The position numbers were made by a program, and so were the translations under genes. This document shows, piece by piece, positions 1-64,000 of a stretch of DNA of 64,000 nucleotides. How positions within the stretch are numbered: position 1 is the stretch's first letter; each line of letters begins with the position of its first letter. Source of the DNA: Paenibacillus thalictri (GTDB lineage Bacteria; Bacillota; Bacilli; Paenibacillales; NBRC-103111); assembly GCF_004307995.1 (NCBI RefSeq), contig NZ_SIRE01000004.1, forward strand, positions 403,309 through 467,308, read 5' to 3'. The notes below the pieces were generated by a model, which made no database searches, was not told the origin of the DNA, and worked only from the letters and a program-made list of their open reading frames with translations.

Positions 1-3000
1 TACGAAGCGGCCTTGATCATCAAGAGGAATGGTTGTGCCATTCACATCCAGCTTCGCTCCGGGATCCGTCTGGCCGGTAATATATGCTTTGCCGTCGTCA
101 ACAATCGTACCGTTAAGGGAAATCGGCTTGCCTTGCGCATCATTGCCGCCGGATGCAATAAGCATCGGCCCCGTACGATCGATAAACAGCTTGCGGTATG
201 CCATCGTGCGGTCGCCTCGGCCGTTCGTCGCTTCAATAGAAAGGTTGTATTCGCGTTCTTTCAGCACACTTACGTTTAACAGTTCATTCAGCGCAAACGT
301 ATACGTCCCGCCTGCCGCCACTTGTCCGGTGCCAAGCTGCTGTCCATTCGCGGAAAGCGTCAGCGACGCATTCTGATCTGCGGCTACTTTCAGAGAAGCC
401 TGTTCAGCGGCTGTCGCCAACAACGTCCCTTCACTTCCGTCATATGACGAGTAAGTTTGCTCTTTAACCACGGACGAACCGGCATCAAGCGATAAGGTCA
501 GAGCGGCCGGCTGAGGAACTGGAAGCTCCGCTGTCACGCCCGCGGACTGAGGACTGAGCACTACACGTCCCTGCTCTTGTCCGATAGCCGATACGGTGAA
601 GGTGTACGAATCTCCAGCCGGCAAGCCGATAATAAGCGCTTGCTGCTGATCTCCCGTCTGCGGAGTCATATCCATAACCGGTACAGCCGTCTGCCCGTAT
701 GCTCCTCCGCTAGCCCAGATCCGGTACGTTGAGACATTGCCGGATATAGAGGCAAAACGCAGCGATACTTCTCCATTACCCGTCGAAAGCACCTCAGGGC
801 GCTCCGGCGTATTCAGCGTATAAGGAGCGGTGACTTCAACCGTTTTTCCTGCAACCGCATAAACCGGCGCTTTTCCGGTAACAGTACCCGCCACAGACAA
901 ATAATAAGTTCCAGGCATCGTCATCGCAGGAATGTCAATCGTTTCGCTGCCGGAGGCAGGACGATCTTCCGCAATGACCTCTCCGATCAGTTGATCGGCG
1001 CTATTCGTCAGCATTACCGTTACTTTCGAGTCAGGTGTCGTATTCTCCATCGACCATGTCACCTGAATCCGGTTTTCATTACCTGGAACCGGCGATACGG
1101 ATGCCTTAATGGAAGGAAGCGGCCGCAGCTTCTGGGTTTGAATATCGACGTGTTTGGCGCTTTGGATAGACCATTTGCCTGCCGGTGCATCCAATAGGGA
1201 AACGTACAGCATATCCCGTCCATCCTGCACAGGGTTCGGCGTTTCAACCTGCGGCTGCAGCGGATCGCCTGATCCTCCTCCGCTAGCCACGCGATCGGCG
1301 GCCGGCTGCAAGTAGGCGTTGCCGTCCGGCGTATTGAAATTCAAGGCCATCTGTTTGCCATCCGGAGAGATGATGACCGTATTGGCATCTCCTCCACTGA
1401 CTGTCAGCATGTAATTTCCGTTATCCGCAAGCTCGAAATTTCTCGTATAACGTCCCTCTGCAAACATCGGTTTGATCGATCTGAACTTTCTGGTAGCTTT
1501 GTAAGCAATCACGCTGGTAAAGCTGCTGCTTACCGCCTTCCATTCCCCGTCCAATTTAACCCCGTCCAGCAAAACGGTCAGCTTCCGCTGTCCTTCGTCA
1601 TAAGAAGCATTCATCCCGGACATATTCGGATCGGACTGGAATGCATACAGTTGTCCGTTTGGCGCATACAGCTTCGTCTGTGCATCAGCGTCGTAAATTT
1701 CGACAATCGCTTGACCATTGTCCGTGCTGCTCATTTTAAATACGTTAGGATATGCACCTGCCTGCAGCCACTGCACAACATCGCCTATCGTAGCTTTCTC
1801 AGACACGCTGTTCAGCGCTGCAGTCGGGCTGGTACCGGCACTGACAATCCACGTGCCCGCCTGCACCACATCGATCCGAGCGTATACATTGCCGTTAGCA
1901 TCGCGATACGCGTTCCAATCCGGCTGATTTTGCTGTGTTTGAAGGTTATAAGGACGTCCATCCGGTTTGTAAACAATAACTTCACCTTGCGCAGCCCCAA
2001 CCTTTAACACATAAGACCCGCGCTCCTCAACCGTAAGCGAGGTGACCGTCCGCTCCGGCGTCTGCATCCATAATCCGGCAAGTGCATCAAGTTTCATTGC
2101 CGGATCTGCAAACAACAGTTCATTGACGCTGATTCGACTGCTGCCTTTAGTGGCAAGCTTCCAAGTCCCCTTGTTCAGCGATACGCGCATGAATGTAATA
2201 TCACTGGCAGCATCGTAGAAGGTTTCAGCCGAAGAACCATTTATTACGGCAAAACGCTGATCGCCCGACATGGTGATGAACGCATTATAAGCACGTTCTA
2301 CCCTAAACTCGCTGGTCGTTTGGCCGTTTGACGCATTTGTTTCCACAGTGATCGCCGGCGTCCGATCGAGCGTTGTAAACTGTCCGTCTACCATCCGCGC
2401 CCTGACATTTTGGATTGCCGTATCTTCCGGCTGGAACGACAAGCTTACCGGCGTCAGATCGAATACCTTCTTCAGATCGTCAGCCGCCGCGATGTTAACC
2501 AGATTGCGCGAATCCGGCTTGATCAGGAACAATTCCTCCGCTATATCCAGCCAAGGTTGCGCTTTGTCCAAGAACTGGTCAACGCTGTTGTATAAATTAT
2601 TCACAAAATCGAGGCCCTTTTCCCACCAGGACTTCTTCGGAGGCTCCGCTTCTACTTCAAACAACATCGTATTGTTGTTAAATGTGTACTTCACATTGGC
2701 GCCGATGCCATTGTGCTTGAATGTGCCGTATATGCCGGTATTGTCAACGGCCATGATCACGTTGTTTACCGTTGCCCCGCCGATCCGCGGGATTCCTTTA
2801 GGGACATATACGGTTCCTTTGATCGCTCCGTCAAAGCCTTTTTTATTAAAGGAGTAGGAGGCGATCACTCCCTTGATCATTTCAAAGACGTTGATGTCCC
2901 CTTTTGCCAAAAAACCAGGGGAGGAGAACCCTTGAATTGCCGCTACCTTCGGATTTACCACGGTTTGCATGTTCATGTTGTTCACAGGGAACCAATAATA

Positions 3001-5994
3001 ATATTCGATGCCGGTGGCGGTAAAGCCAGAGGATGAAACATTCATATCGATCGAGTCGGTTCCAAGCAGATTAAACTTGTAATTCACCTGCGGATGCTTC
3101 AGCTCAGGGACAATAATATCGTTCACCGAACCTGTGACGGCAAGCTTTTGAGGGATTTCCGTTTTATCCGCCAGATTGCTTGCGCTGCCGAATAAATAGT
3201 TAACCTGAAGACCTGTGGAAGCCAGCTTCACCTTATTGTACATGCCGAAGCTGATGCCATCCAGTCGGCCTTGCTTGGTTTTCATGTTCAAATCGAAGCT
3301 GATATCCGTATCCGGCAAGCTGCCTATGCCTTTAACGCCAACATAAGGAATGCGGCTGTCCACGACAAATTGAGTATTTTTCGCATTAAAAGGCCCGATT
3401 TTAAAATCTTTGTTCATGTCGTACGTACCGGTCAGATCAAAACGGTTGTTGCGGAAGTTCATGTCCGTAACCGGTACGGAATTGCTCACTTTTTGGCTGC
3501 CCAACTGCAGGCCGACTTCCAAGTCCCCCGTCAAGCGCAAGCCGTCTTTGGCAAAAATCAGCTTGCTAGCCTTAACCGGCATACCGATATTTAAGTAATC
3601 GGCCGCTTCAGCGCCGTTAATGGCTATGGAGAAATCGTCGGACGAAAGTGTAAACGCACCGTCCAATAACGTATAGGATACACTGGCTCCAAGCGCTCCG
3701 TTGCCGTTGACATATAAGCGCCCTTCTCCGCTGATCGTGGATTTGCCGGTTATCTTATCTTTGGTTACGACAAGGTTACTGCCCTTGAACATCACCGAAT
3801 CATTGATTACCACCGGCTCCGATGTATCATCCAGCACATACTTACCCTCTGCTGACGGGTCTTCCGTAAACGGCCCTTGCAGCCCCAAGCTGTTCACCTC
3901 GTTGCTTGGCGATGTGCTCGGCACATCGACGCGGGCGAAGTTGCGCGGCTTGTAGAAATCAAGCGCGGTTATCATCAGTCCTTGGAGGGATACAAAGTCG
4001 GGCTTGTAATAAGCGTGATTCAGGTATACATCATATTTCCCCGGCGGCAAGTTCTCCGTCCAGGTTAGTTCCAACTGCCGGTCGTTGACGACATTATATT
4101 TCAGCGGATATTGCGTGCCGTTCTGTGCCTGTAAGAAGTAATGAATGTCACTTATCGGCTTGCGCAGTAAATTGGTGATCCCTGTCCCGACAGCCACAAT
4201 CTTCTTGGCGTCCTTCACATGGAGAACCGACGCTCCTACGCGGTTATATTCGACTTTCGGCGGCGTCATGTTGGGGTCGTCTTCCATGATAAAAGACTTC
4301 ACTGGAGTATAACTTGTGCCGATTTCATTAATTGCGTATCCGCGCGTCTCATACTTTTGGTGCCAGGTCAATCCTTTCAGTTCAACGGTAAAAGCACCCA
4401 TTCCGTCTTCCGAGACATCACCCGTGTACGGTACTTTAATCCATTGGTTAGCGTTTGTCTCCGTGTACATCCGGTACTCTATCCCTTGAGCGGTGATCGT
4501 TCTTGTACCATTGTCATACACATTGGTAATAACGCTGACAGAGTCATTCAGATGCAGCGGTTCAGTGTCAAAATTGATGATCGGATCGTTATCAAACCGG
4601 ACACCCGGCGCTGTCGGCGGCGTATAGCCGAATAACCAAGTCTCGTTCACATTGCCGGCAGGATAATTATCAACAATGGCATTTCCATCTAACGGAAAGT
4701 TAACGATATCAATCTTACCCCGTTCCCCGCCAAATACTACAAAGTTTTTCCCGTCAAAAGCCATACCCGCATTAGTAAGAGGAAAAGGCACTTTATTAGG
4801 AACAACTTGAGTATCATAAACCTTACCATCTTTCGCAGTCGCACTTTGGAATATCGATTCCGACCCTACACCTGTAGGTAGCGGATACTTTTCCCACTTA
4901 CTTCCGGTCCAAGCATATAACATCCCGCCCCTCATCGGAGGATACCTAGTCGAAGGCAGTTTCAGCTTCGGTACCAAATCCGCACTGGAATATAAATGAA
5001 CGTAGTCCCGTTCACCGCTATAGAGCACAACGCGGCGCCCGTCATAAGCCATCGCTTGACCCCAGCGGCCATAGCCTTCCGGTCCATCCACCGAGCTCCA
5101 TGACTGGGTATCCCGATCCCATTTCCATAGCAACGGAGAACTGTCGTCATGGGTATACGTCTTTGTTTCGGCGGTGCCTGCATAATCCTTAGTCACCGAT
5201 CCGATATCCCCGCCATACAGCACCGCCGTATAGCCGTCAAAAGCCATCCTGCCGTTATATGCAGGCGGCGGAGAAGGATTCCCTGACTGAGCTTGCGTCC
5301 AAGCGGATCCATTCCACAGCCACGTATCGCCAAGTATCGTCTTTGCATTTTCACTGCCGGAGTATCCTCCGTACAATACAAGCTGCTGACCGTCATAAGC
5401 AAGCTGCGCTCCACCGCGAGCCGAAGGTGAAACGGTCAGCCCGGTTACCTCTTCCCACGTGGCGTTAATGCCGTCCCACATCCATGTATCGTTAAGCAGT
5501 CCCGTTTTGCCTACACCACCAAACAGCAGTACTTTACCGGTGGACGGGTCGTAAGCCATAACCGCACCCTTCCGTTTAGGAGGACTCGGATCAAGCTTCG
5601 CCAGACTAGGACCCAACTGTTCAGTCCACTTTTTGTTATTTCTATCCCAAATAAAGGTCTCATCCAGCAAACCGCCGTCCGAACTGCCGTTTCCCTGACC
5701 GCCAAACATCACGATATTGTCTGCGTTCTCATCGTAGACCATCGTCATTGAGCTTCTGGGATTAATAGTCAGATTCGGAATGTCCACTTTACTCCATTTA
5801 TAGTCCGTGATTTTGGTAGTCCCCGGATTAGGACCGTATGTGCTTGAAATCGGCGTTCCGGTTCCGTAAGTTTGCCCCGTTACGGTGCCCTCCGCCTGCG
5901 CCGTGCTTGTCCCTCCAAACCACATAGGCATGCCCTGCAGCAATAACGCAGCGGTCAACAGCTTGGCCAGGCCGGTTTTCCATCGTTTTTGCAC
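1..5994 (-). CDS. Large secreted Kelch-repeat protein (partial; continues past window start). GTG start at 5994, signal peptide MQKRWKTGLAKLLTAALLLQGMPMWFGGTSTAQA, at least 5 Kelch/galactose-oxidase-type repeats, then >1500 aa of further extracellular domains
   Basis: Manual reverse translation from 5994 downward gives a continuous frame with RBS AAAGGGAGGGG 7 nt upstream of GTG. There is a hydrophobic signal peptide with AQA cleavage site, and repeated LFGG/MFGG...DTW(L/M)W(D/N)G motifs typical of Kelch blades. Coding-like sequence continues on the minus strand to position 1. The ORF track shows only short off-frame ORFs because the stop lies outside the window. Confidence 0.6.
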   Translation of the reverse strand, partial: MQKRWKTGLAKLLTAALLLQGMPMWFGGTSTAQAEGTVTGQTYGTGTPISSTYGPNPGTTKITDYKWSKVDIPNLTINPRSSMTMVYDENADNIVMFGGQGNGSSDGGLLDETFIWDRNNKKWTEQLGPSLAKLDPSPPKRKGAVMAYDPSTGKVLLFGGVGKTGLLNDTWMWDGINATWEEVTGLTVSPSARGGAQLAYDGQQLVLYGGYSGSENAKTILGDTWLWNGSAWTQAQSGNPSPPPAYNGRMAFDGYTAVLYGGDIGSVTKDYAGTAETKTYTHDDSSPLLWKWDRDTQSWSSVDGPEGYGRWGQAMAYDGRRVVLYSGERDYVHLYSSADLVPKLKLPSTRYPPMRGGMLYAWTGSKWEKYPLPTGVGSESIFQSATAKDGKVYDTQVVPNKVPFPLTNAGMAFDGKNFVVFGGERGKIDIVNFPLDGNAIVDNYPAGNVNETWLFGYTPPTAPGVRFDNDPIINFDTEPLHLNDSVSVITNVYDNGTRTITAQGIEYRMYTETNANQWIKVPYTGDVSEDGMGAFTVELKGLTWHQKYETRGYAINEIGTSYTPVKSFIMEDDPNMTPPKVEYNRVGASVLHVKDAKKIVAVGTGITNLLRKPISDIHYFLQAQNGTQYPLKYNVVNDRQLELTWTENLPPGKYDVYLNHAYYKPDFVSLQGLMITALDFYKPRNFARVDVPSTSPSNEVNSLGLQGPFTEDPSAEGKYVLDDTSEPVVINDSVMFKGSNLVVTKDKITGKSTISGEGRLYVNGNGALGASVSYTLLDGAFTLSSDDFSIAINGAEAADYLNIGMPVKASKLIFAKDGLRLTGDLEVGLQLGSQKVSNSVPVTDMNFRNNRFDLTGTYDMNKDFKIGPFNAKNTQFVVDSRIPYVGVKGIGSLPDTDISFDLNMKTKQGRLDGISFGMYNKVKLASTGLQVNYLFGSASNLADKTEIPQKLAVTGSVNDIIVPELKHPQVNYKFNLLGTDSIDMNVSSSGFTATGIEYYYWFPVNNMNMQTVVNPKVAAIQGFSSPGFLAKGDINVFEMIKGVIASYSFNKKGFDGAIKGTVYVPKGIPRIGGATVNNVIMAVDNTGIYGTFKHNGIGANVKYTFNNNTMLFEVEAEPPKKSWWEKGLDFVNNLYNSVDQFLDKAQPWLDIAEELFLIKPDSRNLVNIAAADDLKKVFDLTPVSLSFQPEDTAIQNVRARMVDGQFTTLDRTPAITVETNASNGQTTSEFRVERAYNAFITMSGDQRFAVINGSSAETFYDAASDITFMRVSLNKGTWKLATKGSSRISVNELLFADPAMKLDALAGLWMQTPERTVTSLTVEERGSYVLKVGAAQGEVIVYKPDGRPYNLQTQQNQPDWNAYRDANGNVYARIDVVQAGTWIVSAGTSPTAALNSVSEKATIGDVVQWLQAGAYPNVFKMSSTDNGQAIVEIYDADAQTKLYAPNGQLYAFQSDPNMSGMNASYDEGQRKLTVLLDGVKLDGEWKAVSSSFTSVIAYKATRKFRSIKPMFAEGRYTRNFELADNGNYMLTVSGGDANTVIISPDGKQMALNFNTPDGNAYLQPAADRVASGGGSGDPLQPQVETPNPVQDGRDMLYVSLLDAPAGKWSIQSAKHVDIQTQKLRPLPSIKASVSPVPGNENRIQVTWSMENTTPDSKVTVMLTNSADQLIGEVIAEDRPASGSETIDIPAMTMPGTYYLSVAGTVTGKAPVYAVAGKTVEVTAPYTLNTPERPEVLSTGNGEVSLRFASISGNVSTYRIWASGGAYGQTAVPVMDMTPQTGDQQQALIIGLPAGDSYTFTVSAIGQEQGRVVLSPQSAGVTAELPVPQPAALTLSLDAGSSVVKEQTYSSYDGSEGTLLATAAEQASLKVAADQNASLTLSANGQQLGTGQVAAGGTYTFALNELLNVSVLKEREYNLSIEATNGRGDRTMAYRKLFIDRTGPMLIASGGNDAQGKPISLNGTIVDDGKAYITGQTDPGAKLDVNGTTIPLDDQGRFV

Positions 5995-6363
5995 TACCGT
6001 TTCCCCTCCCTTTGAATGACAAATCCGGCATCGAATCGGTCTGCCATTTGATCCGCTATATCCTTGCAGATAAAATAATACATTTTTCGACACACTGCCC
6101 TTCCATTGTCTAATTTTGTAGCATCCATCATGCAACCATTATAAAAAGCAACTCTAAACAAACTATAAACAAAACGGGAAAATGACCCCCTTTTTTCAAA
6201 AAAACAATCAGCAAAAAGTACTAAACGACGTTCAAAGATACGCGAGCGTGGTTTATCGTTCCATCGGCAACCGCCATCCCGGCCGGAAACATGTCAACGG
6301 CGAAGAGAAGTTGTCTCATACGTAGTTTTTAACTGCGGTGCGACAGGCTCTTTTCCTCAAACG

Positions 6364-6410
6364 AAAAAGGTCGAATCAAAGCCTCATTTGGCTTTTGATT
6401 CGACCTTTTT
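6364..6410. terminator. Bidirectional rho-independent terminator hairpin between the oxidoreductase operon and the Kelch gene
   Basis: Near-perfect 15-bp inverted repeat GGTCGAATCAAAGCC/GGCTTTTGATTCGACC with a 6-nt loop. It is flanked by AAAAA on one side and TTTTT on the other. Confidence 0.6.
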
Positions 6411-6468
6411 CGAGCGGTTTCCCCTGTTACGAGGTTCACTTATTTAATAGAAGACTATGAAACCGAAC

Positions 6469-7770
6469 TTACAACTCATATCCTTGTTTCCCCATATAAT
6501 CGGAAACCGCGCCGCCTTCTACTTCACTTAACGTACAGCCCGACTTCGCGGCAATTGCCGCTGCGAACCCGATCGCTTCACCCATCGGGACCGCATTTCC
6601 CGTCACCCGGTAAGAGGCATGCGCCCAGAAATCCCCGCTTACGCACCGGCCCGCCAAGCCGAGATTGTCGATGTCCTCCGAGACAAGGCTGCGATAAGGG
6701 ATTTGATACGGCCGGGAAATCACATTTTCGTTGCTGTAGCCTATTTTATCTTGCGATTGCAAAGCATGAATGTCGACATTAAAGCGCACAAGGCATATGC
6801 CGTCTTCAAATTTGCGGCCTTGGCGCAAGTCTTCGGCGCACAACCTGTATAGTCCCTTCACCCGGCGTCCTTCCCGAATCCCTATATGCGCGGAGGTAGA
6901 GACCAGCCGTACTTCTTCCCAATCGGGCACTTTCCTTAACAGCTTAACGGCATCATAGATCTCCTTACGCCCGTTAATCGACGCCTCGGTGATATCCTCC
7001 GTAGAATCGCATTTCACCCCGTATTCATGATTCATCATGATAAAACAGAAGTCCGGATGAGGAAGCCGGAAAATACATGGAGACTGATAGCTGGGCTCAA
7101 TGCCCGCCCCATTCAGAAATCGGCGAAACTCTTGATGTTCGCTCGTCAAGCTCGTATTGCGCTGCGATTGGGGCACCCCGCTGATGATCGCCAGCATGGA
7201 AGCCGGCTGGGTTTTTCCCGTTGCCGGATGTCCGACTTCAAAAGCGCACCCCGCCCTTGCCGCCACATCCGCGCTGCCGGTCGTATCAATAAATACCTTT
7301 GCGCGCAGCGCTCGCCTGCCGCTATGCCCTTCGGTAATAACGGCGTCGATCTGACGGCCGCTCCTGATGACTTCCACCACCCGGGTATGCAGCTGGATAT
7401 CAACACCCGCCCCCTGGCACATCTGCTCCAGCAGCAGCTTCATGGTTTCCGAATCGTACGTAAACTCGGCCTTGTATCCGGTCGGCAGGTATGCTTGCTC
7501 TTGTTCCAACCGGCCAATCAGCTCCTGGAAAATCCCCTCCTTGCCGCCGCCGTCCAGAACAATGGACAAATTGCCGGATGTCCATATGCCGCCTAGGCAG
7601 CCCGCAAGTTCAATCAGCAGCGTTCGGGCCCCATTGCGGGCAGAACTGAGCGCCGCTGCAATCCCCGCCGGTCCGCCACCGCATACGATGACATCATATT
7701 CGGCAAATACAGCCAGTTTTCTTTCGCACTCAGTGACCCATGTTTCCGTGGAAACGTTCATGACATTCAC
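6469..7770 (-). CDS. FAD-dependent oxidoreductase (FAD_oxidored-type flavoprotein)
   Basis: N-terminal Rossmann dinucleotide motif DVIVCGGGPAGIAAALSSA...LLIE. 433 aa; sits in the sugar-transport operon context. Confidence 0.75.
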   Translation of the reverse strand: MNVMNVSTETWVTECERKLAVFAEYDVIVCGGGPAGIAAALSSARNGARTLLIELAGCLGGIWTSGNLSIVLDGGGKEGIFQELIGRLEQEQAYLPTGYKAEFTYDSETMKLLLEQMCQGAGVDIQLHTRVVEVIRSGRQIDAVITEGHSGRRALRAKVFIDTTGSADVAARAGCAFEVGHPATGKTQPASMLAIISGVPQSQRNTSLTSEHQEFRRFLNGAGIEPSYQSPCIFRLPHPDFCFIMMNHEYGVKCDSTEDITEASINGRKEIYDAVKLLRKVPDWEEVRLVSTSAHIGIREGRRVKGLYRLCAEDLRQGRKFEDGICLVRFNVDIHALQSQDKIGYSNENVISRPYQIPYRSLVSEDIDNLGLAGRCVSGDFWAHASYRVTGNAVPMGEAIGFAAAIAAKSGCTLSEVEGGAVSDYMGKQGYEL

Positions 7771-7779
7771 CCTTTCGAT

Positions 7780-8637
7780 CTACCCTTTTAGGCCGGAGCT
7801 GGCGATTCCTTCAATGATCCATTTTTGACAAATCAGATAAACGACAAGCATAGGAATCAGCGCACAGAAAGCGGCCGTGGAAACCAAACTGTAGTTCGTC
7901 CCGAATTCATCCGTATAATTCGTAATGCCTAACGGAATAGTGTACAGACTTTTGTCATGCAGAAAGATAAGCGGGCTTTCGAATTCATTCCAATGCCATA
8001 TAAAATTCAAGATGATGACGGTTACAAAAGCCGGCTTTACCAGCGGTGTAAAGACCCGCAGCCAGATGTACAGATGACCCGCACCGTCCAGCTTGGCTGC
8101 TTCCAAGTATTCGCCGGGCACCGTACGGTAAAACTGCCTCATCAAAAAGGTGCTCACCACATTCGTGAGGCCAGGTAAAATAATCGCCCAATGCGTATTC
8201 ACGAGATGCAGCCAATCAAACAAGATGTACCGGGGAATTAATAAAATTTGGTTAGGAATCATTAATGTCGCCAAGTACACCAGGAACAAAAACTCTTTGC
8301 CTCTGAATTCAATTTTGGCAAAGGCATACCCCGCCAGCGAACTGGTTGCCAACGTCCCGATGACGGTAATGGAAGTCAGCTTCAACGAGTTTAAGTAATA
8401 CAGATAAAACGGATATTTGCCCGTCCAGACTTCCCGATAGTTGTCCCAAGTGAACCGCGAGGGAATCCACTCCATCGGATACTTGAACACATCGATCGGC
8501 AGCTTAAAGGACGTGGACAGCATCCATAGGAAAGGAAGTATCATGATGATGCTGAAGGCAATCATGACAGCCGTATTCAATCCTTTGAGGCCCGACTGTC
8601 TTGCATGTGTCCACGCTTTAGCCATACGAATCTTCAC
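7780..8637 (-). CDS. Carbohydrate ABC transporter permease (MalG/AraQ-like)
   Basis: Six predicted TM segments and an EAA-loop motif (EAAKLDGAG...LRVFTP). Confidence 0.85.
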   Translation of the reverse strand: MKIRMAKAWTHARQSGLKGLNTAVMIAFSIIMILPFLWMLSTSFKLPIDVFKYPMEWIPSRFTWDNYREVWTGKYPFYLYYLNSLKLTSITVIGTLATSSLAGYAFAKIEFRGKEFLFLVYLATLMIPNQILLIPRYILFDWLHLVNTHWAIILPGLTNVVSTFLMRQFYRTVPGEYLEAAKLDGAGHLYIWLRVFTPLVKPAFVTVIILNFIWHWNEFESPLIFLHDKSLYTIPLGITNYTDEFGTNYSLVSTAAFCALIPMLVVYLICQKWIIEGIASSGLKG

Positions 8638-8700
8638 CGCCTAAAATTGATGTCGAAATGGAATTTCGCATCGGCTCCATCACTTGACTTAGAGCGCTCC

Positions 8701-9594
8701 CTATTCGTTTGTCCATTGTCTTTGCCGTCTCCATTGTATGAGAGTGATCAATAACAAGATGATAAATACGACCCATGCCATGGCGGACGCATAACCAAAC
8801 TTATAATAATTAAAAGCCGTGATGTAAATATAATAAGCCAGCATGGAGGTGCTGCCCGCCGGGCCGCCTTGCGTCAGCATAAAGATCGTCCCGAATACTT
8901 GGAAAGTGGTAATCATTAAAGTAACGACGATAAAAAATGTAGTTGGCCGCAGCATGGGAAGCGTAATATGCCAAAACTGCTTCCAAGCGTTTGCCCCATC
9001 GACCTCGGAGGCTTCATACAAATCGTTGGGAATACCTTGCAATCCCGCCAGGTATAGGACCATCGTGTAACCGATAAGCCCCCATGCGCCGATTAAAATC
9101 ACCGCCGGCAGCGCCCAGGTACTGCTCGAGATCCACCCGGGAGGATCGGAGATGCCAATCCCTTTGAGGAATGAATTGATGATTCCGTCCGAAGGACGGT
9201 ATAACATCCCCCACACAACGGAAACGGCAACTATGCTCGAAACGTACGGCATAAACACCATCATGCGGATGATGCTCTTCAAATAAACGCCCCGGTTCAA
9301 GATCAACGCGGTTGGCAGGGCAATGACCAGAATCAACGGAACGGTTACGGCCACATAAATGGCATTGTTTCGCAGCGACTTCACAAACCATTCGTCATGC
9401 CATAAATTCAGGTAATTGTCCAGGCCCGTCCACTTCAGAGCTTTCATTCCCCCCAGAAAACTCCATTCAGTGAAGCTGAGTATAACCGAAAATGCGATAG
9501 GAAGTAGCGTCAAAGCGATAAGCCCCACCATATTCGGCATAATAAACAAGTAACCGGTCAACTCTTCTTTATGCTTGCGTAACCATGTTTGCAT
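8701..9594 (-). CDS. Carbohydrate ABC transporter permease (MalF/AraP-like)
   Basis: Polytopic membrane protein with EAA motif EASEVDGANAWKQFWHITLPMLRP. Confidence 0.85.
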   Translation of the reverse strand: MQTWLRKHKEELTGYLFIMPNMVGLIALTLLPIAFSVILSFTEWSFLGGMKALKWTGLDNYLNLWHDEWFVKSLRNNAIYVAVTVPLILVIALPTALILNRGVYLKSIIRMMVFMPYVSSIVAVSVVWGMLYRPSDGIINSFLKGIGISDPPGWISSSTWALPAVILIGAWGLIGYTMVLYLAGLQGIPNDLYEASEVDGANAWKQFWHITLPMLRPTTFFIVVTLMITTFQVFGTIFMLTQGGPAGSTSMLAYYIYITAFNYYKFGYASAMAWVVFIILLLITLIQWRRQRQWTNE

Positions 9595-9649
9595 GTGTTC
9601 CTCCTTCGCAACAAGCGGGCCGATCCGTAAGAAAGACCGGTATCAGGGT

Positions 9650-11005
9650 TCATTTACGAGCCGCTTTGATGAGCTCATCCGCCCGCTTCTTCAAGTTCGC
9701 AAGAGTAATGTCCATGCTCTGGTTATTTAAGATGAATTTTTCCGTCTCTTCCTTAAGCAGTGTTCCCAGCTCCGGCCTTGCCGTATTATTCTTCGGAAAT
9801 GTAAAGCGATAATCTCCCGAATAATACGCTTTCAACGACGGCAGATCAAACAGTTCTTTGTTTTTTCCGGCCGTTGCCTCAACAACCGTGTTTACATCGA
9901 ACTTCTTCCAGCTTGGGACCCGGCCGAAAGGCACCATCGGCTCATAGCCGTCGGTGGAGTACCACTTGATAAATTCCCACGCTTCTTGTTTATGCTGCGA
10001 ATTGGTGCTGATCGCCAAAAAATCCTGCATGCCGAAACCGTTATATCCAGGCTGGCCTTGCGTCATATGTGGGGTCGGAAGTACAGCGGTTACAAAATTG
10101 TGGGGATACTTCTCCAAATCCTTGACGCTGCGAATCAGAAACGCTCCCCAGATCATAGCCGCTTTGCCCTTGAGGAATTCCTGATCGGGAGCGGGCTTGG
10201 ATGCGACTACATCGCCGTATGGCATGATCGATTTATCTATTTTCTCCATGCGTTCCTGCAGCGCAAAAATTTGTTTCCAGATCGGATCGTCAAAAGCGGA
10301 TGTGCCGTCCGCATGATACAAAAAGTCGGCTCCCTGCTGACTTAATGCCAACGTGTTGCCAAAGCTGGCCTTTGCATAATCAAACAAAAAACCGTAGCGC
10401 TTATTTGCCCCTTCGCCTTTGGTAAGCTTCTTAGCGAGGTTGGCGACGTCCTCCCAGGTCCAGTCCACCGGCGGCAGCGGTTCACCAATCTCGTCTAACG
10501 CAGTTTTATTGATCAGTATGCCATCAATCGCTTTCTGAGCAGGCACATAATAAATTTTCCCGTTAATAACCTCGGTATTACCTTTGCCGAACAATTCATC
10601 GAGATTAAAAGCGTCTTTGGCCAAAAACGGATCCAACGGTTCAACCACACCGGCCTCAATTCGCTTGTTTCTCAGATTGGGGTCGTAACCGATGAAGATA
10701 TCGACGTCTTTGCCCGAATATAAAGCGGTATCCAGCTTCGTATTGCCCGCGGAATCGTTCACAAACCGAACGTATTCCGCCTGTACATCGGGGTGAGCTT
10801 TATTCCAATTTTCCACGGCTTTGGCGGGACCGTTCTCTTCCGGCGTTCCTCCCCAAATTTTCAGTTTGACGGGTTCCTTGCCGCCGGTTGCGGAGCTGCG
10901 GTTTGCTTCCTTGCCTTGACCGCTGCCGCCGCTGCATCCCGTGGCGGCTAACAGCACACTAAGACACAACAACGCGACAGACCCCATCTTTTGTCTCGCT
11001 TTCAA
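9650..11005 (-). CDS. ABC transporter extracellular solute-binding lipoprotein (family 1 SBP)
   Basis: Lipobox LLAATGCSGGSG followed by a Gly/Ser-rich linker; 451 aa, typical sugar-SBP size and composition. Confidence 0.8.
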   Translation of the reverse strand: MKARQKMGSVALLCLSVLLAATGCSGGSGQGKEANRSSATGGKEPVKLKIWGGTPEENGPAKAVENWNKAHPDVQAEYVRFVNDSAGNTKLDTALYSGKDVDIFIGYDPNLRNKRIEAGVVEPLDPFLAKDAFNLDELFGKGNTEVINGKIYYVPAQKAIDGILINKTALDEIGEPLPPVDWTWEDVANLAKKLTKGEGANKRYGFLFDYAKASFGNTLALSQQGADFLYHADGTSAFDDPIWKQIFALQERMEKIDKSIMPYGDVVASKPAPDQEFLKGKAAMIWGAFLIRSVKDLEKYPHNFVTAVLPTPHMTQGQPGYNGFGMQDFLAISTNSQHKQEAWEFIKWYSTDGYEPMVPFGRVPSWKKFDVNTVVEATAGKNKELFDLPSLKAYYSGDYRFTFPKNNTARPELGTLLKEETEKFILNNQSMDITLANLKKRADELIKAARK

Positions 11006-11047
11006 TCCATATCAACCTCCTTGAGTAATTGCTACTTCAGTATAACG

Positions 11048-11067
11048 GCGGTTGAAAGCGGTTGAAA
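11048..11067. promoter_or_regulatory. Perfect tandem 10-bp direct repeat GCGGTTGAAA x2 in the promoter region of the SBP/permease operon. Candidate response-regulator binding site.
   Basis: Seen directly: gcggttgaaagcggttgaaa, located about 45-65 bp upstream of the SBP start and just downstream of the AraC-type response regulator gene. Confidence 0.3.
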
Positions 11068-11164
11068 TGAAGGATACCGCCAACATTCTGTAACATTCTT
11101 GGAATCCGCGATTGCGTGCAATGACATAACATACTTTCTCGTATGATTATTAACCGAATCTGGA

Positions 11165-12784
11165 TTATTTTTTGGTGAACTGATTCCGGTAATCTAGAGG
11201 ATTCATGCCTATATACCTTTTGAATTGTCTGGAGAAGTAATTCGAGTCGGCAAAACCTACCCTTTCGGCGATTTCGTAAGTTCGCAGATCGGAATTGCGC
11301 AGCAGCTGTTCGGCTTGCTCCAAGCGGTACTTCGTCAAATAATCGATCAGATTTTCGCCGGTTTCTTTTTTATAAAGGTGGCTGAGGTAAGATTCGGACA
11401 GCCCAATCGAAGCTGCAATATCCGAAACTGTGATTTTTTGGCGATAATTGCGATTTATATAAGCTTGTGCTTCTCTTATTTCCGAGCGCATCGTCTTACC
11501 TGCTTGCTCCTTGTAGAAATCGATGTAAAATCCGATCCAACCGAGAAACCACATCTGCATCTCCGCCAAAGTGTCGATATTTCGAATGGCTTCGCTTGGG
11601 TGATATCCCTGAAATTCCGGAAGGTCGATCAGAGATAACCCTACCCGCTTCAACTGCCTGGAAAAAGGCAGCATCAAATCGTCAAAAAACACTCTTACTC
11701 TCCGTACTTCAACCGTTTGGTTCAGGCTGCGCTCCATAATGCCGCGCACGATCCGCTGCAGCGATTCCTTGTCTTCCAACAGCAATTGATGTTCGATATG
11801 TTTAACTTCTTCTTCGGTTAAAGAAATAACTTGATCCGGATCGGTCGCCGCCTCATCGCTTGTTACAATGGCCGGCTCGGAAAAATAAAACGTGTACTCC
11901 AAAGCAAGAATGGCCAGACGATAAATTTCGGCAAACGCCGGAGGAATCGCCAAACGATGGGCAATGCCGATAGAAACGGAAAACTTCAAGTATTGGCCGA
12001 CCGAAACTCGGATCCGATCCGCAATGACTCGCGACTGCGACTCCCATACTGCAAGCTCGGCGCAATTGAAGAGCAGTACAACAATCCCCTGATCATCAAC
12101 AACAACATCGCCGCCTCCTTCCGTCCGTAATATCTCCAAAGCTATGTTGGATACGGCGAAGGTGGTCAAATCCTTATTTGCGAGTGACTTCGGATGATGT
12201 TCCTTGTCCAACCCGCGAATGCGAATCGCCATCAAACCGATGCTGTCCCGCAGCGGAATAACCCAATCTTTCACAGCGGCAGCCCACTGCTCCGGTGTAT
12301 GCAGCTTTCCTTCCAAGGCGTCAACGATCATCTTTCGCCTCATCACCTGCGAACTGACATGAATCATCTGCGATTTTTGCGCTTCCGATTGTTCGGCTTC
12401 CTTTCGTTTAAGCAGGTTGTCCCGCACGCGGGTCAACAGGGTTTGCAGCTCTTGCGGCTGCATGGAAAGCTTCAGAATATAATCGACGGCACCCAGCTTC
12501 AAGGCTTGTTGGACATATTCAAAATCGTGATGCACGCTCAGGATGATTACCTGAATTTGCGGGTACGTTTCCCGCAATTGTTTCATCAATTCGATGCCGT
12601 TCATGACCGGCATCTGAATATCGGTCAGGACAACATCCGGCACGTACTGGCCGATTAACTCCAAGGCCTGCAAGCCGTTCGCCGCTTCCCCGATCAGTTC
12701 ATATCCCAGCGCCGACCATGGGATCATGGATTTGATACCTACACGAACGATCATCTCGTCTTCGACAATCAAAGCCTTAAGCAT
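11165..12784 (-). CDS. Two-component response regulator, CheY-like receiver + AraC-type HTH (YesN-like)
   Basis: N-terminal receiver (LIVEDE...D in the DIQMP motif) and C-terminal AraC HTH (ITVSDIAASIGLSESYLSHLYKKETGENLIDYL). Confidence 0.85.
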   Translation of the reverse strand: MLKALIVEDEMIVRVGIKSMIPWSALGYELIGEAANGLQALELIGQYVPDVVLTDIQMPVMNGIELMKQLRETYPQIQVIILSVHHDFEYVQQALKLGAVDYILKLSMQPQELQTLLTRVRDNLLKRKEAEQSEAQKSQMIHVSSQVMRRKMIVDALEGKLHTPEQWAAAVKDWVIPLRDSIGLMAIRIRGLDKEHHPKSLANKDLTTFAVSNIALEILRTEGGGDVVVDDQGIVVLLFNCAELAVWESQSRVIADRIRVSVGQYLKFSVSIGIAHRLAIPPAFAEIYRLAILALEYTFYFSEPAIVTSDEAATDPDQVISLTEEEVKHIEHQLLLEDKESLQRIVRGIMERSLNQTVEVRRVRVFFDDLMLPFSRQLKRVGLSLIDLPEFQGYHPSEAIRNIDTLAEMQMWFLGWIGFYIDFYKEQAGKTMRSEIREAQAYINRNYRQKITVSDIAASIGLSESYLSHLYKKETGENLIDYLTKYRLEQAEQLLRNSDLRTYEIAERVGFADSNYFSRQFKRYIGMNPLDYRNQFTKK

Positions 12785-14588
12785 GTTCCAACGTCGCTCC
12801 TTTCATAGGCAATCGAATCGTTACCGTCGTGCCCTCATCCAGCTGACTTGCAATGCGCAGGCCATATTCAGGCCCGTAATGCCACTGAATCCGGTCATGA
12901 ACATTTTTCAGTCCGATGCCCGAAATTTGGGATTCGCCAGGCTGGTCCGGCCGATCAAACTGCAGCATTTTCATGCGTTCGGGGGTTATCCCTGCCCCGT
13001 TGTCTTCTACCGACAGCAGGAAGTCGTTTCCTTCCGCACGCCCGCGCAGTCGGATTTCTCCCTGAGCCGCCCCGTCCTTGAACCCGTGCCGGATACTGTT
13101 CTCCACAATAGGCTGCAGCGTCAGCTTCGGTACAAGCAGCTCTTTAGACATTTCAGGCAGTTCTAACCGCAGCGTATAGTTATTGTTAAACCTCATATTT
13201 TGCAAATCCATATAAAGCTGCAGATGCTCAAGTTCCTCACGAACCGTTACCAGATCTTCCTGATGCTGAAACGTAATCTCGAGCAATCTCCCCAATCTGG
13301 ACACCATCTCTGCGACATGGGATGCGCCGCTCATGTAGGCCGTCCACTTTATAGTATTTAATGTGTTAAATAAGAAGTGGGGATTAATCTGCGCTTGCTG
13401 CGCCTGAAACAGGGCAGCTTCTTTCTTTTTCCGCTCCTCTTTATTCCTTTCGATGCTTTCCCCCAGCCGCCGCACCATCTGATTAAACTGCTGGGTTAGA
13501 AATTTCACTTCGAAGGGGCCAGATAACCGAACGCGGATATCCAGATTGCCGCTGTCCAGCGCTTGAATTGAATGCGTAAGCCGGCTAAGCGGCTTAGTAA
13601 TCAGCAGCGAGAACAACGAAATCAGCACAATAAACAAAGCTGCAAAAAGTCCGGCGATCAGGAACAGGTTGGATTGCGCTTTCGCCAGCCGCTCCCGCAA
13701 TACGCTCTGATCATAATACATCGTCAGCTTCCAGTTGAAATTAGGCAGCTTATAACCCATGAAATACCCTGGCTGGCCTTTGAACTGCACTTCCGTTTCC
13801 CTGCGATCCTGAGAGGCTTGCAGCAGTTCGCTCGGAAGCTGCTGCCCAATCATGGAGCGATCATTGGAAATAAAAACCGTGCCATTTTCCGCGAGTACAT
13901 AATAAAGATTGCCGAAATCCTGCTGAATTTCCTGCGCGCTCAGGAAAGCGGAAGTACGCAATTGAAACAGCAATATGAGCTGATGATCGTTTACGGAACC
14001 AAACTTCAGCATTCGCGCCATTGAGAGATAGGATTCATGTTTCTCGGCAAAATCCGCATTACGCGGGGAGGCAAACCAATAAACGTAACCGTTTGCTTCG
14101 ACGGTATTCCGATACCAGTCCAGATCCTGAATTTGTGCGATTGATTTGGAATCGGTTAACGATGCTGTGCTGTAAATAATCCCCCTGGTATCGATTAATG
14201 TAATTTCGCCTTCTCCGGGAAGGATATAATTTTTGACATCCGTCAGCTTGGATACGACTTCCTGAATCAATTGATTGCGAATGTACGCATCGTTTTTCCA
14301 ATTATCGTATTGCCCGGTAATTTCGTTAATCCGCTTGTCCAATCCGATTAAATTCGAGGCGGACAACATTTGGTCGATCATCTTTTCGATACTGTTGCTT
14401 TTTGTTTCCAGCGTCTGGACATGTGTCTGAAACACTTCTTCTTTTAAAGCATTTTGCGTGGACAGGTTATAAACGATCAAGAGGATAGCCAGTGGCACCA
14501 GCACAAACAAAATCAGCAGCTGGAGAATACGCGACAGGATCGTTTGAGTGGAGCGATGCAATTTCTGTGAATACATGAGGATATACAC
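12777..14588 (-). CDS. Sensor histidine kinase (LytS/YesM family; two TM segments, HAMP, His_kinase, HATPase)
   Basis: His-kinase motif QINPHFLFNTLNTIKW and HATPase motifs (DNGAGI, GIGLKNV). Overlaps the response regulator start by 8 nt, indicating an operon. Confidence 0.85.
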   Translation of the reverse strand: MYILMYSQKLHRSTQTILSRILQLLILFVLVPLAILLIVYNLSTQNALKEEVFQTHVQTLETKSNSIEKMIDQMLSASNLIGLDKRINEITGQYDNWKNDAYIRNQLIQEVVSKLTDVKNYILPGEGEITLIDTRGIIYSTASLTDSKSIAQIQDLDWYRNTVEANGYVYWFASPRNADFAEKHESYLSMARMLKFGSVNDHQLILLFQLRTSAFLSAQEIQQDFGNLYYVLAENGTVFISNDRSMIGQQLPSELLQASQDRRETEVQFKGQPGYFMGYKLPNFNWKLTMYYDQSVLRERLAKAQSNLFLIAGLFAALFIVLISLFSLLITKPLSRLTHSIQALDSGNLDIRVRLSGPFEVKFLTQQFNQMVRRLGESIERNKEERKKKEAALFQAQQAQINPHFLFNTLNTIKWTAYMSGASHVAEMVSRLGRLLEITFQHQEDLVTVREELEHLQLYMDLQNMRFNNNYTLRLELPEMSKELLVPKLTLQPIVENSIRHGFKDGAAQGEIRLRGRAEGNDFLLSVEDNGAGITPERMKMLQFDRPDQPGESQISGIGLKNVHDRIQWHYGPEYGLRIASQLDEGTTVTIRLPMKGATLEHA

Positions 14589-14667
14589 CTCCGAAACCGA
14601 ACAGAATCGTCGTCAGTATAGCAAAAAGAGCCGCCCTAAAGCGACCCTTATTTTTGATGCAACGCCA

Positions 14668-16083
14668 TCATTCCCCAGCCGCCGGTTCGATCAGCCGGTG
14701 CTTATACCACTTCTCGCCGCGGAAGCGCCATAAGAAGATGGCCCCGCGCACGCCCCATTCGCTTTGCATCGCCACCCATACGCCGATGACTCCGAAACCT
14801 AACACGATGCCGAAAATATAACCAAACACCACCCTGAACAGCCACATCGACAACATCGCTGTAATGGAGGTGAATTTGGAATCGCCCGCCGCTCTGAGTG
14901 CTGAAGGCAGCAGGAAGCTGATCGGCCAAAACACCACCTGGACCACCGAATTAATCAGAATGATGACATAAATATTGTGCACAATATCGGCCGGTGGATG
15001 GAACAAACCGACAATCGGCTGAAATAAAGGAACCATGATCAGCGCCATCAGCACAAAAGAAGCGGAAGACAACCACAGAAACGATCTTGTAAATTTCCGG
15101 GCATCCCGGATGTTCCGCCGCCCTATACATTGGCCCACAACCGTTACCGTACAAATCGACAACGCCATAGAGGGAATTTGAAACACGACGGCAAGCGATG
15201 AACTGATCGCATTGGTTGCTATGGCATGAGTGCCAAGCCCCACTATAAACACCTGGGTCAAAATTTTCCCGCCGTTAAAAAACATCTGCTCCGCCGCTAA
15301 CGGCAGCCCGATATACAATATCTTTTTGAGCATGGACAACTTTATATGAATCATTTCTTTGATCTGGATACGCAAACTGGTGTCCAGGCGCATCAAATAA
15401 TAAATCGCGCAGGCCGCGCCTAAATATCTGGCTATGTTCGCCGCAATGACCATACCCAGCACACCCATATCCAAAACCTTGATAAAAACGATATTTAATA
15501 GAACATAAGAGAGGTTCATAATAAGCGACAGCGTCATGGACACCCTTGTTCTGCCGATCCCTCTGAGCGAACCGTTGACGGATTCGATGATTGCAATAGC
15601 CAGATAAGACATGCCGCTTCCGATCAAATACAGCCGGGCATGCTCGAACACATCCGCTTCCGCCGTCCCGAACAACGCATTGAGAACCGGACTGAAGCCT
15701 AAAATCACAACCAGAGCGATGCAGATCGCAAGCAAGGAAACAGAGGAAACCGTGCTTGCCGCGGCTTTCGACACCATCGGGGCGTTGCCGCTCCCCTTGT
15801 ATTGGGCGACCACAACCGTTCCCCCGGTCGAAATCGCGACAAATACGCCAATCAGAAACATGTTGACCGAGTCGATCATATTGACTGCGCTGACTGCCGC
15901 CACACCCGAGGAGCTAATCATCGCCGTATTCATCATGTTAAGGCAAGCCATAAAAGCCTGATCGATGAGCACGGGCAAAAATAGCGAAAGGACTTGCCGG
16001 TAATCGATCGATTCACCGGAAAAATGGGTTTCCAAAAATGCGTGCAGTCTGGCCTTCATATGAGATGGAATCACATTCGTCAC
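14668..16083 (-). CDS. MATE family efflux transporter
   Basis: 471 aa, 12 TM-like segments, MATE-type N-terminal region (LSLFLPVLIDQAFMACLNMMNTAMIS). Confidence 0.75.
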   Translation of the reverse strand: MTNVIPSHMKARLHAFLETHFSGESIDYRQVLSLFLPVLIDQAFMACLNMMNTAMISSSGVAAVSAVNMIDSVNMFLIGVFVAISTGGTVVVAQYKGSGNAPMVSKAAASTVSSVSLLAICIALVVILGFSPVLNALFGTAEADVFEHARLYLIGSGMSYLAIAIIESVNGSLRGIGRTRVSMTLSLIMNLSYVLLNIVFIKVLDMGVLGMVIAANIARYLGAACAIYYLMRLDTSLRIQIKEMIHIKLSMLKKILYIGLPLAAEQMFFNGGKILTQVFIVGLGTHAIATNAISSSLAVVFQIPSMALSICTVTVVGQCIGRRNIRDARKFTRSFLWLSSASFVLMALIMVPLFQPIVGLFHPPADIVHNIYVIILINSVVQVVFWPISFLLPSALRAAGDSKFTSITAMLSMWLFRVVFGYIFGIVLGFGVIGVWVAMQSEWGVRGAIFLWRFRGEKWYKHRLIEPAAGE

Positions 16084-16107
16084 ATTCTTTTTGTTATATT
16101 TGAACTG

Positions 16108-17337
16108 CTAATCTGTCTTAAATGTACGCAATCTGCGAAGCGATGGGAATAAGTACATCCAGAGGCCGGCAACCGCTATCGTGCCGATGCCTCCGATCAG
16201 CGTGGCGGGTACAGCCCCGAAGAATCCGGCCAATGTCCCCGATTCGAATTCTCCCAGCTGATTGGACGTGCCGACAAAAAGCGAATTCACGGCGCTTACC
16301 CTGCCCCGCATCTCGTTAGGCGTGTTTAATTGGACAAGCGTAGAGCGAATAACCACGCTGATGACGTCCGATGCGCCAAGCACAAACAAAGCAAACAGCG
16401 ATAACATCAAACTGGTCGACAGCGCAAACAAAATCGTCGCCGCTCCAAATATGCCCAAAGCGCCGAACAAAATCGGCCCCAGCGCCCGCTTCAGCGTATA
16501 ATGTGCGAGCACCAGCGACATCAAGAGCGCCCCGACAGCCGGAGCCGAACGCAGCAGCCCCAAGCCCCACGGGCCCGTATGTAAGATGTCTTTCGTAAAG
16601 ATAGGCAGCAGAGCCGTTGCTCCGCCCAACAAAACCGCAAACAAATCCAGCGAAATCGTGCCCAATATGACCTTATTGCGGAACACAAACACCAATCCCG
16701 AAAAAACCGAGTTCATCGCCAGCGGTTCTATTTTCCGTTCGACACGCTCCATGCGGATCAAGAAGACAAGCACACCCGCGCACAACAACGCGACGGCCGA
16801 CGTCGCGTAAACATAGGTGGCCCCAAGCGAAAAAAGCAAGCCCCCCAACGACGGTCCGAGAATTTGCGCGGTTTGACCGGCCGAGGCGGACCATGCGGAT
16901 GCTTGCGGTAATAATGATTTGGGCACGAGCTCCGGCACAAGCGCGGACATCGTTGGTCCCTCAAAAGCGCGGCAGGCTCCGATGACGGCGGCGGCCAGCA
17001 ATATTTGTTCACGGCCGAGCCAACCGGCATGACTGCCGAAGACAAGCAGCACAGCGACGATTCCTTCGAATAGCTGGCATATAGCCACGACTTTTCGGCG
17101 GTCAAAGCGGTCTGCTACCTGGCCGACAACCAAAGTAAGCAGCAGCATCGGTACAAACTGGGCTAGTCCCACAAGGCCTAAGCTGAAGGCATCTTCGGTC
17201 AATGCATACATCTGCCACGCAATTGCAACAGACAGCATCTGAAAGGATGTCGTCGATAAAATCCGCGCCGCCCATGATTTGGCGAACGCCGGCTGCCGAA
17301 TAACGGATTCACTAGATTGCGACAAAATACAGTTCAC
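16108..17337 (-). CDS. MFS transporter
   Basis: 409 aa polytopic protein with an MFS signature around GQVADRFDRRKV. Confidence 0.75.
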   Translation of the reverse strand: MNCILSQSSESVIRQPAFAKSWAARILSTTSFQMLSVAIAWQMYALTEDAFSLGLVGLAQFVPMLLLTLVVGQVADRFDRRKVVAICQLFEGIVAVLLVFGSHAGWLGREQILLAAAVIGACRAFEGPTMSALVPELVPKSLLPQASAWSASAGQTAQILGPSLGGLLFSLGATYVYATSAVALLCAGVLVFLIRMERVERKIEPLAMNSVFSGLVFVFRNKVILGTISLDLFAVLLGGATALLPIFTKDILHTGPWGLGLLRSAPAVGALLMSLVLAHYTLKRALGPILFGALGIFGAATILFALSTSLMLSLFALFVLGASDVISVVIRSTLVQLNTPNEMRGRVSAVNSLFVGTSNQLGEFESGTLAGFFGAVPATLIGGIGTIAVAGLWMYLFPSLRRLRTFKTD

Positions 17338-17453
17338 GACCTTTCAGTAGGCATGCCTCTTTTTTACAAAATCTACGCATTTCCTAGTTTAGCATAGATG
17401 GAAGCGTTTGTGCCCTACAAAAAAGCCGAAAATGAACAGTACCTGACGGTCGG

Positions 17454-18221
17454 TCAATCCAGATGATTCGGGTTCTGCTCCTCCAGGGGCAGCGCTTCTT
17501 GATAACGAAGCGGCCTTTTTCTTTTTCTTAACATGGCAAACGCGATCATGAGGAGCACAACGACAAAAATAACCACTATAATGATGACGTTGGTTACATT
17601 GAATACTTTGGCTTTTAAGATGATTTCGTTTTTCGATCCGGGTACCAGATCCCACTGGTAGGTCTTCTGATCTCCCAGCAGCCGGGTGGCGTTCTGTTCC
17701 TCTGCCGCTATCGGCAGCGTTAACGTGAACTTCAGGTCAATTTGGCTGAGCAGCGCTTTTTGAATACCCATCGCATCGTTTGTATCCGGCTTCATACTGC
17801 CGAGGTCCATAACGCCTTTGTAGCTGTAGGTGTTGTACAGCAATCCCTTCTGAACGTCGACTTTCATACTGTTATCGCCCTTCGCGAAGCTGGCGTTAAT
17901 ATCGTTCATCGGGCCTACCGATGTAAGCTCGTTTACGTTGTTCTGATGTTTTTTGGCGATGACCCCCACATATTCGCCTTCCCGGTATTGAGTGACAGTA
18001 AACCCTTGCTTTTCAAAACCTTGCTTGATCTGTTGAATCGGTTCCTGCGCATCTTTGCCGGCTGACATCAAACCGGCGAGCGCCCCGTTCATGCCCAGCT
18101 TGTATTCGAGGTCAGCTGAACTGTCCGCGTTCACCGTGACGTGAAAGTCACCTTTTACACAGCCGCTGAGCAAACACAGCAGGACCACTGCGATGAATCC
18201 CATCAATAATTTCTTTTTCAC
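17454..18221 (-). CDS. Lipoprotein of unknown function with a C-terminal TM anchor. Start re-assigned to GTG at 18221.
   Basis: GGGGGG RBS sits 7 nt upstream of the GTG. The resulting N-terminus MKKKLLMGFIAVVLLCLLSGC is a canonical lipoprotein signal. The C-terminus VIIIVVIFVVVLLMIAFAMLRKRKR forms a TM helix. Confidence 0.5.
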   Translation of the reverse strand: MKKKLLMGFIAVVLLCLLSGCVKGDFHVTVNADSSADLEYKLGMNGALAGLMSAGKDAQEPIQQIKQGFEKQGFTVTQYREGEYVGVIAKKHQNNVNELTSVGPMNDINASFAKGDNSMKVDVQKGLLYNTYSYKGVMDLGSMKPDTNDAMGIQKALLSQIDLKFTLTLPIAAEEQNATRLLGDQKTYQWDLVPGSKNEIILKAKVFNVTNVIIIVVIFVVVLLMIAFAMLRKRKRPLRYQEALPLEEQNPNHLD

Positions 18222-18298
18222 CGAGCATCCCCCCAAATTTTAGATAATGATCAAAATAATTGTAATTATATATGAGAAGGTTGAATTTGAATATATAG

Positions 18299-19213
18299 TT
18301 AGGGAGTATACGTTACGGCCTGCTTGCCCAGCTGTTCCCAGCTGTCGATAAAAGCTTGCTTCTCTGCTTGCTCCGCCTGTTTCCCCGTAAGCGGATTGTT
18401 GACGTACACGTAATCATCGTCGTACCCTACTAACAGAACGGCGTGTTCTTCAAAGGTGGCGTTGATCGTCCCGCCCGCTTGAGTGTGCCACTGCTGCCAA
18501 TCATCCACAGGCTCAAAACTTGAGGTGGTCCAAAGGATAACCGGGCGATCCGACAAAATCTGCTTTTCAACTTCTTGAAAATCGCTCCCTGACAAATCGA
18601 GAGCATGTCCATGATCTATCCGGTTCAGCAGGTCTTTAATCGGCGTATGATAAACGCCGTAACCCATCTCTACGCCCGTAATATCTCCGACAAATCCAAT
18701 GTCAGGGTCCCCCCATTCCACGACGGAACCGTCCGAATCGGTGCGGAGCGGCGTTTCGTCCTTGTCCAGCATGCGAATGAGCTCTTGTCTGTCGTAAGGA
18801 AGCTGCAAGTAGCTCGACAGCATAGCCAAACTCGTAATCTCGCAGCCATTCTCATATTCGGGATATTGGGACATAGCCGGAACGTCGATAATATGTTTCA
18901 CTGCGATCGGGTTAGCCGGAACTCCTCCATCAACCGGAGAACGAGTGGCTGCAGCGGCAAGATCTTGCGATTGCGGTTCGCCTGATCCGGCAGGTTCAGC
19001 CTCCACCGGCTGCTTCAGCTCCCGTGGCATCTGTGTGCGGCCGTCCTGTGCTATCTGTGTGCGGCCGGTTTCGGCGATTTCTTGTGGCGCATTCGCTTCC
19101 TCATGCCAAACAATGGGCGTACCTCTCTTTGCCGTATCGGAACATGCCGTGCTGAACAGAATTAAGGCAACTATGGCTATTAATTGCAGCTTTTTCATCA
19201 TTCTCCCTGCCAT
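18299..19213 (-). CDS. Lipoprotein, C39-like peptidase domain (YvpB-like). Likely start at internal Met (MMKKLQLIAIVALILFSTAC).
   Basis: Lipobox LFSTAC; C-terminal region with Cys/His-containing peptidase_C39_2-like block (ENGCEITSLAM...HAVLLVGYDDDYVYVNNP). Carries an internal short tandem repeat GRTQIAQDGRTQMP. Confidence 0.55.
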   Translation of the reverse strand: MAGRMMKKLQLIAIVALILFSTACSDTAKRGTPIVWHEEANAPQEIAETGRTQIAQDGRTQMPRELKQPVEAEPAGSGEPQSQDLAAAATRSPVDGGVPANPIAVKHIIDVPAMSQYPEYENGCEITSLAMLSSYLQLPYDRQELIRMLDKDETPLRTDSDGSVVEWGDPDIGFVGDITGVEMGYGVYHTPIKDLLNRIDHGHALDLSGSDFQEVEKQILSDRPVILWTTSSFEPVDDWQQWHTQAGGTINATFEEHAVLLVGYDDDYVYVNNPLTGKQAEQAEKQAFIDSWEQLGKQAVTYTP

Positions 19214-19373
19214 GACTTCGGATTTAATATCATCTTATTTTTCTCAAGTCTAGCAGAAGTCCGTTTATTGCATCAATATCCATTTCTCGCACTTCTTCTA
19301 CACCACCGCTAACCATTTCTCAATTGTTACGCGGCTCGCTATTCCCCCCTCCTAAATTTACCTGCAAAAAAAG

Positions 19374-19424
19374 ACCTGCAATCTGCGGCTCCAATAAAGG
19401 AACAAGCAGATTACAGGCCTTGAA
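19374..19424 (-). terminator. Rho-independent terminator downstream of the SLH giant gene
   Basis: Minus-sense CCTGTAATCTGC...GCAGATTGCAGG hairpin followed by TCTTTTTTTG. Confidence 0.55.
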
Positions 19425-19490
19425 CAATCACTTCGCCTTTGGATACATTTTGCAGATCAGGCCAAGGTATGCAGTTTTTTGCACCAAAAT

Positions 19491-22400
19491 TTACGGTTTC
19501 ATCGTTTTAACGATCACGGATACCGCTTCGGCGCGTGTCGCATTGGCTTTCGGCTTAAACGTACCGTCCGGATAGCCGTCAACGACATGACTTGCAGCTG
19601 CCGACCCAACTGCGGCTTTCGCCCAATCGGAGATAGCGGAGCTATCCGTATATGCATTAGTTCCTGTTGTGGAAGGCAGCTTCGCCGCCCGCACCGTCAT
19701 CGCCGCCATTTGCTCGCGGGTGATGCGATCATCCGGGCCGAAGGAGCTATCGCTATAACCGGAGATAATTTCGTATGCCGCCGCGGTTTCAATGTATTTG
19801 CGCGCCCAATGGCTTTGCGTATCGGCAAATACGGTGCCGCTCTTCTCCTGCAGCTTGAACGCTTTGACCAGAATCGCCGCAAATTCCGCACGGGTGATAG
19901 TCCGGTCCGGTCCGAAGCTGTTGTCGGGATATCCTTCAATTGCCCCGGCCTTAATCAGCTCGCGGATGTTTTGTTCCGCCCAGTGGCCGGCAATATCCGA
20001 TAAATTCAGCTCAGCGGAAGGCGTTGCCGGAGTGGTGCCCGACACTTGCTTCTCCACGGTCAATACGGCAAATTTGCCGAAATGGTCGACCGTTCCAGTC
20101 ACCACCGCTTGTGCCGTATCCACGCTGGAATCTGCCAACGCATTCCACTTCATCGCGGTTTCATCAAACCAATAGACCGCAACATCCGACTTAGCCGGAT
20201 TGATTTTGGACAGATCCGCCGGGAGACTTACGGTTACCTTTTGCGTGAAAACGTCTGTTTGATCTTTGTTGATGTCAAACACTTCACTGATGAATGAACC
20301 TGGGGCATACTTTGTCAGGTCATCAAAGCCCGTCACTTTGGCTACAGTAATTCGAATGTCATTTTTGCTGGCTCCCGCCGGGATCACGATCTTCACGCCC
20401 TGATCTGTGACCGTACCGCCGTTAACGCCGCTGACCAGCGTACCGCTAATAGCCGAGGCGCCGCTGTTGGAGCTGGAATTGCTGGAAGTGTAGACTACCT
20501 GCGTATAACTTACAAATTGGGTAAAATGCTTCGTCCAGATGACCAGGTCGGAACCAACCTCGATCATCGCTTCTCCGCCGTCAACGATCTCCCGATCCGC
20601 CGCTTCTTGCGTGTCTTGACTAACCCGGTCCTTGATTGGCGTAAACACTCTGTTCTTCACAAATCCGGCCGCTTTGCCCGCCTGGTTCGGAACGAGCAGC
20701 CTAACCGCTTTATCGAAGGTCAGCGTCATATCGGGAACCCCGACTTCAATGACAGCGGCAACTACGCCGCTGCTCACAGCAACGCTGCTATTGGGCTGAA
20801 CTGCCGGCAATTTGATCACGCCGTCCCAGTTCGCAGGAGCCGTTACTTTCACGCCGCTTGGGATGTTCATGCCAATATTGCCAAGGCTCGTTGCAGCCTT
20901 CACTTCTACTAGAGGCAGTGTCGCCTGCTTGCTGTCGCCCTCTGTTACCGGAACAACCTGCATGCTCGCATTTACGACGCCTTCCGGAACATTGAGGCTA
21001 ACCGGCGCAGTAGTAAGCTGAACCGGAGTGCCGGTTACCGTCTGAGCGGCAGCTCGCGTCATTTGCAGCCTGTAGATTTTGTAATCGCCCTGCACCTGCA
21101 CTTTAATCGTAATCGTATTAACACCTTCAGCCAGAACGATTTGTTTACTGCTGGCGGCTTCGCCGTTAATTTCAATCACTGCCTGAGCATTGTCTGGTAC
21201 TGCAGTTACAGTAGTGCTGGCCACCCCGTTACCGACGCTGAGGCTATAATCTGTGGTGGCCGGCGAAAAGCTAAAGCCAATTCCATCCACCTTCAAATCT
21301 TTCAGTTTTGTGCTGTTGCCTGCCGCTCCCGAAAGCTCGCGTGTATCTCTGACACGGATGCGCGTTCCGTCCGCAAACTTTCCAAGCAAACCAACCGCTT
21401 CATAAATGTCTCCTGCAGCCAGAACTGGCACAGGCACGTTCGTTTCATTAATCACGTAACCGTCCGTAAATACGAGAACGGCGCCGCTGCCGTCATCGAT
21501 AACGTAAGAATTATCGTCATATTGGGACAACACTTGTCCTTTTACCTTAACCAACAAGCCTTGATTGGCATCCAGGCCTGCCTCTCCGGTGGAGATCGCT
21601 TTCGGCTGTACTGGGGCCGATTGGCCCAGTTTAACGACATCGGTATCGAAGGTGTTGTATTCGAGCTCAAGATTGTTCTCGAATGTTTTGATATGCCCGT
21701 ACACACGCGCTTTGTCGCCAAGCTCCAGCGATTTTTCCGGAACTTCCTTAAATGCCATAATCCCCCCGGTCGCATCCTGCAAATAGAACGCATCGAAGAA
21801 ATTGCCTGCCGGCGTTGTCACCGTGCCTTCTACGACCGCATCGGCGCCTTCCGGAAGCTTGCGGGCATCAGCAATCGTCGATACAACCGTTCCTCTGCCG
21901 GCCAGCCAGTTAAACACGTTAATGGCAAATTCATCGTTGCCGGAATTGACATCATCAAGCTGCTGATCGTTGAGCAGGTTCATGCCGGCGACAAACAGCT
22001 TGCCGGAGCCAATCTTTTCCGTCGCAATCGCCGGAATTACCGAACCGCCGGTAGTGTCGTTCACATTATCGTATACGTAGCTGCCGCCTTTAATATTGCT
22101 TTGGAATGTCGTTTCGTTACCTTTGGCGATGAGGGTCACCGTCGAGCTGTCGGTTAACGGCTGATGGCCGACCTTCTCCAAACTAGAGCCGCTGTAATAT
22201 TCCAATTCGGAAATACGGTCGGTCAAATAATTCGCAACCAACTCCGGATGCAGCCTGATCGCAAAATTGTATTTTTTCGTATCGGAGAAGAAATTGCCTT
22301 CTTTGGATTCGTCAAAAATACCGTCATTGGCAATTTGAATCGTAGATCCCATCGCAACAAGCAGGTCGTTATTGATGGTGGGATCAACGTTGAAATTGCT

Positions 22401-25400
22401 TTTGCCCGTCAAATACAACGAACCTCCGCCATTAACGTATTCGGCCACCGCCGTATTCTCCGCAGAGGTCAAATCGGATGCCGGGTGAGTAACTATCAAC
22501 ACCTTCACACCCTGCAAAACCGCGGCGCTAAGCGGCTGCTTGTTCTCAACGACCGTATAACCTTCCCGCTGCAGCGCGCTCGTAAGCAATTTGAAATTGT
22601 CCTTGTAAGTCGCATTGACACCGTCGGTCGTGGTGTTTTCATTGCCGTGCGAAGCATCAATCATAATCGTCATGTTCAGCTTCGCCTTAACAACCACCGC
22701 TTCTTCAAAGCGATTATCCGCCGGGTTATCTCCGTTTATCGGATTCAGTACGGCAATCAGTGTATGGTTCCCGGTAACCGGATTGTTCCAAATGACGCTG
22801 GCGGTGCCGACGGTTTTGGAGTTCAGCTTATCAATCGTTCCTGCGCCGATCAGATGAGCTTCATCCACCGCATCATAATAAAAATTCACTTTCAGGTTAC
22901 TTTGCGCCGTAGTGCCCATGTTGCTGACCCCGGCTTGCAAGCTGGCTGGCGTTCCGCTTACCATGGAGCCGCCGACAATGTCCAAACCGTTCACCTTGAC
23001 ATCGACTTCCGTATCCATCGTCCAGATCGGCGCGGAATACATTCTCTCTCCGTCCATTTGAGTCACGCGAACGATAAACCATTGGGAGCCGCCCGTAACG
23101 GTATAGCTCGGATTCCATGTAAAATCTTTCGTCATTGGAGCAGCGGAAGCAACGACGTTCCCTCCGTTGGTCACCAGCTCCACCTTGGCCACCCGGTCGT
23201 CGGACTTATAGTTCGCAGGCAGGTAGCTGTAATCCGCCATGGAACTTGATTCAGCCAGCGAATCGGAGCCTTTGACGGAAAATTGAAGTGTCTTCGAATC
23301 TACGGTCGATCCCATGTATTGACCGTTAGCCAGCACGTCCAAAGTAAAGTTCGGATCTTCGGTCATGTATACGCGATGTTTCTTCATCGAATCGAGCAAA
23401 GAGGCCTGGGACAGATCGCTGGCGACAATGACGGTCCGCTTGTTCGTTTGTCCCCAAGTGCCTTCGTGATTGTCTTCCCCGAATGTCGGAGCCACATGCC
23501 ACCCCAGATCCAACGCGGTAAAATATTTTTTCTCCGCATTCACATAACCGTAATGGCCCGATCCGTTCCCTACTTCAAACATCGTAAACAGCTTGTCGAC
23601 ATTTTTATCGTACGGTTTGAAATTGTTAAACGCATTGGCCGACATATCCGGGTGGTTGAACTGCGCCGCCACATTATCATAGGTCAGCACCCAGGAATAA
23701 TAGCTGTTCAGGTCTTGATACAGCCCGCCTTCCATTTTACGGTCAATAAAGTTGTCCGTACCAAATACGTTCGAATGGCCCCATGTCGTTGCCGTCATTT
23801 CAAAAGCCGGAAACACGGTAAACTGGCTGTTCGTATATTGGGCCGCGAGCTGCTTCGTCAACTGCCAATCGGCTCCGCCGGTACGCTCCGGTTTACCGTC
23901 ATGCTGTACCGTATCTTGGCCGATTTGTCCCGCATCGATGTCGTGGGAGTGGTCGGAAAAAGCAAACCAGTCATAATGATGCGCCTTCGCCGCCTTCAAT
24001 GCGTCCTCCGGCGTGCCTGCGGCATCATGGGAAATATTCGTATGGTTGTGTGTCGTGCCTCTGTAATGGTTGCCGCCGGTAAACGGCTGCACCACTTCAA
24101 AAGTCCACGAGCCCGAGCTTGGATTGCCTTTCATATCACCGGCCGTTACGGATACCGTATGAATGCCAAGCGCCAAGTCGGCAGGCGGCGTAAACTCCAC
24201 CTTTTTATCTGTTTTGGAAATAAACGCAGAGATCGTATTATCGTCGAGCTTCACTACGATCGAGTCTTGGTTAACACCGCTTGGGTCGTTCAGATCAAAA
24301 GAGATCGTCGGGCGATACGATTCCACCCGGGCGTCTTGAGCCGGAACCGTGTTCAAAATGGCCGGTCCTGTCGTGTCCTCAACCAAGCTAACCGAATAAG
24401 GAGCTGCGGCTGATCCGGCTGTTCTAACTGCCGAACCGACAAGCGGCGCCGCTTCGATATAATATTCGAATCCGCTTACCGGCACTTGTGCGGCGGAAAG
24501 CGTTGCAATGTAATTGCCTTGGTCACCGCTCATGGACAGCGGTACATAGGAGTTTGCTCCGATCGCCCGGTAGTACACTGCAGCGGATTTTGCGCCGCTG
24601 ATCGTTGCATTAAAAACCACGTCCGTATTAAAATACGCGCTGGTCATCGGTTCATGCTGAATGTCCAATGCCTGAACGATGTCGGCCGAGCTTCTGGGGA
24701 ATATTTGATAAAACTGATCGTACGGAGACGAGGTGTCATTTTGCCCGACAATACCGGTCACCGTATACGAATTTCCGATAATCAGCTCATCCTGCGCTTT
24801 GATGCCTGTCGTGTTGACAACACGAACGGTGATGCTTTTGCTTGTGCTATTCGTCTCCGTAAACGTGACGTTATAGGCGGTAGTGCCCGATGCCGCCACA
24901 CTGCCTACCCGGCCCGTCACGACGGCCAATTTGCCTTCTAACGGCTCGGCGCTGGCGAAGCTGCTAAGCTCGGTGACGCTTGTCTCTACCGGGGCCGGTA
25001 TAGGAGCTGTCCCCTTTTGGGCCATGGACACCGGTCTCAGCTCCGTTAACCCGCCGTAGAAGTCAAGTGTCCCTGTCACCTCAATCTCATCGCCGGGGGC
25101 CATAGTGAAGCTCGGCGCTTTACCGTAAAGATTGATACCGCCGCTTTCATCTTGGATAAAATAGCTGTTTGAACCTACAATGTTGTTGGCAACTGTGGCG
25201 ATCCCTTTCACGGTGACCGTCTGGCCCGTGCCGATCAGATATCCGTCCTGATCCACTGCTTTTACCGCAGCAATCGGGAGAGTCGATGAAGTGTCCAGCT
25301 TATCTGCACCCAGCGGTGCGCTCTCCAGGCTGCGTCCGTTAGCGCCGTACGTTTTTTGGGTCACGTAAATTTTGCTAGGCGGATTGCTGATTTTAAAAGA

Positions 25401-26543
25401 AAATGCCTTGCTGGCGTTCGACATCACGTATGTGCTGTTCGATACGGTATCGGTCAAAGGAACCGTAGCTCCCGCATCGGAATACACATACACCGGGGAG
25501 TTCGGCGCACTTGCCGTACCCACGATAGTCCCTGTGCTTGTCCCGTTCGCAAACAACGCCGCACCTCTCACGAGCGGGGCAGGCACTGCCGGATCGATTT
25601 TGACGGCCTTACTTGACAGCTTGCCGGTTACGGTAGCCGTAACATAAATCGATCTGCCACCGGTTACGGTGGCGCTAAACGATCCGTCCGCCGCCACATT
25701 CGCGGATACGTCGGCTGCTCCACCGGTTGAGCTGGAGTAATAAATGTCTACCCGCGCTCCAGGCGAAACGGAGTAAACCGCACCGGTTACTGACCCGTTA
25801 CTCAGCAGTTGGATACTGCTGCCGACAGGATCGGCCGTCTCCGGACTTGTACTGCTGTCTGCAGGTGTTGTTGCGATGATCGAGCTGTTCCGCGGAATTG
25901 GCGCCAGCAGTTCGAAATCGTTCTTATTCGCATCTGTGTCCAATCCGCTGCCTTTGGTCGAATTGCCTGACGTTCCGTCCTTAGCTTTTCGCACCGCAGC
26001 TGTCGTAGCGCTTAAATCGCCGGTAGGCTGGCCTTCAGATTCGCTTGCGGCCGTACCGAAGCCGACAAAGTCAACGACACTGGCATCGGATTTGCCGGAA
26101 ATAGCCGTTATTTTGCTTTTAACCAAAGCAACTTTTCCCGCTCCGGCCGCCATATTAATGGTCCCTGTATCATCGGGGGAATCAAGTGCCGTGGTCCCCC
26201 CGCTTCCTGCCGCTTCTTGAATCAAATAATATCCGTGAGGTTTGATTTTGTTTTTCAAAGGGGTAGCCGACCAGCTTGTCCCGGCGGATGATGCATATTG
26301 AACCGACCATCCCGACAAATCGATCTCGTTGTTTGTTGGATTATACAGTTCAATAAAATCGTTTTTGTAGGTCGACCCTGAATTGCCGCCGCCCCCGAAC
26401 ACCTGGCTGATAACCACTTCGTCATCCGTCGTTTTTGCACTTACCTTTACCGCAGCCCCAAACGGCATGAGTATGCCGCAGAGCAGCGAAGCGACAAGAA
26501 CTTGACTGACCCATTTCTTGTTACTTTTTAACCACTGATTCAC
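19491..26543 (-). CDS. Giant S-layer-homology surface protein (2350 aa): signal peptide, lamin-tail domain, PHP-like metallo-phosphoesterase module, cadherin-like beta-sandwich, 3 C-terminal SLH repeats
   Basis: Lamin-tail-like block VVISQVFGGGGNSGSTYKNDFIELYNPTNNEIDLSGWSVQYASS. PHP/CehA-like His cluster GTTHNHTNISHDAAG...FAFSDHSHD. Cadherin-like block DLKVDGIGFSFSPATTDYSLSV. SLH repeats NLSDIAGHWAEQNIRELIKAGAIEGYPDNSFGPDRTITRAEFAAILVKAF repeated three times at the C-terminus. Confidence 0.8.
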   Translation of the reverse strand: MNQWLKSNKKWVSQVLVASLLCGILMPFGAAVKVSAKTTDDEVVISQVFGGGGNSGSTYKNDFIELYNPTNNEIDLSGWSVQYASSAGTSWSATPLKNKIKPHGYYLIQEAAGSGGTTALDSPDDTGTINMAAGAGKVALVKSKITAISGKSDASVVDFVGFGTAASESEGQPTGDLSATTAAVRKAKDGTSGNSTKGSGLDTDANKNDFELLAPIPRNSSIIATTPADSSTSPETADPVGSSIQLLSNGSVTGAVYSVSPGARVDIYYSSSTGGAADVSANVAADGSFSATVTGGRSIYVTATVTGKLSSKAVKIDPAVPAPLVRGAALFANGTSTGTIVGTASAPNSPVYVYSDAGATVPLTDTVSNSTYVMSNASKAFSFKISNPPSKIYVTQKTYGANGRSLESAPLGADKLDTSSTLPIAAVKAVDQDGYLIGTGQTVTVKGIATVANNIVGSNSYFIQDESGGINLYGKAPSFTMAPGDEIEVTGTLDFYGGLTELRPVSMAQKGTAPIPAPVETSVTELSSFASAEPLEGKLAVVTGRVGSVAASGTTAYNVTFTETNSTSKSITVRVVNTTGIKAQDELIIGNSYTVTGIVGQNDTSSPYDQFYQIFPRSSADIVQALDIQHEPMTSAYFNTDVVFNATISGAKSAAVYYRAIGANSYVPLSMSGDQGNYIATLSAAQVPVSGFEYYIEAAPLVGSAVRTAGSAAAPYSVSLVEDTTGPAILNTVPAQDARVESYRPTISFDLNDPSGVNQDSIVVKLDDNTISAFISKTDKKVEFTPPADLALGIHTVSVTAGDMKGNPSSGSWTFEVVQPFTGGNHYRGTTHNHTNISHDAAGTPEDALKAAKAHHYDWFAFSDHSHDIDAGQIGQDTVQHDGKPERTGGADWQLTKQLAAQYTNSQFTVFPAFEMTATTWGHSNVFGTDNFIDRKMEGGLYQDLNSYYSWVLTYDNVAAQFNHPDMSANAFNNFKPYDKNVDKLFTMFEVGNGSGHYGYVNAEKKYFTALDLGWHVAPTFGEDNHEGTWGQTNKRTVIVASDLSQASLLDSMKKHRVYMTEDPNFTLDVLANGQYMGSTVDSKTLQFSVKGSDSLAESSSMADYSYLPANYKSDDRVAKVELVTNGGNVVASAAPMTKDFTWNPSYTVTGGSQWFIVRVTQMDGERMYSAPIWTMDTEVDVKVNGLDIVGGSMVSGTPASLQAGVSNMGTTAQSNLKVNFYYDAVDEAHLIGAGTIDKLNSKTVGTASVIWNNPVTGNHTLIAVLNPINGDNPADNRFEEAVVVKAKLNMTIMIDASHGNENTTTDGVNATYKDNFKLLTSALQREGYTVVENKQPLSAAVLQGVKVLIVTHPASDLTSAENTAVAEYVNGGGSLYLTGKSNFNVDPTINNDLLVAMGSTIQIANDGIFDESKEGNFFSDTKKYNFAIRLHPELVANYLTDRISELEYYSGSSLEKVGHQPLTDSSTVTLIAKGNETTFQSNIKGGSYVYDNVNDTTGGSVIPAIATEKIGSGKLFVAGMNLLNDQQLDDVNSGNDEFAINVFNWLAGRGTVVSTIADARKLPEGADAVVEGTVTTPAGNFFDAFYLQDATGGIMAFKEVPEKSLELGDKARVYGHIKTFENNLELEYNTFDTDVVKLGQSAPVQPKAISTGEAGLDANQGLLVKVKGQVLSQYDDNSYVIDDGSGAVLVFTDGYVINETNVPVPVLAAGDIYEAVGLLGKFADGTRIRVRDTRELSGAAGNSTKLKDLKVDGIGFSFSPATTDYSLSVGNGVASTTVTAVPDNAQAVIEINGEAASSKQIVLAEGVNTITIKVQVQGDYKIYRLQMTRAAAQTVTGTPVQLTTAPVSLNVPEGVVNASMQVVPVTEGDSKQATLPLVEVKAATSLGNIGMNIPSGVKVTAPANWDGVIKLPAVQPNSSVAVSSGVVAAVIEVGVPDMTLTFDKAVRLLVPNQAGKAAGFVKNRVFTPIKDRVSQDTQEAADREIVDGGEAMIEVGSDLVIWTKHFTQFVSYTQVVYTSSNSSSNSGASAISGTLVSGVNGGTVTDQGVKIVIPAGASKNDIRITVAKVTGFDDLTKYAPGSFISEVFDINKDQTDVFTQKVTVSLPADLSKINPAKSDVAVYWFDETAMKWNALADSSVDTAQAVVTGTVDHFGKFAVLTVEKQVSGTTPATPSAELNLSDIAGHWAEQNIRELIKAGAIEGYPDNSFGPDRTITRAEFAAILVKAFKLQEKSGTVFADTQSHWARKYIETAAAYEIISGYSDSSFGPDDRITREQMAAMTVRAAKLPSTTGTNAYTDSSAISDWAKAAVGSAAASHVVDGYPDGTFKPKANATRAEAVSVIVKTMKP

Positions 26544-26838
26544 TTTTTAATCTCCTCTCAATTGCTAAAGATGAACGGTTTGCCCAAGCAGATAAATTCC
26601 GTTTATCTCTCCTCCCCCAGTTAGTAGCTTCATGGTGACATCTTAATTTAGCATGCGTTTGTAAATTCACATGCAGTGTTATGCTTAGATTTCGTGAAGA
26701 TAAGGTTGAATAATTGACATTCCGATTACAGCCGGTTAATACTCCGAGTGATATTTGCACGTATAATTAGGCCTGTCTGCGGCCGAATTGCAGTCCAGAC
26801 ATGCACTTATAATTATGATAAAAGGAATGGTAATCTAC

Positions 26839-28164
26839 ATGAGACGTACTTCTTTGCCGACACCATCTGCCTTCAAGCTCCTAACCGCATGTTTTCGGCT
26901 GTTTGCTGCAGCGGTTTTATTAACCGTTGCGCTTTTGCCGGGACAAGCAGACGCCCATGCGCTTAGCGTAAGTTACACGAAAATCACTTTTTTGCCAAAG
27001 GAAACGAAACTGGTATTCTCTTTGGACACATTATCCGTGCTGGAAGGAATGGATCTTGATGCCAATAAAGACGGCAAACTCGACGAGAAAGAGTTGGAGA
27101 GCGGACGCCACCGCGTAGAGGAATGGATCGACGATTCCGTCGTGCTGGAGGCGGACGGCCGCGATCAGGAGGGCAAGCTGGAAAATATGCGAATTGAGAA
27201 GAAAAACGACAAAGAATTCGTCAGCTTCGAAATCAGTTACCCTGCTTTTCAACCCGGTCAGACGGTCAGCTTAAACGACGGGCTTTATTATGGAGACGCT
27301 ACAACCACCTACACCAACTTCTTGACGGCTCAGGTCGGAAGCCAGCTCAGTCAGGCGATCCTTCAGGGAAAACAACGCTTATGGACGATGCTGCTGACGG
27401 AGGACCAGCAAGAGCAGGAGCGGTCACAGACCGCCGTAGGGAAAGCTTCGGGGCAGCCGGGCAATATGAGCGGAGCAGGCGGTATAGCTGACAAACAAGG
27501 CATTTCCGGCGGCACGCCTGCTTTGGCGGGTGGCTCAGCAGTGCCGGCCGGAGCCGGCCAAGCGCAGAAAACCGCGCAACCGCATGCCGCCGCGGAAGCG
27601 GTTGTGTCCCAGTCGAATGATACCGCGTGGTTTGCCTTCTTCAAACTAGGGATCATGCACATTTTATCCGGTTACGATCACTTGCTGTTTTTGTTCGCTT
27701 TGCTTATCCGCAAGCAGAAGTTCAAGGAATACGCTGCCGTCATCACCGCATTTACAATTGCTCACAGCATCACACTGACGCTGGCTGTGCTGGATATCGT
27801 CAGCTTGCCTTCCCGTCTTGTTGAATCGGCGATCGCGCTTAGTATTTGTTATGTAGCGCTGGAGAACATCTTCCGCAAAGAGATCCGTTACCGCTGGACC
27901 ATAACCTTTTTGTTCGGACTGGTGCACGGCATTGGTTTTGCCGACATCCTTCAAGAGATGGAGTTGCCGAAATCGCGGATTGCCGTCGATTTGATCAGCT
28001 TTAATCTGGGCATCGAAGCGGTGCAGTTGGCGCTGCTGATCGTGCTGCTTCCCCTGCTCGCCCAATTGCAAAAGCTGCGGCCATATCCGCGTGCCGTTCA
28101 TTACGGCTCTTACCTTATCGTAGCGCTTGGCGGAGTCTGGCTCGTGGAGCGGCTGTTCTTTTAA
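26839..28164 (+). CDS. HupE/UreJ-family membrane protein with an extended N-terminal extracytoplasmic domain (start re-assigned to ATG 26839)
   Basis: C-terminal TM block HILSGYDHLLFLFALL...TIAHSITL...LFGLVHGIGFA matches the HupE/UreJ_2 His-rich TM pattern. N-terminus MRRTSLPTPSAFKLLTACFRLFAAAVLLTVALLPGQADA is a signal peptide. Confidence 0.65.
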   Translation: MRRTSLPTPSAFKLLTACFRLFAAAVLLTVALLPGQADAHALSVSYTKITFLPKETKLVFSLDTLSVLEGMDLDANKDGKLDEKELESGRHRVEEWIDDSVVLEADGRDQEGKLENMRIEKKNDKEFVSFEISYPAFQPGQTVSLNDGLYYGDATTTYTNFLTAQVGSQLSQAILQGKQRLWTMLLTEDQQEQERSQTAVGKASGQPGNMSGAGGIADKQGISGGTPALAGGSAVPAGAGQAQKTAQPHAAAEAVVSQSNDTAWFAFFKLGIMHILSGYDHLLFLFALLIRKQKFKEYAAVITAFTIAHSITLTLAVLDIVSLPSRLVESAIALSICYVALENIFRKEIRYRWTITFLFGLVHGIGFADILQEMELPKSRIAVDLISFNLGIEAVQLALLIVLLPLLAQLQKLRPYPRAVHYGSYLIVALGGVWLVERLFF

Positions 28165-28273
28165 TTTTGCCCCGCCATGCCAGCTTCAGGTCTCTACCTT
28201 CATCACCGCTTCCCCGGCAGCGACTGGCGGATTTGCTCTGGCACACGTTCGGTTGCATCGTATAAACAATCAA

Positions 28274-28308
28274 AAGCGTATATCGATTTAATTCGATTAC
28301 GCTTTTTT
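28274..28308 (+). terminator. Rho-independent terminator after the HupE/UreJ gene
   Basis: AAGCGTA...TACGCTT stem with internal palindrome followed by TTTTTT. Confidence 0.5.
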
Positions 28309-28457
28309 ACATGGGCATTTTATCATTATCAACATAATCGGATCGCTCTTCGGCCCGCCTAACTTTCTTAAAGCTGCTTCAGAAAGAAGAATATGACAGA
28401 GTTAATCCCAGTTATTGTATAATTATGACAAACCTACTATAACGGAGGGGAATGCGG

Positions 28458-28973
28458 TTGAAAAGAGAAGCTGTTATCGATGCAACCGGAACGTACCGCT
28501 ATTTATTGCGGCGAGAATGGGATTCCGCCAAACCAAAGGCGTTGTGGATTATGCTGAATCCAAGCACGGCCGATCACGAGGAAGACGATCCTACGATTAA
28601 GGCTTGTACCCGATTTTCTCTAGGCTGGGGTTACGGCTCATTTGAGGTCGTTAATCTTTTTGCTTATCGGGCAACCCATCCGTCCGAATTAAAAAAAATC
28701 GAGAAACCTATTGCCATAGGAGCGGAAAATGGCGCATTCGTTCGCGAAGCGTTAGCAAAGGCGGATGTAATTGTAGCCGCTTGGGGTGCCCATGGTAAAA
28801 TCCACAAGAGAAATCAAGACATGCACTTCATCTCGTTAATTGACAAATACGAGTTAAAGTGCCTGGACATTTTAACTTACGGAGATCCCCGCCATCCTCT
28901 GTACGTCAGCGCGGATACCCTGCTTCGAGAGTTTAAGCCGCAGGGCATGCTTCGCTACCCTTTTACAAGTTAA
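28458..28973 (+). CDS. DUF1643-family protein (start probably TTG 28458)
   Basis: Motif ALWIMLNPSTAD and overall ~170 aa size typical of DUF1643. GGAGGGG RBS 7 nt before the TTG. TATAAT -10 box at about 28405. Confidence 0.55.
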   Translation: MKREAVIDATGTYRYLLRREWDSAKPKALWIMLNPSTADHEEDDPTIKACTRFSLGWGYGSFEVVNLFAYRATHPSELKKIEKPIAIGAENGAFVREALAKADVIVAAWGAHGKIHKRNQDMHFISLIDKYELKCLDILTYGDPRHPLYVSADTLLREFKPQGMLRYPFTS

Positions 28974-29141
28974 ATAATCAATGGCATCAACCATTAGATT
29001 GGTTTTGCATAACCGCGGCAGATTCAGTCAGTAAACAGTGGATCGATTATCCCTCGACGTCATCTCGCTAGTCCCATTCTCCAACAGGTTCATCTGTTCG
29101 ATGCCATTAAATGAGACCGCTTTAACCGGTGCCCCTTCTCT

Positions 29142-29849
29142 CTAGCAACGTACATGTTTGCGTTTAAATCCTAGCGCCTGCTTATCAACCGCCTTTTGAA
29201 TACGTTCGGAAGCAAGCAGAAAACTGCTCCTTTTCTTATCCCGATTAACTTCCACAGCACCTACCTCTTTGGCGATCTCAACCGCTTTATTATGGAGCGG
29301 CAGATAGGATACCCCCACTGTATATATAAAATTATTCATAGAATACTTTGTCCGATCGGGAGCATCGTGGATCGTATTTTTCACCAATTCAAGCATACTC
29401 GCTATTTTACTTTCGGAAAATTCATCGTCCGGGCGATTCCCCAAAAGCCAGCAATAGCAACTCCAACCCGCCGACATTCTCAACTCTTCGCCGCTGGCGA
29501 TCCACTTATCCGCTACTTCTTGCGCGATATCCGCTTCTGCCAAAGTTACCGCAACCACAAAGTCGGACAGCATATAAAAATAAGCCCCATCCATCCAACG
29601 TTCAAAATCGGCTTCAGTCATCGCCTTGGGATCTGCAATCATTCCGGCAAAATACATGGCATCGTAGTTCCCTGTAGCGTATAGCTGTTCTGCTAAAGGC
29701 TGGTTTATTTTTGCTTTTTTTAAAATCGGCTTCATTTCGCCTGTAGCCACGCCAAAAACCGGTTCATGCGCACCATTGGACATGTAAATCTTCTTGGTTC
29801 GTTCCTTGCCGAGCGCTTCCAACTCCTGCATAACCATTTCAAAATTCAA
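29142..29849 (-). CDS. DNA alkylation repair protein (AlkD-like HEAT-repeat glycosylase family)
   Basis: 235 aa all-alpha protein with the DNA_alkylation family pattern (KKIYMSNGAHEPVFGV...ILKKAK...DFERW). Confidence 0.55.
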   Translation of the reverse strand: MNFEMVMQELEALGKERTKKIYMSNGAHEPVFGVATGEMKPILKKAKINQPLAEQLYATGNYDAMYFAGMIADPKAMTEADFERWMDGAYFYMLSDFVVAVTLAEADIAQEVADKWIASGEELRMSAGWSCYCWLLGNRPDDEFSESKIASMLELVKNTIHDAPDRTKYSMNNFIYTVGVSYLPLHNKAVEIAKEVGAVEVNRDKKRSSFLLASERIQKAVDKQALGFKRKHVRC

Positions 29850-30099
29850 TGTGTACCACTTCCTTTTTACAGAGTTGATTCCGGACTATCCAGATTGCCG
29901 GTTTATGGTTGACCGCTGGGCCTTTTTGATTGTATCGGCTTTATGGTGCGTTTGTTCAAGGTAATTATGACCACTTTATGCCATGAGGATGCATATATTT
30001 ATAGAAACTTCCGTTTTCGTGTGACGATTCAAGAGAAACCCTTTCCCTGATCAAAAAAGAACCGTCGCTTAAACCCACTACAGTTCACATACAATCACT

Positions 30100-30375
30100 T
30101 TACTCTCCTTCCATAATATCCAATACTTGACGCGTAAAATCGAACTTTTCATCCTCCGACTTGGCATATCCGTAATGACTAAAGATATCCACTATCACTT
30201 TTTTTCCTAATGGATCTTGACCCAATGAAATGAATGCATCTTGAATTTTTTGCTTCCAAGCCGGATCCATATCAGGCCGCACGACAATCGTATCATTCGG
30301 CAGCTTATCGGTCATCGCAATATAAAATAGTTCGCTCAATAACCATGCTCGACCTTTCATCTTATGAATCTTCAT
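30100..30375 (-). pseudogene. C-terminal fragment of a PhnD/SsuA-type ABC substrate-binding protein (truncated remnant)
   Basis: 91-aa ORF resembling only the last ~80 residues of phosphonate/phosphite-binding proteins (TIVVRPDMDPAWKQKIQDAFISLGQDPLGKKV). No upstream remainder and an AT-rich surrounding. Confidence 0.35.
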
Positions 30376-30533
30376 AATAAACCTCTCATTCTTTTTAATA
30401 TTCCAACCGAAGTTTCCTACTAATGAACACTGGCAGCCTCAGCACGCCAATCTGGTAATTTATGTTGTTCTGTACATTGACCTCGTTATCCTGCACCCCA
30501 TCCAATGAGCACACCAATCAATTTCCCTTTTTG

Positions 30534-30563
30534 AAAACAAAACCCGCCAATAAGGCGGGCTTC
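30534..30563 (-). terminator. Rho-independent terminator (minus sense GCCCGCCTTATTGGCGGGTTTTGTTTTC)
   Basis: 7-bp GC stem plus T-run on the minus strand, downstream of the 115-aa gene. Confidence 0.5.
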
Positions 30564-30599
30564 TAATGACATGATACCTCTACAAAATCATTCATAATA

Positions 30600-30690
30600 A
30601 AAGCAAATAAACTCAAGCGCCAACTCGAGAAACCCGACATTTGAGTTTGTTAATCACATAAATATTACATGGATAACGTCTGGGCTACCA
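30600..30690 (+). repeat. Copy 1 of an ~85-90 bp imperfect direct repeat (AAATAAACTCAAGCG...TTTGAGTTT(G/T)TTAAT...ATAAATATTAC..TGGATAACG)
   Basis: Aligned by eye to 33229-33318. Shared blocks include a hairpin AAACTCAA...TTGAGTTT. Confidence 0.6.
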
Positions 30691-30860
30691 ACAGCTACGT
30701 ACTTCCGAGATCTCCCGGCGGGCCCGAACCTTTCACTAGATAATGCTCCCAGCACGATGTCACAGATACGCCGATCAATAAAGTCGTTGCGTGCTGCCAA
30801 CCGTACCGAAAAGCACTCCGCCGAAACGGCGAAGCGCTTAACAACCTTAACAACTACCCT

Positions 30861-31208
30861 TTACTTCTTCTCGACTTGCAGCAAGGTCACATTTTTCACA
30901 GAATAGGTGTCCTTCAGTTTTTCTTCCGAGATGACGTTTAGCTTGACTAAACTCGCCACCTTGGAGGCGTCCGCCTTGGAGATCATACGCCACACTTCGG
31001 AGTCGGGCAGCGCCTGGTACAGCTTGCTGTCGTCATATTCCTTCCGCTCCTGAAGCACAAGCTTCACCCTGTAGCTCCCCGCTTCGAATTCCGACACTTC
31101 CCGCTCCTCACAATGACTTAAGATCTCGCCGCGCAGCTCGGACAGCTCTTGTTCTATTTCTTTGTGCTTTTGCTTCAGGTCATAATAACGCTTCACTTTC
31201 TTCTCCAT
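30861..31208 (-). CDS. Hypothetical protein (115 aa, charged/coiled-coil)
   Basis: Clean ORF with Lys/Glu-rich composition; no recognisable motif. Confidence 0.4.
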   Translation of the reverse strand: MEKKVKRYYDLKQKHKEIEQELSELRGEILSHCEEREVSEFEAGSYRVKLVLQERKEYDDSKLYQALPDSEVWRMISKADASKVASLVKLNVISEEKLKDTYSVKNVTLLQVEKK

Positions 31209-31447
31209 ATTTCTCTTCTCACGCTCCTCTCTCCAACATGTTTATGCAGGAGAGCCCAGTTTAAGACAGAATGGAGCACAGACGACAGATAAGGCTTTAC
31301 AGACATAAGGTTACTATGTTTTCTCCAAAATGAGAAAATAGGATAAAGCTCGGTCAGTTTTCCATGACAAAAGCTTTATCCCCTATCATACAAACGCGAT
31401 TATTCCGCTTCTAGCGAGATCCTGTTTTCCATACCCTTCCGAGTTTC

Positions 31448-32554
31448 TCATCTGCTCCGATCACCCAACAGAGAATTGAGCTGCTCGAGCAAATTCCCGC
31501 CGCCTGTCAATGAAATGGTGCCAATCTTCTCGCAGATTTTCTCCAGAAACTCAAGTTCTTTCAAACGATACAACGTCTGGTTCTCATCCATCAACTTGGC
31601 TGTATTCAACAAACTGCGCGCAGAAGCGGTTTCCTCCCGGCGTGTAATCAGATTAGCCTGCGCTTTCTTCTCTGCAAGAAGGACCGTATTCAGGATATCT
31701 TTAATGTCCCCTGGAAGGATAATATCCTTCAGTCCGGCCGAAAGGAACAACACGCCGTAATCATCACTTTTCTCCTGCAACCGGGAAAGGACAAAAGCGG
31801 CGATTTCCTGCTTCATTTTGAGCAGATCATCAAGCTTTAACGTACCGACATATTCCCGCAAAATGAGCTGAAGCTGGATATACAGCTGTTCCTCAAATGA
31901 CTTGATAGCCATGATGCGGAGGGGACTCACAATTTTGTACTGGCAAACGAAATTAAGCCGCAGTGTCACCTTATCTTCGGTCATCATTTCTTGGCCAGTC
32001 ATATCGATTTGCAGCTGCCGTAAATCGACGGTTTTTACCGCGACCGAGACAGGTCCTCTCCAGAAGTAATATTTGCCGGGACCAAGCTCTTTTTGCATCA
32101 CATGATTGTAAAATAAAGCTCCCGACTCGTGGTTTGCTACCTCGAACGCCTGATAAAAGCCCGCCAGCTTCGGAAGAAGGGCTGCATCAATTTCTGCTGG
32201 CAGTTCCGGTTTCCGGATATCTATGTGAACGTATGTATGCTTTTTCAGCACATTCCAGAACGCATAACTTCCGGATGTCAGCAGTCCACAAAACTTACTG
32301 TCCTCATAATGCAGCACATACTCGTGGTCAAGCACATGAACCACATCCAGCTGCTGCAGAAGTCCCTCATCATGCATAAACAGCTGTAAATCTTTACCCT
32401 CAACGATAAAAGGCTTCGTTATATTCAACACAACGACCGTATCCTCGGAAAAAGCCGAAAAACGATATACATTAGGCTGAAGCAGTTTATAGTAGTTCCC
32501 TTTTCGGAACAGCAGGCCTCGCTCGTCGTTATGTATTGTCACTTTTTTAAACAT
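31448..32554 (-). CDS. SPFH/band-7 domain protein (slipin/flotillin-like)
   Basis: C-terminal region (KDIILPGDIKDILNTVLLAEKKAQANLITRREETASARSLLNTAKLM) resembles the SPFH coiled-coil tail. 368 aa. Confidence 0.45.
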   Translation of the reverse strand: MFKKVTIHNDERGLLFRKGNYYKLLQPNVYRFSAFSEDTVVVLNITKPFIVEGKDLQLFMHDEGLLQQLDVVHVLDHEYVLHYEDSKFCGLLTSGSYAFWNVLKKHTYVHIDIRKPELPAEIDAALLPKLAGFYQAFEVANHESGALFYNHVMQKELGPGKYYFWRGPVSVAVKTVDLRQLQIDMTGQEMMTEDKVTLRLNFVCQYKIVSPLRIMAIKSFEEQLYIQLQLILREYVGTLKLDDLLKMKQEIAAFVLSRLQEKSDDYGVLFLSAGLKDIILPGDIKDILNTVLLAEKKAQANLITRREETASARSLLNTAKLMDENQTLYRLKELEFLEKICEKIGTISLTGGGNLLEQLNSLLGDRSR

Positions 32555-32818
32555 ACAATTTCCTCCTCTGATCTGATTGTTAGGAATCCCCCTGCTGCAA
32601 AAGGCGGAATCTCGCTTGAGAAGCGGGATAACCTGAACATCCCCCCGTTAACTCCATCATCCGTGGGACAAGCCAGCCTGCGCCTGCCACAATATCATGT
32701 TCATTATGCGGAGAATGTTCCAGTGGCCCGTTTCGGTATCCGCGGATTGCATGGCCCTGCCGCAGTGTGCATGGAAAGCCACCTGGATTCCTAACACCAG
32801 TCAATTTTTTCACAATAA

Positions 32819-32883
32819 GCTCGATTAGAAGTCGAGTGCTCTACCCTGAGCGAATCGTCTGTAACGATGGGGAGTCGAACCCC
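32819..32883 (-). other. Rearranged tRNA-like remnant: T-arm + acceptor-3'-like piece (GGGGTTCGACTCCCCATCGTTACA) immediately followed by a tRNA-Arg(UCU)-like 5' half (GACGATTCGCTC-AGGGTA-GAGC-A-CTCGA-CTTCTAA-TCGAG)
   Basis: Minus-sense reading shows D-stem GCTC/GAGC, anticodon stem CTCGA/TCGAG with loop CTTCTAA (U33, anticodon UCU, A37), and a canonical T-loop TTCGACT closed by GGGG/CCCC. The order of halves is permuted and no intact cloverleaf can be drawn. Block ACGAT(T)CGCTC occurs twice, at 32849-32859 and 32895-32904, the second ~20 nt upstream of this remnant's 5' end. Confidence 0.45.
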
Positions 32884-33228
32884 TATGGAAGATTCATGCC
32901 GGAGCGATCGTACAGCATACAAGCACCTATTGGCGCAAGCACTGCGGAACCTTATGAAGTCCCAGCCTTGGTACATCGTCCATGTAGTGAACCTACATGT
33001 ATCTTAAGCCGTCCCCCTCTTAACGAACATGGCAAAAGTATTACGACTCATCGGAAAGTTTCCATTTCTCCCGAAATAAAATTGTTCTGTTCCTGGAATA
33101 TTTGCGATTACCGCTTTTTAAAAACCAAGCAGCAAGCAATACAAGAATGGGAAACATCACCGTGGCCGAAAGACAAATCATTAACTCGAGCAAACGTCAT
33201 TAAAGAATGGGAAAAGTTCTATAGAAGA

Positions 33229-33318
33229 AAATAAACTCAAGCGTCGGCTAAGGGAAGCCCGGCGTTTGAGTTTTTTAATAGGATAAATATTACGCATGGA
33301 TAACGGCTTACTGCCGAG
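33229..33318 (+). repeat. Copy 2 of the ~85-90 bp imperfect direct repeat (see 30600-30690)
   Basis: AATAAACTCAAGCGTCGGC...GTTTGAGTTTTTTAATAGGATAAATATTACGCATGGATAACGG. Includes a terminator-like hairpin plus T-run. Confidence 0.6.
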
Positions 33319-33374
33319 AATGCTGAGCACATGCCCTAAACACACTTTCCCATTTAGCTAAGACGGCGTTTAGG

Positions 33375-34520
33375 CTAATCCTCCACAACCCAAGCCCAGT
33401 TGAACCGGGCCAACGTCAGATAACGTTCATCCGCCTGCTCGGTTTTCGCCCCTCTTTCGTAGAGGCACAAAATTGTCCCGTCCGCAGCCACAGCCAGATC
33501 GGAATACTGCGCGGGGCCGGACTCCAGCGATTTGCAAGCCATCCAGGTTCGGCAGTCGTCCACACTTGCTTTGATCGTTAATCCTTGGCGGGCATAAGGG
33601 CGGACGATCAGCGTGTCACTCACTTTCGTCGTACGTTGAGGTCCCGTCAAATCGGATAAGTTAGCGAAAAGAATCGGAGCGACCGGATACCCTTGCTGCT
33701 CCGGCAGCTTGATAATCGAGCCAAAGCAAATCGGGTCCGGCAAAGCCTCGTCGAAATAAGGCTGCGACCATGTCCCTGCCCCGTCCGGACTGGTTACAAT
33801 CAAGCGGCGGTATGTATCGCTTTCCGTCCGCACATTAAACAGCACCGTTCCGTCCGACAATTCTACCGGCACCGTCTCGTTCGGATGCAATATCGCATCC
33901 GAGGTTCGTACTACAAACTCACCGGGCCGCCATGTTTGCCCATGATCGTCACTGTAAATCGATACGACATCGGAGGGACGATGCCCCTTTTTCCCGTTGC
34001 CAAATTCTTCGCCGGTGCCTTCGGACATCCATACCGGAATCACCAGACGTCCGCCGGTAAGCTGAATGCCATGACCGGGGCCTGGAGCGATGACCTGCCA
34101 AGCGTACCGATCCCGATATGTTTCCATAACAGAAGTAATATCGGTCGGCTCACTGAACGACGCGCCTTCATCATCCGATTTCATGTAATATAACCGTTCA
34201 TAATTGGTACAGTACAGGCAATGCACGTCACCTGTTACAAGGTCGGCAAACAACACCAGATTGTTAACCGGCTCCGCCGCGCTGTATTGCTCATACCCGA
34301 CCAATACCCGGGGTTCCTCCCATGTAACGCCATTATCAAAGCTGCGCTTTATTACAATATCAATCGGGTCCCAATCGCTTCCTTTTCCCATACGGGCGTC
34401 ATACCAAGCGATGACGGTCCCTTTCTTCGTTGTAATCAATCCCGGAATACGAAATACCCAGTAACCACGATCCCCCGATTTTTCAAAATCCTGCTTTTCA
34501 CAAAATGCGCTCTGCTCCAT
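33375..34520 (-). CDS. BNR/Asp-box repeat sialidase-like glycosidase (GH33-like), no signal peptide (start re-assigned to ATG 34520)
   Basis: Asp-box motifs SFDNGVTW, SDDHGQTW, SPDGAGTW and FRIPGL (sialidase RIP-like motif). RBS GGAGAGGAG precedes the internal Met. The first 80 codons of the track ORF overlap the upstream MFS gene. Confidence 0.65.
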   Translation of the reverse strand: MEQSAFCEKQDFEKSGDRGYWVFRIPGLITTKKGTVIAWYDARMGKGSDWDPIDIVIKRSFDNGVTWEEPRVLVGYEQYSAAEPVNNLVLFADLVTGDVHCLYCTNYERLYYMKSDDEGASFSEPTDITSVMETYRDRYAWQVIAPGPGHGIQLTGGRLVIPVWMSEGTGEEFGNGKKGHRPSDVVSIYSDDHGQTWRPGEFVVRTSDAILHPNETVPVELSDGTVLFNVRTESDTYRRLIVTSPDGAGTWSQPYFDEALPDPICFGSIIKLPEQQGYPVAPILFANLSDLTGPQRTTKVSDTLIVRPYARQGLTIKASVDDCRTWMACKSLESGPAQYSDLAVAADGTILCLYERGAKTEQADERYLTLARFNWAWVVED

Positions 34521-35661
34521 GTGCCGTTCTCCTCTCCATTTCATATTTGGACCACAGGAAGGTAAGTAAAGTGCCGACAGCCGCCACAACTCCTCCTGCA
34601 AAATAAACTTCACCGGGTTCGAACTTCTCCATCCCCCACCCTCCGGCAGTGCTTCCGATAAACCCGGCAACACCTGCAAATACAGCTGTAAAAACAGCCT
34701 GTCCGGTAGCCTGCAGATGCGGCGGCACCAATTTGGTAACCTGTAGCACCGCGGCGACATAAATGATCGGCACCGTCACCAAATTCATCACTTGATGAAC
34801 AATCAGCCATATCGGATCGTAAAGCCAAGCTACAGTCACCCAACGGAGCGCAAACATCCAGCCCGCAAACACCAGCAGCCGGGTCTCCCCATACCGCTGT
34901 ACCAAACGGCCCGACAAGAAATAAGCGGGAATGGAGCACAACGTAGCTATAGACCAACTGAGCCCGACTTGAAAATCTGTCGCTCCCCGCATTTTCATAA
35001 ACACACTAAACAACTGGTCATTCATCCGAAAAGGAACTGCAATGATCATAATGGCAAAAAGGTACCCCAAATACTTCCGGTCACCCATCAGTTCGCGGAG
35101 ATGCCGGATTTGCAGCGGTTTCACCTGACGGTTAGACCCGCTCGGAAGCTGTGAAGCGACAGCAATCAGCAGCAAACACATCGTGGCAAATACAACAGGA
35201 AGCGGGGCAATTCCCCAATGGCCAAAGGCAATCCCGAACAGCAAGCTGCCCAGCGACAAGCCGGCAGACCCCCATAACCGAACGTTCCCATAGCTCGATC
35301 CCGTTCTGTTTGTGTAATCAATCGCCAGCGTATCGGCTAACGGCACAACCGGAGAATAGAAAAACATAAACAAGGAAAAACCAGCCGACGCCAGCAGCAG
35401 CGTCTCCATCTGAAAAAGCAAACTTCCAGCCGCTAAAGACAACGCTAACAGCACAATAAGCAGCTTTTTCATTCTCCGCCACCGGTCCGCTACAATCCCC
35501 CATAATGGCTGCGCCACAATCGAGGTGACCGATCCTGCCGATATCAGCAGCCCTACCTGCGCAACCGAATAACCCTCATGCTGCAAGTAGAGGGGCAAAT
35601 AATACAAAGTGACAACGGTAAGAACGGCTTGCATGAAATAATAAGAAGATAATGCAATCAT
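34498..35661 (-). CDS. MFS transporter (translationally coupled to the sialidase-like gene)
   Basis: 387 aa, 12 TM pattern, GIVADRWRRMKK loop motif. Its stop lies 23 nt inside the downstream gene. Confidence 0.7.
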   Translation of the reverse strand: MIALSSYYFMQAVLTVVTLYYLPLYLQHEGYSVAQVGLLISAGSVTSIVAQPLWGIVADRWRRMKKLLIVLLALSLAAGSLLFQMETLLLASAGFSLFMFFYSPVVPLADTLAIDYTNRTGSSYGNVRLWGSAGLSLGSLLFGIAFGHWGIAPLPVVFATMCLLLIAVASQLPSGSNRQVKPLQIRHLRELMGDRKYLGYLFAIMIIAVPFRMNDQLFSVFMKMRGATDFQVGLSWSIATLCSIPAYFLSGRLVQRYGETRLLVFAGWMFALRWVTVAWLYDPIWLIVHQVMNLVTVPIIYVAAVLQVTKLVPPHLQATGQAVFTAVFAGVAGFIGSTAGGWGMEKFEPGEVYFAGGVVAAVGTLLTFLWSKYEMERRTAHGAERIL

Positions 35662-36195
35662 CGAATGTCCAGTTTCTCTTGAGCCAACTTATGCTCACTC
35701 TCCTTTCCTGTCACATAGTGTACTCGCTCGCCGGACCGCGGACATCTCAATTTTTCGGTAAAGTTTGATTGGATTTTGGGAATTTAGGTGTTTGCTGTTG
35801 GGGCGTTAGCCGGGGGCGGAGACACGGAAAGAGACGCATGCGAATTCATACGCCTATTGGTGGAGGATCATAGCTATTTTCGCGACGATGATCCCAGTTG
35901 GGCTGATTATTAACGTAGTTAACGATCATATTTAGCCGCGGCGATGAAATCATCGTTTTTTTACGCTGTGTCCATCTGGCATTAAGAAAACCGAGTGATT
36001 TCAGGTGAGGGCCGGATTTTTATTCGGTTGGTTTATTTGGCGCCATGTCGTAGCTGGACTTTATCTGTTGGTCACCTTAAACCAAAAAACAACCATTCCT
36101 GCCTAGGCTCTGTCAAGCTTTTTGTGCAGATTTTGTTTCAATTTGCTCCAGGAGCACGTACTCCTCCTATGTTCTATGTTGCATATATAATAGAA

Positions 36196-36822
36196 TCAAC
36201 TCCATTTCTTAATCAGTTTCTCCACTCGCTTTCGCTTTGTATCCTTTTCAATATCGTTGAGTCGTAAGTAAAGCGTCTTTGTGAAAGAGGCTTTGTTTGT
36301 ATCGTTAACGATGGATATTGCATTCTCCGCATACATGGGAAGTTGATTAGTCGGACATCTTTTAAGCTGTTTGATGAGCAATGCGAATGCATGATCCGAA
36401 TAGAGTTTGACCGAACATAGTTTAATCAGGATATTGATTCCGTGATCTTTCGTTATTACCGATCCTTTGTCCGTAACGTCAACAATTTTTGTAAGTGCTG
36501 CATATATGACTTCCGGATTTTCAAGAGTTATCGCATCTAATGCCGTCATAGCCCCCCAAACAAGTCGATTGTTCCCATGATCAAGCAATGTTACGAACTC
36601 TTTGCTGTATGCGGCAACTAAAGACGGCTTGAGATTTCCAATTTCATAGAGGACTTTAATGCAATCGCTTTGAATGTTCTTGTCTTTGTTATGCAACAAG
36701 TGATCAACAAGTTCTTTCACAGCTTCTCTATCCTCTCGGCCGGCAATATCTTTCGCCAGTTCCTGATTAGGACCTTCGTCTTTGCGGTTGAGTGACGCTG
36801 CTAATTTGTCGATTATGGTCAT
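36196..36822 (-). CDS. Hypothetical alpha-helical repeat protein (HEAT/AlkD-like fold suspected)
   Basis: 208 aa, AT-rich gene with repeated helical hairpin pattern (VKELVDHLLHNKDKNIQSDCIKVLYEIG...). No catalytic motif recognised. Confidence 0.3.
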   Translation of the reverse strand: MTIIDKLAASLNRKDEGPNQELAKDIAGREDREAVKELVDHLLHNKDKNIQSDCIKVLYEIGNLKPSLVAAYSKEFVTLLDHGNNRLVWGAMTALDAITLENPEVIYAALTKIVDVTDKGSVITKDHGINILIKLCSVKLYSDHAFALLIKQLKRCPTNQLPMYAENAISIVNDTNKASFTKTLYLRLNDIEKDTKRKRVEKLIKKWS

Positions 36823-36897
36823 TGGTTTATCTCCTTCATAGTTGAGGCAACTCGCTTTATTAAATAACCTTATATGATTTAAGGTAAATGTGCTACA

Positions 36898-37143
36898 TCA
36901 AATTGTTCTCCGCTGAAGAGGGCATACGCCGTTTATAAGGTAACAGTCATGAGTTCCTGCGACAAGCAGTATTTGAGTATAGTGATTTTTCATGGCCTTA
37001 AGGAAATGAACACTTTGTTGGTTGGAATGGCCCAAGTCCCCTGCAATAACAAGGACCTTCGAGCATTCCTGCGGCAGTATATTCTCCACCAAGGAGTCAG
37101 ATCCTTGGCAAGCTTGCATGGCTCGTACCGCGTTCCGGGTCAA
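36898..37143 (-). pseudogene. Truncated calcineurin-like metallophosphoesterase fragment, with an adjacent out-of-frame ankyrin-repeat-like fragment at about 37144-37250
   Basis: 81-aa ORF with VIAGDLGH and GTHD (GNHD-like) motifs but lacking the remainder. Immediately upstream, a different frame encodes PSPANSHDLVRLLLSYGADPD (ankyrin consensus) without a proper start. Confidence 0.4.
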
Positions 37144-37384
37144 GAAGCTCTTGATCCGGATCTGCGCCGTAGGAGAGCAGAAGTCTTACCAGATCGTGGC
37201 TATTTGCCGGCGACGGCATTCCATACAGCTCAAATCCACCCCCTCCCCTTTGTTATTCCGGCAATCTCAGTCTAGCAGAGGGGATGTACAAAAAAATGGA
37301 CAGCAAACATCAGCGGCCAAGCAAAAAGAACAAACAAAAAGAGCATCCCCCGACCACATAATAGGGGAACGCTCTTTCGAATGA

Positions 37385-40300
37385 TTATAACTTTCTCTGC
37401 AAATTCTGCTCGTAGGTTTCCTTAAATTTGTCGCCGAACAGCTCGAATTCCTGTAAATAATCCCGGCAGGACCGCAACAGGTTCATGTACATGATGGACA
37501 CGTTGGGTTCCTCATCCAATATGGACGCCAGCTCGAAAACTACAGCCGTTCCGGTACCGCCATAATCCCATAGGTAATCTTCATTCTCCTCGATGGCGTA
37601 ACTGATCGCTTTAGCGCTCAGATGCTGCCTGGCATATTCCTTGTCGATAATCAGGGTGTCTCCGGGCACGTAAATTTTGACGTGATCATTGATGACGGTC
37701 ACTGCAGCCCGGTCTTTGGCGGTCACGGCATATGAAATTTTTTCCCCTGCAAAATCAAATTCCCTGATCTCCACTTCATTCTGTTCGCCATAAGGAACCG
37801 GTTCCTTCCCGTCCCGGGAACCATACAAGCCGCTATGGAGCTTCTCATTGATGATTTGCCGGTAATAGAACTGTTCCTCTTTCGTGGCGGCCCGGCCCAT
37901 AAGTCGGATCAACTCGTTAACGTCCAGGCTCTCGTCAATGTCCACCGCAGCTTCGGGCTCATCCATATCAACCGTGTATTCCGGGATTACGGCTGCGGCG
38001 GCAGTAGCTTGAGCTTGCGTGAGCCGCTCGACGGCCAACGCAAAACCCTGCTCCGCCGATTTCCCGTACCATTCCATCGCCTCCTCCTTATTCTGCGGTA
38101 CGCCATAGCCATTCTCATAACAGAAGCCCACATTGTACTGCGCTTCCGCGTGTCCCAGTTCGGCAGCCTTGCTGCAATATTCGAAGGTTTTGTTCAAATC
38201 GCGTTCGATCCCTTTGCCTGAAAAATAACACTCTCCAATCACATTAAGAGCTTCCGGATTGCTCCAGTACGCAGCAGACTCCAATACCTCAACGGCCTTC
38301 CGGATGTCTTGCTCCGTTCCAACACCATTTCGGTAACAGTTCCCCAACTTAACAATTGCCTCTTCTATAAAGCCCGATTTTTCAACGGCTAGTTTAAAGT
38401 ATTGAAAAGCTTTGCCGGCATCCTCCCCGACATGGACATCCAAGCTTGGGCAGTAGCCCATCTCGTATGCCAGCCCTAATTCGTAAAACATACTGTTGTC
38501 TTGCTGCGTTTCCGCCAGTTGCTCATACAATCCGATCAGCTTGGGGCCGTATGTTGTACCGTATTTCTTTGTGTAAAGATCTGCCAGAGGAACCAGAGGT
38601 TTGTCCGATTCACTTTCAAATACGGGGTAGCCTTGCAAATAGGCTTCCTCCATCAGAATCTCCGCCTGTTCCAAATCGGCCGGAACCCCTCTACCCTCCA
38701 TGTACATCACAGCCAATGAAAACTTGGCATACGTATTCCCTTGCCGGGCCGATAGCCCCAACCAGTAGGCAGCCGTCTCGTCATTCCGAGCGACCCCTCT
38801 GCCGCCTTCGTATAGAGCGCCCAGATAGTACTGCCCGGTAGCGCAGCCTTGTTTTGCAGACTGCCCATACCAGCGGGCTGCTTGTTTTTCATTTTGGGGA
38901 ACCGCAATGCCACGCTCGTAAAAATGGCCCACCATGGTTTGTGCCGCAATATGGCCCGATTCCGCCGCTTTGATGTAATATGGGAATGCCAGGTCTAGTT
39001 TGCTCCAGCTGCCATAATCTTCAGCCGCGAGGTAATACCCTTCCACAACCTCCCGGATCGACTTTTCATCCCCCAGCTTCACTGCTTGCTCTAACCAATA
39101 AACAGCCGTTGTGTAATCCTTCCGTTCCTCATTCTCGGCCATATAGAAGAGCCCAAGATTCCGCATCGCCTCCGGATCCCCAAGCTCTACAGCCTGCCGG
39201 TACCATTGCTCGTATTGCCGGTAATCCTCCGCAATTTCCCCGTCTGAACCAAACATACGATCCAGATAGAACCTTCCCCGTTCATCTTCTCGCTCCGCGG
39301 CGTGCCGGAAATAGCCGGCAGCTTGCCCGTAGTCCAGAGGTACCCCGGTCCCTTTTAAAGAATATAAGCCCAGTGCATGGAGCGCACTCTTGCTGCCCAG
39401 TTCAGCCGACTTCCGGTAAATCTCGGCGGCCTGCTGAAAATCCATATCCGCAGCATATGCCTCGGCCAGAACGTGGCTGCAATCGATCAGCTTGCTTCCG
39501 GCATTCTCGTTGCCCACCCGGACGGCTTGTTCATACCGATGAATCGCCATGCGGAGACGGATCGTTTTACCATAATGCCGCTCCGCTTTTCCATCTTTCA
39601 ACATGTCGCCCAGCCATTCCTGTGCGGTCCCGTCTCCTTGCTCCGCTGCGAGGTTATACCACTTGAAGGCGGCTTCATAATCCGCCGGGACCCCTTTGCC
39701 GAATTCATACATATACCCCAGGTGCAGCTGGGCGGTAATATCCCCGGCTTCGGCGGCTTTTAGGTAATAATACAACGTCTGTTCATGATCCTGCTCAGAT
39801 TCGAATCTGCGGGCCAGCGAATAATACCATTCAGCGGTTTTTTTCGCAGCAGCTTCATGGCCTAATCCTGACGCTTTTTCATACCATTCCGCTGCAAGCT
39901 CATATTCCCATTCCGAAGACAGGAAGTCTCCGATTTTCGCAAAATGGTCAGCCTCCTCGTATCCCGGATCGCCATATTTCTCCGCCTCCCGGTAGTGCTC
40001 CATAGCAGCCGTGAACATTGCTTGATCAACCGCCGCTTTGGCCAACCGGCAGCAGCACTCGTGGAGTCCGTTCCGGTAGTAATCGTTATCACGGATTTCC
40101 CCCGCTCCCCGATACCAACCAAGGGCTGCTTCCACATCGTCCTTCTCCAGTGCTTGCTCTCCAAGCTTCAGATAACACCGGTTCAAATCCCAATCGCAGC
40201 TGCAATCACCTGTCTCGTTCGCTTTCCTATACCACCTTGCGGCTTGCTCATAGTCTGGAACGTCGCAATTGGAATCGCAGTCTGAATAATAGTTGCCCAA

Positions 40301-42424
40301 CGCTTCCATAGCGGCTGCACAATCAAGCTCTGCCGCCCTTTTATACCATTCCACGCCCCGCTGGTAATCGCCATTCGCATAGCAGCGCTCGGCAACCTCC
40401 ACATAATGTTCTTCAGCGGACTTATTGGCGAGTCGGACACCGCCCGCCGCTGCGTACCATTCCGCAGAAGTATCGTCGTCGGCATAAACCCCGTTGCCTT
40501 CGAAGTAACATGCGGCCAATAAGAGCATACAATCTTCATGCTCCAATTTCGCGCCTTTCTCCAAAAGCTCGACGGCCTCTTGGCAGCTGTATTCCTCAAG
40601 AAGCTCCTTGGCCCATTCGAAATAACAGTCCGCCAGCCAAGCGTCAGCGTTATCGATTCCTGCAGCTCTAGCCTGCTCATAATAATGAACCGCTTGTTCG
40701 TAGCTTTGCTTGACGCCATATCCGTTTTCAAGGCAGTTGCCGATTTGCAGCAGCGCCTTGTTATTGCCGTATTTTAGCGCTTTACGGAAATAGTCGCAGG
40801 CTTTGCCTTTTTCATCCGAAGCCTTGGACTTCAAATAGTGTTCGCCGATGGCGTAAGAGCCTTCCGCTGCCTGTAGCCTGGCTTCGTCGTCCCCGCGCTC
40901 AGCCGCCTGTTCGAACCAATACACGGCCTGGAACGCATTTTTCTCGCAGCCTTTGCCTTCCTTATAGCAATAGGCAATATTTTTCATCGCCACCGGATCG
41001 CCCTGATTGGCCGCCTGCTCATAATAATGGGCCGCCTGCTGATCGTTCCGGTTTACACCTTCGCCTCTGGCATAGAGCACACCCAAATTATTCTGCGCCG
41101 CCGCCGAGCCGTTGCGGGCCGCCTGTCCATAGTACTCAGCGGCCTTGCCTGCATTCGGAGCCACGCCAATGCCATTGGCATAACATAAGCCCAGATCAAA
41201 GAAGGCGTCCTGATTACCGTAATCTGTCGCTTTCCGAAAATAAGCAAAAGCTTTAGGCCGCTCCTGCTCCTCTTTCGCGTTCCAATAGCGTTCCCCGATT
41301 TGATGCGAGAGGACGGCAACCTGCTCCGCTGCTTCCAGATGCTTTCGTTCTGCTGCCTGCTCGAACCAATAAAGTGCCTGCTGCCTGCTTTTTTTCAGGC
41401 CCGCTCCGTTCAAGCAGCAATGCGCCAAATTCCACATGGCGTTAGTATTGCCGCCTTTTGCAGCGATATCGTACCAGTAGACGGAAGTCTGGACATTTGG
41501 GGCGACCCCCTCGCCATTGGCATATAGAACGCCCAAATTGTTGGCCGCACCCGCATGCCCGGCCCGGGCAGCTTTTTCATATGCCGGAACGGTGACTTTA
41601 TACTCGTTATACTTCTTGGCTTTCAGCGCCAGTTCGTAATGAAATTCCGCATAAGACCTCCTGGCTTGTTCGCAGCCGCGGTTCGCAGCCGTCTGGAACC
41701 AGGAAAGGGCCTGGGTGCAATCGCCTCCGGAGCTGCCGTTCTCCTGATAATATACCGCCAACAAGTAAGGAGCTTCAGCATGTCCCAGTTCCGCCGCTTG
41801 TTTGAACAGCTCTACCATCTCACGCGAATTCGACCGCATCTGCCAAAGCTGATTCGCCCGGTGGAACAGCTCCGCCGCCGTCGGCGGCTTCGGAGCGGGA
41901 GGAACAGGTTTCGGAGCAGGAGAGACAGGCTTGGGTGCGGCATATTGCGGCTTCGGCGTGTTGAGAGGTTGACGCTGCGATTGTCCGAAAGGAGTCCGGG
42001 GCGGAGCGGGCGGCTTAGCTGCGGGCTTCTTTCTATGCTGTTCCAGGAAAGCGTCAAATGTAATACGCTCATCAGCCACGAACCCCGGATAATACGTGTG
42101 TACGTACTTTCGGACTAACTCCCGGTCCGTCCCCCTGTATTTCCCCTTATCCTTACCCCCTTGGTAGTTGGCGCTTTTTTCCCGGTTGAAGTTATAGGCG
42201 CGCACAATCGAAGACACCGTCCGGCTGTCATCCAACGAGAAGGCCTCGGCAATTTGGGGTTGCGTTTTGTTCTGCACGATATATGCATAGATCACCTCCG
42301 TATGGAGGTCTTTGCTGTAGCTTTTAAGTTTGGGCAGTTCATTATGAGTAGCGGACATGGTCGGAATCACCTCGTGGTTGTAAGACCTTTTGTTTCGTTT
42401 TCCGTAATTCGACATAAATTTCAT
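37385..42424 (-). CDS. Giant Sel1-like repeat (SLR/TPR-family) protein, 1679 aa: N-terminal HTH-like segment, Pro-rich linker, ~25-30 Sel1 repeats, unique ~250-aa C-terminal domain
   Basis: Dozens of repeats of the pattern A..W(Y/F)..AA..G...A...LG..Y..G.GV..(D/N)...A. Linker PAAKPPAPPRTPFGQSQRQPLNTPKPQYAAPKPVSPAPKPVPPAPKPP. N-terminal TQPQIAEAFSLDDSRTVSSIVRAY resembles an HTH. Confidence 0.8.
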   Translation of the reverse strand: MKFMSNYGKRNKRSYNHEVIPTMSATHNELPKLKSYSKDLHTEVIYAYIVQNKTQPQIAEAFSLDDSRTVSSIVRAYNFNREKSANYQGGKDKGKYRGTDRELVRKYVHTYYPGFVADERITFDAFLEQHRKKPAAKPPAPPRTPFGQSQRQPLNTPKPQYAAPKPVSPAPKPVPPAPKPPTAAELFHRANQLWQMRSNSREMVELFKQAAELGHAEAPYLLAVYYQENGSSGGDCTQALSWFQTAANRGCEQARRSYAEFHYELALKAKKYNEYKVTVPAYEKAARAGHAGAANNLGVLYANGEGVAPNVQTSVYWYDIAAKGGNTNAMWNLAHCCLNGAGLKKSRQQALYWFEQAAERKHLEAAEQVAVLSHQIGERYWNAKEEQERPKAFAYFRKATDYGNQDAFFDLGLCYANGIGVAPNAGKAAEYYGQAARNGSAAAQNNLGVLYARGEGVNRNDQQAAHYYEQAANQGDPVAMKNIAYCYKEGKGCEKNAFQAVYWFEQAAERGDDEARLQAAEGSYAIGEHYLKSKASDEKGKACDYFRKALKYGNNKALLQIGNCLENGYGVKQSYEQAVHYYEQARAAGIDNADAWLADCYFEWAKELLEEYSCQEAVELLEKGAKLEHEDCMLLLAACYFEGNGVYADDDTSAEWYAAAGGVRLANKSAEEHYVEVAERCYANGDYQRGVEWYKRAAELDCAAAMEALGNYYSDCDSNCDVPDYEQAARWYRKANETGDCSCDWDLNRCYLKLGEQALEKDDVEAALGWYRGAGEIRDNDYYRNGLHECCCRLAKAAVDQAMFTAAMEHYREAEKYGDPGYEEADHFAKIGDFLSSEWEYELAAEWYEKASGLGHEAAAKKTAEWYYSLARRFESEQDHEQTLYYYLKAAEAGDITAQLHLGYMYEFGKGVPADYEAAFKWYNLAAEQGDGTAQEWLGDMLKDGKAERHYGKTIRLRMAIHRYEQAVRVGNENAGSKLIDCSHVLAEAYAADMDFQQAAEIYRKSAELGSKSALHALGLYSLKGTGVPLDYGQAAGYFRHAAEREDERGRFYLDRMFGSDGEIAEDYRQYEQWYRQAVELGDPEAMRNLGLFYMAENEERKDYTTAVYWLEQAVKLGDEKSIREVVEGYYLAAEDYGSWSKLDLAFPYYIKAAESGHIAAQTMVGHFYERGIAVPQNEKQAARWYGQSAKQGCATGQYYLGALYEGGRGVARNDETAAYWLGLSARQGNTYAKFSLAVMYMEGRGVPADLEQAEILMEEAYLQGYPVFESESDKPLVPLADLYTKKYGTTYGPKLIGLYEQLAETQQDNSMFYELGLAYEMGYCPSLDVHVGEDAGKAFQYFKLAVEKSGFIEEAIVKLGNCYRNGVGTEQDIRKAVEVLESAAYWSNPEALNVIGECYFSGKGIERDLNKTFEYCSKAAELGHAEAQYNVGFCYENGYGVPQNKEEAMEWYGKSAEQGFALAVERLTQAQATAAAAVIPEYTVDMDEPEAAVDIDESLDVNELIRLMGRAATKEEQFYYRQIINEKLHSGLYGSRDGKEPVPYGEQNEVEIREFDFAGEKISYAVTAKDRAAVTVINDHVKIYVPGDTLIIDKEYARQHLSAKAISYAIEENEDYLWDYGGTGTAVVFELASILDEEPNVSIMYMNLLRSCRDYLQEFELFGDKFKETYEQNLQRKL

Positions 42425-42492
42425 TTTCTATATTACTTGAAAAGAAGCCTAGATTACACAAAAATTTTCCAATACAGCCCAAGTATGGTTCA

Positions 42493-43260
42493 TTACGCGT
42501 CCGGATACAGCAGCTCCACAACCTCTGGAAGCAGCGTGTCCGTCTCATCGTCGAACTTCAGAAAGTCAAACCCGGACCCAAACGAACACAGCAGCTCCAG
42601 ATCGTACTCCCGCTCCAGATCCGGGTTCCATTGGAACACAAAAACGGCTTCCCCATGATCAAACTTTCGGGGTAAACAACCCGCTGCGGTTCGGAGCAAT
42701 CGGCTCCCCAAGCACAAAGCCGTGATACACTTGTATCCGCCTGCCTTGAATGTTGAATAAAAGTGCCGCAACGCCAAATAGTCGAACCGGTCCGCGATAT
42801 GGTTCGCTGCATCGAACAACGACCGAACCTTATCCTCAAATTCCACCAAATCCGCTCCCGCTTCCATCAAGGCCTGTTCGATCTTCATGAAACGATCCAG
42901 CATCCCTTGGCTCAAATCTGCCAACTCCGCATATGACTTCTTGTCGTTCTCAGCCATTTGCTCCAGCTGACGGGCGTTGAACCGGTTCAACCGGTTGATC
43001 TCGCCTGCCGCATCCGATTGGCGAAGCTGCAGCTCATAGATCTGCCCGTCGACGGATTGGATCAGAGCTCCAATCGCACGCCAAACCGGCTGGACATCAT
43101 CATTCGCATACTCCAGCCGATCCAGCAACGCCATCCACATCAAACTAAGCAAAGCGACCTTCTCGCCCTCATCCAGGGATGACCATGGTTTCCCGCCGCA
43201 CTGTTCTTTTATTCTCCGTATCACATGCCCGTGAAACGATTCATCAATGTAGTCTTTCAT
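42493..43260 (-). CDS. Hypothetical protein (255 aa), operon member
   Basis: Clean ORF overlapping the upstream phosphoesterase gene by 17 nt; no recognisable motif. Confidence 0.5.
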   Translation of the reverse strand: MKDYIDESFHGHVIRRIKEQCGGKPWSSLDEGEKVALLSLMWMALLDRLEYANDDVQPVWRAIGALIQSVDGQIYELQLRQSDAAGEINRLNRFNARQLEQMAENDKKSYAELADLSQGMLDRFMKIEQALMEAGADLVEFEDKVRSLFDAANHIADRFDYLALRHFYSTFKAGGYKCITALCLGSRLLRTAAGCLPRKFDHGEAVFVFQWNPDLEREYDLELLCSFGSGFDFLKFDDETDTLLPEVVELLYPDA

Positions 43261-43807
43261 CCAGCTCTCCCCCTAGTCTGAAAGCTTCATTGTTGGCGAT
43301 CAACTGTTGCAGGCCCACCGGTGTAAAATGATTGATGTCCACCCCTGCATTCAGCATGTTCGGATTGTTCCCGTAGTAGCGGAAAGCGTCGCAATCCCGA
43401 TTGTTGTGGATATGCCCAAATACATGCAGGCTCCCCTTGTAATACCTGGGCCATTCGGCCATCGGATAGTGGCAAAGGACCAGATGCCGGTCCAAATCCG
43501 TAATCTCCTTGATCTGGCTTACGCTTTCGAAATACGCCGTCAACTCAAGCCGCTTCGTCCATTTCTCGTGGTTGCCCAGAATGAGGTGTTTCCTCCCGCT
43601 GAGCTGCCGTAAATAGTACTCCGGCGTATGCCGGGACCGTAACATAAAATCGCCGACGATATAAACCTCATCCTCATTCCCGACCGTTTGATTCCAATTC
43701 CGCATGATCGCGTTATCCATCTCATCAATCGTGGCAAACGGCCGCCCACACATGCGAATTACCGCTTCATGCCCAAAATGCGGGTCCGCGATATAAAATT
43801 TGTTCAT
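43244..43807 (-). CDS. Calcineurin-like metallophosphoesterase (187 aa)
   Basis: Motifs DPHFGH, GDF, GNHE, GHIH in canonical order. Confidence 0.8.
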   Translation of the reverse strand: MNKFYIADPHFGHEAVIRMCGRPFATIDEMDNAIMRNWNQTVGNEDEVYIVGDFMLRSRHTPEYYLRQLSGRKHLILGNHEKWTKRLELTAYFESVSQIKEITDLDRHLVLCHYPMAEWPRYYKGSLHVFGHIHNNRDCDAFRYYGNNPNMLNAGVDINHFTPVGLQQLIANNEAFRLGGELDERLH

Positions 43808-44736
43808 GTTTCCTCAACTCCCGCAATTTCATTAAATTCCCGTCTCCAGTGAAAATACTCAAGATCCGCGGCATCGCCGGTCCAGTCAAGCAGATCGCAG
43901 AACAATCCCGGCTTCAGATAGAACGTCTCCTCGGGAAAAGCGGCGGCCGGTTTCGAGAGCCGTATCCGTAAACGTTCAATCCACTGCTCCAGCAGTTGAA
44001 CACTGTACACCATATAACCTAAATGAACGGGCTCATATGATGAGTAAGGCTTGAAATAGGAGGCATGGCTATTTAATACCTTTGTTCTGAAAAGGCCCAT
44101 CGTATGCTCCAGCGTCTGCAATAATTTGGATGCGCTGCGGTCGAACGGCTCGGAACCGACCGGGGACAATCGGGTGCGTTCATTCACTTCTCCGATGATT
44201 GCAAACAGCTTTCCAGCCAGTCCCCTCAATGCCTCATATTCCCGCTCTCCTGATCTTGTCCGGAGCAATACGGCAAATCGGCCCAAGCGGCCGATCTGAT
44301 CTCCACAGCGGGCCTCCCCTCCCTCCAACTCTTCTCCATCCATACATGCAGCCGAATCAGCCAAATTCGCGAATTCCTCCGTCACCCCGCCAATATCGAT
44401 GCCGAATGCATCCAATCTGTCCAGCAGCGCTACGAATACCTCGCCTGATCCGATCTGCCGGCTGCAGACCGGCTTGGCTTGCAACCTGGTCCATAACCAA
44501 TAAGGAATCCCGGTTTCATCCATATCCTGATTTTCCGCCATAGTTTCTTTAACCTCCCGATAAAAATCATTGTCCCAACCATCGCCGCGGCCAAACCCTA
44601 GCACTTGTTCCGTATAAGGCTGTAAAGGCTCCGAAAACTCCAGCGCGGGCACGTCTGCGTCCTCAAGGTTTTTTCTGGTCACCCGTCTCACCTTCACATC
44701 TTGCGCCTTCATCGTTGAACGGCCGATATGGAGCAA
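43804..44736 (-). CDS. Hypothetical protein (310 aa), operon member
   Basis: ATGA-type 4-nt overlap with the phosphoesterase gene start region; begins 4 nt after the AAA gene stop. No known motif. Confidence 0.5.
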   Translation of the reverse strand: MLHIGRSTMKAQDVKVRRVTRKNLEDADVPALEFSEPLQPYTEQVLGFGRGDGWDNDFYREVKETMAENQDMDETGIPYWLWTRLQAKPVCSRQIGSGEVFVALLDRLDAFGIDIGGVTEEFANLADSAACMDGEELEGGEARCGDQIGRLGRFAVLLRTRSGEREYEALRGLAGKLFAIIGEVNERTRLSPVGSEPFDRSASKLLQTLEHTMGLFRTKVLNSHASYFKPYSSYEPVHLGYMVYSVQLLEQWIERLRIRLSKPAAAFPEETFYLKPGLFCDLLDWTGDAADLEYFHWRREFNEIAGVEET

Positions 44737-44739
44737 TCT

Positions 44740-46542
44740 TTAGTGGAATCCGATTCTGCTTTTCTCCCGCGCTCCGTTAAAAATGTTACGTTCGGCACCG
44801 AGCAATTCCTCGGCCGCCTTCTCCATATCGGCGGTCTTTAACGTCCGCAGGTCATTGTCCTCCCGCTCGGCCATATAACCCACCGCGCTTTTGAACAGCT
44901 TGCGGATCAATCTGCCATTCCCCATATTTTCGGAGCGGATCGTTCGGATCCCGTTCACAAAGCATCTAATCGTTTCATAAGCTGTTGCCGCATTCTCCAG
45001 AACGTAGTCCTCTTTATTCGTAAAGTAAGCAAACATCTCGCACAGCTCATCCACGCTATAGTCCTTGAATTCAATTACGTTGGTCAGCCTGGAACGCATT
45101 CCGGGGTTAGCATGTTGAATGAAACGCCTCATCGGATCACCATACCCGGCGAAAATAACCAGCGTATCCGGGTTATTCTCCATCTGCCGGATAATCTCCG
45201 ATAATGCCTCGTCCGAGTAGCCGTCCGCTTTCCCTTCGCTCATCAGGCTATAGGCTTCGTCTATGAAGATCGTTCCGCCTTTTGCCTCCTCGAAGACTTT
45301 GGCGACAGTCGGTGCTGTCCAGCCGACATACATGCCCACCAAATCTTTTCGCGAAACCTCCTTAAAAGTATCGTTCGCCAGCACATTCGCTTCACACAGC
45401 ATCCTGCCGAAAATACGCGCGACGGTTGTTTTGGCTGTTCCCGGACTACCCATAAACACCGCTGCGGCATGACTGTCGGATGTCGGGTAACCACTGTTTC
45501 TCCGCTGTTTGTCAAAACTCAAACGTTTCAAAAGACGGTTTAGCTGAGCCTTCACATCCCCCATCCCGATGAGCCTGTCCAATTCGGATTTGGCATCCTT
45601 CGCCTTTCCCGAGGTTTCGTTTTTCTTACGGATATCTTTTGCGATTAATGACGAATCGAAGTCCGCTTGGGTTATCGTTCTGCTGTCGTCCCGCTTCTTG
45701 CCGATGGCTTTGCTCACGAAGGTTTCAATGTCTACGGAGCTCCGGAAGCTCATCCCGCGGTAATCCATCAGCTCCCGGATCAGCTTTGTTCTATTCAACG
45801 ACCGGGTTAACTTATAGCCCTTTGCTTTGGCGATGTCGCCAAGAACCTTCCCATAATACTGCACCGTCGGCCGTTCAAGCACACAGTACTCCATATTTGT
45901 CTCGAACAAAACCGACTTCTCGAAGAACGCAACATTGCCAAAGGAACCGAAATGCGACTCCCGTTCAGGCCGGGTCACCAGAATATAGATGAGGAACCGT
46001 CCGGACTGTTCGAAATATTCGAAGGGATCCTTGGAATTCAGATGCATCCCATCGTGGTCTTCGACGATCAAGGGATAATCCCCCGTTTTCCAGTAAGGTT
46101 CTTTAGCCTTCACCTCTCCCTCCATACGGGTGTTGAAAGCTCCGAAGCCCATTCCGAACGGCGGATTCCGCATAAATGCGCAGCTGAATTCAACCGCCGG
46201 AATGACGGGCAGATAGGCCAGATCATCCCTCCGATAGAGAATCGATTCGGAGGTCACTTCTTCCTCCCCGTCCTCATCTTCATCATCAAGGTCCATCGGG
46301 AATTCCTCTTCCTCATCGCAGCAATCCTCTTGTGCTTGCTCTTTAGCGCAGGCAACCTCCGCTATGTATTTCTTAAATAAGTAGCCGGCCGCGAGCAATC
46401 CGTCCTCCGCATAATGGCATTTGATCAGCACGCTGCCTGCTCCCTTCAGGTCCAGCTTATCGATCGAGGCCAGATGGTCCGCTATCGCAAAGTCCGCCTT
46501 CAGCTTGTCATAGGGCAGCTCCGGAACCGGAATATACTGCAT
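44740..46542 (-). CDS. AAA+ ATPase of the CbxX/CfxQ/SpoVK(EccA-type) family with ~330-aa N-terminal domain of unknown function (start re-assigned to ATG 46542)
   Basis: Walker A VFMGSPGTAKTTVAR, Walker B GGTIFIDEAYSL, sensor region SRLTNVIEFKDYS. Strong RBS GAAGGAGA 4 nt upstream of MQYIPVPEL. Acidic tract DEEEEFPMDLDDEDEDGEEE. Confidence 0.8.
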   Translation of the reverse strand: MQYIPVPELPYDKLKADFAIADHLASIDKLDLKGAGSVLIKCHYAEDGLLAAGYLFKKYIAEVACAKEQAQEDCCDEEEEFPMDLDDEDEDGEEEVTSESILYRRDDLAYLPVIPAVEFSCAFMRNPPFGMGFGAFNTRMEGEVKAKEPYWKTGDYPLIVEDHDGMHLNSKDPFEYFEQSGRFLIYILVTRPERESHFGSFGNVAFFEKSVLFETNMEYCVLERPTVQYYGKVLGDIAKAKGYKLTRSLNRTKLIRELMDYRGMSFRSSVDIETFVSKAIGKKRDDSRTITQADFDSSLIAKDIRKKNETSGKAKDAKSELDRLIGMGDVKAQLNRLLKRLSFDKQRRNSGYPTSDSHAAAVFMGSPGTAKTTVARIFGRMLCEANVLANDTFKEVSRKDLVGMYVGWTAPTVAKVFEEAKGGTIFIDEAYSLMSEGKADGYSDEALSEIIRQMENNPDTLVIFAGYGDPMRRFIQHANPGMRSRLTNVIEFKDYSVDELCEMFAYFTNKEDYVLENAATAYETIRCFVNGIRTIRSENMGNGRLIRKLFKSAVGYMAEREDNDLRTLKTADMEKAAEELLGAERNIFNGAREKSRIGFH

Positions 46543-46758
46543 GATGTCTCCTTCACTTAAACGGGCTGACATTTTTTTGGCACTGGTAATTCTGAGCATT
46601 GGTCATTCATCCTTTCGGTTTCGTATGTTACTGGCTTGCAACTCCTTCTATATTTTGATTATATCGCGCCCGATGGGGAGAAATTTGGACATCCCCCGAT
46701 TGACCATCCGTCCCTGGGAAGGTAAAATTTTCTTATCCTACCTCAGGAGGAACCCTCT

Positions 46759-47772
46759 TTGGAAAACAAATTGCCAACCCAATTTCAAATCTATTCCGTT
46801 CTCAAGCAATTTTCGTCTGCGGATCATCCTATGAATGCTGCGGAAATCAAAGAAAAATTGATAAGCATGTATCATCTGCCGAAGGGGCCCGACCGTAAAA
46901 CCGTCTATAGCCATATTCATGAATTGCAGGTACTGTCGGATAACGGCATTCTGGATTGTGAAATCTTCGCCAAAAAAGACGATCATAACAGAACCGCCGG
47001 TTATTATACCGACCCCGTTATAACCAAAGCGGAAGTGAAGCTCCTCTGCGATGCCATTGCCTATTCACGTTTCATAAAGAAGAATCACAGCATCGATCTG
47101 ATTAAGAAAATAGGCGGGGCTTTCGGCAAGGATTTCATTTCCAAGTACAAGTACATCCTGGAGTTAAAAAACAAAGAGAACAAAGATTATAACGATTCCT
47201 TTTTCAACAGCATCGAAAATATCGCTGACGCCATAGAGAAAGGAAATAAAGTAACACTTCAATACTTGCAATATGATCTGAATAAAAAATTGGTGCCTAA
47301 AGATAAAGAAAACGACGGTTTCCGTACGGTAAGTCCCTATAACTTGGTTTGGACATTAAACCATTACTATTTGTTCTGCCACGTTGAAGAGCATGGACAA
47401 GATCGATTTCTGCGGATGGATAAAATCAAGAATGTAACCGTATTAGAAGATGAGAGAATCAAGCCGCTTCCCGCAAGCTTTAATGTCCGGGACTACATCC
47501 GGAATCAAGCTTTCATGTTCGGAGGCGACCTGGTGAGCATTTCCCTGCGTTGTGAAATGCGTATGCTGGGGCAAATCATCGATTTCTTCGGTGAAGATGT
47601 AGAGATCGCTCCCATCGACGACCATTATTTCAGAGCCCATATCAAAAGCTCCATCGAGAGCATGAAATATTGGGTGCTGCAGTATATCACTGCAATCGAT
47701 CAGATCCAACCGGAGAGTCTGCGGAAAATGATCGTGCATTATTTGGAGGACGCTTTGAGGCGGAATCAGTAA
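46759..47772 (+). CDS. wHTH-WYL-domain transcriptional regulator (BrxR/CapW-like)
   Basis: N-terminal wHTH (FQIYSVLKQFSSADHPMNAAEIKEKL) and WYL domain (YNLVWTLNHYYLFCHVEEHGQDRFLRMDKIKNVTVLE). TTG start with AGGAGG RBS. Divergently oriented from the AAA/Sel1 operon and directly upstream of McrBC-like genes. Confidence 0.75.
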   Translation: MENKLPTQFQIYSVLKQFSSADHPMNAAEIKEKLISMYHLPKGPDRKTVYSHIHELQVLSDNGILDCEIFAKKDDHNRTAGYYTDPVITKAEVKLLCDAIAYSRFIKKNHSIDLIKKIGGAFGKDFISKYKYILELKNKENKDYNDSFFNSIENIADAIEKGNKVTLQYLQYDLNKKLVPKDKENDGFRTVSPYNLVWTLNHYYLFCHVEEHGQDRFLRMDKIKNVTVLEDERIKPLPASFNVRDYIRNQAFMFGGDLVSISLRCEMRMLGQIIDFFGEDVEIAPIDDHYFRAHIKSSIESMKYWVLQYITAIDQIQPESLRKMIVHYLEDALRRNQ

Positions 47773-47780
47773 AGGAGCGT

Positions 47781-50408
47781 ATGATTGAGACGGATGAGCT
47801 GTGCTCACAGGAAGAAAGCAGGAGGAATATGGGCATTATAAACGACTTTTCGCTGAATAAGCTTGTTGAGATTAAACGGGCGGCACAGGCTTACAACGCC
47901 GTCTTGATTACCGGCGGCTGCGGGACGGGTAAAACTTTCTTGGCCAAAATAGCAGCGAATGCCATTGCTAACGGTTATGCGGAGGAAGATACGGACAAGC
48001 TCGACGACGCGATTTGCGATAATGTCGAGTTGATTCATTTGCACCCGGGTTACGGTTATGAGGATTTCGTACAGGGGGTTTTCGTCAGCACTGTAAATGA
48101 CGATCTGAAATTCGAAACAAAACCGAAAATATTTCTACAGGCGATCGATTGTGCCCTGCGAAAGGAAAATAGGGACAAAGCTGTAGTGCTCATTCTGGAC
48201 GATATTCACCGGGTCAACGTCTCGTCCGTATTTGGCGAGCTGCTGTCCGTCTTGGAGAACCATCGCTCGGAGCAGCCCCAAGACGAGATTACGTTGGTGA
48301 ATGGCACACGGATTCCCATGCCGAGCAATCTATATCTCATCGCCACGATGAATACGGCGGTACCTAGCCCTTTTGTGCTGGATTATGCGTGGCTGAGAAG
48401 GTTTGCCGTCGTGCGTTTGGAATCCGATTACAGGTATGTGAAGCGCGGGCCTTCCTCCCTTGAGAAAGATACGGCGGAGCAGTTGTACGATCGGGTCAAT
48501 TCCATTGTGGCCGGCGGCGCGGACAATCCGACTGAAGCGGTTCAATATGCAATAGGGCACGGTTTTTTTGCCGAAGCGCCATTCCTGACTTCAAGAATTA
48601 AACGCCAGATCATTCCTCTGTTGAAGCAATATGTATTGGACGGAATTTTGGATGAATCGAAGGTGGGAACGGAAATCGACAGTCTGGACGCCAGTCTTAG
48701 TACCGGGATTACTTTGGACTACAATGACGTCGCTTCCTTCGACCTGTCAATGACGTTAAACAGGCTGAAAGAGACAGATATAGCTGATTATTTGGCTAAT
48801 ATAGAAGACAAAAGACGGTTTCAAGTGGAATTGATCGAACATCTGATTTGTCAAATGATAGAACGTAAGCTGATAGGGAACTTTGAACTGTTTTACCGTG
48901 TCATGCGCAATCCCGATATATTTCATTATCTTGAATCTGATGTCGAGCTTCATTTATTCGAGCCGCAAAATAAAAGTATCAAATTTCACGACAAACCTTC
49001 ACATTATTCAGCGGTCAAGAACAGCAATATGGTGGAGATTCACGTTTGCGGAACCAAGTATTTCCCATTCCGTGTCTATACGGCCAAAAACCAGAAAACG
49101 GCCTTAAGCAGCAATCCGAACAGAGAAAGCTCTAAAAGCTCGCTGAACCCTTTTCCTATCGCCTTCCGGATGCTTTATTATTTTTACAAGACTTATCGGG
49201 ACAATGTGAACGATTATGTTGCCAAATTCCCGGGCGACCACAATATGAAGCTGCTGCTCAACCTGGCGGACGATGAATTCAATTATATCAAGAGCTTTGA
49301 CAAACGGACAGCTAAGATCGTATGGGAGGATGACCCGGATCATCTCTCACTCGCAAGGCTCACGATTCTTTGGCCGCGGAAGGAAGACGGTAATTCAATC
49401 GAAATCAAAGGAGTATATCGAATGGAAGCGAACGATTACATAGACATCATGGATAATATGGAAGTGAGGCAGATGATTCTGCAAGGGCCCCCAGGTACTT
49501 CCAAAACCTATACGGCCAAGGACATGATTGCAGCAAAATGGAGCATTGCCAAAGATGAACTGAAAAACTTCAAGATTCCGTCCTACGACCAAGCTTGGGA
49601 TAAACCGTTTGGCTGGGACATCGTCCAATTTCACCCTTCTTACGGATATGAGGATTTTATAAGAGGCATCACTGTGGAAACGCCGGAAAACTCCACGGCT
49701 CCGCATTATAAAACGGTCAATAAACTATTAGGGCGTATGGCAGATTTAGCCCTCCGCGAAATCCATAGCGGGAAGAAGTTTTACCTTATTATCGACGAAA
49801 TCAATCGAGCCAATATCGCCACGGTGTTCGGGGAATTGATCTATGCATTGGAATATCGCGGCGAGCAAGTAGCAACTCCTTATGAAGTGAAAAATACGAA
49901 TTCCATCGTTCTTCCCAAGAACTTATACATTATCGGCACGATGAACACCGCGGATAAATCGGTCGGAGGGATCGATTATGCGATTAGAAGGAGATTTTTA
50001 TTCTTTTCGCTGACACCGGACGCAGGTGTAATTGAAACATATTTTGAAGGCAAACCCGGCGTGGAAGACGTTAAGAAGAAAGCCATCACATTGTTTCGCC
50101 ATATCGGCCTGTTTTTTGACAGCTATTTATCGGACGGATACCATAAGGATGATTTGCAGATCGGGCACACCTATTTCTTGGTCGACACGGTACAACAATT
50201 AAAGGATCGGTTCAAATATCAAATTGTCCCTATACTGCGCGAGTATTATAAGGACGGTTTGCTCGATAGCGGAGAAAGCGAAACCAAGCCGGAATTGAAA
50301 GATTTAAAAGCCTTTATTTCCGGAACCGAGGGATCGGCGGACGCGATGTTCGCGAAGTTAACGGCGGCAATTACGGCGGCGGCAGCAAACGGTCAGAAAG
50401 CGGAATAG
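47781..50408 (+). CDS. McrB-family AAA+ GTPase with two tandem AAA+ modules (N-terminal module degenerate, C-terminal canonical); start uncertain (47781 or 47829)
   Basis: Module 1: Walker A LITGGCGTGKTFLAK, Walker B-like LILDDIHRVNVSSVFGELLSVLE, IATMNTAVPS. Module 2: ILQGPPGTSKTYTAK, LIIDEINRANIATVFGELIYALEYRG, IIGTMNTADKSVGG (canonical McrB DEINRAN and NTAD motifs). The track ORF start at 47670 overlaps the regulator gene by 100 nt and is rejected. Confidence 0.75.
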   Translation: MIETDELCSQEESRRNMGIINDFSLNKLVEIKRAAQAYNAVLITGGCGTGKTFLAKIAANAIANGYAEEDTDKLDDAICDNVELIHLHPGYGYEDFVQGVFVSTVNDDLKFETKPKIFLQAIDCALRKENRDKAVVLILDDIHRVNVSSVFGELLSVLENHRSEQPQDEITLVNGTRIPMPSNLYLIATMNTAVPSPFVLDYAWLRRFAVVRLESDYRYVKRGPSSLEKDTAEQLYDRVNSIVAGGADNPTEAVQYAIGHGFFAEAPFLTSRIKRQIIPLLKQYVLDGILDESKVGTEIDSLDASLSTGITLDYNDVASFDLSMTLNRLKETDIADYLANIEDKRRFQVELIEHLICQMIERKLIGNFELFYRVMRNPDIFHYLESDVELHLFEPQNKSIKFHDKPSHYSAVKNSNMVEIHVCGTKYFPFRVYTAKNQKTALSSNPNRESSKSSLNPFPIAFRMLYYFYKTYRDNVNDYVAKFPGDHNMKLLLNLADDEFNYIKSFDKRTAKIVWEDDPDHLSLARLTILWPRKEDGNSIEIKGVYRMEANDYIDIMDNMEVRQMILQGPPGTSKTYTAKDMIAAKWSIAKDELKNFKIPSYDQAWDKPFGWDIVQFHPSYGYEDFIRGITVETPENSTAPHYKTVNKLLGRMADLALREIHSGKKFYLIIDEINRANIATVFGELIYALEYRGEQVATPYEVKNTNSIVLPKNLYIIGTMNTADKSVGGIDYAIRRRFLFFSLTPDAGVIETYFEGKPGVEDVKKKAITLFRHIGLFFDSYLSDGYHKDDLQIGHTYFLVDTVQQLKDRFKYQIVPILREYYKDGLLDSGESETKPELKDLKAFISGTEGSADAMFAKLTAAITAAAANGQKAE

Positions 50409-50411
50409 CCC

Positions 50412-51818
50412 ATGAAAAATAAGCTTTTCCCAGGAAACGACTGGTCTGTCCTCAACAAATTGCCAGACTGGCTGACAGACCTGGACCTCAGCGACCGGCA
50501 TCATCCTTACACCAACCTTGGAATCTATCAGGATCAACAAGGCCGTTACCTTGCGAAGGGATATGTCGGCGTATGCAGGCTAAAGGCAAACGGCAGAAGG
50601 GTGCTCGATAAAGAAGGACGGGAGTGCATCCTGCGGGTAGTGCCTCGTTTTCCGGGACTGGAGCCACTCGCCATGTTGAATGAATTGCAGGACGATGACG
50701 AATTCGCGCAATATTTAATGCCGGAAAGGGCGCTTTTGAAGGGAAGCACGGAGGAATCCAAGGATATCCTGGACAATGAACTGTTTTACTTTTATCCGAA
50801 TGAACCGCTGATCCCTTTAGCTCATGAGGCTATGAAAGACAGCAGCCTATTAACGGTTATGCTTTTTCTTAACGGCTTGAAGGCGGTGTGCAGGAAGCCG
50901 CTCATGGGATCGATGCAGCAACACGAGGAGAATTTAACCGGCAAGGTCAAAGGTAAAATACTGGTATCCCCTAATATTAAACATAATGCGGCGAGAGCAA
51001 GAGTTGAGCGTATATATTGCCGGTATCAAGTGTATAGCATGGACATCCTTGAGAACCGGATTTTGAAATATGCGCTCCATAAAGCAAACCGGTTTTTGAA
51101 TCGATTTTTCAGCCATGTCTCAACGGACTCACTGCAGAAGATCAGGCAAGCGGTACATTATTGTAATAAGGCACTGGAGCATGTAAGCCTGAAGAACATA
51201 ACGGAAGCCGAGCTCAGATCCGCCAAAGCCGCCGGGTTTTACGCTTATTACAAGCCGGTGCTGGAGGCCGCGAAGATGGTCATCAAAGGCATCTCGATTC
51301 GAGCCGACGGCGAAGTGGAGGATGTAGGTTACATTACCCCATATGCCATCAATATGCAGAAGCTGTTTGAGTTTTATGTGAGGGCGGTGATCAAGCGAGA
51401 GTTGAAGAAAAACCCGGATTGGCATATATCGCTTGAGCCTTATTTTAAACCGCATGAGATTCACCGCAACGAAAACATTTACTTGATGAGAAATGTCCGG
51501 CCCGATATTGTGCTCAAGTACATGAAGCTTGAAGGGGACCAATCTGAAGCTAAATATATCGTATTCGATGTAAAATATAAGAGGAGTGACAACAAATTTT
51601 CTGCAAGGGAAGATACTCACCAGCTCCTGAGTTATCGAATGTTATTTGATGCGGAGCATATCGGGTTCCTATTCCCGAATTGTGTAGAAAGCAGCCAGCC
51701 CACCGAGATTGTCTCGCGGCAACATACAAAAACTTACTATTATCAATTCAAGGTCTCTTTAGAAGAGAAAGGCTGTGCAAAGCTATGCCAGTTTCTCGGA
51801 GGTATTGGCAGTTCTTGA
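50412..51818 (+). CDS. McrC-like PD-(D/E)xK nuclease subunit
   Basis: 468 aa immediately downstream (4-nt gap) of the McrB-like gene. Nuclease motif RPDIVL...IVFDVKYK near the C-terminus; N-terminal McrC-like region. Confidence 0.65.
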   Translation: MKNKLFPGNDWSVLNKLPDWLTDLDLSDRHHPYTNLGIYQDQQGRYLAKGYVGVCRLKANGRRVLDKEGRECILRVVPRFPGLEPLAMLNELQDDDEFAQYLMPERALLKGSTEESKDILDNELFYFYPNEPLIPLAHEAMKDSSLLTVMLFLNGLKAVCRKPLMGSMQQHEENLTGKVKGKILVSPNIKHNAARARVERIYCRYQVYSMDILENRILKYALHKANRFLNRFFSHVSTDSLQKIRQAVHYCNKALEHVSLKNITEAELRSAKAAGFYAYYKPVLEAAKMVIKGISIRADGEVEDVGYITPYAINMQKLFEFYVRAVIKRELKKNPDWHISLEPYFKPHEIHRNENIYLMRNVRPDIVLKYMKLEGDQSEAKYIVFDVKYKRSDNKFSAREDTHQLLSYRMLFDAEHIGFLFPNCVESSQPTEIVSRQHTKTYYYQFKVSLEEKGCAKLCQFLGGIGSS

Positions 51819-51831
51819 AGCTTTTGATATG

Positions 51832-51857
51832 AGACCGCCGCGGCGGTCTTTTTTTTG
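51832..51857 (+). terminator. Rho-independent terminator closing the WYL-McrBC module
   Basis: AGACCGCCG/CGGCGGTCT perfect stem followed by TTTTTTTT. Confidence 0.8.
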
Positions 51858-52190
51858 TTCATGTGCGGTTATACATAGTTGGAGTAGATGATGGGATGGA
51901 CGTTCCTTCGACAGCAGCTTGCGGATGGGGGCGACGAACCGCTCCTTCTCCCTCCAAGCTGTGTTACTATTGTCGTTTGATCTTACATACCTTCACAGCG
52001 TCTCCCGGCAAAGCCAACAATGACTCCCCCTTGCCTCGGCCTACTCCTGCACGTGCCGTGTATCCTTCCTTATGCGTATCGCTTCCGCATGCTCTTTTCG
52101 ATAGCCGAACCACCTGCTCAAAATGCTCAAGCATTACCCGCAACGCACAAAACACACGCTTCCCCTCAAGGACTCGGAGTGAGGTTCTTC

Positions 52191-52589
52191 TTAATAAGAT
52201 ATTAAGTGCCCCCAATAATACACTCTTTTCCCCTCACACCTTGCCATAGCTGCACCAGACAACAACTTCGCCGTTTTCCGATCAATGAAGCCGTCGGTGG
52301 TGTACGGATTGTAGTACGCCTCCCGCAGGGGGGCATCTCCGGCTCCCAGCATCTGTAACCCACGCTGGAATCGACCTCGGACGAACGCATGCACGTTCTT
52401 CTCTTTGTCGCGGCGTGCACGTCGCTGGCCCGAAAGGCGAACGACAAACGTGACGTTGGTGACAACAATGCTGTCAGCGTAGCCGAGAATGCGCTTCGTT
52501 CGCGCATCGCGGATGGAAAAACAGCATTTGTAGAAATGATAGGCAATCAGCACAACCTGATCTTCTTGCAAAAACGAGAATTCCACCAT
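52191..52589 (-). CDS. Hypothetical protein (132 aa); possibly a gene remnant at the module junction
   Basis: ORF with weak resemblance to a DDE-transposase core (ILGYADS). Adjacent 82-aa ORF 51967-52215 in another frame suggests a decayed gene; nothing conclusive. Confidence 0.25.
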   Translation of the reverse strand: MVEFSFLQEDQVVLIAYHFYKCCFSIRDARTKRILGYADSIVVTNVTFVVRLSGQRRARRDKEKNVHAFVRGRFQRGLQMLGAGDAPLREAYYNPYTTDGFIDRKTAKLLSGAAMARCEGKRVYYWGHLISY

Positions 52590-52675
52590 ACCCTATCACC
52601 CGTTTCTTTGTGATAGTTACTAGTATGCTGGAATTCACTGGTTTTATAACCGCGGCAGCGAGTCATTCGGCATAT

Positions 52676-53476
52676 TTATACTGTACACACACAAGGCACG
52701 GTATCTTCTTCCATAGCGGAGTAAGACGCCGCTCCTTCACGCTCGAGCAACTCACGGTATTCACGGAGCGTGTAGGGACCACCGTTTTTTTTCAAAATCG
52801 AGACGTCCTTGTCAAAATGCTCCCGAAACTGCTCTTCCATTTCTTCCTGTTCCCGGTACACATCCGGCCACGTCTGCAACAGATGAGCGTAGTGCTGAAA
52901 GCCGCCACGGACACAACGTCCACCGCAGTTAGCATGAGAGAAGCCCAGCTCATACATAAGAGGCAGCTTAATTCCCCATTTGTCTTCGATAATTTTCTTT
53001 GCATCAACCTCTTCTCGGAATGTCGTGATTAAGGGAAACCGAGTCTCAACAGGCTCGAGCGGGTAGTGCTCGTAGAAGTTTTTGAGATTGACCGCACGGT
53101 GCTGCTCATGGCGTCCGATACCGAAGTAGAGCACAGGCTCAAGTTGATGGTCCGAACGTAGTTCCTCAAGGAAGATGAGTGTTTGCCGCACTTTCAGCTC
53201 TTCCGAGCACTTGGCCAGCCTTGAATTACCCATGAAACGGTAGTCGTAAAATACCTGCTCCGGCGTCCGCCCGTCAGTACGGTACGTAATTTCGAGCCCC
53301 AGGTAATCCGCAACCTCATGCATAAATCGATAATTATCTTCATGCTCCCACAGCGTGTTCGTAAAAAAGAGCATGCAGTTCTCCTTACCGTACGTGTTAA
53401 CCATATGATAAGCGACATACGCGGAGGATGCTCCCCCGCTGTACATGGCAACATGGATGGGTTTGCGTTCAACCAT
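52676..53476 (-). CDS. PAPS-reductase-like PP-loop ATP pyrophosphatase (DndC/SspD-like)
   Basis: PP-loop VAMYSGGASSAYVAYHM (SGGxxS variant) near the N-terminus, 266 aa, C-terminal Cys cluster (CGGRC...CVCTV). Confidence 0.65.
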   Translation of the reverse strand: MVERKPIHVAMYSGGASSAYVAYHMVNTYGKENCMLFFTNTLWEHEDNYRFMHEVADYLGLEITYRTDGRTPEQVFYDYRFMGNSRLAKCSEELKVRQTLIFLEELRSDHQLEPVLYFGIGRHEQHRAVNLKNFYEHYPLEPVETRFPLITTFREEVDAKKIIEDKWGIKLPLMYELGFSHANCGGRCVRGGFQHYAHLLQTWPDVYREQEEMEEQFREHFDKDVSILKKNGGPYTLREYRELLEREGAASYSAMEEDTVPCVCTV

Positions 53477-53509
53477 AGTCAGCTCTCCCTCCTTGGCTGT
53501 AAGATCAGC

Positions 53510-56500
53510 TTACACTTCCTGCAATAGCTTCATTAGTAGTTGCTTAAGTTCCTGGGGCGGCACATCGCGGCCTCCATGTTTGAGAATGTTTTTCACATTC
53601 GCATACAGTGTCTGCGATTTCTTGGAAAGTGGCTGCGTCAGATCGACTTCGGCGCTCATCCCTGCAGCCACCTGTATCGCCGGCAGCAACAGCTCCCATT
53701 CATACTTCATCTGTTTGCCAAAAAGCTCCTGCGTCGCGTCCGACCATGCTTTCCGCCCTACTCCCACCATATGCTCAATGAGTCCCTCCAGCAGTCGTTC
53801 CTCCATACCTGCGCCCAGCGGCAACGTTTGTAGCCGACTATTAAGCCCTATTGCGGCGCCGCGCAGCCGCAATAGTTCCTGCACGAACGCCGGTGCGGAA
53901 TCTACACCGGCCAAAGCGAACAACTCGCTTTCCAATTGAGCCCGATTCATGTCCATGAAGCCCTCTAGCTCAGTGCGAGCTTCAACCAGCTGTGGCTCCA
54001 TCGCGGCGAGTAACCGGATGTTCCGGTACGGATCCGTCTCCGTCGCGCGGATATATGCCCGAATCTGCTGCGTCCCCGTAGACAACTGGCTCGTGATTTG
54101 GGCAAACATCGGCAGCCCGCGCAACCAAGCGAGCATAACGTCCGTAACACGTAAGAAACTTGTCGCTTCCTCCACGGGTAAGCCAAAATGCGCACCAATG
54201 CGGGCAAGCTGCCCTTTTTCCTGCGACGTCAGAATGAAGTAGCGGTATTCATAATCGTCTGCTCGCTCAATCAGCTCATAGACGGACTCGCCGTTTAGGT
54301 GCGTAGTAAGCATATCTCCGGCATAGAATAGCAGTTGCTCCCAATGCCCGCGCAGCAGCGCCACAAACAGTACTGGAATGACGGCTGCGCGGATGCCGTA
54401 GGGCGGCTCTTTCAAAATGCGCACGAGGTCAGCTAGCGAGCCAAATGGCTTCTGTCGGATATGGTTAATCAACTCCATAGCCAAAGGTTGCAAGCCAGAA
54501 TCCGGCTGTAGCCCCCCGCCTGGTTCACACAGAAAACCGTTGTTCTTCAACGTGCTGACATAGATGAGATAATTTGGTCCGTATCCGGTGATACCGAGGT
54601 TTGGCTCCTCCGGTTGACAGATCAGTCGGTTGATGACATCGATGACAGCCCGTTTCTGAATCGCAGAGATGCGATTGCGGTTAAACGCCTCATTGCGAAT
54701 TTGCGGCGTACCCGTATACGTATTTTCTAGACGCTCCGAAAGCAATCTTTCCAACTCAACGACAGAGCGCAATTCACGATGTTCTCCATTTACCCACCAC
54801 CTCAACTGCTCAAATGACACATAGGGTTCCACGAATTGCCGAATTCGTGAGCTCGTCTGCTGCTGAAGATACTGAAGTTCATTCTTCAGCCGGGCATCCT
54901 GAGCCGTGAAAGAGCTGTCCTGGAGCAGTGCTTCGATAACCGCATACTGCCTCAGGCTCGGCCACACGCGTTCAGCCACGAATGAAGGAATCGCGCAAAT
55001 TTGCTCAAGTTTCAGGCGCTCTAATTGTGTCGCTCCTTGCTGCATTTGCTCCTCATCATCAAAAAGGACGAGCAAAACCTCGTCATCCGCTAACGCTGGC
55101 GTGGACGGAGCGACCTCCTGCTCCAGTTGATCGAACCAGACAAATCGATACGTAGCATAGCGAAGCATATACATCCGATCGTTGTATTCATTGGGCAGCA
55201 CATACGGCGTCGGCAAATGCTTACCCAACAACTCGACCGCCGCTTTGCGGCTCAGTGCCAGCGTCGCCACACGCTCGGCAATGACATTGTCGATATCCAC
55301 TGAGCTGCCGTCATGTAGCTCCCACTGCAGTCGCACCTCGTTGTAGCGCACAATCTTGAGCGCTGCCAACTGCGCAAGATTTTCCACCACTTCGTCAACA
55401 GCTACACCAAGTGCAAAAGCAATGAACGCTGCGCTCATCTGCTGCTTCTGTGCCAGGCGGCTGACTGCGCCGAGCGTCAGCAGGCGGGCGATACGTGTCT
55501 GTAACGGAGCCCTCCGTGCCAGATAAGGCGCGATCCGGCGATACAACAGCAACGCCGGCTGATCGGGTTGGTCCGCGTGATCCATGTCGAAGTAGCTGAA
55601 CAGCTTGTCCGCATAATAGTATCCGTCTTCCTGGGTAACGTGGTCACGCAATCCGTAACGCTCATCGTCGCCATAGAAGGAGAAAAGCGTTCGTTCATTT
55701 TGACCAAACACATTGGATAAGAACGGTAGTATAACAACAGCTGCAGGATGCAGCGGATACAAGCCCTGAAGGATGTAATTTTCCAACTGGTAAGGTGTGA
55801 ACTCGGTGAATAACGGATAGCTCTGCAGATTAGCAAAAGTCTCTTTCTCTGCTGCCGAGATCAGGCTATGTGCATTGATTTCGGTTCCCGCCTCCTGGGC
55901 AAGACGCAAATAAGTGACAGCGTCTGTTTCCAACTGGTAATGACGAAAGCGTTTTTCCACCTTTTCAAACTCGGTACGAATCTGTTCTTTGCTTTGTGCG
56001 GCGTATTGGCGGATATGCTTGTGACCGACCAGCAGCAGTTGCAGATTCGGCACGCTGTTCGCGAGCTCTGCCAAGTCCTGCAAATCCTGCATGTTGCGGA
56101 TCGCATCCTGTGGCCTCAGTGACTGCAGGAAGCGCCCGAATTCATCATAGACAAGCGTAATACCTTGTCCATGCTGCCTCAGCTCCTCTAGCAAGCGCTC
56201 GATATTATAGGTAAAATGTTCTTCATGCCCCACGCTCCAAGCTGTACCCGAGGTCACACTAGGATAGAAGTCGATGAACGCCGCGATTAGCTCCTCACTG
56301 TACCCTTGCACCTGCCGCAGCCACTCTGCCTCTTCGAGCTTCAGGCTAGCCAAATGCTCCCGAAACGCACTGTATGCATGGGGATACAATTGTCTCCAAC
56401 GCTCCACCGTGGTGAGAATGCTGTGAACTTCGTTCGGCGTCGTCACGTTCAACCCTGCCTGCTGCAGCGCTCTGTGCAACGCAGCGTTGATGATTGTCCG

Positions 56501-56857
56501 TAGCTCCCCCGATTTGCCGTTAATGATCACGGGCAGATAAGCCAGCGATAATGGCGGCAACCGCCGCAGCCGATCAGCCAGTATCTGATCGTAGCGGTCA
56601 GCCTGCCGCAGCAGCTTGTCCCACCAATCGGCGTTAAACTGGCGGGAAAACAGTTGGCACACAATCGCCGAGACTAGCGACTTTCCGGTCCCATAGGGGC
56701 CGACCAGCAGATGGGAGTGCATGCCCTCGGGACTTTCCACACTTTCCAGAATGCCTCGTAGCACATCTGCATGCGAAGTAGACAGCAAATAGCGATCTAT
56801 CAGGCTTTCATTGGTAAGATCAAACTGTATGTTAATACTTGCTTTATAACGAGCCAT
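53510..56857 (-). CDS. Large P-loop ATPase, DUF499/BrxC-like (candidate SspC-like); start at 56857 (stop/start overlap TAATG) or 56878
   Basis: Walker A LLVGPYGTGKSLVSA near the N-terminus. >1100 aa, largely alpha-helical remainder, the size and architecture of BrxC/PglY/SspC-type ATPases. Translationally coupled to the upstream gene. Confidence 0.55.
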   Translation of the reverse strand: MARYKASINIQFDLTNESLIDRYLLSTSHADVLRGILESVESPEGMHSHLLVGPYGTGKSLVSAIVCQLFSRQFNADWWDKLLRQADRYDQILADRLRRLPPLSLAYLPVIINGKSGELRTIINAALHRALQQAGLNVTTPNEVHSILTTVERWRQLYPHAYSAFREHLASLKLEEAEWLRQVQGYSEELIAAFIDFYPSVTSGTAWSVGHEEHFTYNIERLLEELRQHGQGITLVYDEFGRFLQSLRPQDAIRNMQDLQDLAELANSVPNLQLLLVGHKHIRQYAAQSKEQIRTEFEKVEKRFRHYQLETDAVTYLRLAQEAGTEINAHSLISAAEKETFANLQSYPLFTEFTPYQLENYILQGLYPLHPAAVVILPFLSNVFGQNERTLFSFYGDDERYGLRDHVTQEDGYYYADKLFSYFDMDHADQPDQPALLLYRRIAPYLARRAPLQTRIARLLTLGAVSRLAQKQQMSAAFIAFALGVAVDEVVENLAQLAALKIVRYNEVRLQWELHDGSSVDIDNVIAERVATLALSRKAAVELLGKHLPTPYVLPNEYNDRMYMLRYATYRFVWFDQLEQEVAPSTPALADDEVLLVLFDDEEQMQQGATQLERLKLEQICAIPSFVAERVWPSLRQYAVIEALLQDSSFTAQDARLKNELQYLQQQTSSRIRQFVEPYVSFEQLRWWVNGEHRELRSVVELERLLSERLENTYTGTPQIRNEAFNRNRISAIQKRAVIDVINRLICQPEEPNLGITGYGPNYLIYVSTLKNNGFLCEPGGGLQPDSGLQPLAMELINHIRQKPFGSLADLVRILKEPPYGIRAAVIPVLFVALLRGHWEQLLFYAGDMLTTHLNGESVYELIERADDYEYRYFILTSQEKGQLARIGAHFGLPVEEATSFLRVTDVMLAWLRGLPMFAQITSQLSTGTQQIRAYIRATETDPYRNIRLLAAMEPQLVEARTELEGFMDMNRAQLESELFALAGVDSAPAFVQELLRLRGAAIGLNSRLQTLPLGAGMEERLLEGLIEHMVGVGRKAWSDATQELFGKQMKYEWELLLPAIQVAAGMSAEVDLTQPLSKKSQTLYANVKNILKHGGRDVPPQELKQLLMKLLQEV

Positions 56858-57744
56858 TACCGCGCCGCCGCCTTCCATTCATAAGCCTTCTCCAGGAACG
56901 CGTATGGATCTTCGGCTTCAACCGTTAAGTTGTAGATCTGGTTCGTTCGTACGAAATGCACTGGATAGCGGGGATCTGCTTCCAATTGCGTGAGCGCATC
57001 AAGGATATGATTGGAGCTCAAATTGAACATTTTGCCCCACAGCAGCGGTTTGTATTGTAGCTCCTCCAATGTCACACTGCTAACCTGCGATCTCTGGCAG
57101 TACACCAACAATGCAAAGTAGAGCGCTTCAATGCTCACATCCATCAGCTCCGGTGTCCGCTTCACGAACTGCTCTTTGATTTCATGCAGCAAATGCAGCC
57201 CGGTGAGCGGGCTTGCCACTACTTCCTCGGGATCGTCCTCTTGACGCGAGCGAATCGTGTACAGTTGCCTCAGGCAGTCGAGGTCTTTTTTGAGCGAGCC
57301 CGCGGAAACCGTCTTGCTCGTCTGTTGCCGTGTCCACTCCGTGAGAGCTGCATGCAGTTCCTCATTCGTTGCGGAGCGAGACGCATATTCATTAAAAAAC
57401 CAATACCACGTCGTGGCCTGATCCCGATTCGATGCAAGAAAATAATGCAACAGCCCCGAGGTTAGCGGCAGCCGGATAAAGCGGTCGTGCCGATGCATCA
57501 ACTGGCCGAACGGAGTGATGACGTTAATCGGCCGACCTTCCTCGTTCTTCGCTTCCGCGATCACACCCGTCGCCAGCGACCAGAACTTCAGCGACTTCAC
57601 CATATTACGCCCCAGTCCAATGCGTTCAAAGCCGAAGTCGTCGTAGAAAAACCTTGCGCCCTGCTCATCCTCGAGCAGCATCCGGATCGCTTTTGACAAC
57701 CAATTCACCCGCAAGTAGAAACTCTGATGATGTCCAAAACGCAT
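56857..57744 (-). CDS. DUF4007-like protein (candidate SspB-like)
   Basis: N-terminus MRFGHHQSFYLRVNWLSKA matches the remembered F.(R/G)HE.F..R..WL.K signature of DUF4007. 295 aa. 10-nt gap to the upstream giant gene. Confidence 0.5.
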   Translation of the reverse strand: MRFGHHQSFYLRVNWLSKAIRMLLEDEQGARFFYDDFGFERIGLGRNMVKSLKFWSLATGVIAEAKNEEGRPINVITPFGQLMHRHDRFIRLPLTSGLLHYFLASNRDQATTWYWFFNEYASRSATNEELHAALTEWTRQQTSKTVSAGSLKKDLDCLRQLYTIRSRQEDDPEEVVASPLTGLHLLHEIKEQFVKRTPELMDVSIEALYFALLVYCQRSQVSSVTLEELQYKPLLWGKMFNLSSNHILDALTQLEADPRYPVHFVRTNQIYNLTVEAEDPYAFLEKAYEWKAAAR

Positions 57745-57753
57745 AGAGCGAAT

Positions 57754-60700
57754 TCATCCTTCCCAGCGATCTTCGTTAAAAAATTTAAGCAACGCGTTCT
57801 GTACGCTATCGGTCAGAAAAGGACTCTTGCCCCGTAGCACGTCAGGTTGATCCAGACGGGCGAGGAAATCACCCTTGCCGCCGAGCCGTTCCGCTCCTTC
57901 CTCGTCCAAAATGATTTTCGACGCGTGATGATCCGTCGCCCTTAGCGCCAGTCTTGCCGGCAGGTTGTTGCGGATATTGGTCGGCACGATATCGGCTTTC
58001 GGGCTTTGCGTACAAATTAGCAAATGAATGCCTGCTGCGCGAGCCTTGGCACCCAAGCGAGTGATGGCGCCTTCAACACGGCTGCTTAAGCTTTTATTCT
58101 GCAGCATGAAGTCAGCAAACTCATCAAACACGATAACCAACCTCGGCAGCTTGGCGCCGGTTGCTCGATTATACTGATCGATGCTGTTCACATCCGCTTG
58201 TTCAAAGCGCGCATACCGCTGCTCCATCTCGTCAACCAGCCGTTCCAGCATAGTGACGGCTTCTTCAATCTCAATAATGACCTGCAAAGTGTGTCGCTTG
58301 TTTTTATATTTGCTGAATTCGACCTTCTTTGGATCAATGAAAACAAATTGCACGTGCTGCGGTTCATACAAGCACATCATGGCGAGAATGATTGAATTGA
58401 TCGTTACACTCTTACCGCTGCCCGTCCTCCCCCCTATCAACAAATGTGGAGTCTCGGGACTGGAGAAATCCATGTAGATCATTTCTTTCAATTGACCAAC
58501 GCCAAGCGGTGCTATTAACCGACCTTCCAGTTCGTTGGCCAGCACTTGTGTTCTCACCTGCTGCATGAAGGCCTCGAAATAAACAACAGCCGGCTTATAG
58601 CGATTAATGTCAATGTTGATTTTACCGCCTCTAATCTTGATTAGCGGCGGTCCGCAGTCCAACCAAAGCTGAATTTCCTGCGCTCTGCTTTCAATGCTGC
58701 TGAAGGGCTTATCGATCGGGATTTGCAGCATGATACGAATGACACTCACGCCAACGACCGTGTCCGTAATCGTGATACGAATGCCGAGCTGATGGAAATT
58801 GGCGCGCAGCTTGCGGTGGTAGCCTTCGACCAACAACGCGAGGTCTTCGTCTTCACCGGCAATCGGAGCAAGCTCACCGGCCAATGCCAATTGCTCAGGA
58901 TTGACCGCCTCAGATGGCGCCTTGGCGGCAGCGACCAACGCACGAGCTTCACTCAGCTCAGCCAGGGCATAGACTGTTTCTGCGCTGCCTATGCACTCAG
59001 ATTCATCAAACCGCTCGATTTGCCCAACAGTACTAGCTATTTCTTTGCGCTCTTCAAGCCGTTCGCTCGCTTCGTCAAGCTCTGCCGTCCTGGCCTGGCT
59101 CGGCAATTCTGTCGTCAGTTGCCGAGCATTACCTTCTTCCTCGTCCTTCACTTCCGTAAACGTCAGCTTGCCTGCTACAATCTCTTCGGCTTGTTCGACT
59201 TCCGAATAATCCGGATCAATACTTTCGGCCGAAGCGCCAAGCGCTTTTAAAATATACGACCGGTTATAAATATGATTCACAAATTCGTTGTACAATAGCT
59301 CCGTCTGATATCCACCTTGATGATCTGCCATCAACGTGCGTTCAAGCAGATTTGACGTGTACACGAACGTATCGATGGCCCCAGCGAACGACACGTCAAT
59401 TTGTTGCAGCGAAATATCCTGCAGTTCCTTAAGCAACACGGAATGTTCCACCGAATATACACCAAACTCGAGCAAATAATAGACAAGCTCCTTGCGCATC
59501 AACTCGGCGCTTGCGCTCAACTGCTCAAAATCGAACCGGTTGCGGTAAAGCTCAAGCCCCGCCCGCACCTGCTTGATGGCATCGTAGCGTTCCGCCTCGA
59601 AGCTGCCATAAGCTATAAATTTCATTTCGATCAGATCAAAATGAACCCTGATGCGTTCTCCGTCACGAGTAATGCGAGTGCCGACCAAATCCGGTCGCCG
59701 CTGGGAACCGTGAAACCATGGTAGCTCGTCACAGACCGACCAAACTGTCAGCGCATCCCCATCAGTCCGCACGCGGGCCTGCGTGGATAAATACATGGCC
59801 ATCAGCTCATGCGCGAACTTGCCCGGTCCTATCGCCCGAAGCACGACGCCTCCGGAAATTTCCTGAACCTTCTCGACCGCTTCTACTAACTTGCGGCGAT
59901 CAATATGATCGTTCTTGAGCAGTACCACGAACTTCTGATACAACCGATCGTAGTAAGCGTGGTCCACTGTGCCATGGACTAGCTTCCGAATATACTTGGA
60001 GGACGAGAGAATCGAGCGAAATTCTTTATTCTTACCTACTTTGGATTTGTACTTGATGATTTGCGCTTCCGATGAAACGTTGCGCAGCAGCGATTTATCT
60101 AAATATCGGTCAATGAACAACGACCAGTTGAAGGTTTGGTGCATAAAGGTAATAAGCGAAGCATCCTCCGTACGGTGCAGGGAGATCACATTACGCAGCA
60201 AGAAATGCTCCTCGGGCTCCATGACCTGATTCGTCTGCAGCACCGCCTGCAGCTGATAGAACAACTGCAGCACTTTCGGTAGCTTCTCGCTGATGAAGCT
60301 GATCTTTTTGACTGCATCGTCCTTCTTCATGGGTTCTTTGTAGATTGTCTCAAACCAGTCTGTGGAGGGCTCCACTCGAACTTTCTCCAGCTTGTACTGA
60401 ATGCCTGCGGTTTGGCCAAAATAGTTGACCAACACGCCAATATCGGCGTCCTGAATCGCTCCTGTAATACTTGCCTTGATCTTGTTAATTTCCTGCTCGG
60501 CAATAATCTGAATCTCTACTCGTGGAAAGCCGTTTACCTTCTGTATGTAAGATTCTTCCTGAGCCAGCCAGCCATTCAAGGAAGCATGAAGTTCAGCGCC
60601 GCATTGATCACTGTGAATCGTCGCCTTGATCTTCCTGATCGACGTATGTCTCAGCACGGTATCAATAGCTTTAACGATATATTTGGCATGTGAACAGTAA

Positions 60701-62910
60701 AGGAAGACGAAGTCCAAGCAGTCCTTGGCATAAGGATACACTTCCAAATAAGTCTTTACCGTGCTCAGAAACTCTTCGGCAAACGTGTCGACCAGTTGGT
60801 CCTCCCCGCTGCGCTGTCCATTCAAGGTAAAGACGCCTTCGCCCATGCTAGCCTGCCGCTCGATCAGGTACTGATCGTTTGTCCCTTCCAGGACATAATA
60901 AACAGGCGAAAGATGCGCCGTCGCTTCAGCGATGCTCTGAATGTAATCGCTCAGATGGCCCGCCGCCAGCCGCCCTTCAGACAAACCGTCCATCCACGCG
61001 AGAAGTTCCAGCTTCAAACGAGCCATCCGTTTGGCATAGCTAATCAAGCGAATCGGATTCAGCAGCGTCAGCGTGCGCTCGTGAGGGTAACCCACTTCAT
61101 GCGACTGACAGCTCAGTCGATCAATCGCTCCCAATAAGCCCACATACTGATACACATCCCTGGCAAGGATGGACGTCTGAATGCCGGTCAGCACTTCTTC
61201 CAGCGCCTGTTCCAATGCATCTACGTCCAGGCTACCCAGACCATGTACCACGATTTCTTGTAACAAAGCGGTATATCCCGTCAAGAAGCTGACAAAATGG
61301 TCGTAGGCAATTTGCGTCTTGTGTTCCCCCCTAGCCTGCTCGGTAGCGATATATCCAGATACCCGCTTCCCTACCTCAGCCAGCACATCCACTTTCTGAG
61401 TAACCCGGCCGGCGTATTCGCGGACGTAAGGCACATGTCCGTTTTCCTCCAGCACGCCTAACAACGCCGCCAATTGGCCGCTGCCAGCTTGCAGCAGCTT
61501 GAATTTCTTTTTGATGGCTTTGTCTCTGGCAACAAGCATCAGTTGAAACGAAACATCGCTCTCCTTGTCCTTCTCACCGATGGCCTCCTCAAGCGATTTG
61601 GCGTCAAAATGTATTTTGCCCGTCAGTTTCTCCAAATGACCTAAATGGAAAGCGAGCATCTTGCGCTGTCCCTCGCTCACCTTGCTTGCAACTTTCAGCA
61701 CAAAATGTGTCTGCGCCGGCTCAAGCATATCCTCCTCACTGAACTCCTCCAGCAAGCGGAAACTTTCCTGCAGCAATGCCTCGGACAGCTCTGTATATTC
61801 ATGCAGTTGGCGCTGGCGTTCTGCAATTCGTTCCAGCTCCTTACGCAGCGGCTTATTCTCTTGCAATTCCTGTGTGAATTCGTCCAGAAACGACTGGATT
61901 ACATCAGGGTTGTTGCCCTCATCAATCGCTTCCAGCGCTTCCGCCAGTATTTGCTTCTGCTTCGCATCAAGCGGTGTGCCCAGTGTATCCGTGAAATCTC
62001 GGAGCTTCTCCGGCGTTTTCTGCTTTTTTATTTTGAAGGACAGCGCTTGATGTGCCACCTCAAATTCATAATACAAGAACTGCGGTTTGTGATGATGGAT
62101 AAAGGACAGCGCTTGTTCCTTGAAAGCGTCCGGTTCGACACTCTCCCAAACCTCATGCAAGTATCCATTTTCCTCTTCTTTGGCAAGAAAGGCATATAAA
62201 TTCTCAATCATGTCTTCCTTGCTTGCCGATCTACCGTCTTTCTCCAGGCGGGCCAGCTGGTAATTTTTGCGTAACCTCTGCTCCCCTTCTTTAGAGAACT
62301 TTAGTGAACGATCACGGAACAACTGCAACTGCGGCAGATTACGATTGATATTGTCCACCATCGACTGCTCGGGATGACATAAAACCGCCTCAAGAAACAA
62401 CAAGACATTGCGTAACTGGGGCTCAGCGATTTTGGCATATAGAACAAAAAAATTGCGAAGCATCTCCAGCTCCTGACCGTAGATACCATACGTCTCAGCC
62501 AACATGTTGTACAGGATCGACAGACCCTCTGTTCGCATCAATCTGGCTTCATCAATCGTGAAAATGTTTTCCAAACTCTGTGCCTCAGCTGAATGCTCCG
62601 TCATCGCAATAATCAATGCATGACCGGCTGCCGTATTGTTGCGTAACCATGTGCTTGTCTCATGCTCACGGCACCCATAACGTTCGAAACCCGCCACGGG
62701 AGAGAGCGTGCGAATTACAGGCTTATAGACAGCCGCCAGCTCGGCCTCTGCTGCCTGCAGTTCACCAATTACCGCTGGCCAGACTGCTTCGTCGACACCA
62801 GATATTTTGATAAACAACTTATCGCCGTTCTGATTTTTCTGTTCCTTGCTGTACTGCCTGACCAATTCCACTATCCACTTACCAAGCAGCACCTGATTCG
62901 AATTAGACAT
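57754..62910 (-). CDS. 1718-aa protein with C-terminal FtsK/SpoIIIE-type DNA-translocase ATPase domain (DndH/SspH-like candidate); start re-assigned to ATG 62910
   Basis: C-terminal Walker A LLIGGRTGSGKSVTINS, Walker B RLVIVFDEFADFM, and LICTQSP...R finger region typical of FtsK/SpoIIIE. RBS GGAGGG 5 nt before MSNSNQVL. 8-nt overlap (ATGTCTAA) with the upstream gene. Confidence 0.7.
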   Translation of the reverse strand: MSNSNQVLLGKWIVELVRQYSKEQKNQNGDKLFIKISGVDEAVWPAVIGELQAAEAELAAVYKPVIRTLSPVAGFERYGCREHETSTWLRNNTAAGHALIIAMTEHSAEAQSLENIFTIDEARLMRTEGLSILYNMLAETYGIYGQELEMLRNFFVLYAKIAEPQLRNVLLFLEAVLCHPEQSMVDNINRNLPQLQLFRDRSLKFSKEGEQRLRKNYQLARLEKDGRSASKEDMIENLYAFLAKEEENGYLHEVWESVEPDAFKEQALSFIHHHKPQFLYYEFEVAHQALSFKIKKQKTPEKLRDFTDTLGTPLDAKQKQILAEALEAIDEGNNPDVIQSFLDEFTQELQENKPLRKELERIAERQRQLHEYTELSEALLQESFRLLEEFSEEDMLEPAQTHFVLKVASKVSEGQRKMLAFHLGHLEKLTGKIHFDAKSLEEAIGEKDKESDVSFQLMLVARDKAIKKKFKLLQAGSGQLAALLGVLEENGHVPYVREYAGRVTQKVDVLAEVGKRVSGYIATEQARGEHKTQIAYDHFVSFLTGYTALLQEIVVHGLGSLDVDALEQALEEVLTGIQTSILARDVYQYVGLLGAIDRLSCQSHEVGYPHERTLTLLNPIRLISYAKRMARLKLELLAWMDGLSEGRLAAGHLSDYIQSIAEATAHLSPVYYVLEGTNDQYLIERQASMGEGVFTLNGQRSGEDQLVDTFAEEFLSTVKTYLEVYPYAKDCLDFVFLYCSHAKYIVKAIDTVLRHTSIRKIKATIHSDQCGAELHASLNGWLAQEESYIQKVNGFPRVEIQIIAEQEINKIKASITGAIQDADIGVLVNYFGQTAGIQYKLEKVRVEPSTDWFETIYKEPMKKDDAVKKISFISEKLPKVLQLFYQLQAVLQTNQVMEPEEHFLLRNVISLHRTEDASLITFMHQTFNWSLFIDRYLDKSLLRNVSSEAQIIKYKSKVGKNKEFRSILSSSKYIRKLVHGTVDHAYYDRLYQKFVVLLKNDHIDRRKLVEAVEKVQEISGGVVLRAIGPGKFAHELMAMYLSTQARVRTDGDALTVWSVCDELPWFHGSQRRPDLVGTRITRDGERIRVHFDLIEMKFIAYGSFEAERYDAIKQVRAGLELYRNRFDFEQLSASAELMRKELVYYLLEFGVYSVEHSVLLKELQDISLQQIDVSFAGAIDTFVYTSNLLERTLMADHQGGYQTELLYNEFVNHIYNRSYILKALGASAESIDPDYSEVEQAEEIVAGKLTFTEVKDEEEGNARQLTTELPSQARTAELDEASERLEERKEIASTVGQIERFDESECIGSAETVYALAELSEARALVAAAKAPSEAVNPEQLALAGELAPIAGEDEDLALLVEGYHRKLRANFHQLGIRITITDTVVGVSVIRIMLQIPIDKPFSSIESRAQEIQLWLDCGPPLIKIRGGKINIDINRYKPAVVYFEAFMQQVRTQVLANELEGRLIAPLGVGQLKEMIYMDFSSPETPHLLIGGRTGSGKSVTINSIILAMMCLYEPQHVQFVFIDPKKVEFSKYKNKRHTLQVIIEIEEAVTMLERLVDEMEQRYARFEQADVNSIDQYNRATGAKLPRLVIVFDEFADFMLQNKSLSSRVEGAITRLGAKARAAGIHLLICTQSPKADIVPTNIRNNLPARLALRATDHHASKIILDEEGAERLGGKGDFLARLDQPDVLRGKSPFLTDSVQNALLKFFNEDRWEG

Positions 62911-63913
62911 AGCTGCCCTCCATCGCGCTGGCATAAGGATTGTGAATCATCGCGGTCGCATCTGAGAATTCCACCAACAGCCCATTAAGCTTGAGCTTAC
63001 TGCGGAGCGCCTTCTCATTTTCCTGAAAATACCGCACATTTAGCTTCGATCTGGTATAGAGTCCACTGCTCTTTGCCTGCTGTTCGCCGATCACGATGTG
63101 ATAATCCTGGTAGAGCGTCTCAAGGAATTCGTGGTATTCCATCTTTTCCTTAGGCCTTACCTTCGTGAACACAAGCATTTGCAGAAACGAATCCGAGATC
63201 GTGTACCGGTAATTTGCCCCTGAACCCCGACGGAACGTCGCAAAGCCCCCATCACGTGAAAGTGTACGTGTAACGTTCAGTTGGTGCTTCTTCATTTGCT
63301 CAGACACCGCTTCGCGTACTTCCGAATACAGCTTCGTCAACACATCATCGGTCGTGACGCACTTGGCTAGTACACGTTTGATCGCTTCTTTGCGTTTGAC
63401 CATCGATTTGAGACCCAACTTATCGATGAACGCATCAGGATCCAACTTCCAAGCCGGGAGTTGTTCTGCAATCTGCTCAGGCTGCCCTACCGCATGCCTG
63501 AAGTTCTGCTCAAACTCGCGTTCAAAACGACTTTTTATTAAATTCTCATGCTCGTCAAAAATACGTGCAGACTGCTGAAATAACGGTTTATTACCGCCTT
63601 CCAGACAATCGCAGAAATACAAGTGGTCCGAGTCCTCTTGCAGCGAGCGCTCATGCATGTACCGGGCTAACTGGAAACAAACAAGCGAGGTCAGCAGATG
63701 AAACATATCCAGAATTTCGATATCGACCAATAACAATCGCTCAAGCTCATAAGCAAACTGCGTGAACAGTTGCTTATTCTCCTCGTAGGCTGAAGAAGGC
63801 AGCATGGGTACTTCATCCGGAGCATTCTTCCCGGTCCCTGTTTTTTTTGCATACAACTGCCCTCGCTCTTCTTTCTCACGAATTTCAAAGGCACCTGTAA
63901 TTTTCTCCACCAC
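62903..63913 (-). CDS. Hypothetical protein, >=336 aa (frame stays open to the window end, so it may be longer); candidate DndG/SspG-like partner
   Basis: Clean ORF overlapping the downstream giant gene. Frame continues without a stop from 63913 to 64000. No motif recognised. Confidence 0.4.
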   Translation of the reverse strand: MVEKITGAFEIREKEERGQLYAKKTGTGKNAPDEVPMLPSSAYEENKQLFTQFAYELERLLLVDIEILDMFHLLTSLVCFQLARYMHERSLQEDSDHLYFCDCLEGGNKPLFQQSARIFDEHENLIKSRFEREFEQNFRHAVGQPEQIAEQLPAWKLDPDAFIDKLGLKSMVKRKEAIKRVLAKCVTTDDVLTKLYSEVREAVSEQMKKHQLNVTRTLSRDGGFATFRRGSGANYRYTISDSFLQMLVFTKVRPKEKMEYHEFLETLYQDYHIVIGEQQAKSSGLYTRSKLNVRYFQENEKALRSKLKLNGLLVEFSDATAMIHNPYASAMEGSYV

Positions 63914-64000
63914 TTTTTCAATGGCCTTGTTTCTTGTCAGTAGATTGGCAATGCGCGATTCAATAAATGCCCTGCGCTGAGGCTCTCCATCTGTCCCATG

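What the first reader, a model, noticed from the sequence alone, without database searches (positions are those of the whole stretch)
37385..46542. Tightly coupled five-gene operon (CbxX/SpoVK-type AAA+ ATPase, 310-aa hypothetical, small metallophosphoesterase, 255-aa hypothetical, 1679-aa Sel1-repeat giant) that fits no named system
All five genes are co-directional on the minus strand, and gaps of 3 nt, -4 nt, -17 nt and 68 nt indicate a single transcript with translational coupling.
- AAA+ ATPase: belongs to the CbxX/SpoVK/EccA clade (GSPGTAKTT / FIDEAYSL), but its ~330-aa N-terminal region, with an extreme acidic tract, matches nothing I recognise.
- Partner comparison: EccA-type ATPases are normally TPR-AAA fusions. 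Here the TPR-like part is a separate, enormous Sel1 protein with an N-terminal HTH-like segment and a unique C-terminal domain.
- Middle genes: a calcineurin-like phosphoesterase (DPHFGH, GDF, GNHE, GHIH) and two proteins with no motifs.
- Context: a WYL/BrxR-type regulator is transcribed divergently from a shared 216-bp intergenic region. McrBC-like and phosphorothioation-type modules follow, so the neighbourhood is a defence island.
- Nearby decay: a degraded second metallophosphoesterase copy and an ankyrin fragment lie just beyond the operon end (36.9-37.3 kb).

This gene combination is not one I can assign to any described defence, secretion or sporulation system.
Basis: partly seen in the sequence, partly recalled or inferred. 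Interest (0 to 1): 0.8.

Follow-up and report, generated by a model that had tools for sequence, protein, structure and literature searches.

The report
Rare AAA+ module partnered with McrBC restriction
The five-gene operon is real, but the recurring unit is a very rare, undescribed cassette: a WYL regulator, a two-domain AAA+ protein-remodelling ATPase and a pair of related helical proteins, often with a small phosphoesterase, that repeatedly sits beside or inside McrBC-type restriction operons, so it is a plausible new anti-phage accessory module awaiting experiment.

Summary
The tools changed the picture in six ways.

- **The two hypotheticals.** They are paralogues and always occur as a pair.
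- **Rarity.** The D1 family has only 38 representatives among 1.84 billion proteins. None is in phage, plasmid or viral sets.
- **What recurs, over 12 related loci.**
  - WYL regulator: 7 loci.
  - Paralogue pair: 6 loci.
  - Small phosphoesterase: 4 loci.
  - McrB/McrC-like genes: 5 loci. They are co-directional and closely spaced with the AAA in L014 and L007, and interleaved in L006.
  - Sel1 protein with the same C-terminal domain: 2 loci.
- **Known systems.** No PADLOC, Pfam or NCBIfam system matches, and no paper found describes the module. The nearest precedent is the SpoVK-type tandem ATPase inserted in Type III-A CoCoNuT McrBC operons.
- **Context.** An Ssp phosphorothioation system lies next door.

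Function is inferred from context only.

The parts
44740..46599 (-). Tandem AAA+ ATPase (619 aa, or 600 aa from ATG 46542). D1 (residues 1-~325, 45625-46599) is a degenerate AAA+ domain with an acidic loop. D2 (44740-45624) is an active CbbX/SpoVK/EccA-type module that ends in a conserved (R/K)IGF tail.
   Evidence: - D2 family hits: Pfam AAA/AAA_lid_6; NCBIfam SpoVK, EccA and CbbX, all sub-threshold; PDB CbbX 1e-39 and EccA1 2e-37.
- D2 motifs are conserved, D1 lacks Walker A and B, and the IGF tail is conserved.
43804..44736 (-). famB helical protein ('310-aa hypothetical'). The conserved part is 43804-44541. The N-terminal ~65 residues are absent from all homologues.
   Evidence: - Only the self hit was found among 5.8 billion clusters by word search.
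- Homologues sit next to the AAA in L001, L002, L006, L007/8 and L014.
43244..43807 (-). Small metallophosphoesterase (187 aa) of the aq_1665/phrog_547 type.
   Evidence: - Family hits: Pfam Metallophos; phrog_547 1.7e-44; PDB 1xm7 5.7e-12.
- Homologues occur in 1370 phage records.
- Orthologues lie next to the AAA in L006 (63%), L009 (61%) and L013 (38%).
42493..43260 (-). famA helical protein ('255-aa hypothetical'), a paralogue of famB.
   Evidence: - Only two non-self homologues were found by word search.
- hhalign of famA against famB gives 91% probability, E 1e-6. HMM cross-hits range from 1e-13 to 5e-5.
37385..42424 (-). Sel1-repeat giant (1679 aa; alternative start 42358) with an unassigned N-terminus and an unassigned C-terminal domain. 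It is an occasional accessory, not part of the core.
   Evidence: - Pfam Sel1 8e-132, 13 stretches.
- The N- and C-terminal segments match no Pfam or PDB entry.
- A 544-aa Sel1 protein in L004/L005 matches residues 1182-1679 at 38%.
46759..47772 (+). WYL-domain transcription regulator, divergent from the AAA gene.
   Evidence: - Pfam WYL and PADLOC WYL 4.5e-23.
- Homologues lie next to the AAA in L004 (79%), L006, L008, L009 and L014.
- A WYL-WCX gene lies next to the distant relative in L093.
46600..46758 (.). Shared regulatory region. It holds an imperfect inverted repeat at 46681-46730 that overlaps a promoter-like site at 46700-46728.
   Evidence: The stretch is conserved with L004. Its role as an operator is inferred.
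47781..50408 (+). McrB-like protein with two AAA_5 GTPase domains. D1 has lost the D of NxxD. D2 carries the canonical NTAD.
   Evidence: - Pfam AAA_5, two stretches.
- Alignment with the L014 and L007 orthologues, 35-53% identity.
50412..51818 (+). McrC-family nuclease subunit, followed by a terminator-like hairpin at 51831-51850.
   Evidence: Pfam McrBC 3e-32. Homologues in L006 and L014. Terminator-like site.
36931..37128 (-). Remnant of a second, larger metallophosphoesterase gene. An ankyrin-like fragment lies at about 37100-37252.
   Evidence: - tblastn match of 59% over 66 aa to the L006 280-aa Metallophos gene, which lies in the same operon there.
- Frame translations.
- Weak Pfam Metallophos (0.0033) and Ank (0.024) hits.

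Best explanation
The operon is one half of a composite, horizontally scattered defence-island cassette.

**Core**
- A WYL-domain transcription factor.
- A tandem AAA+ protein remodeller. Its catalytically dead D1 ring is probably structural. Its D2 is an active CbbX/SpoVK/EccA-type motor with an intact pore loop.
- Two paralogous acidic helical proteins, famA and famB.

**Swappable add-ons**
- Metallophosphoesterases of three kinds.
- Sel1 or DnaJ-LRR repeat proteins.
- HAD, Mrr and others.

**Partner**
The cassette is frequently wired to a McrBC-type GTP-dependent nuclease.

**Proposed working (inferred)**
1. The WYL regulator keeps both divergent operons under control until a nucleic-acid or damage signal arrives.
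2. The AAA+ hexamer threads or remodels the famA/famB pair, or a target those proteins present.
3. That remodelling acts as an ATP-driven switch that licenses or resets the associated effectors: the McrBC nuclease and the phosphoesterase.
4. The closest analogy is the way TRIP13 resets HORMA adaptors in type III CBASS.
5. In this genome the Sel1 giant would be an extra substrate-recruiting scaffold.

**Shown here:** the anatomy, the D1 fold, the paralogy, the rarity and the gene associations.
**Inferred:** a defence role, physical interactions, and the direction of regulation.
For: - **D2 is catalytically competent.** Walker A GxPGTAKT, pore loop [YFW]-[VIL]-G, Walker B DE, the RSR arginine finger and sensor-2 GNGR are conserved in 16 of 16 family members. 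D1 lacks both Walker motifs.
- **D1 has the AAA+ fold**.
- **famA and famB are paralogues**. They occur together next to the AAA in W, L001, L002, L007/8 and L014, and across the McrBC genes in L006.
- **WYL is adjacent in 7 of 12 loci**, including a distant 726-aa relative.
- **McrB/McrC-like genes occur in 5 loci.**
  - L014 has one co-directional, closely spaced array: famA-famB-AAA-98aa-McrB(2x)-McrC.
  - L007 has famA-famB-AAA-DnaJ/LRR-McrB(2x).
  - L006 has famB/famA | McrBC | WYL | AAA-MPE, interleaved.
- **Different McrBC subtypes are involved**: tandem, single-domain and LlaJI-type. That argues for functional pairing rather than shared descent.
- **The context is defence-like.** SspBCD/GH lies in the window. 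Mrr, a DUF2726 helicase, RES, SpoIISA and PARG occur in other loci.
- **The distribution is sporadic and rare.**
  - Only 38 representatives exist among 1.84 billion proteins.
  - The 90% clusters hold 1-2 members each.
  - Locus GC ranges from 33% to 59%.
- **There is a precedent.** A SpoVK-type tandem ATPase with only its C-terminal domain active is embedded in Type III-A CoCoNuT McrBC operons (PMC11090510, section 10).
Against: - There is no experimental evidence of any kind.
- A defence role rests on guilt by association.
- L001, L002 and L011 carry the AAA (with the pair, or with other small genes) among ordinary metabolic genes, with no McrBC within 10 kb. McrBC is therefore not obligatory.
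- The sample is only 12 loci, and several are short contigs.
- famA and famB have no informative fold match. Their role as substrate or adaptor is pure inference.
- WYL regulators also control DNA-damage responses that have nothing to do with phage.
- The TRIP13 PADLOC hit is marginal and covers the P-loop only.
Confidence: 0.45

Rival explanations
1. The cassette is a stand-alone defence or abortive-infection system (AAA plus famA/famB, with or without the phosphoesterase, under WYL control). It merely co-localises with McrBC in defence islands and has no functional coupling to it.
For: - L001 and L002 have AAA+famA+famB without McrBC within 10 kb.
- L009 and L013 have AAA+MPE units alone.
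- The McrBC partners belong to different subtypes.
- In the window the two sets are separate, divergent operons.
Against: - L014 and L007 place the AAA module and McrB(2x)/McrC co-directionally, with 29-54 nt gaps flanking the short gene that sits between AAA and McrB.
- In L006 the famA/famB pair lies on the far side of McrBC from its AAA. That is hard to explain without coupling.
Confidence: 0.25
2. The cassette is a WYL-controlled DNA-damage or stress-response (repair or proteostasis) module, not immunity. The AAA+ chaperone would act with a phosphoesterase that processes damaged DNA ends or nucleotides.
For: - WYL regulators such as DriD, PafBC and SiwR control DNA-damage regulons (abstracts listed).
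- The small phosphoesterase has a faint PdeM (ligase-associated DNA-damage endonuclease) hit at 7.5e-5, far below the cut-off.
- Some loci sit among housekeeping genes.
- A DnaJ-domain partner is present in L007.
Against: - The family is extremely rare and patchy, which is unlike a repair pathway.
- It is repeatedly linked to McrBC, Mrr, Ssp and toxin genes.
- The accessory genes are swappable, which is typical of conflict systems.
Confidence: 0.12
3. The AAA is an EccA-like secretion chaperone or a SpoVK-like sporulation factor. The Sel1 giant would be its detached TPR-like adaptor, and famA/famB would be secreted or assembled substrates.
For: - D2 is closest to SpoVK, EccA and CbbX.
- The hosts are spore-forming Bacillota.
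- famA and famB are helical.
- The weak EsxA line (E 0.86) is not significant.
Against: - All three equivalog cut-offs are missed by more than 230 bits.
- The N-domain is an AAA+ fold, not TPR.
- No T7SS genes are present. The FtsK-like giant nearby is SspH, 4e-100.
- Sel1 is present in only 2 of 12 loci.
- A family of 38 representatives cannot be a core sporulation factor.
Confidence: 0.05

Closest known systems
SpoVK-family tandem AAA+ ATPase inserted in Type III-A CoCoNuT (McrBC-derived) operons (Bell et al., eLife 2024, PMC11090510)
   Same: - Both are SpoVK-clade AAA+ proteins with two ATPase-fold domains, of which only the C-terminal one keeps Walker A and B.
- Both are encoded inside or beside McrB/McrC-type operons in defence islands.
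- Both are accompanied by a small partner protein of unclear function.
   Different: - The McrB here has the canonical NxxD motif (NTAD), not the NxD that defines the CoCoNuT branch.
- No flanking vWA genes are present.
- There is no C-terminal LRR or beta-barrel fusion; the protein ends in an IGF tail.
- The partners here are the famA/famB pair and phosphoesterases, not a glycine-zipper/inactive-REase protein.
- A WYL regulator is attached.
CbbX (red-type Rubisco activase), EccA (T7SS) and SpoVK: the CbxX/CfxQ AAA+ clade
   Same: - The D2 sequence, lid (AAA_lid_6), pore loop and arginine finger match.
- PDB CbbX scores 1e-39 and EccA1 scores 2e-37.
- By inference, D2 is a hexameric substrate-threading remodeller.
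   Different: - It scores far below every equivalog cut-off.
- It has an extra dead AAA+ D1 instead of no N-domain (CbbX, SpoVK) or a TPR domain (EccA).
- The genomic context has no Rubisco, T7SS or sporulation genes.
TRIP13/Cap6-HORMA/Cap7 regulatory pair of type III CBASS
   Same: The similarity is conceptual only. An AAA+ remodeller is encoded with small adaptor proteins next to a nuclease effector in a defence operon.
   Different: - No HORMA fold or CD-NTase is present.
- The TRIP13 PADLOC hit is only 19 bits over the P-loop.
- The AAA+ belongs to a different clade.
BrxR/CapW-type WYL regulators attached to defence systems
   Same: A WYL-domain regulator is encoded divergently or upstream of the cassette in 7 loci. 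An inverted repeat overlaps its promoter-like site.
   Different: - The regulated cargo here is an undescribed cassette.
- The WCX domain was detected by Pfam only in the relatives L093 and L013, not in the window protein.

Membership tests
CbxX/SpoVK/EccA clade of AAA+ ATPases | AAA+ core with Walker A and B, pore loop 1, arginine finger, sensor 2 and an AAA_lid_6 lid | tested here: met
   - Pfam AAA 2e-13; AAA_lid_6 at 22.4 bits is sub-threshold against a 24.3-bit cut-off.
- The best NCBIfam hits are SpoVK, EccA and CbbX.
- PDB CbbX 1e-39.
- The motifs are conserved in 16 of 16 members.
SpoVK (TIGR02881 equivalog) | Score at or above the 422.95-bit equivalog cut-off; single-domain protein of about 320 aa; core sporulation gene | tested here: not met
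   - It scores 186.9 bits.
- It has 619 aa with an extra D1 domain.
- The family has only 38 representatives among 1.84 billion proteins.
EccA (T7SS AAA ATPase, TIGR03922) | N-terminal TPR domain, a score at or above 466.65 bits, and neighbouring ESX/T7SS genes | tested here: not met
   - It scores 174.9 bits.
- The N-domain is an AAA+ fold.
- The nearby FtsK-like protein is SspH, not EccC/EssC.
- No WXG100 protein was detected.
CbbX Rubisco activase (TIGR02880) | Score at or above 459.25 bits and linkage to Rubisco genes | tested here: not met
   It scores 148.9 bits. No Rubisco genes were found among the ORFs scanned in the window.
CoCoNuT systems (Type III-A with SpoVK extension) | McrB GTPase with the shortened NxD signature motif | tested here: not met
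   D2 of the window McrB-like protein reads MNTADKS (NxxD). D1 reads MNTAVPS.
CoCoNuT systems (Type III-A with SpoVK extension) | Tandem SpoVK-type ATPase with only the C-terminal domain active, embedded in a McrBC operon | tested here: met
   D1 is dead and D2 is active. The AAA is co-directional and closely spaced with McrB/McrC in L014 and L007.
CoCoNuT systems (Type III-A with SpoVK extension) | Flanking duplicated vWA (TerY-like) genes, coiled-coil CnuB, and LRR plus beta-barrel fused to the ATPase C-terminus | tested here: not met
   - No vWA Pfam hit was found in any neighbour.
- The AAA ends about 30 residues after the lid with an IGF tail.
- Coiled-coil content was not explicitly computed.
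McrBC Type IV restriction (the neighbouring genes) | AAA_5 GTPase with NxxD plus a McrC (PF10117/DUF2357 and PD-(D/E)xK) partner | tested here: met
   - Pfam AAA_5 2.3e-27, two stretches, and McrBC 3e-32.
- NTAD motif present.
- The catalytic residues of McrC were not checked.
Any system in PADLOC-DB v2 | Significant match of the operon proteins to a system-specific HMM | tested here: not met
   - Only marginal hits to TRIP13 (1.7e-4) and IetA (2.7e-3) were found, and they cover the AAA core/P-loop region only.
- The Sel1 giant gave only a marginal hit to PtuA (2.6e-5, 21 bits, no stretch passing on its own).
- There were no hits for famA, famB or the phosphoesterase.
BrxR/CapW wHTH-WYL-WCX regulators | wHTH, WYL and WCX domains; a defence system adjacent | tested here: inconclusive
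   - The WYL domain is present.
- WCX was not reported for the window protein but is present in the L093 and L013 relatives.
- The wHTH was not tested.

The most novel reading that the evidence does not exclude
A previously unrecognised class of ATP-driven immune switch. A dead-D1/active-D2 SpoVK-type unfoldase would use a heterodimer of helical paralogues (famA/famB) as its sensor or adaptor. It would gate or reset heterologous effectors (McrBC-type nucleases, phage-like phosphoesterases), docking through its conserved C-terminal IGF tail. That would be a protein-remodelling layer of control over Type IV restriction, analogous to TRIP13-HORMA but built from unrelated parts.
Probability: 0.15. 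Interest if true: 0.8.

Novelty: new variant of a known kind. Interest (0 to 1): 0.6.

Why it matters
- **A second, independent case.** If the module modulates a McrBC-type nuclease, it would be a second case of a SpoVK-clade AAA+ remodeller recruited to Type IV restriction, after the uncharacterised CoCoNuT III-A case.
- **A small system to test.** It offers three small proteins with which to test how protein unfolding machines control immune nucleases.
- **New families.** It defines two new protein families (famA, famB) and a new degenerate AAA+ D1 domain.
- **A host copy of a phage enzyme.** A phosphoesterase family common in phages has host copies embedded in defence-type operons. That may hint at its long-unknown role.
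- **Limit on impact.** The family is extremely rare, which limits its general importance.

Tried and rejected
- **Word-indexed homologue search with the 3-sequence D1 alignment** returned nothing, although HMMER later found 38 relatives. This was a sensitivity failure, not absence.
- **The genome-contig scan** used two narrow peptide patterns and recovered only the Brevibacillus MAG already in hand. It says little about true species distribution.
- **The 19-sequence D1 alignment** was too divergent for the search for related loci.
- **Full-length alignment scans**
  - The metagenome scan gave 590 confirmed SpoVK-like hits, of which the best 80 were kept. Only one of those (L014) is a full-length family member.
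  - The IMG/VR scan gave D2-only hits, apart from one weak partial match that reaches into D1 (L143, residues 196-605, 29%).
- **Phage and plasmid tblastn with D1** found no match.
- **PDB profile searches of famA and famB** gave nothing significant.
- **The Sel1 N-terminal 'HTH' and the C-terminal domain** have no Pfam or PDB match.
- **T7SS/EccA reading:** rejected, because the FtsK-like giant is SspH.
- **CoCoNuT membership:** rejected on the NxxD motif.
- **Other divergent upstream genes** in L001 and L002 (320 and 356 aa), and other small neighbours, have no Pfam family.

Full report
**1. Observation**

The junctions are 3, -4, -17 and 68 nt.

Profile searches confirm the domain calls.
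- The first protein carries Pfam AAA plus a sub-threshold AAA_lid_6 hit (22.4 bits, cut-off 24.3). Its best NCBIfam models are SpoVK (187 bits), EccA (175) and CbbX (149), all far below their equivalog cut-offs. PDB CbbX and EccA1 match at 1e-39 and 2e-37.
- The 187-aa protein is a calcineurin-like phosphoesterase. It is a strong member of phrog_547 (1.7e-44) and is related to aq_1665, PDB 1xm7. Homologues occur in 1370 phage records.
- The giant carries Sel1 repeats (8e-132).
- The 310- and 255-aa proteins hit nothing in Pfam, NCBIfam, PADLOC or PHROGs.

No minus-strand terminator-like site lies between the AAA gene and the Sel1 gene. The only two minus-strand hits in that interval fall inside the phosphoesterase and famA coding sequences.

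Three start codons are uncertain.
- AAA: 46542 has a GAAGGAG Shine-Dalgarno.
- The 310-aa gene: all homologues begin near its residue 66-72, where ATG 44541 follows GGGAGG.
- The Sel1 gene: ATG 42358 has a GAGGTGA Shine-Dalgarno, while 42424 has none.

The tight coupling is therefore secure for famB-MPE-famA (the overlapping -4 and -17 nt junctions). It is less so for the AAA/famB junction, whose gap is 3, 57 or 198 nt depending on the famB start, and for the Sel1 gene.

The source genome is Paenibacillus thalictri.

**2. The N-terminal region of the AAA protein**

A phmmer search of residues 1-325 against 1.84 billion representatives found only 38 relatives (13 below 1e-30). Most are 580-650 aa and share the same architecture.

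In this domain the P-loop position reads 'KCHYAEDGLL' and the Walker-B position is not conserved. The acidic tract is a disordered insertion at residues 93-111. In D2 every catalytic and pore motif is invariant across 16 members.

The protein is thus a dead-D1/active-D2 tandem AAA+. Its extreme C-terminus carries a conserved (R/K)IGF motif. I note this as a possible docking tail, which is inference.

**3. The two hypotheticals**

The 255-aa protein (famA) has only two non-self relatives by word search. The 310-aa protein (famB) has none.

In the loci recovered, both have clear homologues lying side by side. Profile-profile comparison gives 91% probability, E 1e-6. Reciprocal HMM hits range from 1e-13 to 5e-5 with the famB profile. 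Both results show they are paralogues of each other.

Both proteins are acidic (pI 4.7 and 4.9). famA is modelled as all-helical (pLDDT 61), and famB is presumed similar from the paralogy. The famA fold search returned only generic bundles.

**4. What is conserved elsewhere**

I obtained 12 non-redundant loci that carry the tandem AAA:
- the window;
- L001;
- L002, which is the same as L003;
- L004, which is the same as L005;
- L006;
- L007 and L008, which carry the same system;
- L009;
- L010;
- L011;
- L013;
- L014;
- L093.

Clustering of neighbours gives the following counts.

| Partner | Loci |
|---|---|
| WYL regulator adjacent | 7: window, L004 (79% identical), L006, L008, L009, L014, L093 |
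| famA + famB pair | 6: window, L001, L002, L006, L007/8, L014 |
| Small phosphoesterase | 4: window, L006 (63%), L009 (61%), L013 (38%) |
| McrB-like, with or without McrC-like | 5: window, L004, L006, L007, L014 |
| Sel1 protein with the same C-terminal domain | 2: window, L004 |

- Other Metallophos genes occur in L006 and L009. The window's decayed copy at 36931-37128 is the remnant of the L006-type 280-aa gene.
- L009 has three paralogous AAA genes within 11 kb. Two have a Metallophos gene immediately adjacent, and the third is separated from one by a 177-aa gene.

The key arrangements are:
- L014: WYL<- ->famA-famB-AAA-98aa-McrB(2x)-McrC-94aa, one co-directional, closely spaced array.
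- L007/8: WYL<- ->famA-famB-AAA-DnaJ/LRR-McrB(2x).
- L006: <-famB<-famA<-97aa | McrB->McrC-> | <-WYL | AAA->MPE->HAD->MPE2->Mrr.

The McrBC genes are thus embedded between parts of the AAA module. The McrBC partners differ in subtype:
- tandem AAA_5 in the window, L007 and L014;
- single-domain in L006;
- a LlaJI-type partner in L004.

That argues for a functional rather than merely inherited association. However, L001, L002 and L011 have no McrBC within 10 kb, so the partnership is facultative.

**5. Context and distribution**

In the window the WYL gene is followed 9 nt later by a tandem-GTPase McrB-like gene (real start about 47781) and by McrC, and then by a strong terminator-like hairpin. 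Beyond lie SspD, SspC, SspB, SspH and SspG. This is a bona fide defence island.

Other loci carry Mrr, a DUF2726 helicase, RES, a SpoIISA-like toxin and PARG.

The family is absent from phage and plasmid collections. No full-length member was found in IMG/VR. Its 90% clusters have 1-2 members each. The named hosts are all Bacillota: Paenibacillus, Cohnella and Natranaerofaba, plus a Brevibacillus MAG. Locus GC spans 33-59%.

This is the opposite of a core sporulation or envelope cluster.

**6. Mechanism**

*Shown here.* The module contains a competent CbbX/SpoVK-type motor with an intact pore loop, stacked on a dead AAA+ domain. It has a dedicated paralogue pair. It has a WYL regulator with an inverted repeat over its promoter-like site, and that stretch is conserved in the 79%-identical L004 locus. 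It is recurrently linked to McrBC-type and phosphoesterase genes.

*Inferred.*
- The hexamer remodels famA/famB, or a client those proteins present.
- That remodelling switches the associated effectors on or off.
- The Sel1, LRR and DnaJ proteins are exchangeable client-recruiting scaffolds.

I put about 0.45 on the general statement: a WYL-regulated, AAA+-driven accessory or defence module that is functionally tied to McrBC. I put much less on the specific switch model.

*Rivals.*
- A stand-alone system that only co-localises with McrBC: 0.25.
- A DNA-damage or stress module: 0.12.
- A secretion or sporulation chaperone: 0.05.

**7. Comparison with what is known**

Membership in CoCoNuT fails on four counts.
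- The McrB here has NTAD (NxxD), not NxD.
- There are no vWA flanks.
- There is no LRR or barrel fusion.
- The partner proteins differ.

SpoVK, EccA and CbbX equivalog tests all fail. PADLOC v2 contains nothing matching. Four full-text searches found no description of the module.

I therefore rate it a new variant of a known kind: defence-island cassettes and McrBC accessory modules built around an AAA+ protein. It brings two new protein families.

**8. Verdict**

Its claim that the operon fits no named system stands.

Its unit of analysis was off in both directions. Two of the five genes (Sel1 and, to a lesser degree, the phosphoesterase) are accessories. Three genes outside its coordinates (WYL, McrB-like, McrC) probably belong to the same functional neighbourhood.

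I set interest at 0.6. The anatomy is unusual and the hypothesis is testable, but the family is very rare and there are no functional data.

Noticed in passing
window 52676-63913 (-): A phosphorothioation-type Ssp cluster: SspD (266 aa), SspC (1122 aa), SspB/DUF4007 (295 aa), SspH (1726 aa, FtsK-like) and SspG (336 aa, runs to the window edge). No SspA or SspF was looked for.
   Followed up: partly
window 47781-50408 (+); L014 12202-15042; L007 4972-7437: The McrB-like protein has two AAA_5 GTPase domains in tandem. D1 keeps Walker A and B but has lost the Asp of the NxxD signature, while D2 is canonical. There is no recognisable N-terminal DNA-reader domain. The ~340-residue linker between the domains is unassigned.
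   Followed up: partly
window 44740-44760 (C-terminus of the AAA); alignment A6: A conserved (R/K)IGF motif sits at or within a few residues of the C-terminus in nearly all family members. It is reminiscent of docking tails or loops such as ClpX IGF or HbYX. No partner was identified.
   Followed up: partly
L009 1-11399: Three paralogous copies of the tandem AAA gene (39-45% identical to the window's) lie within 11 kb. Two have a Metallophos-family gene immediately adjacent, and the third is separated from one by a 177-aa gene. A WYL gene and a PARG-like fragment are also present.
   Followed up: partly
L004 11933-12217; L006 5388-5681; L011 4209-4496; L014 16518-16784: A ~94-aa protein family of unknown function recurs in four AAA loci, but no homologue was found in the window. 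A separate ~146-aa family recurs in L001, L002 and L011.
   Followed up: partly
window 46681-46730: An imperfect 15-nt inverted repeat (AAATTTGGACATCCC / GGGAAGGTAAAATTT) overlaps the promoter-like site upstream of the WYL gene. The stretch is conserved in the orthologous L004 intergenic region. It is a candidate WYL operator.
   Followed up: partly
window 46543-46599: The 19 codons upstream of the Shine-Dalgarno-supported AAA start (M20) begin with 'ML' in the 3 close homologues of alignment A1, and the ORF stays open there in relatives, so the true start is ambiguous. Likewise, the first ~65 codons of the 310-aa ORF (44542-44736) have no counterpart in any homologue.
   Followed up: partly
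window 43244-43807: The small phosphoesterase family has homologues in 1370 phage records (Vibrio, Escherichia, Pseudomonas, Enterococcus and other phages), annotated only as 'phosphoesterase'. A host copy inside a defence-type operon may bear on its unknown phage role.
   Followed up: partly
window 19491-26543 (-): A 2350-aa ORF on the minus strand has several 360-376-aa ORFs on the opposite strand. It was not examined.
   Followed up: no
The word-indexed protein search with the D1 alignment returned no hit at all, not even the source protein. Full HMMER then found 38 relatives. Negative results from the indexed search on low-complexity or acidic queries should not be trusted.
   Followed up: yes

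Follow-up and report, generated by a model that had tools for sequence, protein, structure and literature searches.

A two-gene cassette at about positions 47790 to 51857 of the 64-kb window (the whole stretch of Paenibacillus thalictri DNA that was analysed) is read here, with a probability of roughly 0.55, as a horizontally acquired, NTP-driven restriction nuclease of the McrBC type, whose motor subunit consists of two modules with a variable domain of about 250 residues between them. Among restriction motors driven by GTP, McrBC is the textbook case; to our knowledge, each motor chain in the examples solved so far bears a single AAA+ module, and DNA is read by an N-terminal domain or by a separate subunit. 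The family that includes this cassette would give the McrBC motor a new architecture, with a further, degenerate McrB module and a variable domain inside the chain. This architecture raises the questions of how McrC threads into and stimulates a two-tier assembly, and of what nucleotide binding without hydrolysis does.

Features of the McrBC-type cassette and of its left flank (positions in the window)
Feature	Position	Strand	Remarks
Promoter-like site TTGACC-17-TAAAAT	46700..46728	+	upstream of WYL gene
WYL-domain HTH regulator	46759..47772	+	337 aa; Pfam WYL 1.3e-8; PADLOC WYL 4.5e-23
Double-AAA+ McrB homologue	47781..50408	+	875 aa as annotated ORF
Left junction of inserted cassette	47786..47791	.	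similarity to contig L028 ends
First McrB-type AAA+ module and lid	47874..48650	+	residues ~32-290
Middle region	48666..49415	+	residues 296-545; ~250 aa
Second, canonical McrB AAA+ GTPase module (predicted)	49443..50270	+	residues ~555-830
McrC homologue	50412..51818	+	468 aa; Pfam McrBC PF10117, 3e-32
Intrinsic terminator	51831..51857	+	8-bp GC-rich stem, then T tract; cassette end

An earlier note, made from the letters alone, had proposed an McrBC-like pair at this place, and all the motifs it quoted for the two modules and for McrC are present in the ORFs 47781-50408 and 50412-51818. The pair is borne out by the McrB-type modules, which match E. coli McrB, and by the Pfam assignment of the partner. 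The genes lie in the order B then C, the mcrC start being 4 nt past the mcrB stop codon; ribosome-binding sites and terminator are intact, and the strong terminator that had been announced was found right after mcrC, with GAGACCGCCGCGGCGGTCTTTTTTTT at 51831-51850. A longer TTG frame for the mcrB ORF opens at 47670. Judging from the AGGAGG ahead of it and from the point where the homologues begin, the true start is probably the ATG at 47829 (M17).

That the McrB homologue carries two tandem McrB-type modules is far above chance: residues 32-288 and 563-825 match E. coli McrB (6hz4) with E-values of 3.4e-20 and 2.3e-25, respectively, and the N-module and C-module of the same protein are 32-35% identical (E about 1e-33). 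The AF2 model matches the E. coli and Thermococcus gammatolerans McrB proteins with TM-scores of 0.67-0.72 normalised to the target. The second module, described from the start as fully canonical, contains LQGPPGTSKTY (Walker A at residues 569-576), LIIDEINRANI, GTMNTADKSV and IDYAIRRRFL, and GPPGTSKT-Y, DEINRAN, MNTADKS, RRRF and IGHTYF are invariant across the family. The full McrB catalytic set (Walker A, the D-E of Walker B, NxxD and the RR of sensor II/arginine finger) is present in the C-module of all 21 aligned members, whereas the N-module fails at Walker B (DD) and at the NxxD loop (NTAV). The partner also matches NCBIfam McrC at 3.5e-16, below the cut-off, and its nuclease motif holds on proper alignment. 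Indeed, IVFDVKYK is found at residues 383-390 with RPDIVL ahead of it, and the PD-(D/E)xK residues P364, D365, D386, V387 and K388 (nt 51501-51506 and 51567-51575) are invariant in an alignment of 19 sequences.

The first module is degenerate, as had been suspected. Its motifs read TGGCGTGKTF, LILDDIHRVN and ATMNTAVPSP: it keeps Walker A (GCGTGKT-F) with the P-loop Lys/Thr, the aromatic stacking residue that follows GKT, Asp140 for binding Mg and His260 in the lid, and despite this Walker A not all catalytic residues are kept, the water-activating Glu of Walker B being replaced by Asp (DD) and the McrC-coupling Asp of the NxxD loop being gone (NTAV). These roles are taken from McrB structures as summarised in a preprint (10.64898/2026.08.31.748284), according to which the Asn of the NxxD loop positions the catalytic water, the Asp relays McrC stimulation and guanine is read by the N-linker; the previous assignment of NTAD as a GTP-specificity motif is therefore wrong. 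In the motif table of 21 aligned members, Walker A with GKT[F/Y] and the DD are found in every N-module, and the GHG of the lid is invariant. A single member has the NxxD Asp (L003, MNLSD), and no more than four have the complete RR pair; the remaining 17 lack one or both arginines. The N-module of P. thalictri, which retains the pair, is the least degenerate of the family. Of the label pseudo-GTPase, then, the degeneracy stands and the wording is too strong, because the cis nucleotide-binding residues are all invariant and because PcdA of Staphylococcus aureus, a degenerate McrB relative that lacks the Walker B Glu and one arginine finger, still binds nucleotide, hydrolyses NTP weakly and multimerises (PMC10602043). 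By analogy, an Asp in place of the Glu may permit residual hydrolysis in the N-module. PcdA differs in being a single module with EVE domains, in having no McrC and in its co-option for cell division; the degenerate module of the cassette shares a chain with an intact module and has McrC as partner.

The middle region is the fastest-evolving part of the protein (16-23% identity; the N-module has 30-36% and the C-module 52-61%), although family members can be aligned along its full length despite this divergence. The P. thalictri version is without the conserved basic RRGG...YNGG segment of the family. The earlier note had delimited a spacer without recognisable motif at residues 330-600; no motif was recognised here either, and the bounds move to residues ~296-545. 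Its proposal of a modified-base reader is unsupported, as neither a fold nor a sequence match was obtained: no relatives were detectable among 1.84 billion proteins, and a low-confidence model (pLDDT 56.6), partly helical with a hairpin at 458-510, gave no fold match. We presume that the middle region is a target-recognition or linker domain. As had been claimed, an N-terminal reader is missing, since the chain reaches its first Walker A after no more than about 25-40 residues and no Pfam, NCBIfam or PADLOC match lies outside the AAA+ modules.

We then considered the genomic context of the family, which consists of double-AAA+ McrB proteins of about 880-1060 aa. The P. thalictri copy is the outlier and most divergent member, at 35-38% identity, the closest homologue among the database matches being 38% identical, and in the collections searched the family is found mostly in gut Clostridia, with one phage too. 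One or more methyltransferase genes, at least one of them of the C5 type, lie directly upstream in all 26 homologue loci with upstream sequence. Two C5 methyltransferases, separate or fused, are found in 25 of these, the exception (L025/L026) having a fused C5/N6 methyltransferase, and Vsr is often encoded downstream. On gene content, the homologue loci have the layout of an LlaJI-like R-M system, LlaJI itself being made of M1, M2, an McrB-like R1 and an McrC-like R2 (PMC1459862, PMC12707154). Neither a methyltransferase nor Vsr was found in the 64-kb window around the P. thalictri cassette, and the two C5 methyltransferases required of an LlaJI-like operon are missing from this locus. The methyltransferase linkage of the relatives argues that the ancestral specificity of the family was for unmodified sites, so that the reading given here has to assume that the P. 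thalictri copy switched to a target confined to foreign DNA. An operon of C. cellulovorans with two methyltransferases and two restriction genes acts as a methylation-sensitive barrier (PMC11779793). This four-gene operon is of uncertain family.

Recent acquisition had been suggested on the basis of AT-richness, and GC content is indeed 0.42-0.51 over 48000-52000 versus 0.51-0.55 in most flanking 500-nt windows. A sharp synteny break is better evidence than GC for horizontal transfer: similarity to the related contig L028 (80.6% nt over 44746-47791) stops around the WYL stop, about 10 nt into the mcrB ORF, and the ATG at 47829 lies just beyond this point. The neighbours of the cassette are the WYL gene and Ssp genes. 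Three WYL homologues (55-79% identity) were found in four loci, L028-L031, with no McrBC downstream; the partner is a divergent SpoVK-like AAA gene in L028, L030 and L031, and the divergent neighbour in L029 is a metallophosphoesterase. By ancestry the WYL gene is thus part of the neighbouring operon and not of the cassette. Assignment to the WYL/BrxR-regulated defence operons was rejected, as conserved co-occurrence of the regulator with McrBC is absent at L028-L031. On the + strand, the site ahead of the WYL gene is the sole promoter-like one that lies before the cassette; its −35 and −10 hexamers are kept in L028 and L030, and an upstream block is conserved as well. Between WYL and mcrB, which are 8 nt apart as annotated or 56 nt if translation starts at ATG 47829, there is no terminator and no promoter-like site, and read-through from the WYL promoter probably transcribes the cassette.

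How might such an enzyme work? The C-modules would form a GTP-hydrolysing hexameric ring, into which McrC would plug and which it would stimulate, as in the E. coli and T. gammatolerans systems; this ring would drive DNA translocation and McrC would cleave. The N-modules would bind nucleotide but barely hydrolyse it, forming a tier for assembly or regulation; NSF and other type II AAA+ proteins have a comparable assembly ring with weak hydrolysis. The middle domain, lying between the tiers, would recognise DNA, a task that usually falls to an N-terminal reader. With ORFs and catalytic motifs intact and a cognate methylase missing from the neighbourhood, the target would most likely be something that host DNA does not contain, such as a base modification of foreign origin. 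The P. thalictri cassette is thus most likely an McrBC-type nuclease that is functional and whose target has changed and become independent of methylases; it would derive from an R-M family but resemble the modification-dependent Type IV systems in its behaviour. In its boldest form, the proposal is of a two-tier McrBC machine in which one McrB ring, nucleotide-binding but catalytically silent, serves as gate or scaffold for the active GTPase ring, with recognition in between, and of which the P. thalictri copy shed its methylases by swapping the recognition domain, becoming a stand-alone sensor of some foreign DNA feature beyond the reach of the known reader folds. We hold this full version only tentatively, and consider it doubtful as a whole; no description of such a machine was found in the literature searched.

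The two stacked homotypic tiers are inferred from the pattern of arginine loss in the N-modules. Alternatively, three protomers could close into one pseudo-hexameric ring with N- and C-modules alternating, as dynein, to which the full AF2 model also matches, concatenates AAA_5 modules in one ring; moreover, the RR pair kept by the P. thalictri N-module could complete C-module sites. However, with one or both arginines lost from the N-module in 17 of the 21 members and the RRR of the C-module invariant, such a ring would leave the competent sites without arginine fingers and aim the invariant arginines at dead sites, which makes this arrangement rather unlikely.

Other explanations concern the cassette as a whole. 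It might be the solitary restriction half of an LlaJI-like R-M system, cutting an unmethylated asymmetric site, as is presumed of its relatives, while C5 methyltransferases elsewhere in the genome protect the host. The methyltransferase linkage of 26 out of 26 relatives, the behaviour of the C. cellulovorans operon and the fact that the window covers only part of a contig that measures 502 kb or more all speak for this view. However, no methyltransferase or Vsr lies within the window, the restriction genes were inserted alone with a sharp junction, and the middle domain is too diverged for any relative and without the RRGG...YNGG segment, so that a match of its specificity to an inherited methylase is improbable; we regard this explanation as unlikely. 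The same losses (methyltransferases and Vsr from the window, conserved segments from the middle domain), together with a closest database homologue at only 38%, would also fit an inactive relic of a former R-M operon that cuts no DNA. But about 4 kb of reading frame remain unbroken at only 35-38% identity to the nearest relatives, all the C-module catalytic motifs and the McrC PD...DxK are intact, as are ribosome-binding sites and terminator, and no other family member has a less degenerate N-module, so little credence is left for a dead enzyme. Hardly more can be given to a WYL-gated suicide nuclease with little or no self/non-self discrimination, which infection or DNA damage would de-repress, resulting in abortive infection. 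The short gap behind WYL, without terminator or promoter-like site, and the conserved WYL promoter and upstream block favour such gating, and WYL regulators control many defence systems (PMC9122601). Nevertheless, the linkage looks accidental, because WYL homologues have no McrBC downstream; the conserved partner of the gene is the divergent SpoVK-like AAA operon, and since an autoregulated repressor gene is read through at a basal level, a non-discriminating nuclease behind it would be expressed all the time.

The cassette is not a new kind of system, its parts and logic being those of McrBC and LlaJI. Like canonical McrBC of E. coli and T. gammatolerans, it has a C-module with every McrB catalytic element, an adjacent McrC of the same Pfam family with PD-(D/E)xK, and no methyltransferase (in the 64-kb window). 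Unlike them, it has no N-terminal DNA reader, a degenerate extra AAA+ module and a 250-aa internal domain stand ahead of the active module, and its McrC is about 120 aa longer than that of E. coli (348 aa). The resemblance to LlaJI-type systems lies in the relatives, where two C5 methyltransferases are followed by McrB-like and McrC-like subunits. The P. thalictri locus differs by the missing methyltransferases (64-kb window), by an McrB with two AAA+ modules and no B3/BpuJI_N site-recognition domain, and by a partner that is PF10117 and not RE_LlaJI (PF09563); a Pfam search of the cassette matched neither BpuJI_N nor RE_LlaJI, domains that are present in the genuine LlaJI pairs of L023, L027 and L028. 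L023 and L027 carry both kinds of pair, and the cassette AAA+ modules are no nearer to LlaJI-type R1 than to other McrBs. Two modules per chain, one of them degenerate and presumably structural or regulatory, are also typical of type II AAA+ proteins (NSF, p97, ClpB/Hsp104, Pex1/6). Here, however, both modules belong to the McrB/AAA_5 clade and not to classical AAA, a large domain is intercalated, a nuclease is the partner, and ring stacking is a proposal drawn from the arginine-loss pattern. CoCoNuT systems (CnuB/CnuC) are, like the cassette, McrBC derivatives with inserted non-catalytic domains, and are defined by an NxD loop variant, coiled-coil partners and an associated helicase or HEPN (PMC11090510). 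Membership was rejected, as the loop is MNTAD (NxxD), CnuA, helicase, HEPN and long coiled coils are absent, and the nuclease has kept its motif.

The methylase-less P. thalictri copy provides a test case for an R-M nuclease turning methylase-independent. If family enzymes act as restriction barriers, recognising them would aid genetic work on the organisms that carry them. The phage-borne cassette of the family comprises five genes, all annotated as 'hypothetical protein'.

Each product of three ORFs called head to tail on the plus strand (WYL regulator, 875-aa ATPase and McrC) has a 100% identical database entry from P. thalictri, annotated as 'helix-turn-helix transcriptional regulator', 'AAA family ATPase' and 'McrC', respectively. 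The earlier note had described the last two as an McrBC-like pair with two tandem McrB-type modules, and every motif that it quoted was found in the cassette proteins. Both modules match E. coli McrB (6hz4), the N-module through residues 32-288 (E=3.4e-20) and the C-module through residues 563-825 (E=2.3e-25), and they share 32-35% identity with each other. Top structures for the full-length AlphaFold2 model (pLDDT 69) were McrB of E. coli and of T. gammatolerans, with target-normalised TM values of 0.67-0.72. Since the first Walker A begins only 25-40 residues into the chain, the protein has no N-terminal reader, as had been claimed. The partner is an McrC with a PD-(D/E)xK nuclease, again as proposed: it matches Pfam McrBC at 3e-32, and P364, D365 ... 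D386, V387, K388 are invariant in a 19-sequence alignment. Homologues of this McrC form more than 120 clusters at ~40% identity.

Features of the McrBC cassette and its surroundings (window positions)
Feature	Position	Strand	Basis
2350-aa S-layer-homology surface protein, lamin-tail and cadherin-like domains	19491-26543	-	
WYL regulator	46759-47772	+	ORF
875-aa ATPase (double-AAA+ McrB homologue)	47781-50408	+	ORF
McrC, 468 aa	50412-51818	+	ORF
Terminator, 8-bp GC-rich hairpin and T tract	51831-51857	+	directly 3' of mcrC
132-aa ORF	52191-52589	-	Pfam Phage_L5_gp82, PF25735, 1.2e-19
SspD, SspC, SspB, SspH, partial SspG	52676-63913	-	PADLOC, E down to 7e-111

The motifs of the two modules were compared in an alignment of 21 family members. 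The N-module keeps the Walker A GxxGxGKT, the aromatic residue following it and the Mg-binding Asp in 21/21, and the GHG motif of its lid, which corresponds to the His that contacts the base in McrB, does not vary in the family. However, Asp replaces Glu as the second Walker B residue in every member, the NxxD-loop Asp is kept in a single one (locus L003, MNLSD), the loop Asn is Ser in some, and the paired arginines persist in only 4 of the 21, the P. thalictri copy among them. All four motifs of the C-module are invariant, so that the contrast between a degenerate first and a canonical second module holds in all aligned members. Structures of McrB indicate that the attacking water is held in place by the Walker B Glu together with the Asn of the loop, that the Asp of the loop passes on the stimulus from McrC, and that both arginines work in trans (preprint 10.64898/2026.08.31.748284). 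According to the same source, guanine is recognised by the N-linker, which makes the reading of NTAD as the GTP-specificity motif outdated. Given these structural roles and the residues kept or lost, the N-module looks able to bind nucleotide, poor at hydrolysing it and incapable of responding to McrC. The description of this module as a pseudo-GTPase is too strong: the nucleotide-binding residues are kept, and by analogy with PcdA, a degenerate McrB relative in which slow turnover of ATP and GTP persists (PMC10602043), some activity may remain. As to an origin by duplication or by fusion, the N-modules resemble the C-modules of the family and single-module McrBs to about the same degree.

We propose that, by analogy with solved McrBC complexes, the C-modules would assemble into a hexamer with active GTPase sites, that McrC would insert into this ring and stimulate it, and that the ring would translocate DNA for McrC to cut. 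The N-modules would build a nucleotide-binding tier, weakly hydrolysing or non-hydrolysing, and recognition of the target would fall to the middle domain. We put the chances that the N-module acts as a regulatory or assembly tier at about even. As regards assembly only, the modules might instead alternate in a single, trimeric ring. Homotypic tiers are favoured, because the N-module arginines are lost in most members and those of the C-module are invariant; in an alternating ring, this pattern would starve the C-module sites, the only competent ones, and such an architecture is therefore unlikely.

The stretch between the modules, placed by the earlier note at residues 330-600 and here corrected to ~296-545, is the fastest-evolving part of the protein. 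Compared with the rest of the family it shows 16-23% identity, whereas the N-module reaches 30-36% and the C-module 52-61%. It can be aligned with the family over its whole length, and a basic segment conserved in other members (RRGG...YNGG) is missing from the P. thalictri copy. The statement that it holds no recognisable motif was confirmed, as phmmer against 1.84 billion representative proteins returned the query alone and a Pfam search at E<=1 gave no match. Models of the region are poor except for helices 344-375 and a hairpin at 458-510 (mostly pLDDT <50 in the full-length AF2 model, 56.6 when the region was modelled alone from 12 aligned sequences), and a Foldseek search of the PDB yielded helical hairpins only, none of them with E below 1. 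The EVE/YTH/SRA-like reader suggested earlier, or a B3 domain, thus finds no support from fold or sequence searches. From its position and variability, the region is a putative specificity domain.

Protein searches returned ~30 full-length relatives of 870-1050 aa with about 34-38% identity to the P. thalictri protein, and a genome scan added 19 loci, mainly from Lachnospiraceae, Oscillospiraceae and Clostridium. Clocel_4006 of C. cellulovorans is a candidate member, with a deletion size of ~4 kb that fits. Wherever a homologue locus had upstream sequence (26/26), one or more DNA methyltransferase genes, at least one of the C5 type, lay directly 5' of the double-AAA+ gene. Most loci have two separate genes, L005 and L027 an M1-M2 fusion, and L025/L026 a fused C5/N6 enzyme; a Vsr mismatch endonuclease often lies downstream. 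Plasmid and phage collections gave no full-length match. One of the 26 loci (L032) lies in a Ruminococcus phage, NatCom_38182 (PV036450.1, 1210-7861), with M1, M2, double-AAA+ McrB and McrC; there the McrB is annotated as two CDS of 677 and 227 aa (frameshift or real split), and all five cassette genes are labelled 'hypothetical protein'. The family and its genomic context are the main addition to the earlier note, whose observation and core interpretation are supported. No description of a tandem or double-AAA+ McrB emerged from literature searches; the CoCoNuT census refers to a methyltransferase-associated McrBC clade but defers it to a later paper.

The family shares the operon logic of LlaJI, in which two methylases for an asymmetric site accompany McrB-like and McrC-like subunits that cut unmethylated DNA (PMC1459862; PMC12707154). 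However, R1 of the double-AAA+ family lacks a B3/BpuJI_N domain, its R2 is PF10117 and not RE_LlaJI, and its modules are no closer to LlaJI-type R1 than to other McrBs. Because of these differences, and because both pairs coexist in some arrays, we regard the two families as distinct. The comparison with CoCoNuT systems that had been recommended led us to reject membership, since the loop is NxxD and the partner genes are absent. The cassette is a restriction machine of the McrBC/LlaJI type whose motor is duplicated and half degenerate, methylase-less here, and not a new category of system. In two arrays, L023 212-12809 (Bacillus sp. FJAT-45350) and L027 1639-12028, two C5 methyltransferases, separate or fused, are followed by a genuine LlaJI-type R1/R2 pair (BpuJI_N+AAA_5, RE_LlaJI) and then by the adjoining double-AAA+ McrB and McrC; L023 also carries a DUF2357+PDDEXK_7 protein and L027 a Vsr. 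One methylase pair seems to be common to two different McrBC-like nucleases in these arrays.

Neither a C5 methyltransferase nor Vsr was detected by tblastn in the 64-kb window, and domain scans of its large ORFs revealed no DNA methyltransferase. Nucleotide identity between 44746-47791 (SpoVK-like AAA gene, intergenic promoter region and WYL gene) and the metagenomic contig L028 is 80.6%, and the similarity ends ~10 nt inside the annotated mcrB ORF. No McrBC lies downstream of three WYL homologues (55-79% identity) from four loci, L028-L031; the WYL gene is paired with a divergent SpoVK-like AAA gene in L028, L030 and L031, and its divergent neighbour in L029 is a metallophosphoesterase. The synteny break and these McrBC-free loci indicate that the two-gene cassette (~47790-51857) was inserted behind a pre-existing WYL gene, in agreement with the acquisition proposed earlier. 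Its GC is 0.42-0.51 across 48000-52000 versus 0.51-0.55 in most flanking 500-nt windows. The annotated ATG 47781 is probably not the real start of mcrB. The N-termini of all homologues align with M17 (ATG 47829), which is preceded by an AGGAGG site, and the first codons after 47781 are shared with the gene-less L028, where a TTG stands in place of the ATG; the deposited protein is thus probably 16 residues too long. As no terminator or promoter-like site was found by scanning between the WYL gene and mcrB, transcription is likely to be read-through from the conserved WYL promoter. An Rfam scan of 46400-52800 gave no matches.

What, then, does a methylase-less cassette do? We estimate a probability of roughly 0.85 that it encodes a functional McrBC-type nuclease, since ~4 kb of reading frame and the catalytic motifs are intact despite only 35-38% identity to the nearest relatives; the same evidence makes an inactive relic, for all its missing methylases, highly improbable. 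Taken with the lack of methylases and the divergence of the middle domain, it also suggests that the target is absent from host DNA; we rate specific dependence on modification slightly below even odds. Cognate methylases, present at every family locus with upstream sequence and absent from the window, might be encoded elsewhere in the P. thalictri genome, which we find unlikely. A suicide nuclease gated by WYL is less likely still; homologue contexts and the synteny break led us to reject WYL as a dedicated regulator of the cassette. The methylase-less form is unusual, and the system is worth specialist attention.

The cassette sits in a defence island, as it adjoins a convergent Ssp system of phosphorothioate modification and restriction, for which SspA and SspF were not seen within the window. 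A functional link between the two is unsupported: Ssp lies on the opposite strand, differs in GC and already has SspG/H as restriction partner. The 132-aa Phage_L5_gp82 ORF ends the series of genes on the Ssp strand and is flanked by SspD and the McrC terminator. Apart from the surface protein, the left half of the window is taken up by genes of ordinary kinds for transport, regulation and sugar use. Within 46660-46730, the window, L028 and L030 have in common a block upstream of the WYL -35 element (GGGGAG.A..TGG.CA) and the promoter hexamers TTGACC/TAAAAT; this region, which includes an imperfect inverted repeat (46681-46695/46716-46730), is a candidate WYL operator. The WYL regulator and the divergent SpoVK/CbbX-like AAA+ protein (619 aa, its ~320-aa N-terminal part without assignment) form a conserved pair (42493-47772; L028, L030, L031), followed in the window by a 310-aa protein, a metallophosphoesterase, a 255-aa protein and a 1679-aa Sel1-repeat protein. 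The same leftward array in L028 contains an AAA_5 plus RE_LlaJI pair and a Sel1 protein, and the whole may be an uncharacterised defence module.

Follow-up and report, generated by a model that had tools for sequence, protein, structure and literature searches.

The 64,000-nucleotide stretch of Paenibacillus thalictri DNA analyzed here (hereafter the window) very probably carries, as a single operon, a defence system for phosphorothioate (PT) restriction-modification that belongs to the published SspBCD-SspFGH type. Five ssp genes occupy positions 52676-64000 on the minus strand in the order sspG (truncated at the window end), sspH, sspB, sspC and sspD, and all five are matched by PADLOC Ssp models (3.5e-50, 4.1e-100, 1.1e-54, 6.9e-111 and 2.2e-12, respectively). 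An earlier note, made from the nucleotide sequence alone, had proposed an SspB-SspC-SspD core accompanied by SspH. Dedicated HMMs recover each of these components and, in addition, SspG at the edge.

Gene content and order of the operon

The earlier note had described six co-directional genes in this range. The large minus-strand open reading frames are present as described, but they make up five ssp genes, because the frame reaching the window edge and the adjacent protein of at least 336 aa, which had been taken for two genes, form one frame with no stop codon from 64000 to 63913, a single sspG. A sixth co-directional gene does exist at the other end, at 52191-52589, just outside the range of that note.

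The visible part of sspG comprises its 3' 365 codons (62903-64000), runs uninterrupted into the window edge and would continue for approximately 170 N-terminal codons beyond 64000. It is followed on the minus strand by sspH (57754-62910; 1718 aa), sspB (56857-57744; 295 aa), sspC (53510-56857; 1115 aa) and sspD (52676-53476; 266 aa). The genes are tightly packed, with an 8-nt overlap between sspG and sspH (ATGTCTAA), a 9-nt gap between sspH and sspB, a 1-nt overlap between sspB and sspC (TAATG) and a 33-nt gap between sspC and sspD. Junctions are translationally coupled, as had been noted for several of the genes. The complete open reading frames are full-length relative to their orthologues, and their Walker, PP-loop and cysteine motifs are intact.

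The order F-G-H-B-C-D is also found in P. radicis, Paenibacillus sp. H1-7, a Bacillota metagenome-assembled genome and Neobacillus, and FGH and BCD are kept together as one block in eight Paenibacillaceae loci. In two syntenic loci, L001 and L003, PADLOC finds full-length SspF matches at the expected position (1.4e-194 and 2.5e-193), and SspF-sized open reading frames occupy the matching position in L002, L004, L023 and L024. These closest syntenic loci support the presence of sspF just beyond 64000 in P. thalictri, where an SspF-like gene had been suspected. We read the end of the window as the 3' portion of one sspF-G-H-B-C-D operon, with one small gene in addition; the promoter, like sspF, would fall outside the window.

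Proteins of the proposed modification and restriction halves

SspB starts with MRFGHHQSFYLRVNWL and spans the whole Pfam DUF4007 profile (1-288 of 288, 2.9e-63), in agreement with its earlier description as DUF4007-like; it also matches the SspB structures 6juf/6lb9 in the PDB (2.4e-9). SspC contains the Walker A motif GPYGTGKS at residues 53-60, which the earlier note had read in its DUF499/BrxC-like P-loop ATPase. The DUF499 label itself did not hold, given that Pfam returned no DUF499 match for SspC and yielded a sub-threshold AAA_16 match alone. SspC is therefore assigned from its PADLOC score, which is 6.9e-111 (370 bits) for the SspC model PDLC02779 versus 2.4e-36 (123 bits) for the best BrxC model. 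The start codon of sspC is more likely the ATG at 56857 than that at 56878, which would give 1122 aa, because the former creates the TAATG overlap with sspB that is also seen in locus L001. Thus, the 295-aa and 1122-aa proteins, for which membership in unrelated families had been raised as a counter-indication, belong to the SspB and SspC families, and the Pfam searches that had been suggested matched DUF4007, PAPS_reduct and FtsK_SpoIIIE but not DUF499.

SspD was correctly recognized as a PAPS-reductase-type PP-loop enzyme with an SGGASS motif. Its model scores are modest (45 bits in PADLOC and 30 bits in Pfam), although the Pfam PAPS_reduct match (6e-7, 30.1 bits) exceeds the curated cut-off of 22.5 bits. 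The PP-loop and five cysteine residues (C90, C184, C188, C262 and C264) do not vary across the 10 Bacillota SspD sequences compared. SspD is 83-85% identical to its orthologues, and synonymous sites are saturated.

The 365 SspG residues align to positions 239-532 of the 533-position SspG profile PDLC02801 (the C-terminal 55%) and share 60% identity with a C-terminal stretch of SspG from P. radicis (L001), which has 529 aa. The sspH start codon at 62910 lies within the overlap with the sspG stop codon and is preceded by GGAGGG. Its product, matched by the SspH model PDLC02806, is identical to a 1718-aa NCBI protein of P. thalictri annotated as FtsK/SpoIIIE domain-containing (P0161). The C-terminal FtsK/SpoIIIE domain that had been noticed in this protein is evident from Pfam (FtsK_SpoIIIE, 5.5e-43) and the PDB (FtsK, 2ius, 5e-36), and in a 46-sequence profile the FtsK alpha/beta domains are matched from profile position 1340 on. 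The P-loop ATPase core (58000-58527, minus strand) contains both Walker A (GRTGSGKS, residues 1494-1501) and Walker B (VVFDEF) motifs.

Approximately 400 residues upstream of this motor, SspH displays an invariant E...D...PD...ExK...Q motif, which consists of GPGKFAHE(1035), CD(1061)ELPWF, RRPD(1074)L, FDLIE(1095)MK(1097) and AIKQ(1114). When modelled structurally, this region matches nucleases of the restriction-endonuclease fold and exhibits an alpha-beta-beta-beta-alpha core, in which strand 2 begins with a conserved acidic residue and strand 3 contains the (D/E)xK element. SspH is thus organized as a large N-terminal region, a restriction endonuclease (REase)-like domain and an FtsK motor. 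Given the model match, SspH carries an intact predicted PD-(D/E)xK nuclease domain (59521-59883, minus strand; residues ~1010-1130) and is a putative nuclease-translocase, like DndH. The literature searched names no DNA-damaging subunit of SspFGH, and SspH is the likely effector. The residues D1074, E1095 and K1097 provide concrete targets for point mutation, and the fold beside the FtsK motor aligns SspH and DndH architecturally.

Proposed mechanism and assignment of the system

By extension from the Vibrio and E. coli systems, SspB would recognize and nick DNA, SspC would act as an ORC/Cdc6-like ATPase and SspD would act as a PP-loop ATP pyrophosphatase. Aravind and colleagues have reportedly described SspB as a triple winged-helix DNA-recognition protein. 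Together, the three proteins would introduce sulfur into one of the two strands at a short motif, which is 5'-CpsCA-3' in model systems. SspF, SspG and SspH would damage DNA that lacks PT and thereby block phage replication, with SspH coupling its nuclease domain to the C-terminal translocase as in DndH. The published system consists of IscS, SspBCD and SspFGH, and its SspFGH part is toxic and TUNEL-positive in the absence of PT (PMC8092258).

What is the source of sulfur? The earlier note had seen no cysteine desulfurase gene, and none was found in the 64-kb window by a regular-expression search or by tblastn with a genuine SspA as query (best E 1.4), nor within 10 kb on either side of the related Paenibacillaceae and Bacillaceae loci. 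Sulfur, which would arrive as a persulfide, is thus presumably supplied by a housekeeping desulfurase encoded elsewhere, one of the two options that the earlier note had offered and one in line with published systems. The missing gene does not disqualify the assignment, given that V. anguillarum FF-93 itself relies on IscS (PMC8092258) and that SspA is frequently replaced by IscS or encoded elsewhere (PMC12914056).

The proteins could in principle belong to a BREX type 4-like system composed of a BrxP PAPS-reductase and a BrxC ATPase. BREX type 4 produces PT and shares homology with Ssp (PMC12914056), BrxC-PglY models match SspC as well (2.4e-36) and orthologues bear the precomputed Pfam family BrxC-PglY_N. 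However, the SspC models score ~250 bits above the BrxC models, a full-length DUF4007 SspB is present that is absent from BREX, and neither PglZ nor BrxL was found in the window or the syntenic loci. The upstream genes, which the earlier note had flagged as potentially BREX-type PglX/PglZ, are SspG and SspH, and a BREX assignment is effectively refuted. A mislabelled Dnd (DndCDE-DndFGH) or MADS-type system is just as hard to sustain. The architecture of SspH (REase plus FtsK, ~1700 aa) parallels that of DndH, its motor matches PADLOC mad8 (1.4e-24) and MAD7 weakly matches both SspG (NCBIfam, 2e-5) and the L023 SspG orthologue (Pfam), but the MAD7 score on SspG of 23.8 bits is far under the 410-bit cut-off. 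Moreover, no Dnd model in PADLOC matches any of the six proteins at E <= 0.01, and the operon contains neither a DndD/DndE-type ABC ATPase nor a methyltransferase.

The two halves of the operon may alternatively be uncoupled, with SspFGH serving as a stand-alone invader-sensing nuclease-translocase next to SspBCD as an epigenetic PT writer. Such decoupling from the modification module has been argued to be common for DndFGH relative to DndABCDE (PMC10853773), 84% of sspBCD loci lack sspFGH or sspE (PMC8092258) and the gene order depends on lineage (FGH-BCD, BCD-FGH or with D inverted). We nevertheless consider this arrangement improbable, since FGH and BCD form one packed operon with a 9-nt H-B gap, as a block kept across the eight Paenibacillaceae loci, and since the toxicity of SspFGH in the model system is relieved specifically by SspBCD-made PT (PMC8092258).

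The gp82-like gene and comparison with known systems

The gene at 52191-52589 (minus strand) lies at the end of the operon, 86 nt beyond sspD, and no terminator-like site was found between the two on the minus strand. Its 132-aa product matches Phage_L5_gp82 in Pfam (1.2e-19) and phrog_586 (1.7e-20) over its full length and carries the residues that are invariant across the gp82 family (S25, G54, R55, K64, N65, H67, Y93, N94, P95 and Y96). The gene follows sspD on the same strand in all eight Paenibacillaceae-type operons (the window, L001-L003, L014/L015, L021, L023 and L024), and the genes beyond it are unrelated and differ among the eight. It is absent from the Bacillaceae and clostridial Ssp operons examined. 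The gp82-like family comprises 7391 clusters at 50% identity, mostly in phages, where homologues occur in early-gene arrays, in the terminally redundant regions of large Bacillus phages and as domains in giant phage proteins (766-1442 aa); one homologue adjoins ligA without ssp genes. On the basis of its conserved position, we regard the 132-aa gene as a candidate for a previously unreported addition to the Ssp operon.

The gene may be a passenger, a phage or mobile-element remnant at the cassette edge with no role in Ssp. This reading is a fair possibility short of an expectation: the family is huge and mostly phage-borne, the ligA neighbour lacks ssp genes, other Ssp operons do without the gene and the 86-nt gap could house its own promoter. 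However, a passenger is not readily reconciled with the constant position and strand after sspD amid differing downstream neighbours, with the absence of accompanying phage genes or with the saturation of synonymous sites, which indicates that the linkage to the ssp operon is old. Tentatively, and with considerable doubt, the protein could instead be a true seventh component of the Paenibacillaceae-type system, recruited from a phage family of early or host-takeover proteins, that modulates the system, for instance as a sensor or by restraining the self-toxic SspFGH; its phage homologues would then provide counter-defence against the same or a related target. The operon in any case ties a very large family without a solved fold to one tractable defence system and thus offers a route to the role of the phage homologues. 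The characterized contexts of Phage_L5_gp82 and phrog_586 are all phage, unlike here, where the gene is chromosomal and consistently closes a defence operon.

The system type has already been published (Wang et al. 2021), and the P. thalictri locus is a further Paenibacillus example. Defence-finder models of the PADLOC type already recognize this system. The locus shares the same six protein families with V. anguillarum FF-93 SspBCD-SspFGH (PMC8092258), with sspF placed here by synteny. The SspF of FF-93 has a Walker A motif, which that of P. thalictri would share. Both loci have a giant SspH with a C-terminal FtsK/SpoIIIE domain and restriction genes that adjoin sspBCD, and both lack a dedicated SspA and would use a housekeeping desulfurase, presumably so in P. 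thalictri. They differ in that the host here belongs to the Bacillota, that the genes form one F-G-H-B-C-D operon followed by the 132-aa gene and that the FF-93 description does not include the SspH nuclease domain. The published survey places sspBCD-sspFGH mainly in Rhizobiales, Pseudomonas, Escherichia and Burkholderia, and neither Paenibacillus nor Bacillus is listed in the available part of its Table S2 (PMC8092258).

The SspABCD-SspE system, described from Vibrio cyclitrophicus FF75 and E. coli 3234/A (Xiong et al. 2020, as cited in PMC8092258 and PMC12914056), has the SspB/SspC/SspD core in common with P. thalictri but also contains SspA and the PT-sensing NTPase-nickase SspE, both of which are missing here. 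The restriction logic also differs, since SspE is activated by PT, whereas SspFGH attacks unmodified DNA. DndH combines REase and HerA/FtsK domains (PMC10853773), and SspH resembles it in its size of ~1700 aa and in the succession of a restriction-endonuclease-fold domain and a C-terminal HerA/FtsK ATPase, a comparison that leaves aside the N-terminal ~1000 aa of SspH. In both cases the partners are F, a P-loop protein, and G, a further protein; DndH is toxic to unmodified self DNA, and SspH of P. thalictri would be so too. SspFGH is nonetheless distinct from DndFGH, with no Dnd HMM match and, per the literature, no significant sequence identity (PMC8092258), and SspFGH pairs with single-strand Ssp-type PT, whereas DndFGH pairs with double-strand Dnd-type PT.

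Composition of the ssp operon

The minus strand between 64000 and 52191 carries a closely packed array of large open reading frames (ORFs). The sspG ORF runs from the window edge at 64000 to a stop codon at 62903 (365 codons) and overlaps sspH (62910-57754, 1718 aa) by 8 nt (ATGTCTAA), with GGAGGG located upstream of this junction. A 9-nt gap separates sspH from sspB (57744-56857, 295 aa), which shares a 1-nt overlap (TAATG) with sspC (56857 or 56878 to 53510, 1115 or 1122 aa). A 33-nt gap that contains GGAGGG leads to sspD (53476-52676, 266 aa). A small gp82-like ORF (52589-52191, minus strand, 132 aa), which was missing from the gene list of the earlier note, follows after 86 nt, and the minus strand of this interval is devoid of a terminator-like site. 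The earlier note counted six genes in 52676-64000; however, its first two genes are a single gene cut by the window end because no stop codon occurs in 64000-63913, and the range thus holds five genes. The 1718-aa and 132-aa products each have an identical entry among the NCBI proteins of Paenibacillus thalictri.

Database matches support the earlier Ssp assignment of these five genes. The edge ORF matches the PADLOC SspG model (3.5e-50), covering only profile positions 239-532 of 533. SspH is recognized by PADLOC (4.1e-100), Pfam FtsK_SpoIIIE (5.5e-43) and FtsK in the PDB (5e-36), and SspB by PADLOC (1.1e-54), Pfam DUF4007 over its full length (2.9e-63) and the solved SspB structures 6juf/6lb9 (2.4e-9). 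SspD matches PADLOC (2.2e-12) and Pfam PAPS_reduct (30.1 bits vs a 22.5-bit cut-off). Thus, three of the four Pfam families proposed earlier were matched, whereas DUF499 was not returned for SspC, whose predicted identity is taken solely from PADLOC. The motifs quoted earlier (GPYGTGKS, SGGASS and MRFGHHQSFYLRVNWL) were all located, and the catalytic signatures are intact, namely the Walker A motif of SspC, the Walker A (GRTGSGKS) and Walker B (VVFDEF) motifs of SspH and the PP-loop of SspD.

Could the array represent a different defense system? BREX type 4 is excluded, given that a DUF4007 protein is present, PglZ and BrxL are absent, and SspC models score far above BrxC models (6.9e-111 vs 2.4e-36 for the best BrxC model in PADLOC). 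The upstream genes, for which a BREX-type PglX/PglZ identity had been considered, match neither protein. A Dnd or MADS system is likewise excluded because the defining proteins are absent, with no Dnd match among the operon's proteins, and the mad8 and MAD7 matches are weak. A further reading, in which FGH is functionally uncoupled from BCD, is possible in principle (PMC10853773) but unlikely here because the genes constitute a single, translationally coupled operon that is conserved as a block. The earlier observation is thus essentially correct apart from the miscount, and its Ssp interpretation is supported.

Scanning representative genomes with SspB identified 13 related loci. The order F-G-H-B-C-D is common to Paenibacillus radicis, Paenibacillus sp. 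H1-7, a Bacillota MAG and Neobacillus niacini. Approximately 170 further sspG codons and an sspF gene of ~1.7 kb (556-560 aa) are predicted just past 64000, since the P. radicis locus (L001) and locus L003 contain full-length SspF upstream of sspG (1.4e-194 and 2.5e-193) and an SspG of 529-533 aa. L001 additionally has a divergent HTH gene, and a counterpart may accompany the predicted promoter here. Gene order differs in other Bacillota loci (L005-L009, L010/L013, L012 and L025). Several Bacillaceae display the order BCD-FGH, and in Exiguobacterium, sspD is inverted and located upstream of FGH-BC. The Clostridium aceticum locus (L025) is arranged as D(575 aa)-B-C-A-F-G-H, and that of Alkalithermobacter (L012) as B-C-A followed by three more large ORFs, of which the second contains an SspG-like stretch. 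These two clostridial-type loci contain sspA in the operon and do not contain the gp82-like gene. A megablast search of E. coli genomes and plasmids with 52000-64000 detected no match and no near-identical DNA.

SspD conservation and a predicted nuclease domain in SspH

SspD exhibits 83-85% identity to its orthologues, compared with 51-60% for the remaining Ssp proteins. Recent transfer of sspD was ruled out as the cause, as its third-codon-position identity (~40%) resembles that elsewhere in the operon. This identity is ~32-41% in all ssp genes, and the synonymous sites are equally saturated, so the excess is attributed to stronger purifying selection acting on SspD. Five cysteines of SspD are invariant (C90, C184, C188, C262 and C264), and invariance is also observed for its C-terminal PCVC cysteines and its CGGRC cysteines (52676-53476, minus strand). 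The best solved-structure match of SspD is PDB 21fy chain C, named 'PptA' (8e-14), for which a literature search returned no paper.

SspH appears to combine its FtsK motor with a second functional unit. Alignment of SspH orthologues, with conservation assessed over 46 Bacillota sequences, revealed an invariant motif set ~400 residues upstream of the motor: GPGKFAH-E1035, C-D1061-ELPWF, RRP-D1074-L, F-D/E-L/I-I/V/L-E1095-L/M-K1097 and AIK-Q1114. The homologues were gathered with the full-length query, as the middle fragment alone retrieved only two proteins. When a profile of this region was searched against Pfam and PDB sequences (E <= 10), only noise was obtained. In an AlphaFold2 model of residues 890-1240 generated from the 46-sequence alignment, the core is predicted with a pLDDT of ~85-97, and the motif residues sit on a helix-strand-strand-strand-helix core. 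We therefore assign a predicted nuclease domain to SspH ahead of the FtsK motor. In the searchable literature, we found no description of a nuclease in SspH. Such a domain would account for the TUNEL-positive damage caused by SspFGH (PMC8092258).

The gp82-like gene and the surrounding island

The 132-aa protein belongs to the Phage_L5_gp82 family (Pfam, 1.2e-19) and to phrog_586 (1.7e-20), which is annotated as 'unknown function'. Its gene lies directly 3' of sspD in all eight Paenibacillaceae-type ssp operons (the window, L001, L002, L003, metagenome contigs L014/L015, P. ihumii L021, Cohnella abietis L023 and Thermobacillus xylanilyticus L024). The neighbors past the gene all differ between loci and include an HNH nuclease, a type IV restriction enzyme, an AAA_5/DUF2357 pair, an acetyltransferase gene, an SLH-domain protein and a PPDK_N-domain gene; in the window, the neighbor is a convergent McrBC-like module. 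The conserved part of the cassette thus ends with the gp82-like gene, whose linkage to ssp is old, as indicated by the saturated synonymous sites.

Outside ssp operons, the family is overwhelmingly found in phages. It comprises 7391 clusters at 50% identity, mostly of 110-140 aa, and the phage genes reside within arrays of small early-type genes. The gene is present in 124 GenBank phage records, mainly of Bacillus and Streptomyces phages, and is annotated as hypothetical in all of them. It is located inside the annotated terminal redundancy of phiNIT1 and an annotated repeat region of P59, and several related phage records contain two copies. The fold also occurs as a domain in uncultured-phage proteins of 766-1442 aa (Foldseek vs BFVD; phrog_2774) named Zeta toxin, ART-PolyVal-like, LT_GEWL or PcfJ-like. 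These phage contexts suggest that the family acts in phage-host conflict, and a role of the gp82-like protein in the Ssp system is plausible through guilt by association. The polar residues invariant across the family (S25, R55, K64, N65, H67, Y93, N94 and Y96) are suggestive of a site for binding or catalysis. A sulfur-relay role via C23 and C118, which are conserved in the Ssp-linked clade, was dropped because these residues are seen in 37% and 19% of other sampled members and the Ssp-linked proteins are closely related.

The ssp genes sit in a defense island, adjoining a convergent module of a WYL-domain regulator (46759-47772), a 912-aa McrB-like AAA_5 protein with a C-terminal REase-like match (47670-50408) and a McrC homologue (50412-51818), all on the plus strand and ending in a strong terminator hairpin (51831-51850). 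The ~340 bp between this terminator and the gp82-like stop (51851-52190) contain no convincing ORF, Rfam match or recognizable minus-strand terminator. Loci L001, L003 and L014/L015 likewise have type IV-like or McrBC-like restriction genes bordering the cassette. In the same island, a minus-strand cluster (36196-46599) encodes a HEAT-like 208-aa protein, a 1679-aa Sel1-repeat protein (13 repeats), a 255-aa protein, a 187-aa calcineurin-like phosphoesterase, a 310-aa protein and a 619-aa AAA+ ATPase. PADLOC gave no meaningful match for this cluster, which may represent a system not yet described or be unrelated. Elsewhere, the window contains Paenibacillus-like chromosomal genes, including an AraC-type two-component system and sugar ABC and MFS transporters, and a 2350-aa surface protein (19491-26543, minus strand) with three SLH domains and lamin-tail, cadherin-like and Ig-like domains, which is ordinary in Paenibacillus and provides no more than a taxonomic hint. 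Scanning the window for Rfam families and tRNAs yielded nothing relevant; one Rfam tRNA match at the gathering threshold (32798-32860, minus strand; 29.3 vs 29 bits, E 0.048), not called by ARAGORN, probably arose by chance or represents a tRNA fragment.

Comparison with known Ssp systems

In published systems, SspB, SspC, SspD and a desulfurase write a single-strand phosphorothioate (PT) at a short motif (Xiong et al. 2020, Wang et al. 2021; PMC8092258, PMC12914056), and SspFGH damages PT-less DNA, is toxic for hosts that lack the modification and stops phage DNA from replicating (PMC8092258). By analogy, we infer the PT chemistry, motif and restriction activity of the P. thalictri system: SspBCD with a desulfurase would write single-strand PT, and SspFGH would attack DNA without PT.

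Where would the sulfur come from? As the earlier note had observed, no SspA/DndA is encoded in the window: a search for the PLP and active-site motif found no cysteine desulfurase or class-V aminotransferase, and tblastn with the L025 SspA gave a best match of E 1.4. The same motif and tblastn searches found neither enzyme within 10 kb on each side of the Paenibacillaceae and Bacillaceae loci. This absence does not count against Ssp membership because IscS does the job in the type SspBCD-SspFGH system of Vibrio anguillarum FF-93 (PMC8092258) and because SspA is often replaced, so that a 2026 survey regards sspBCD as the minimal set (PMC12914056).

The P. thalictri operon is thus a new example of a published type, the proteins of which have been subjected to domain analysis (PMC10853773). 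In its predicted architecture, SspH matches the REase plus HerA/FtsK arrangement reported for DndH (PMC10853773).
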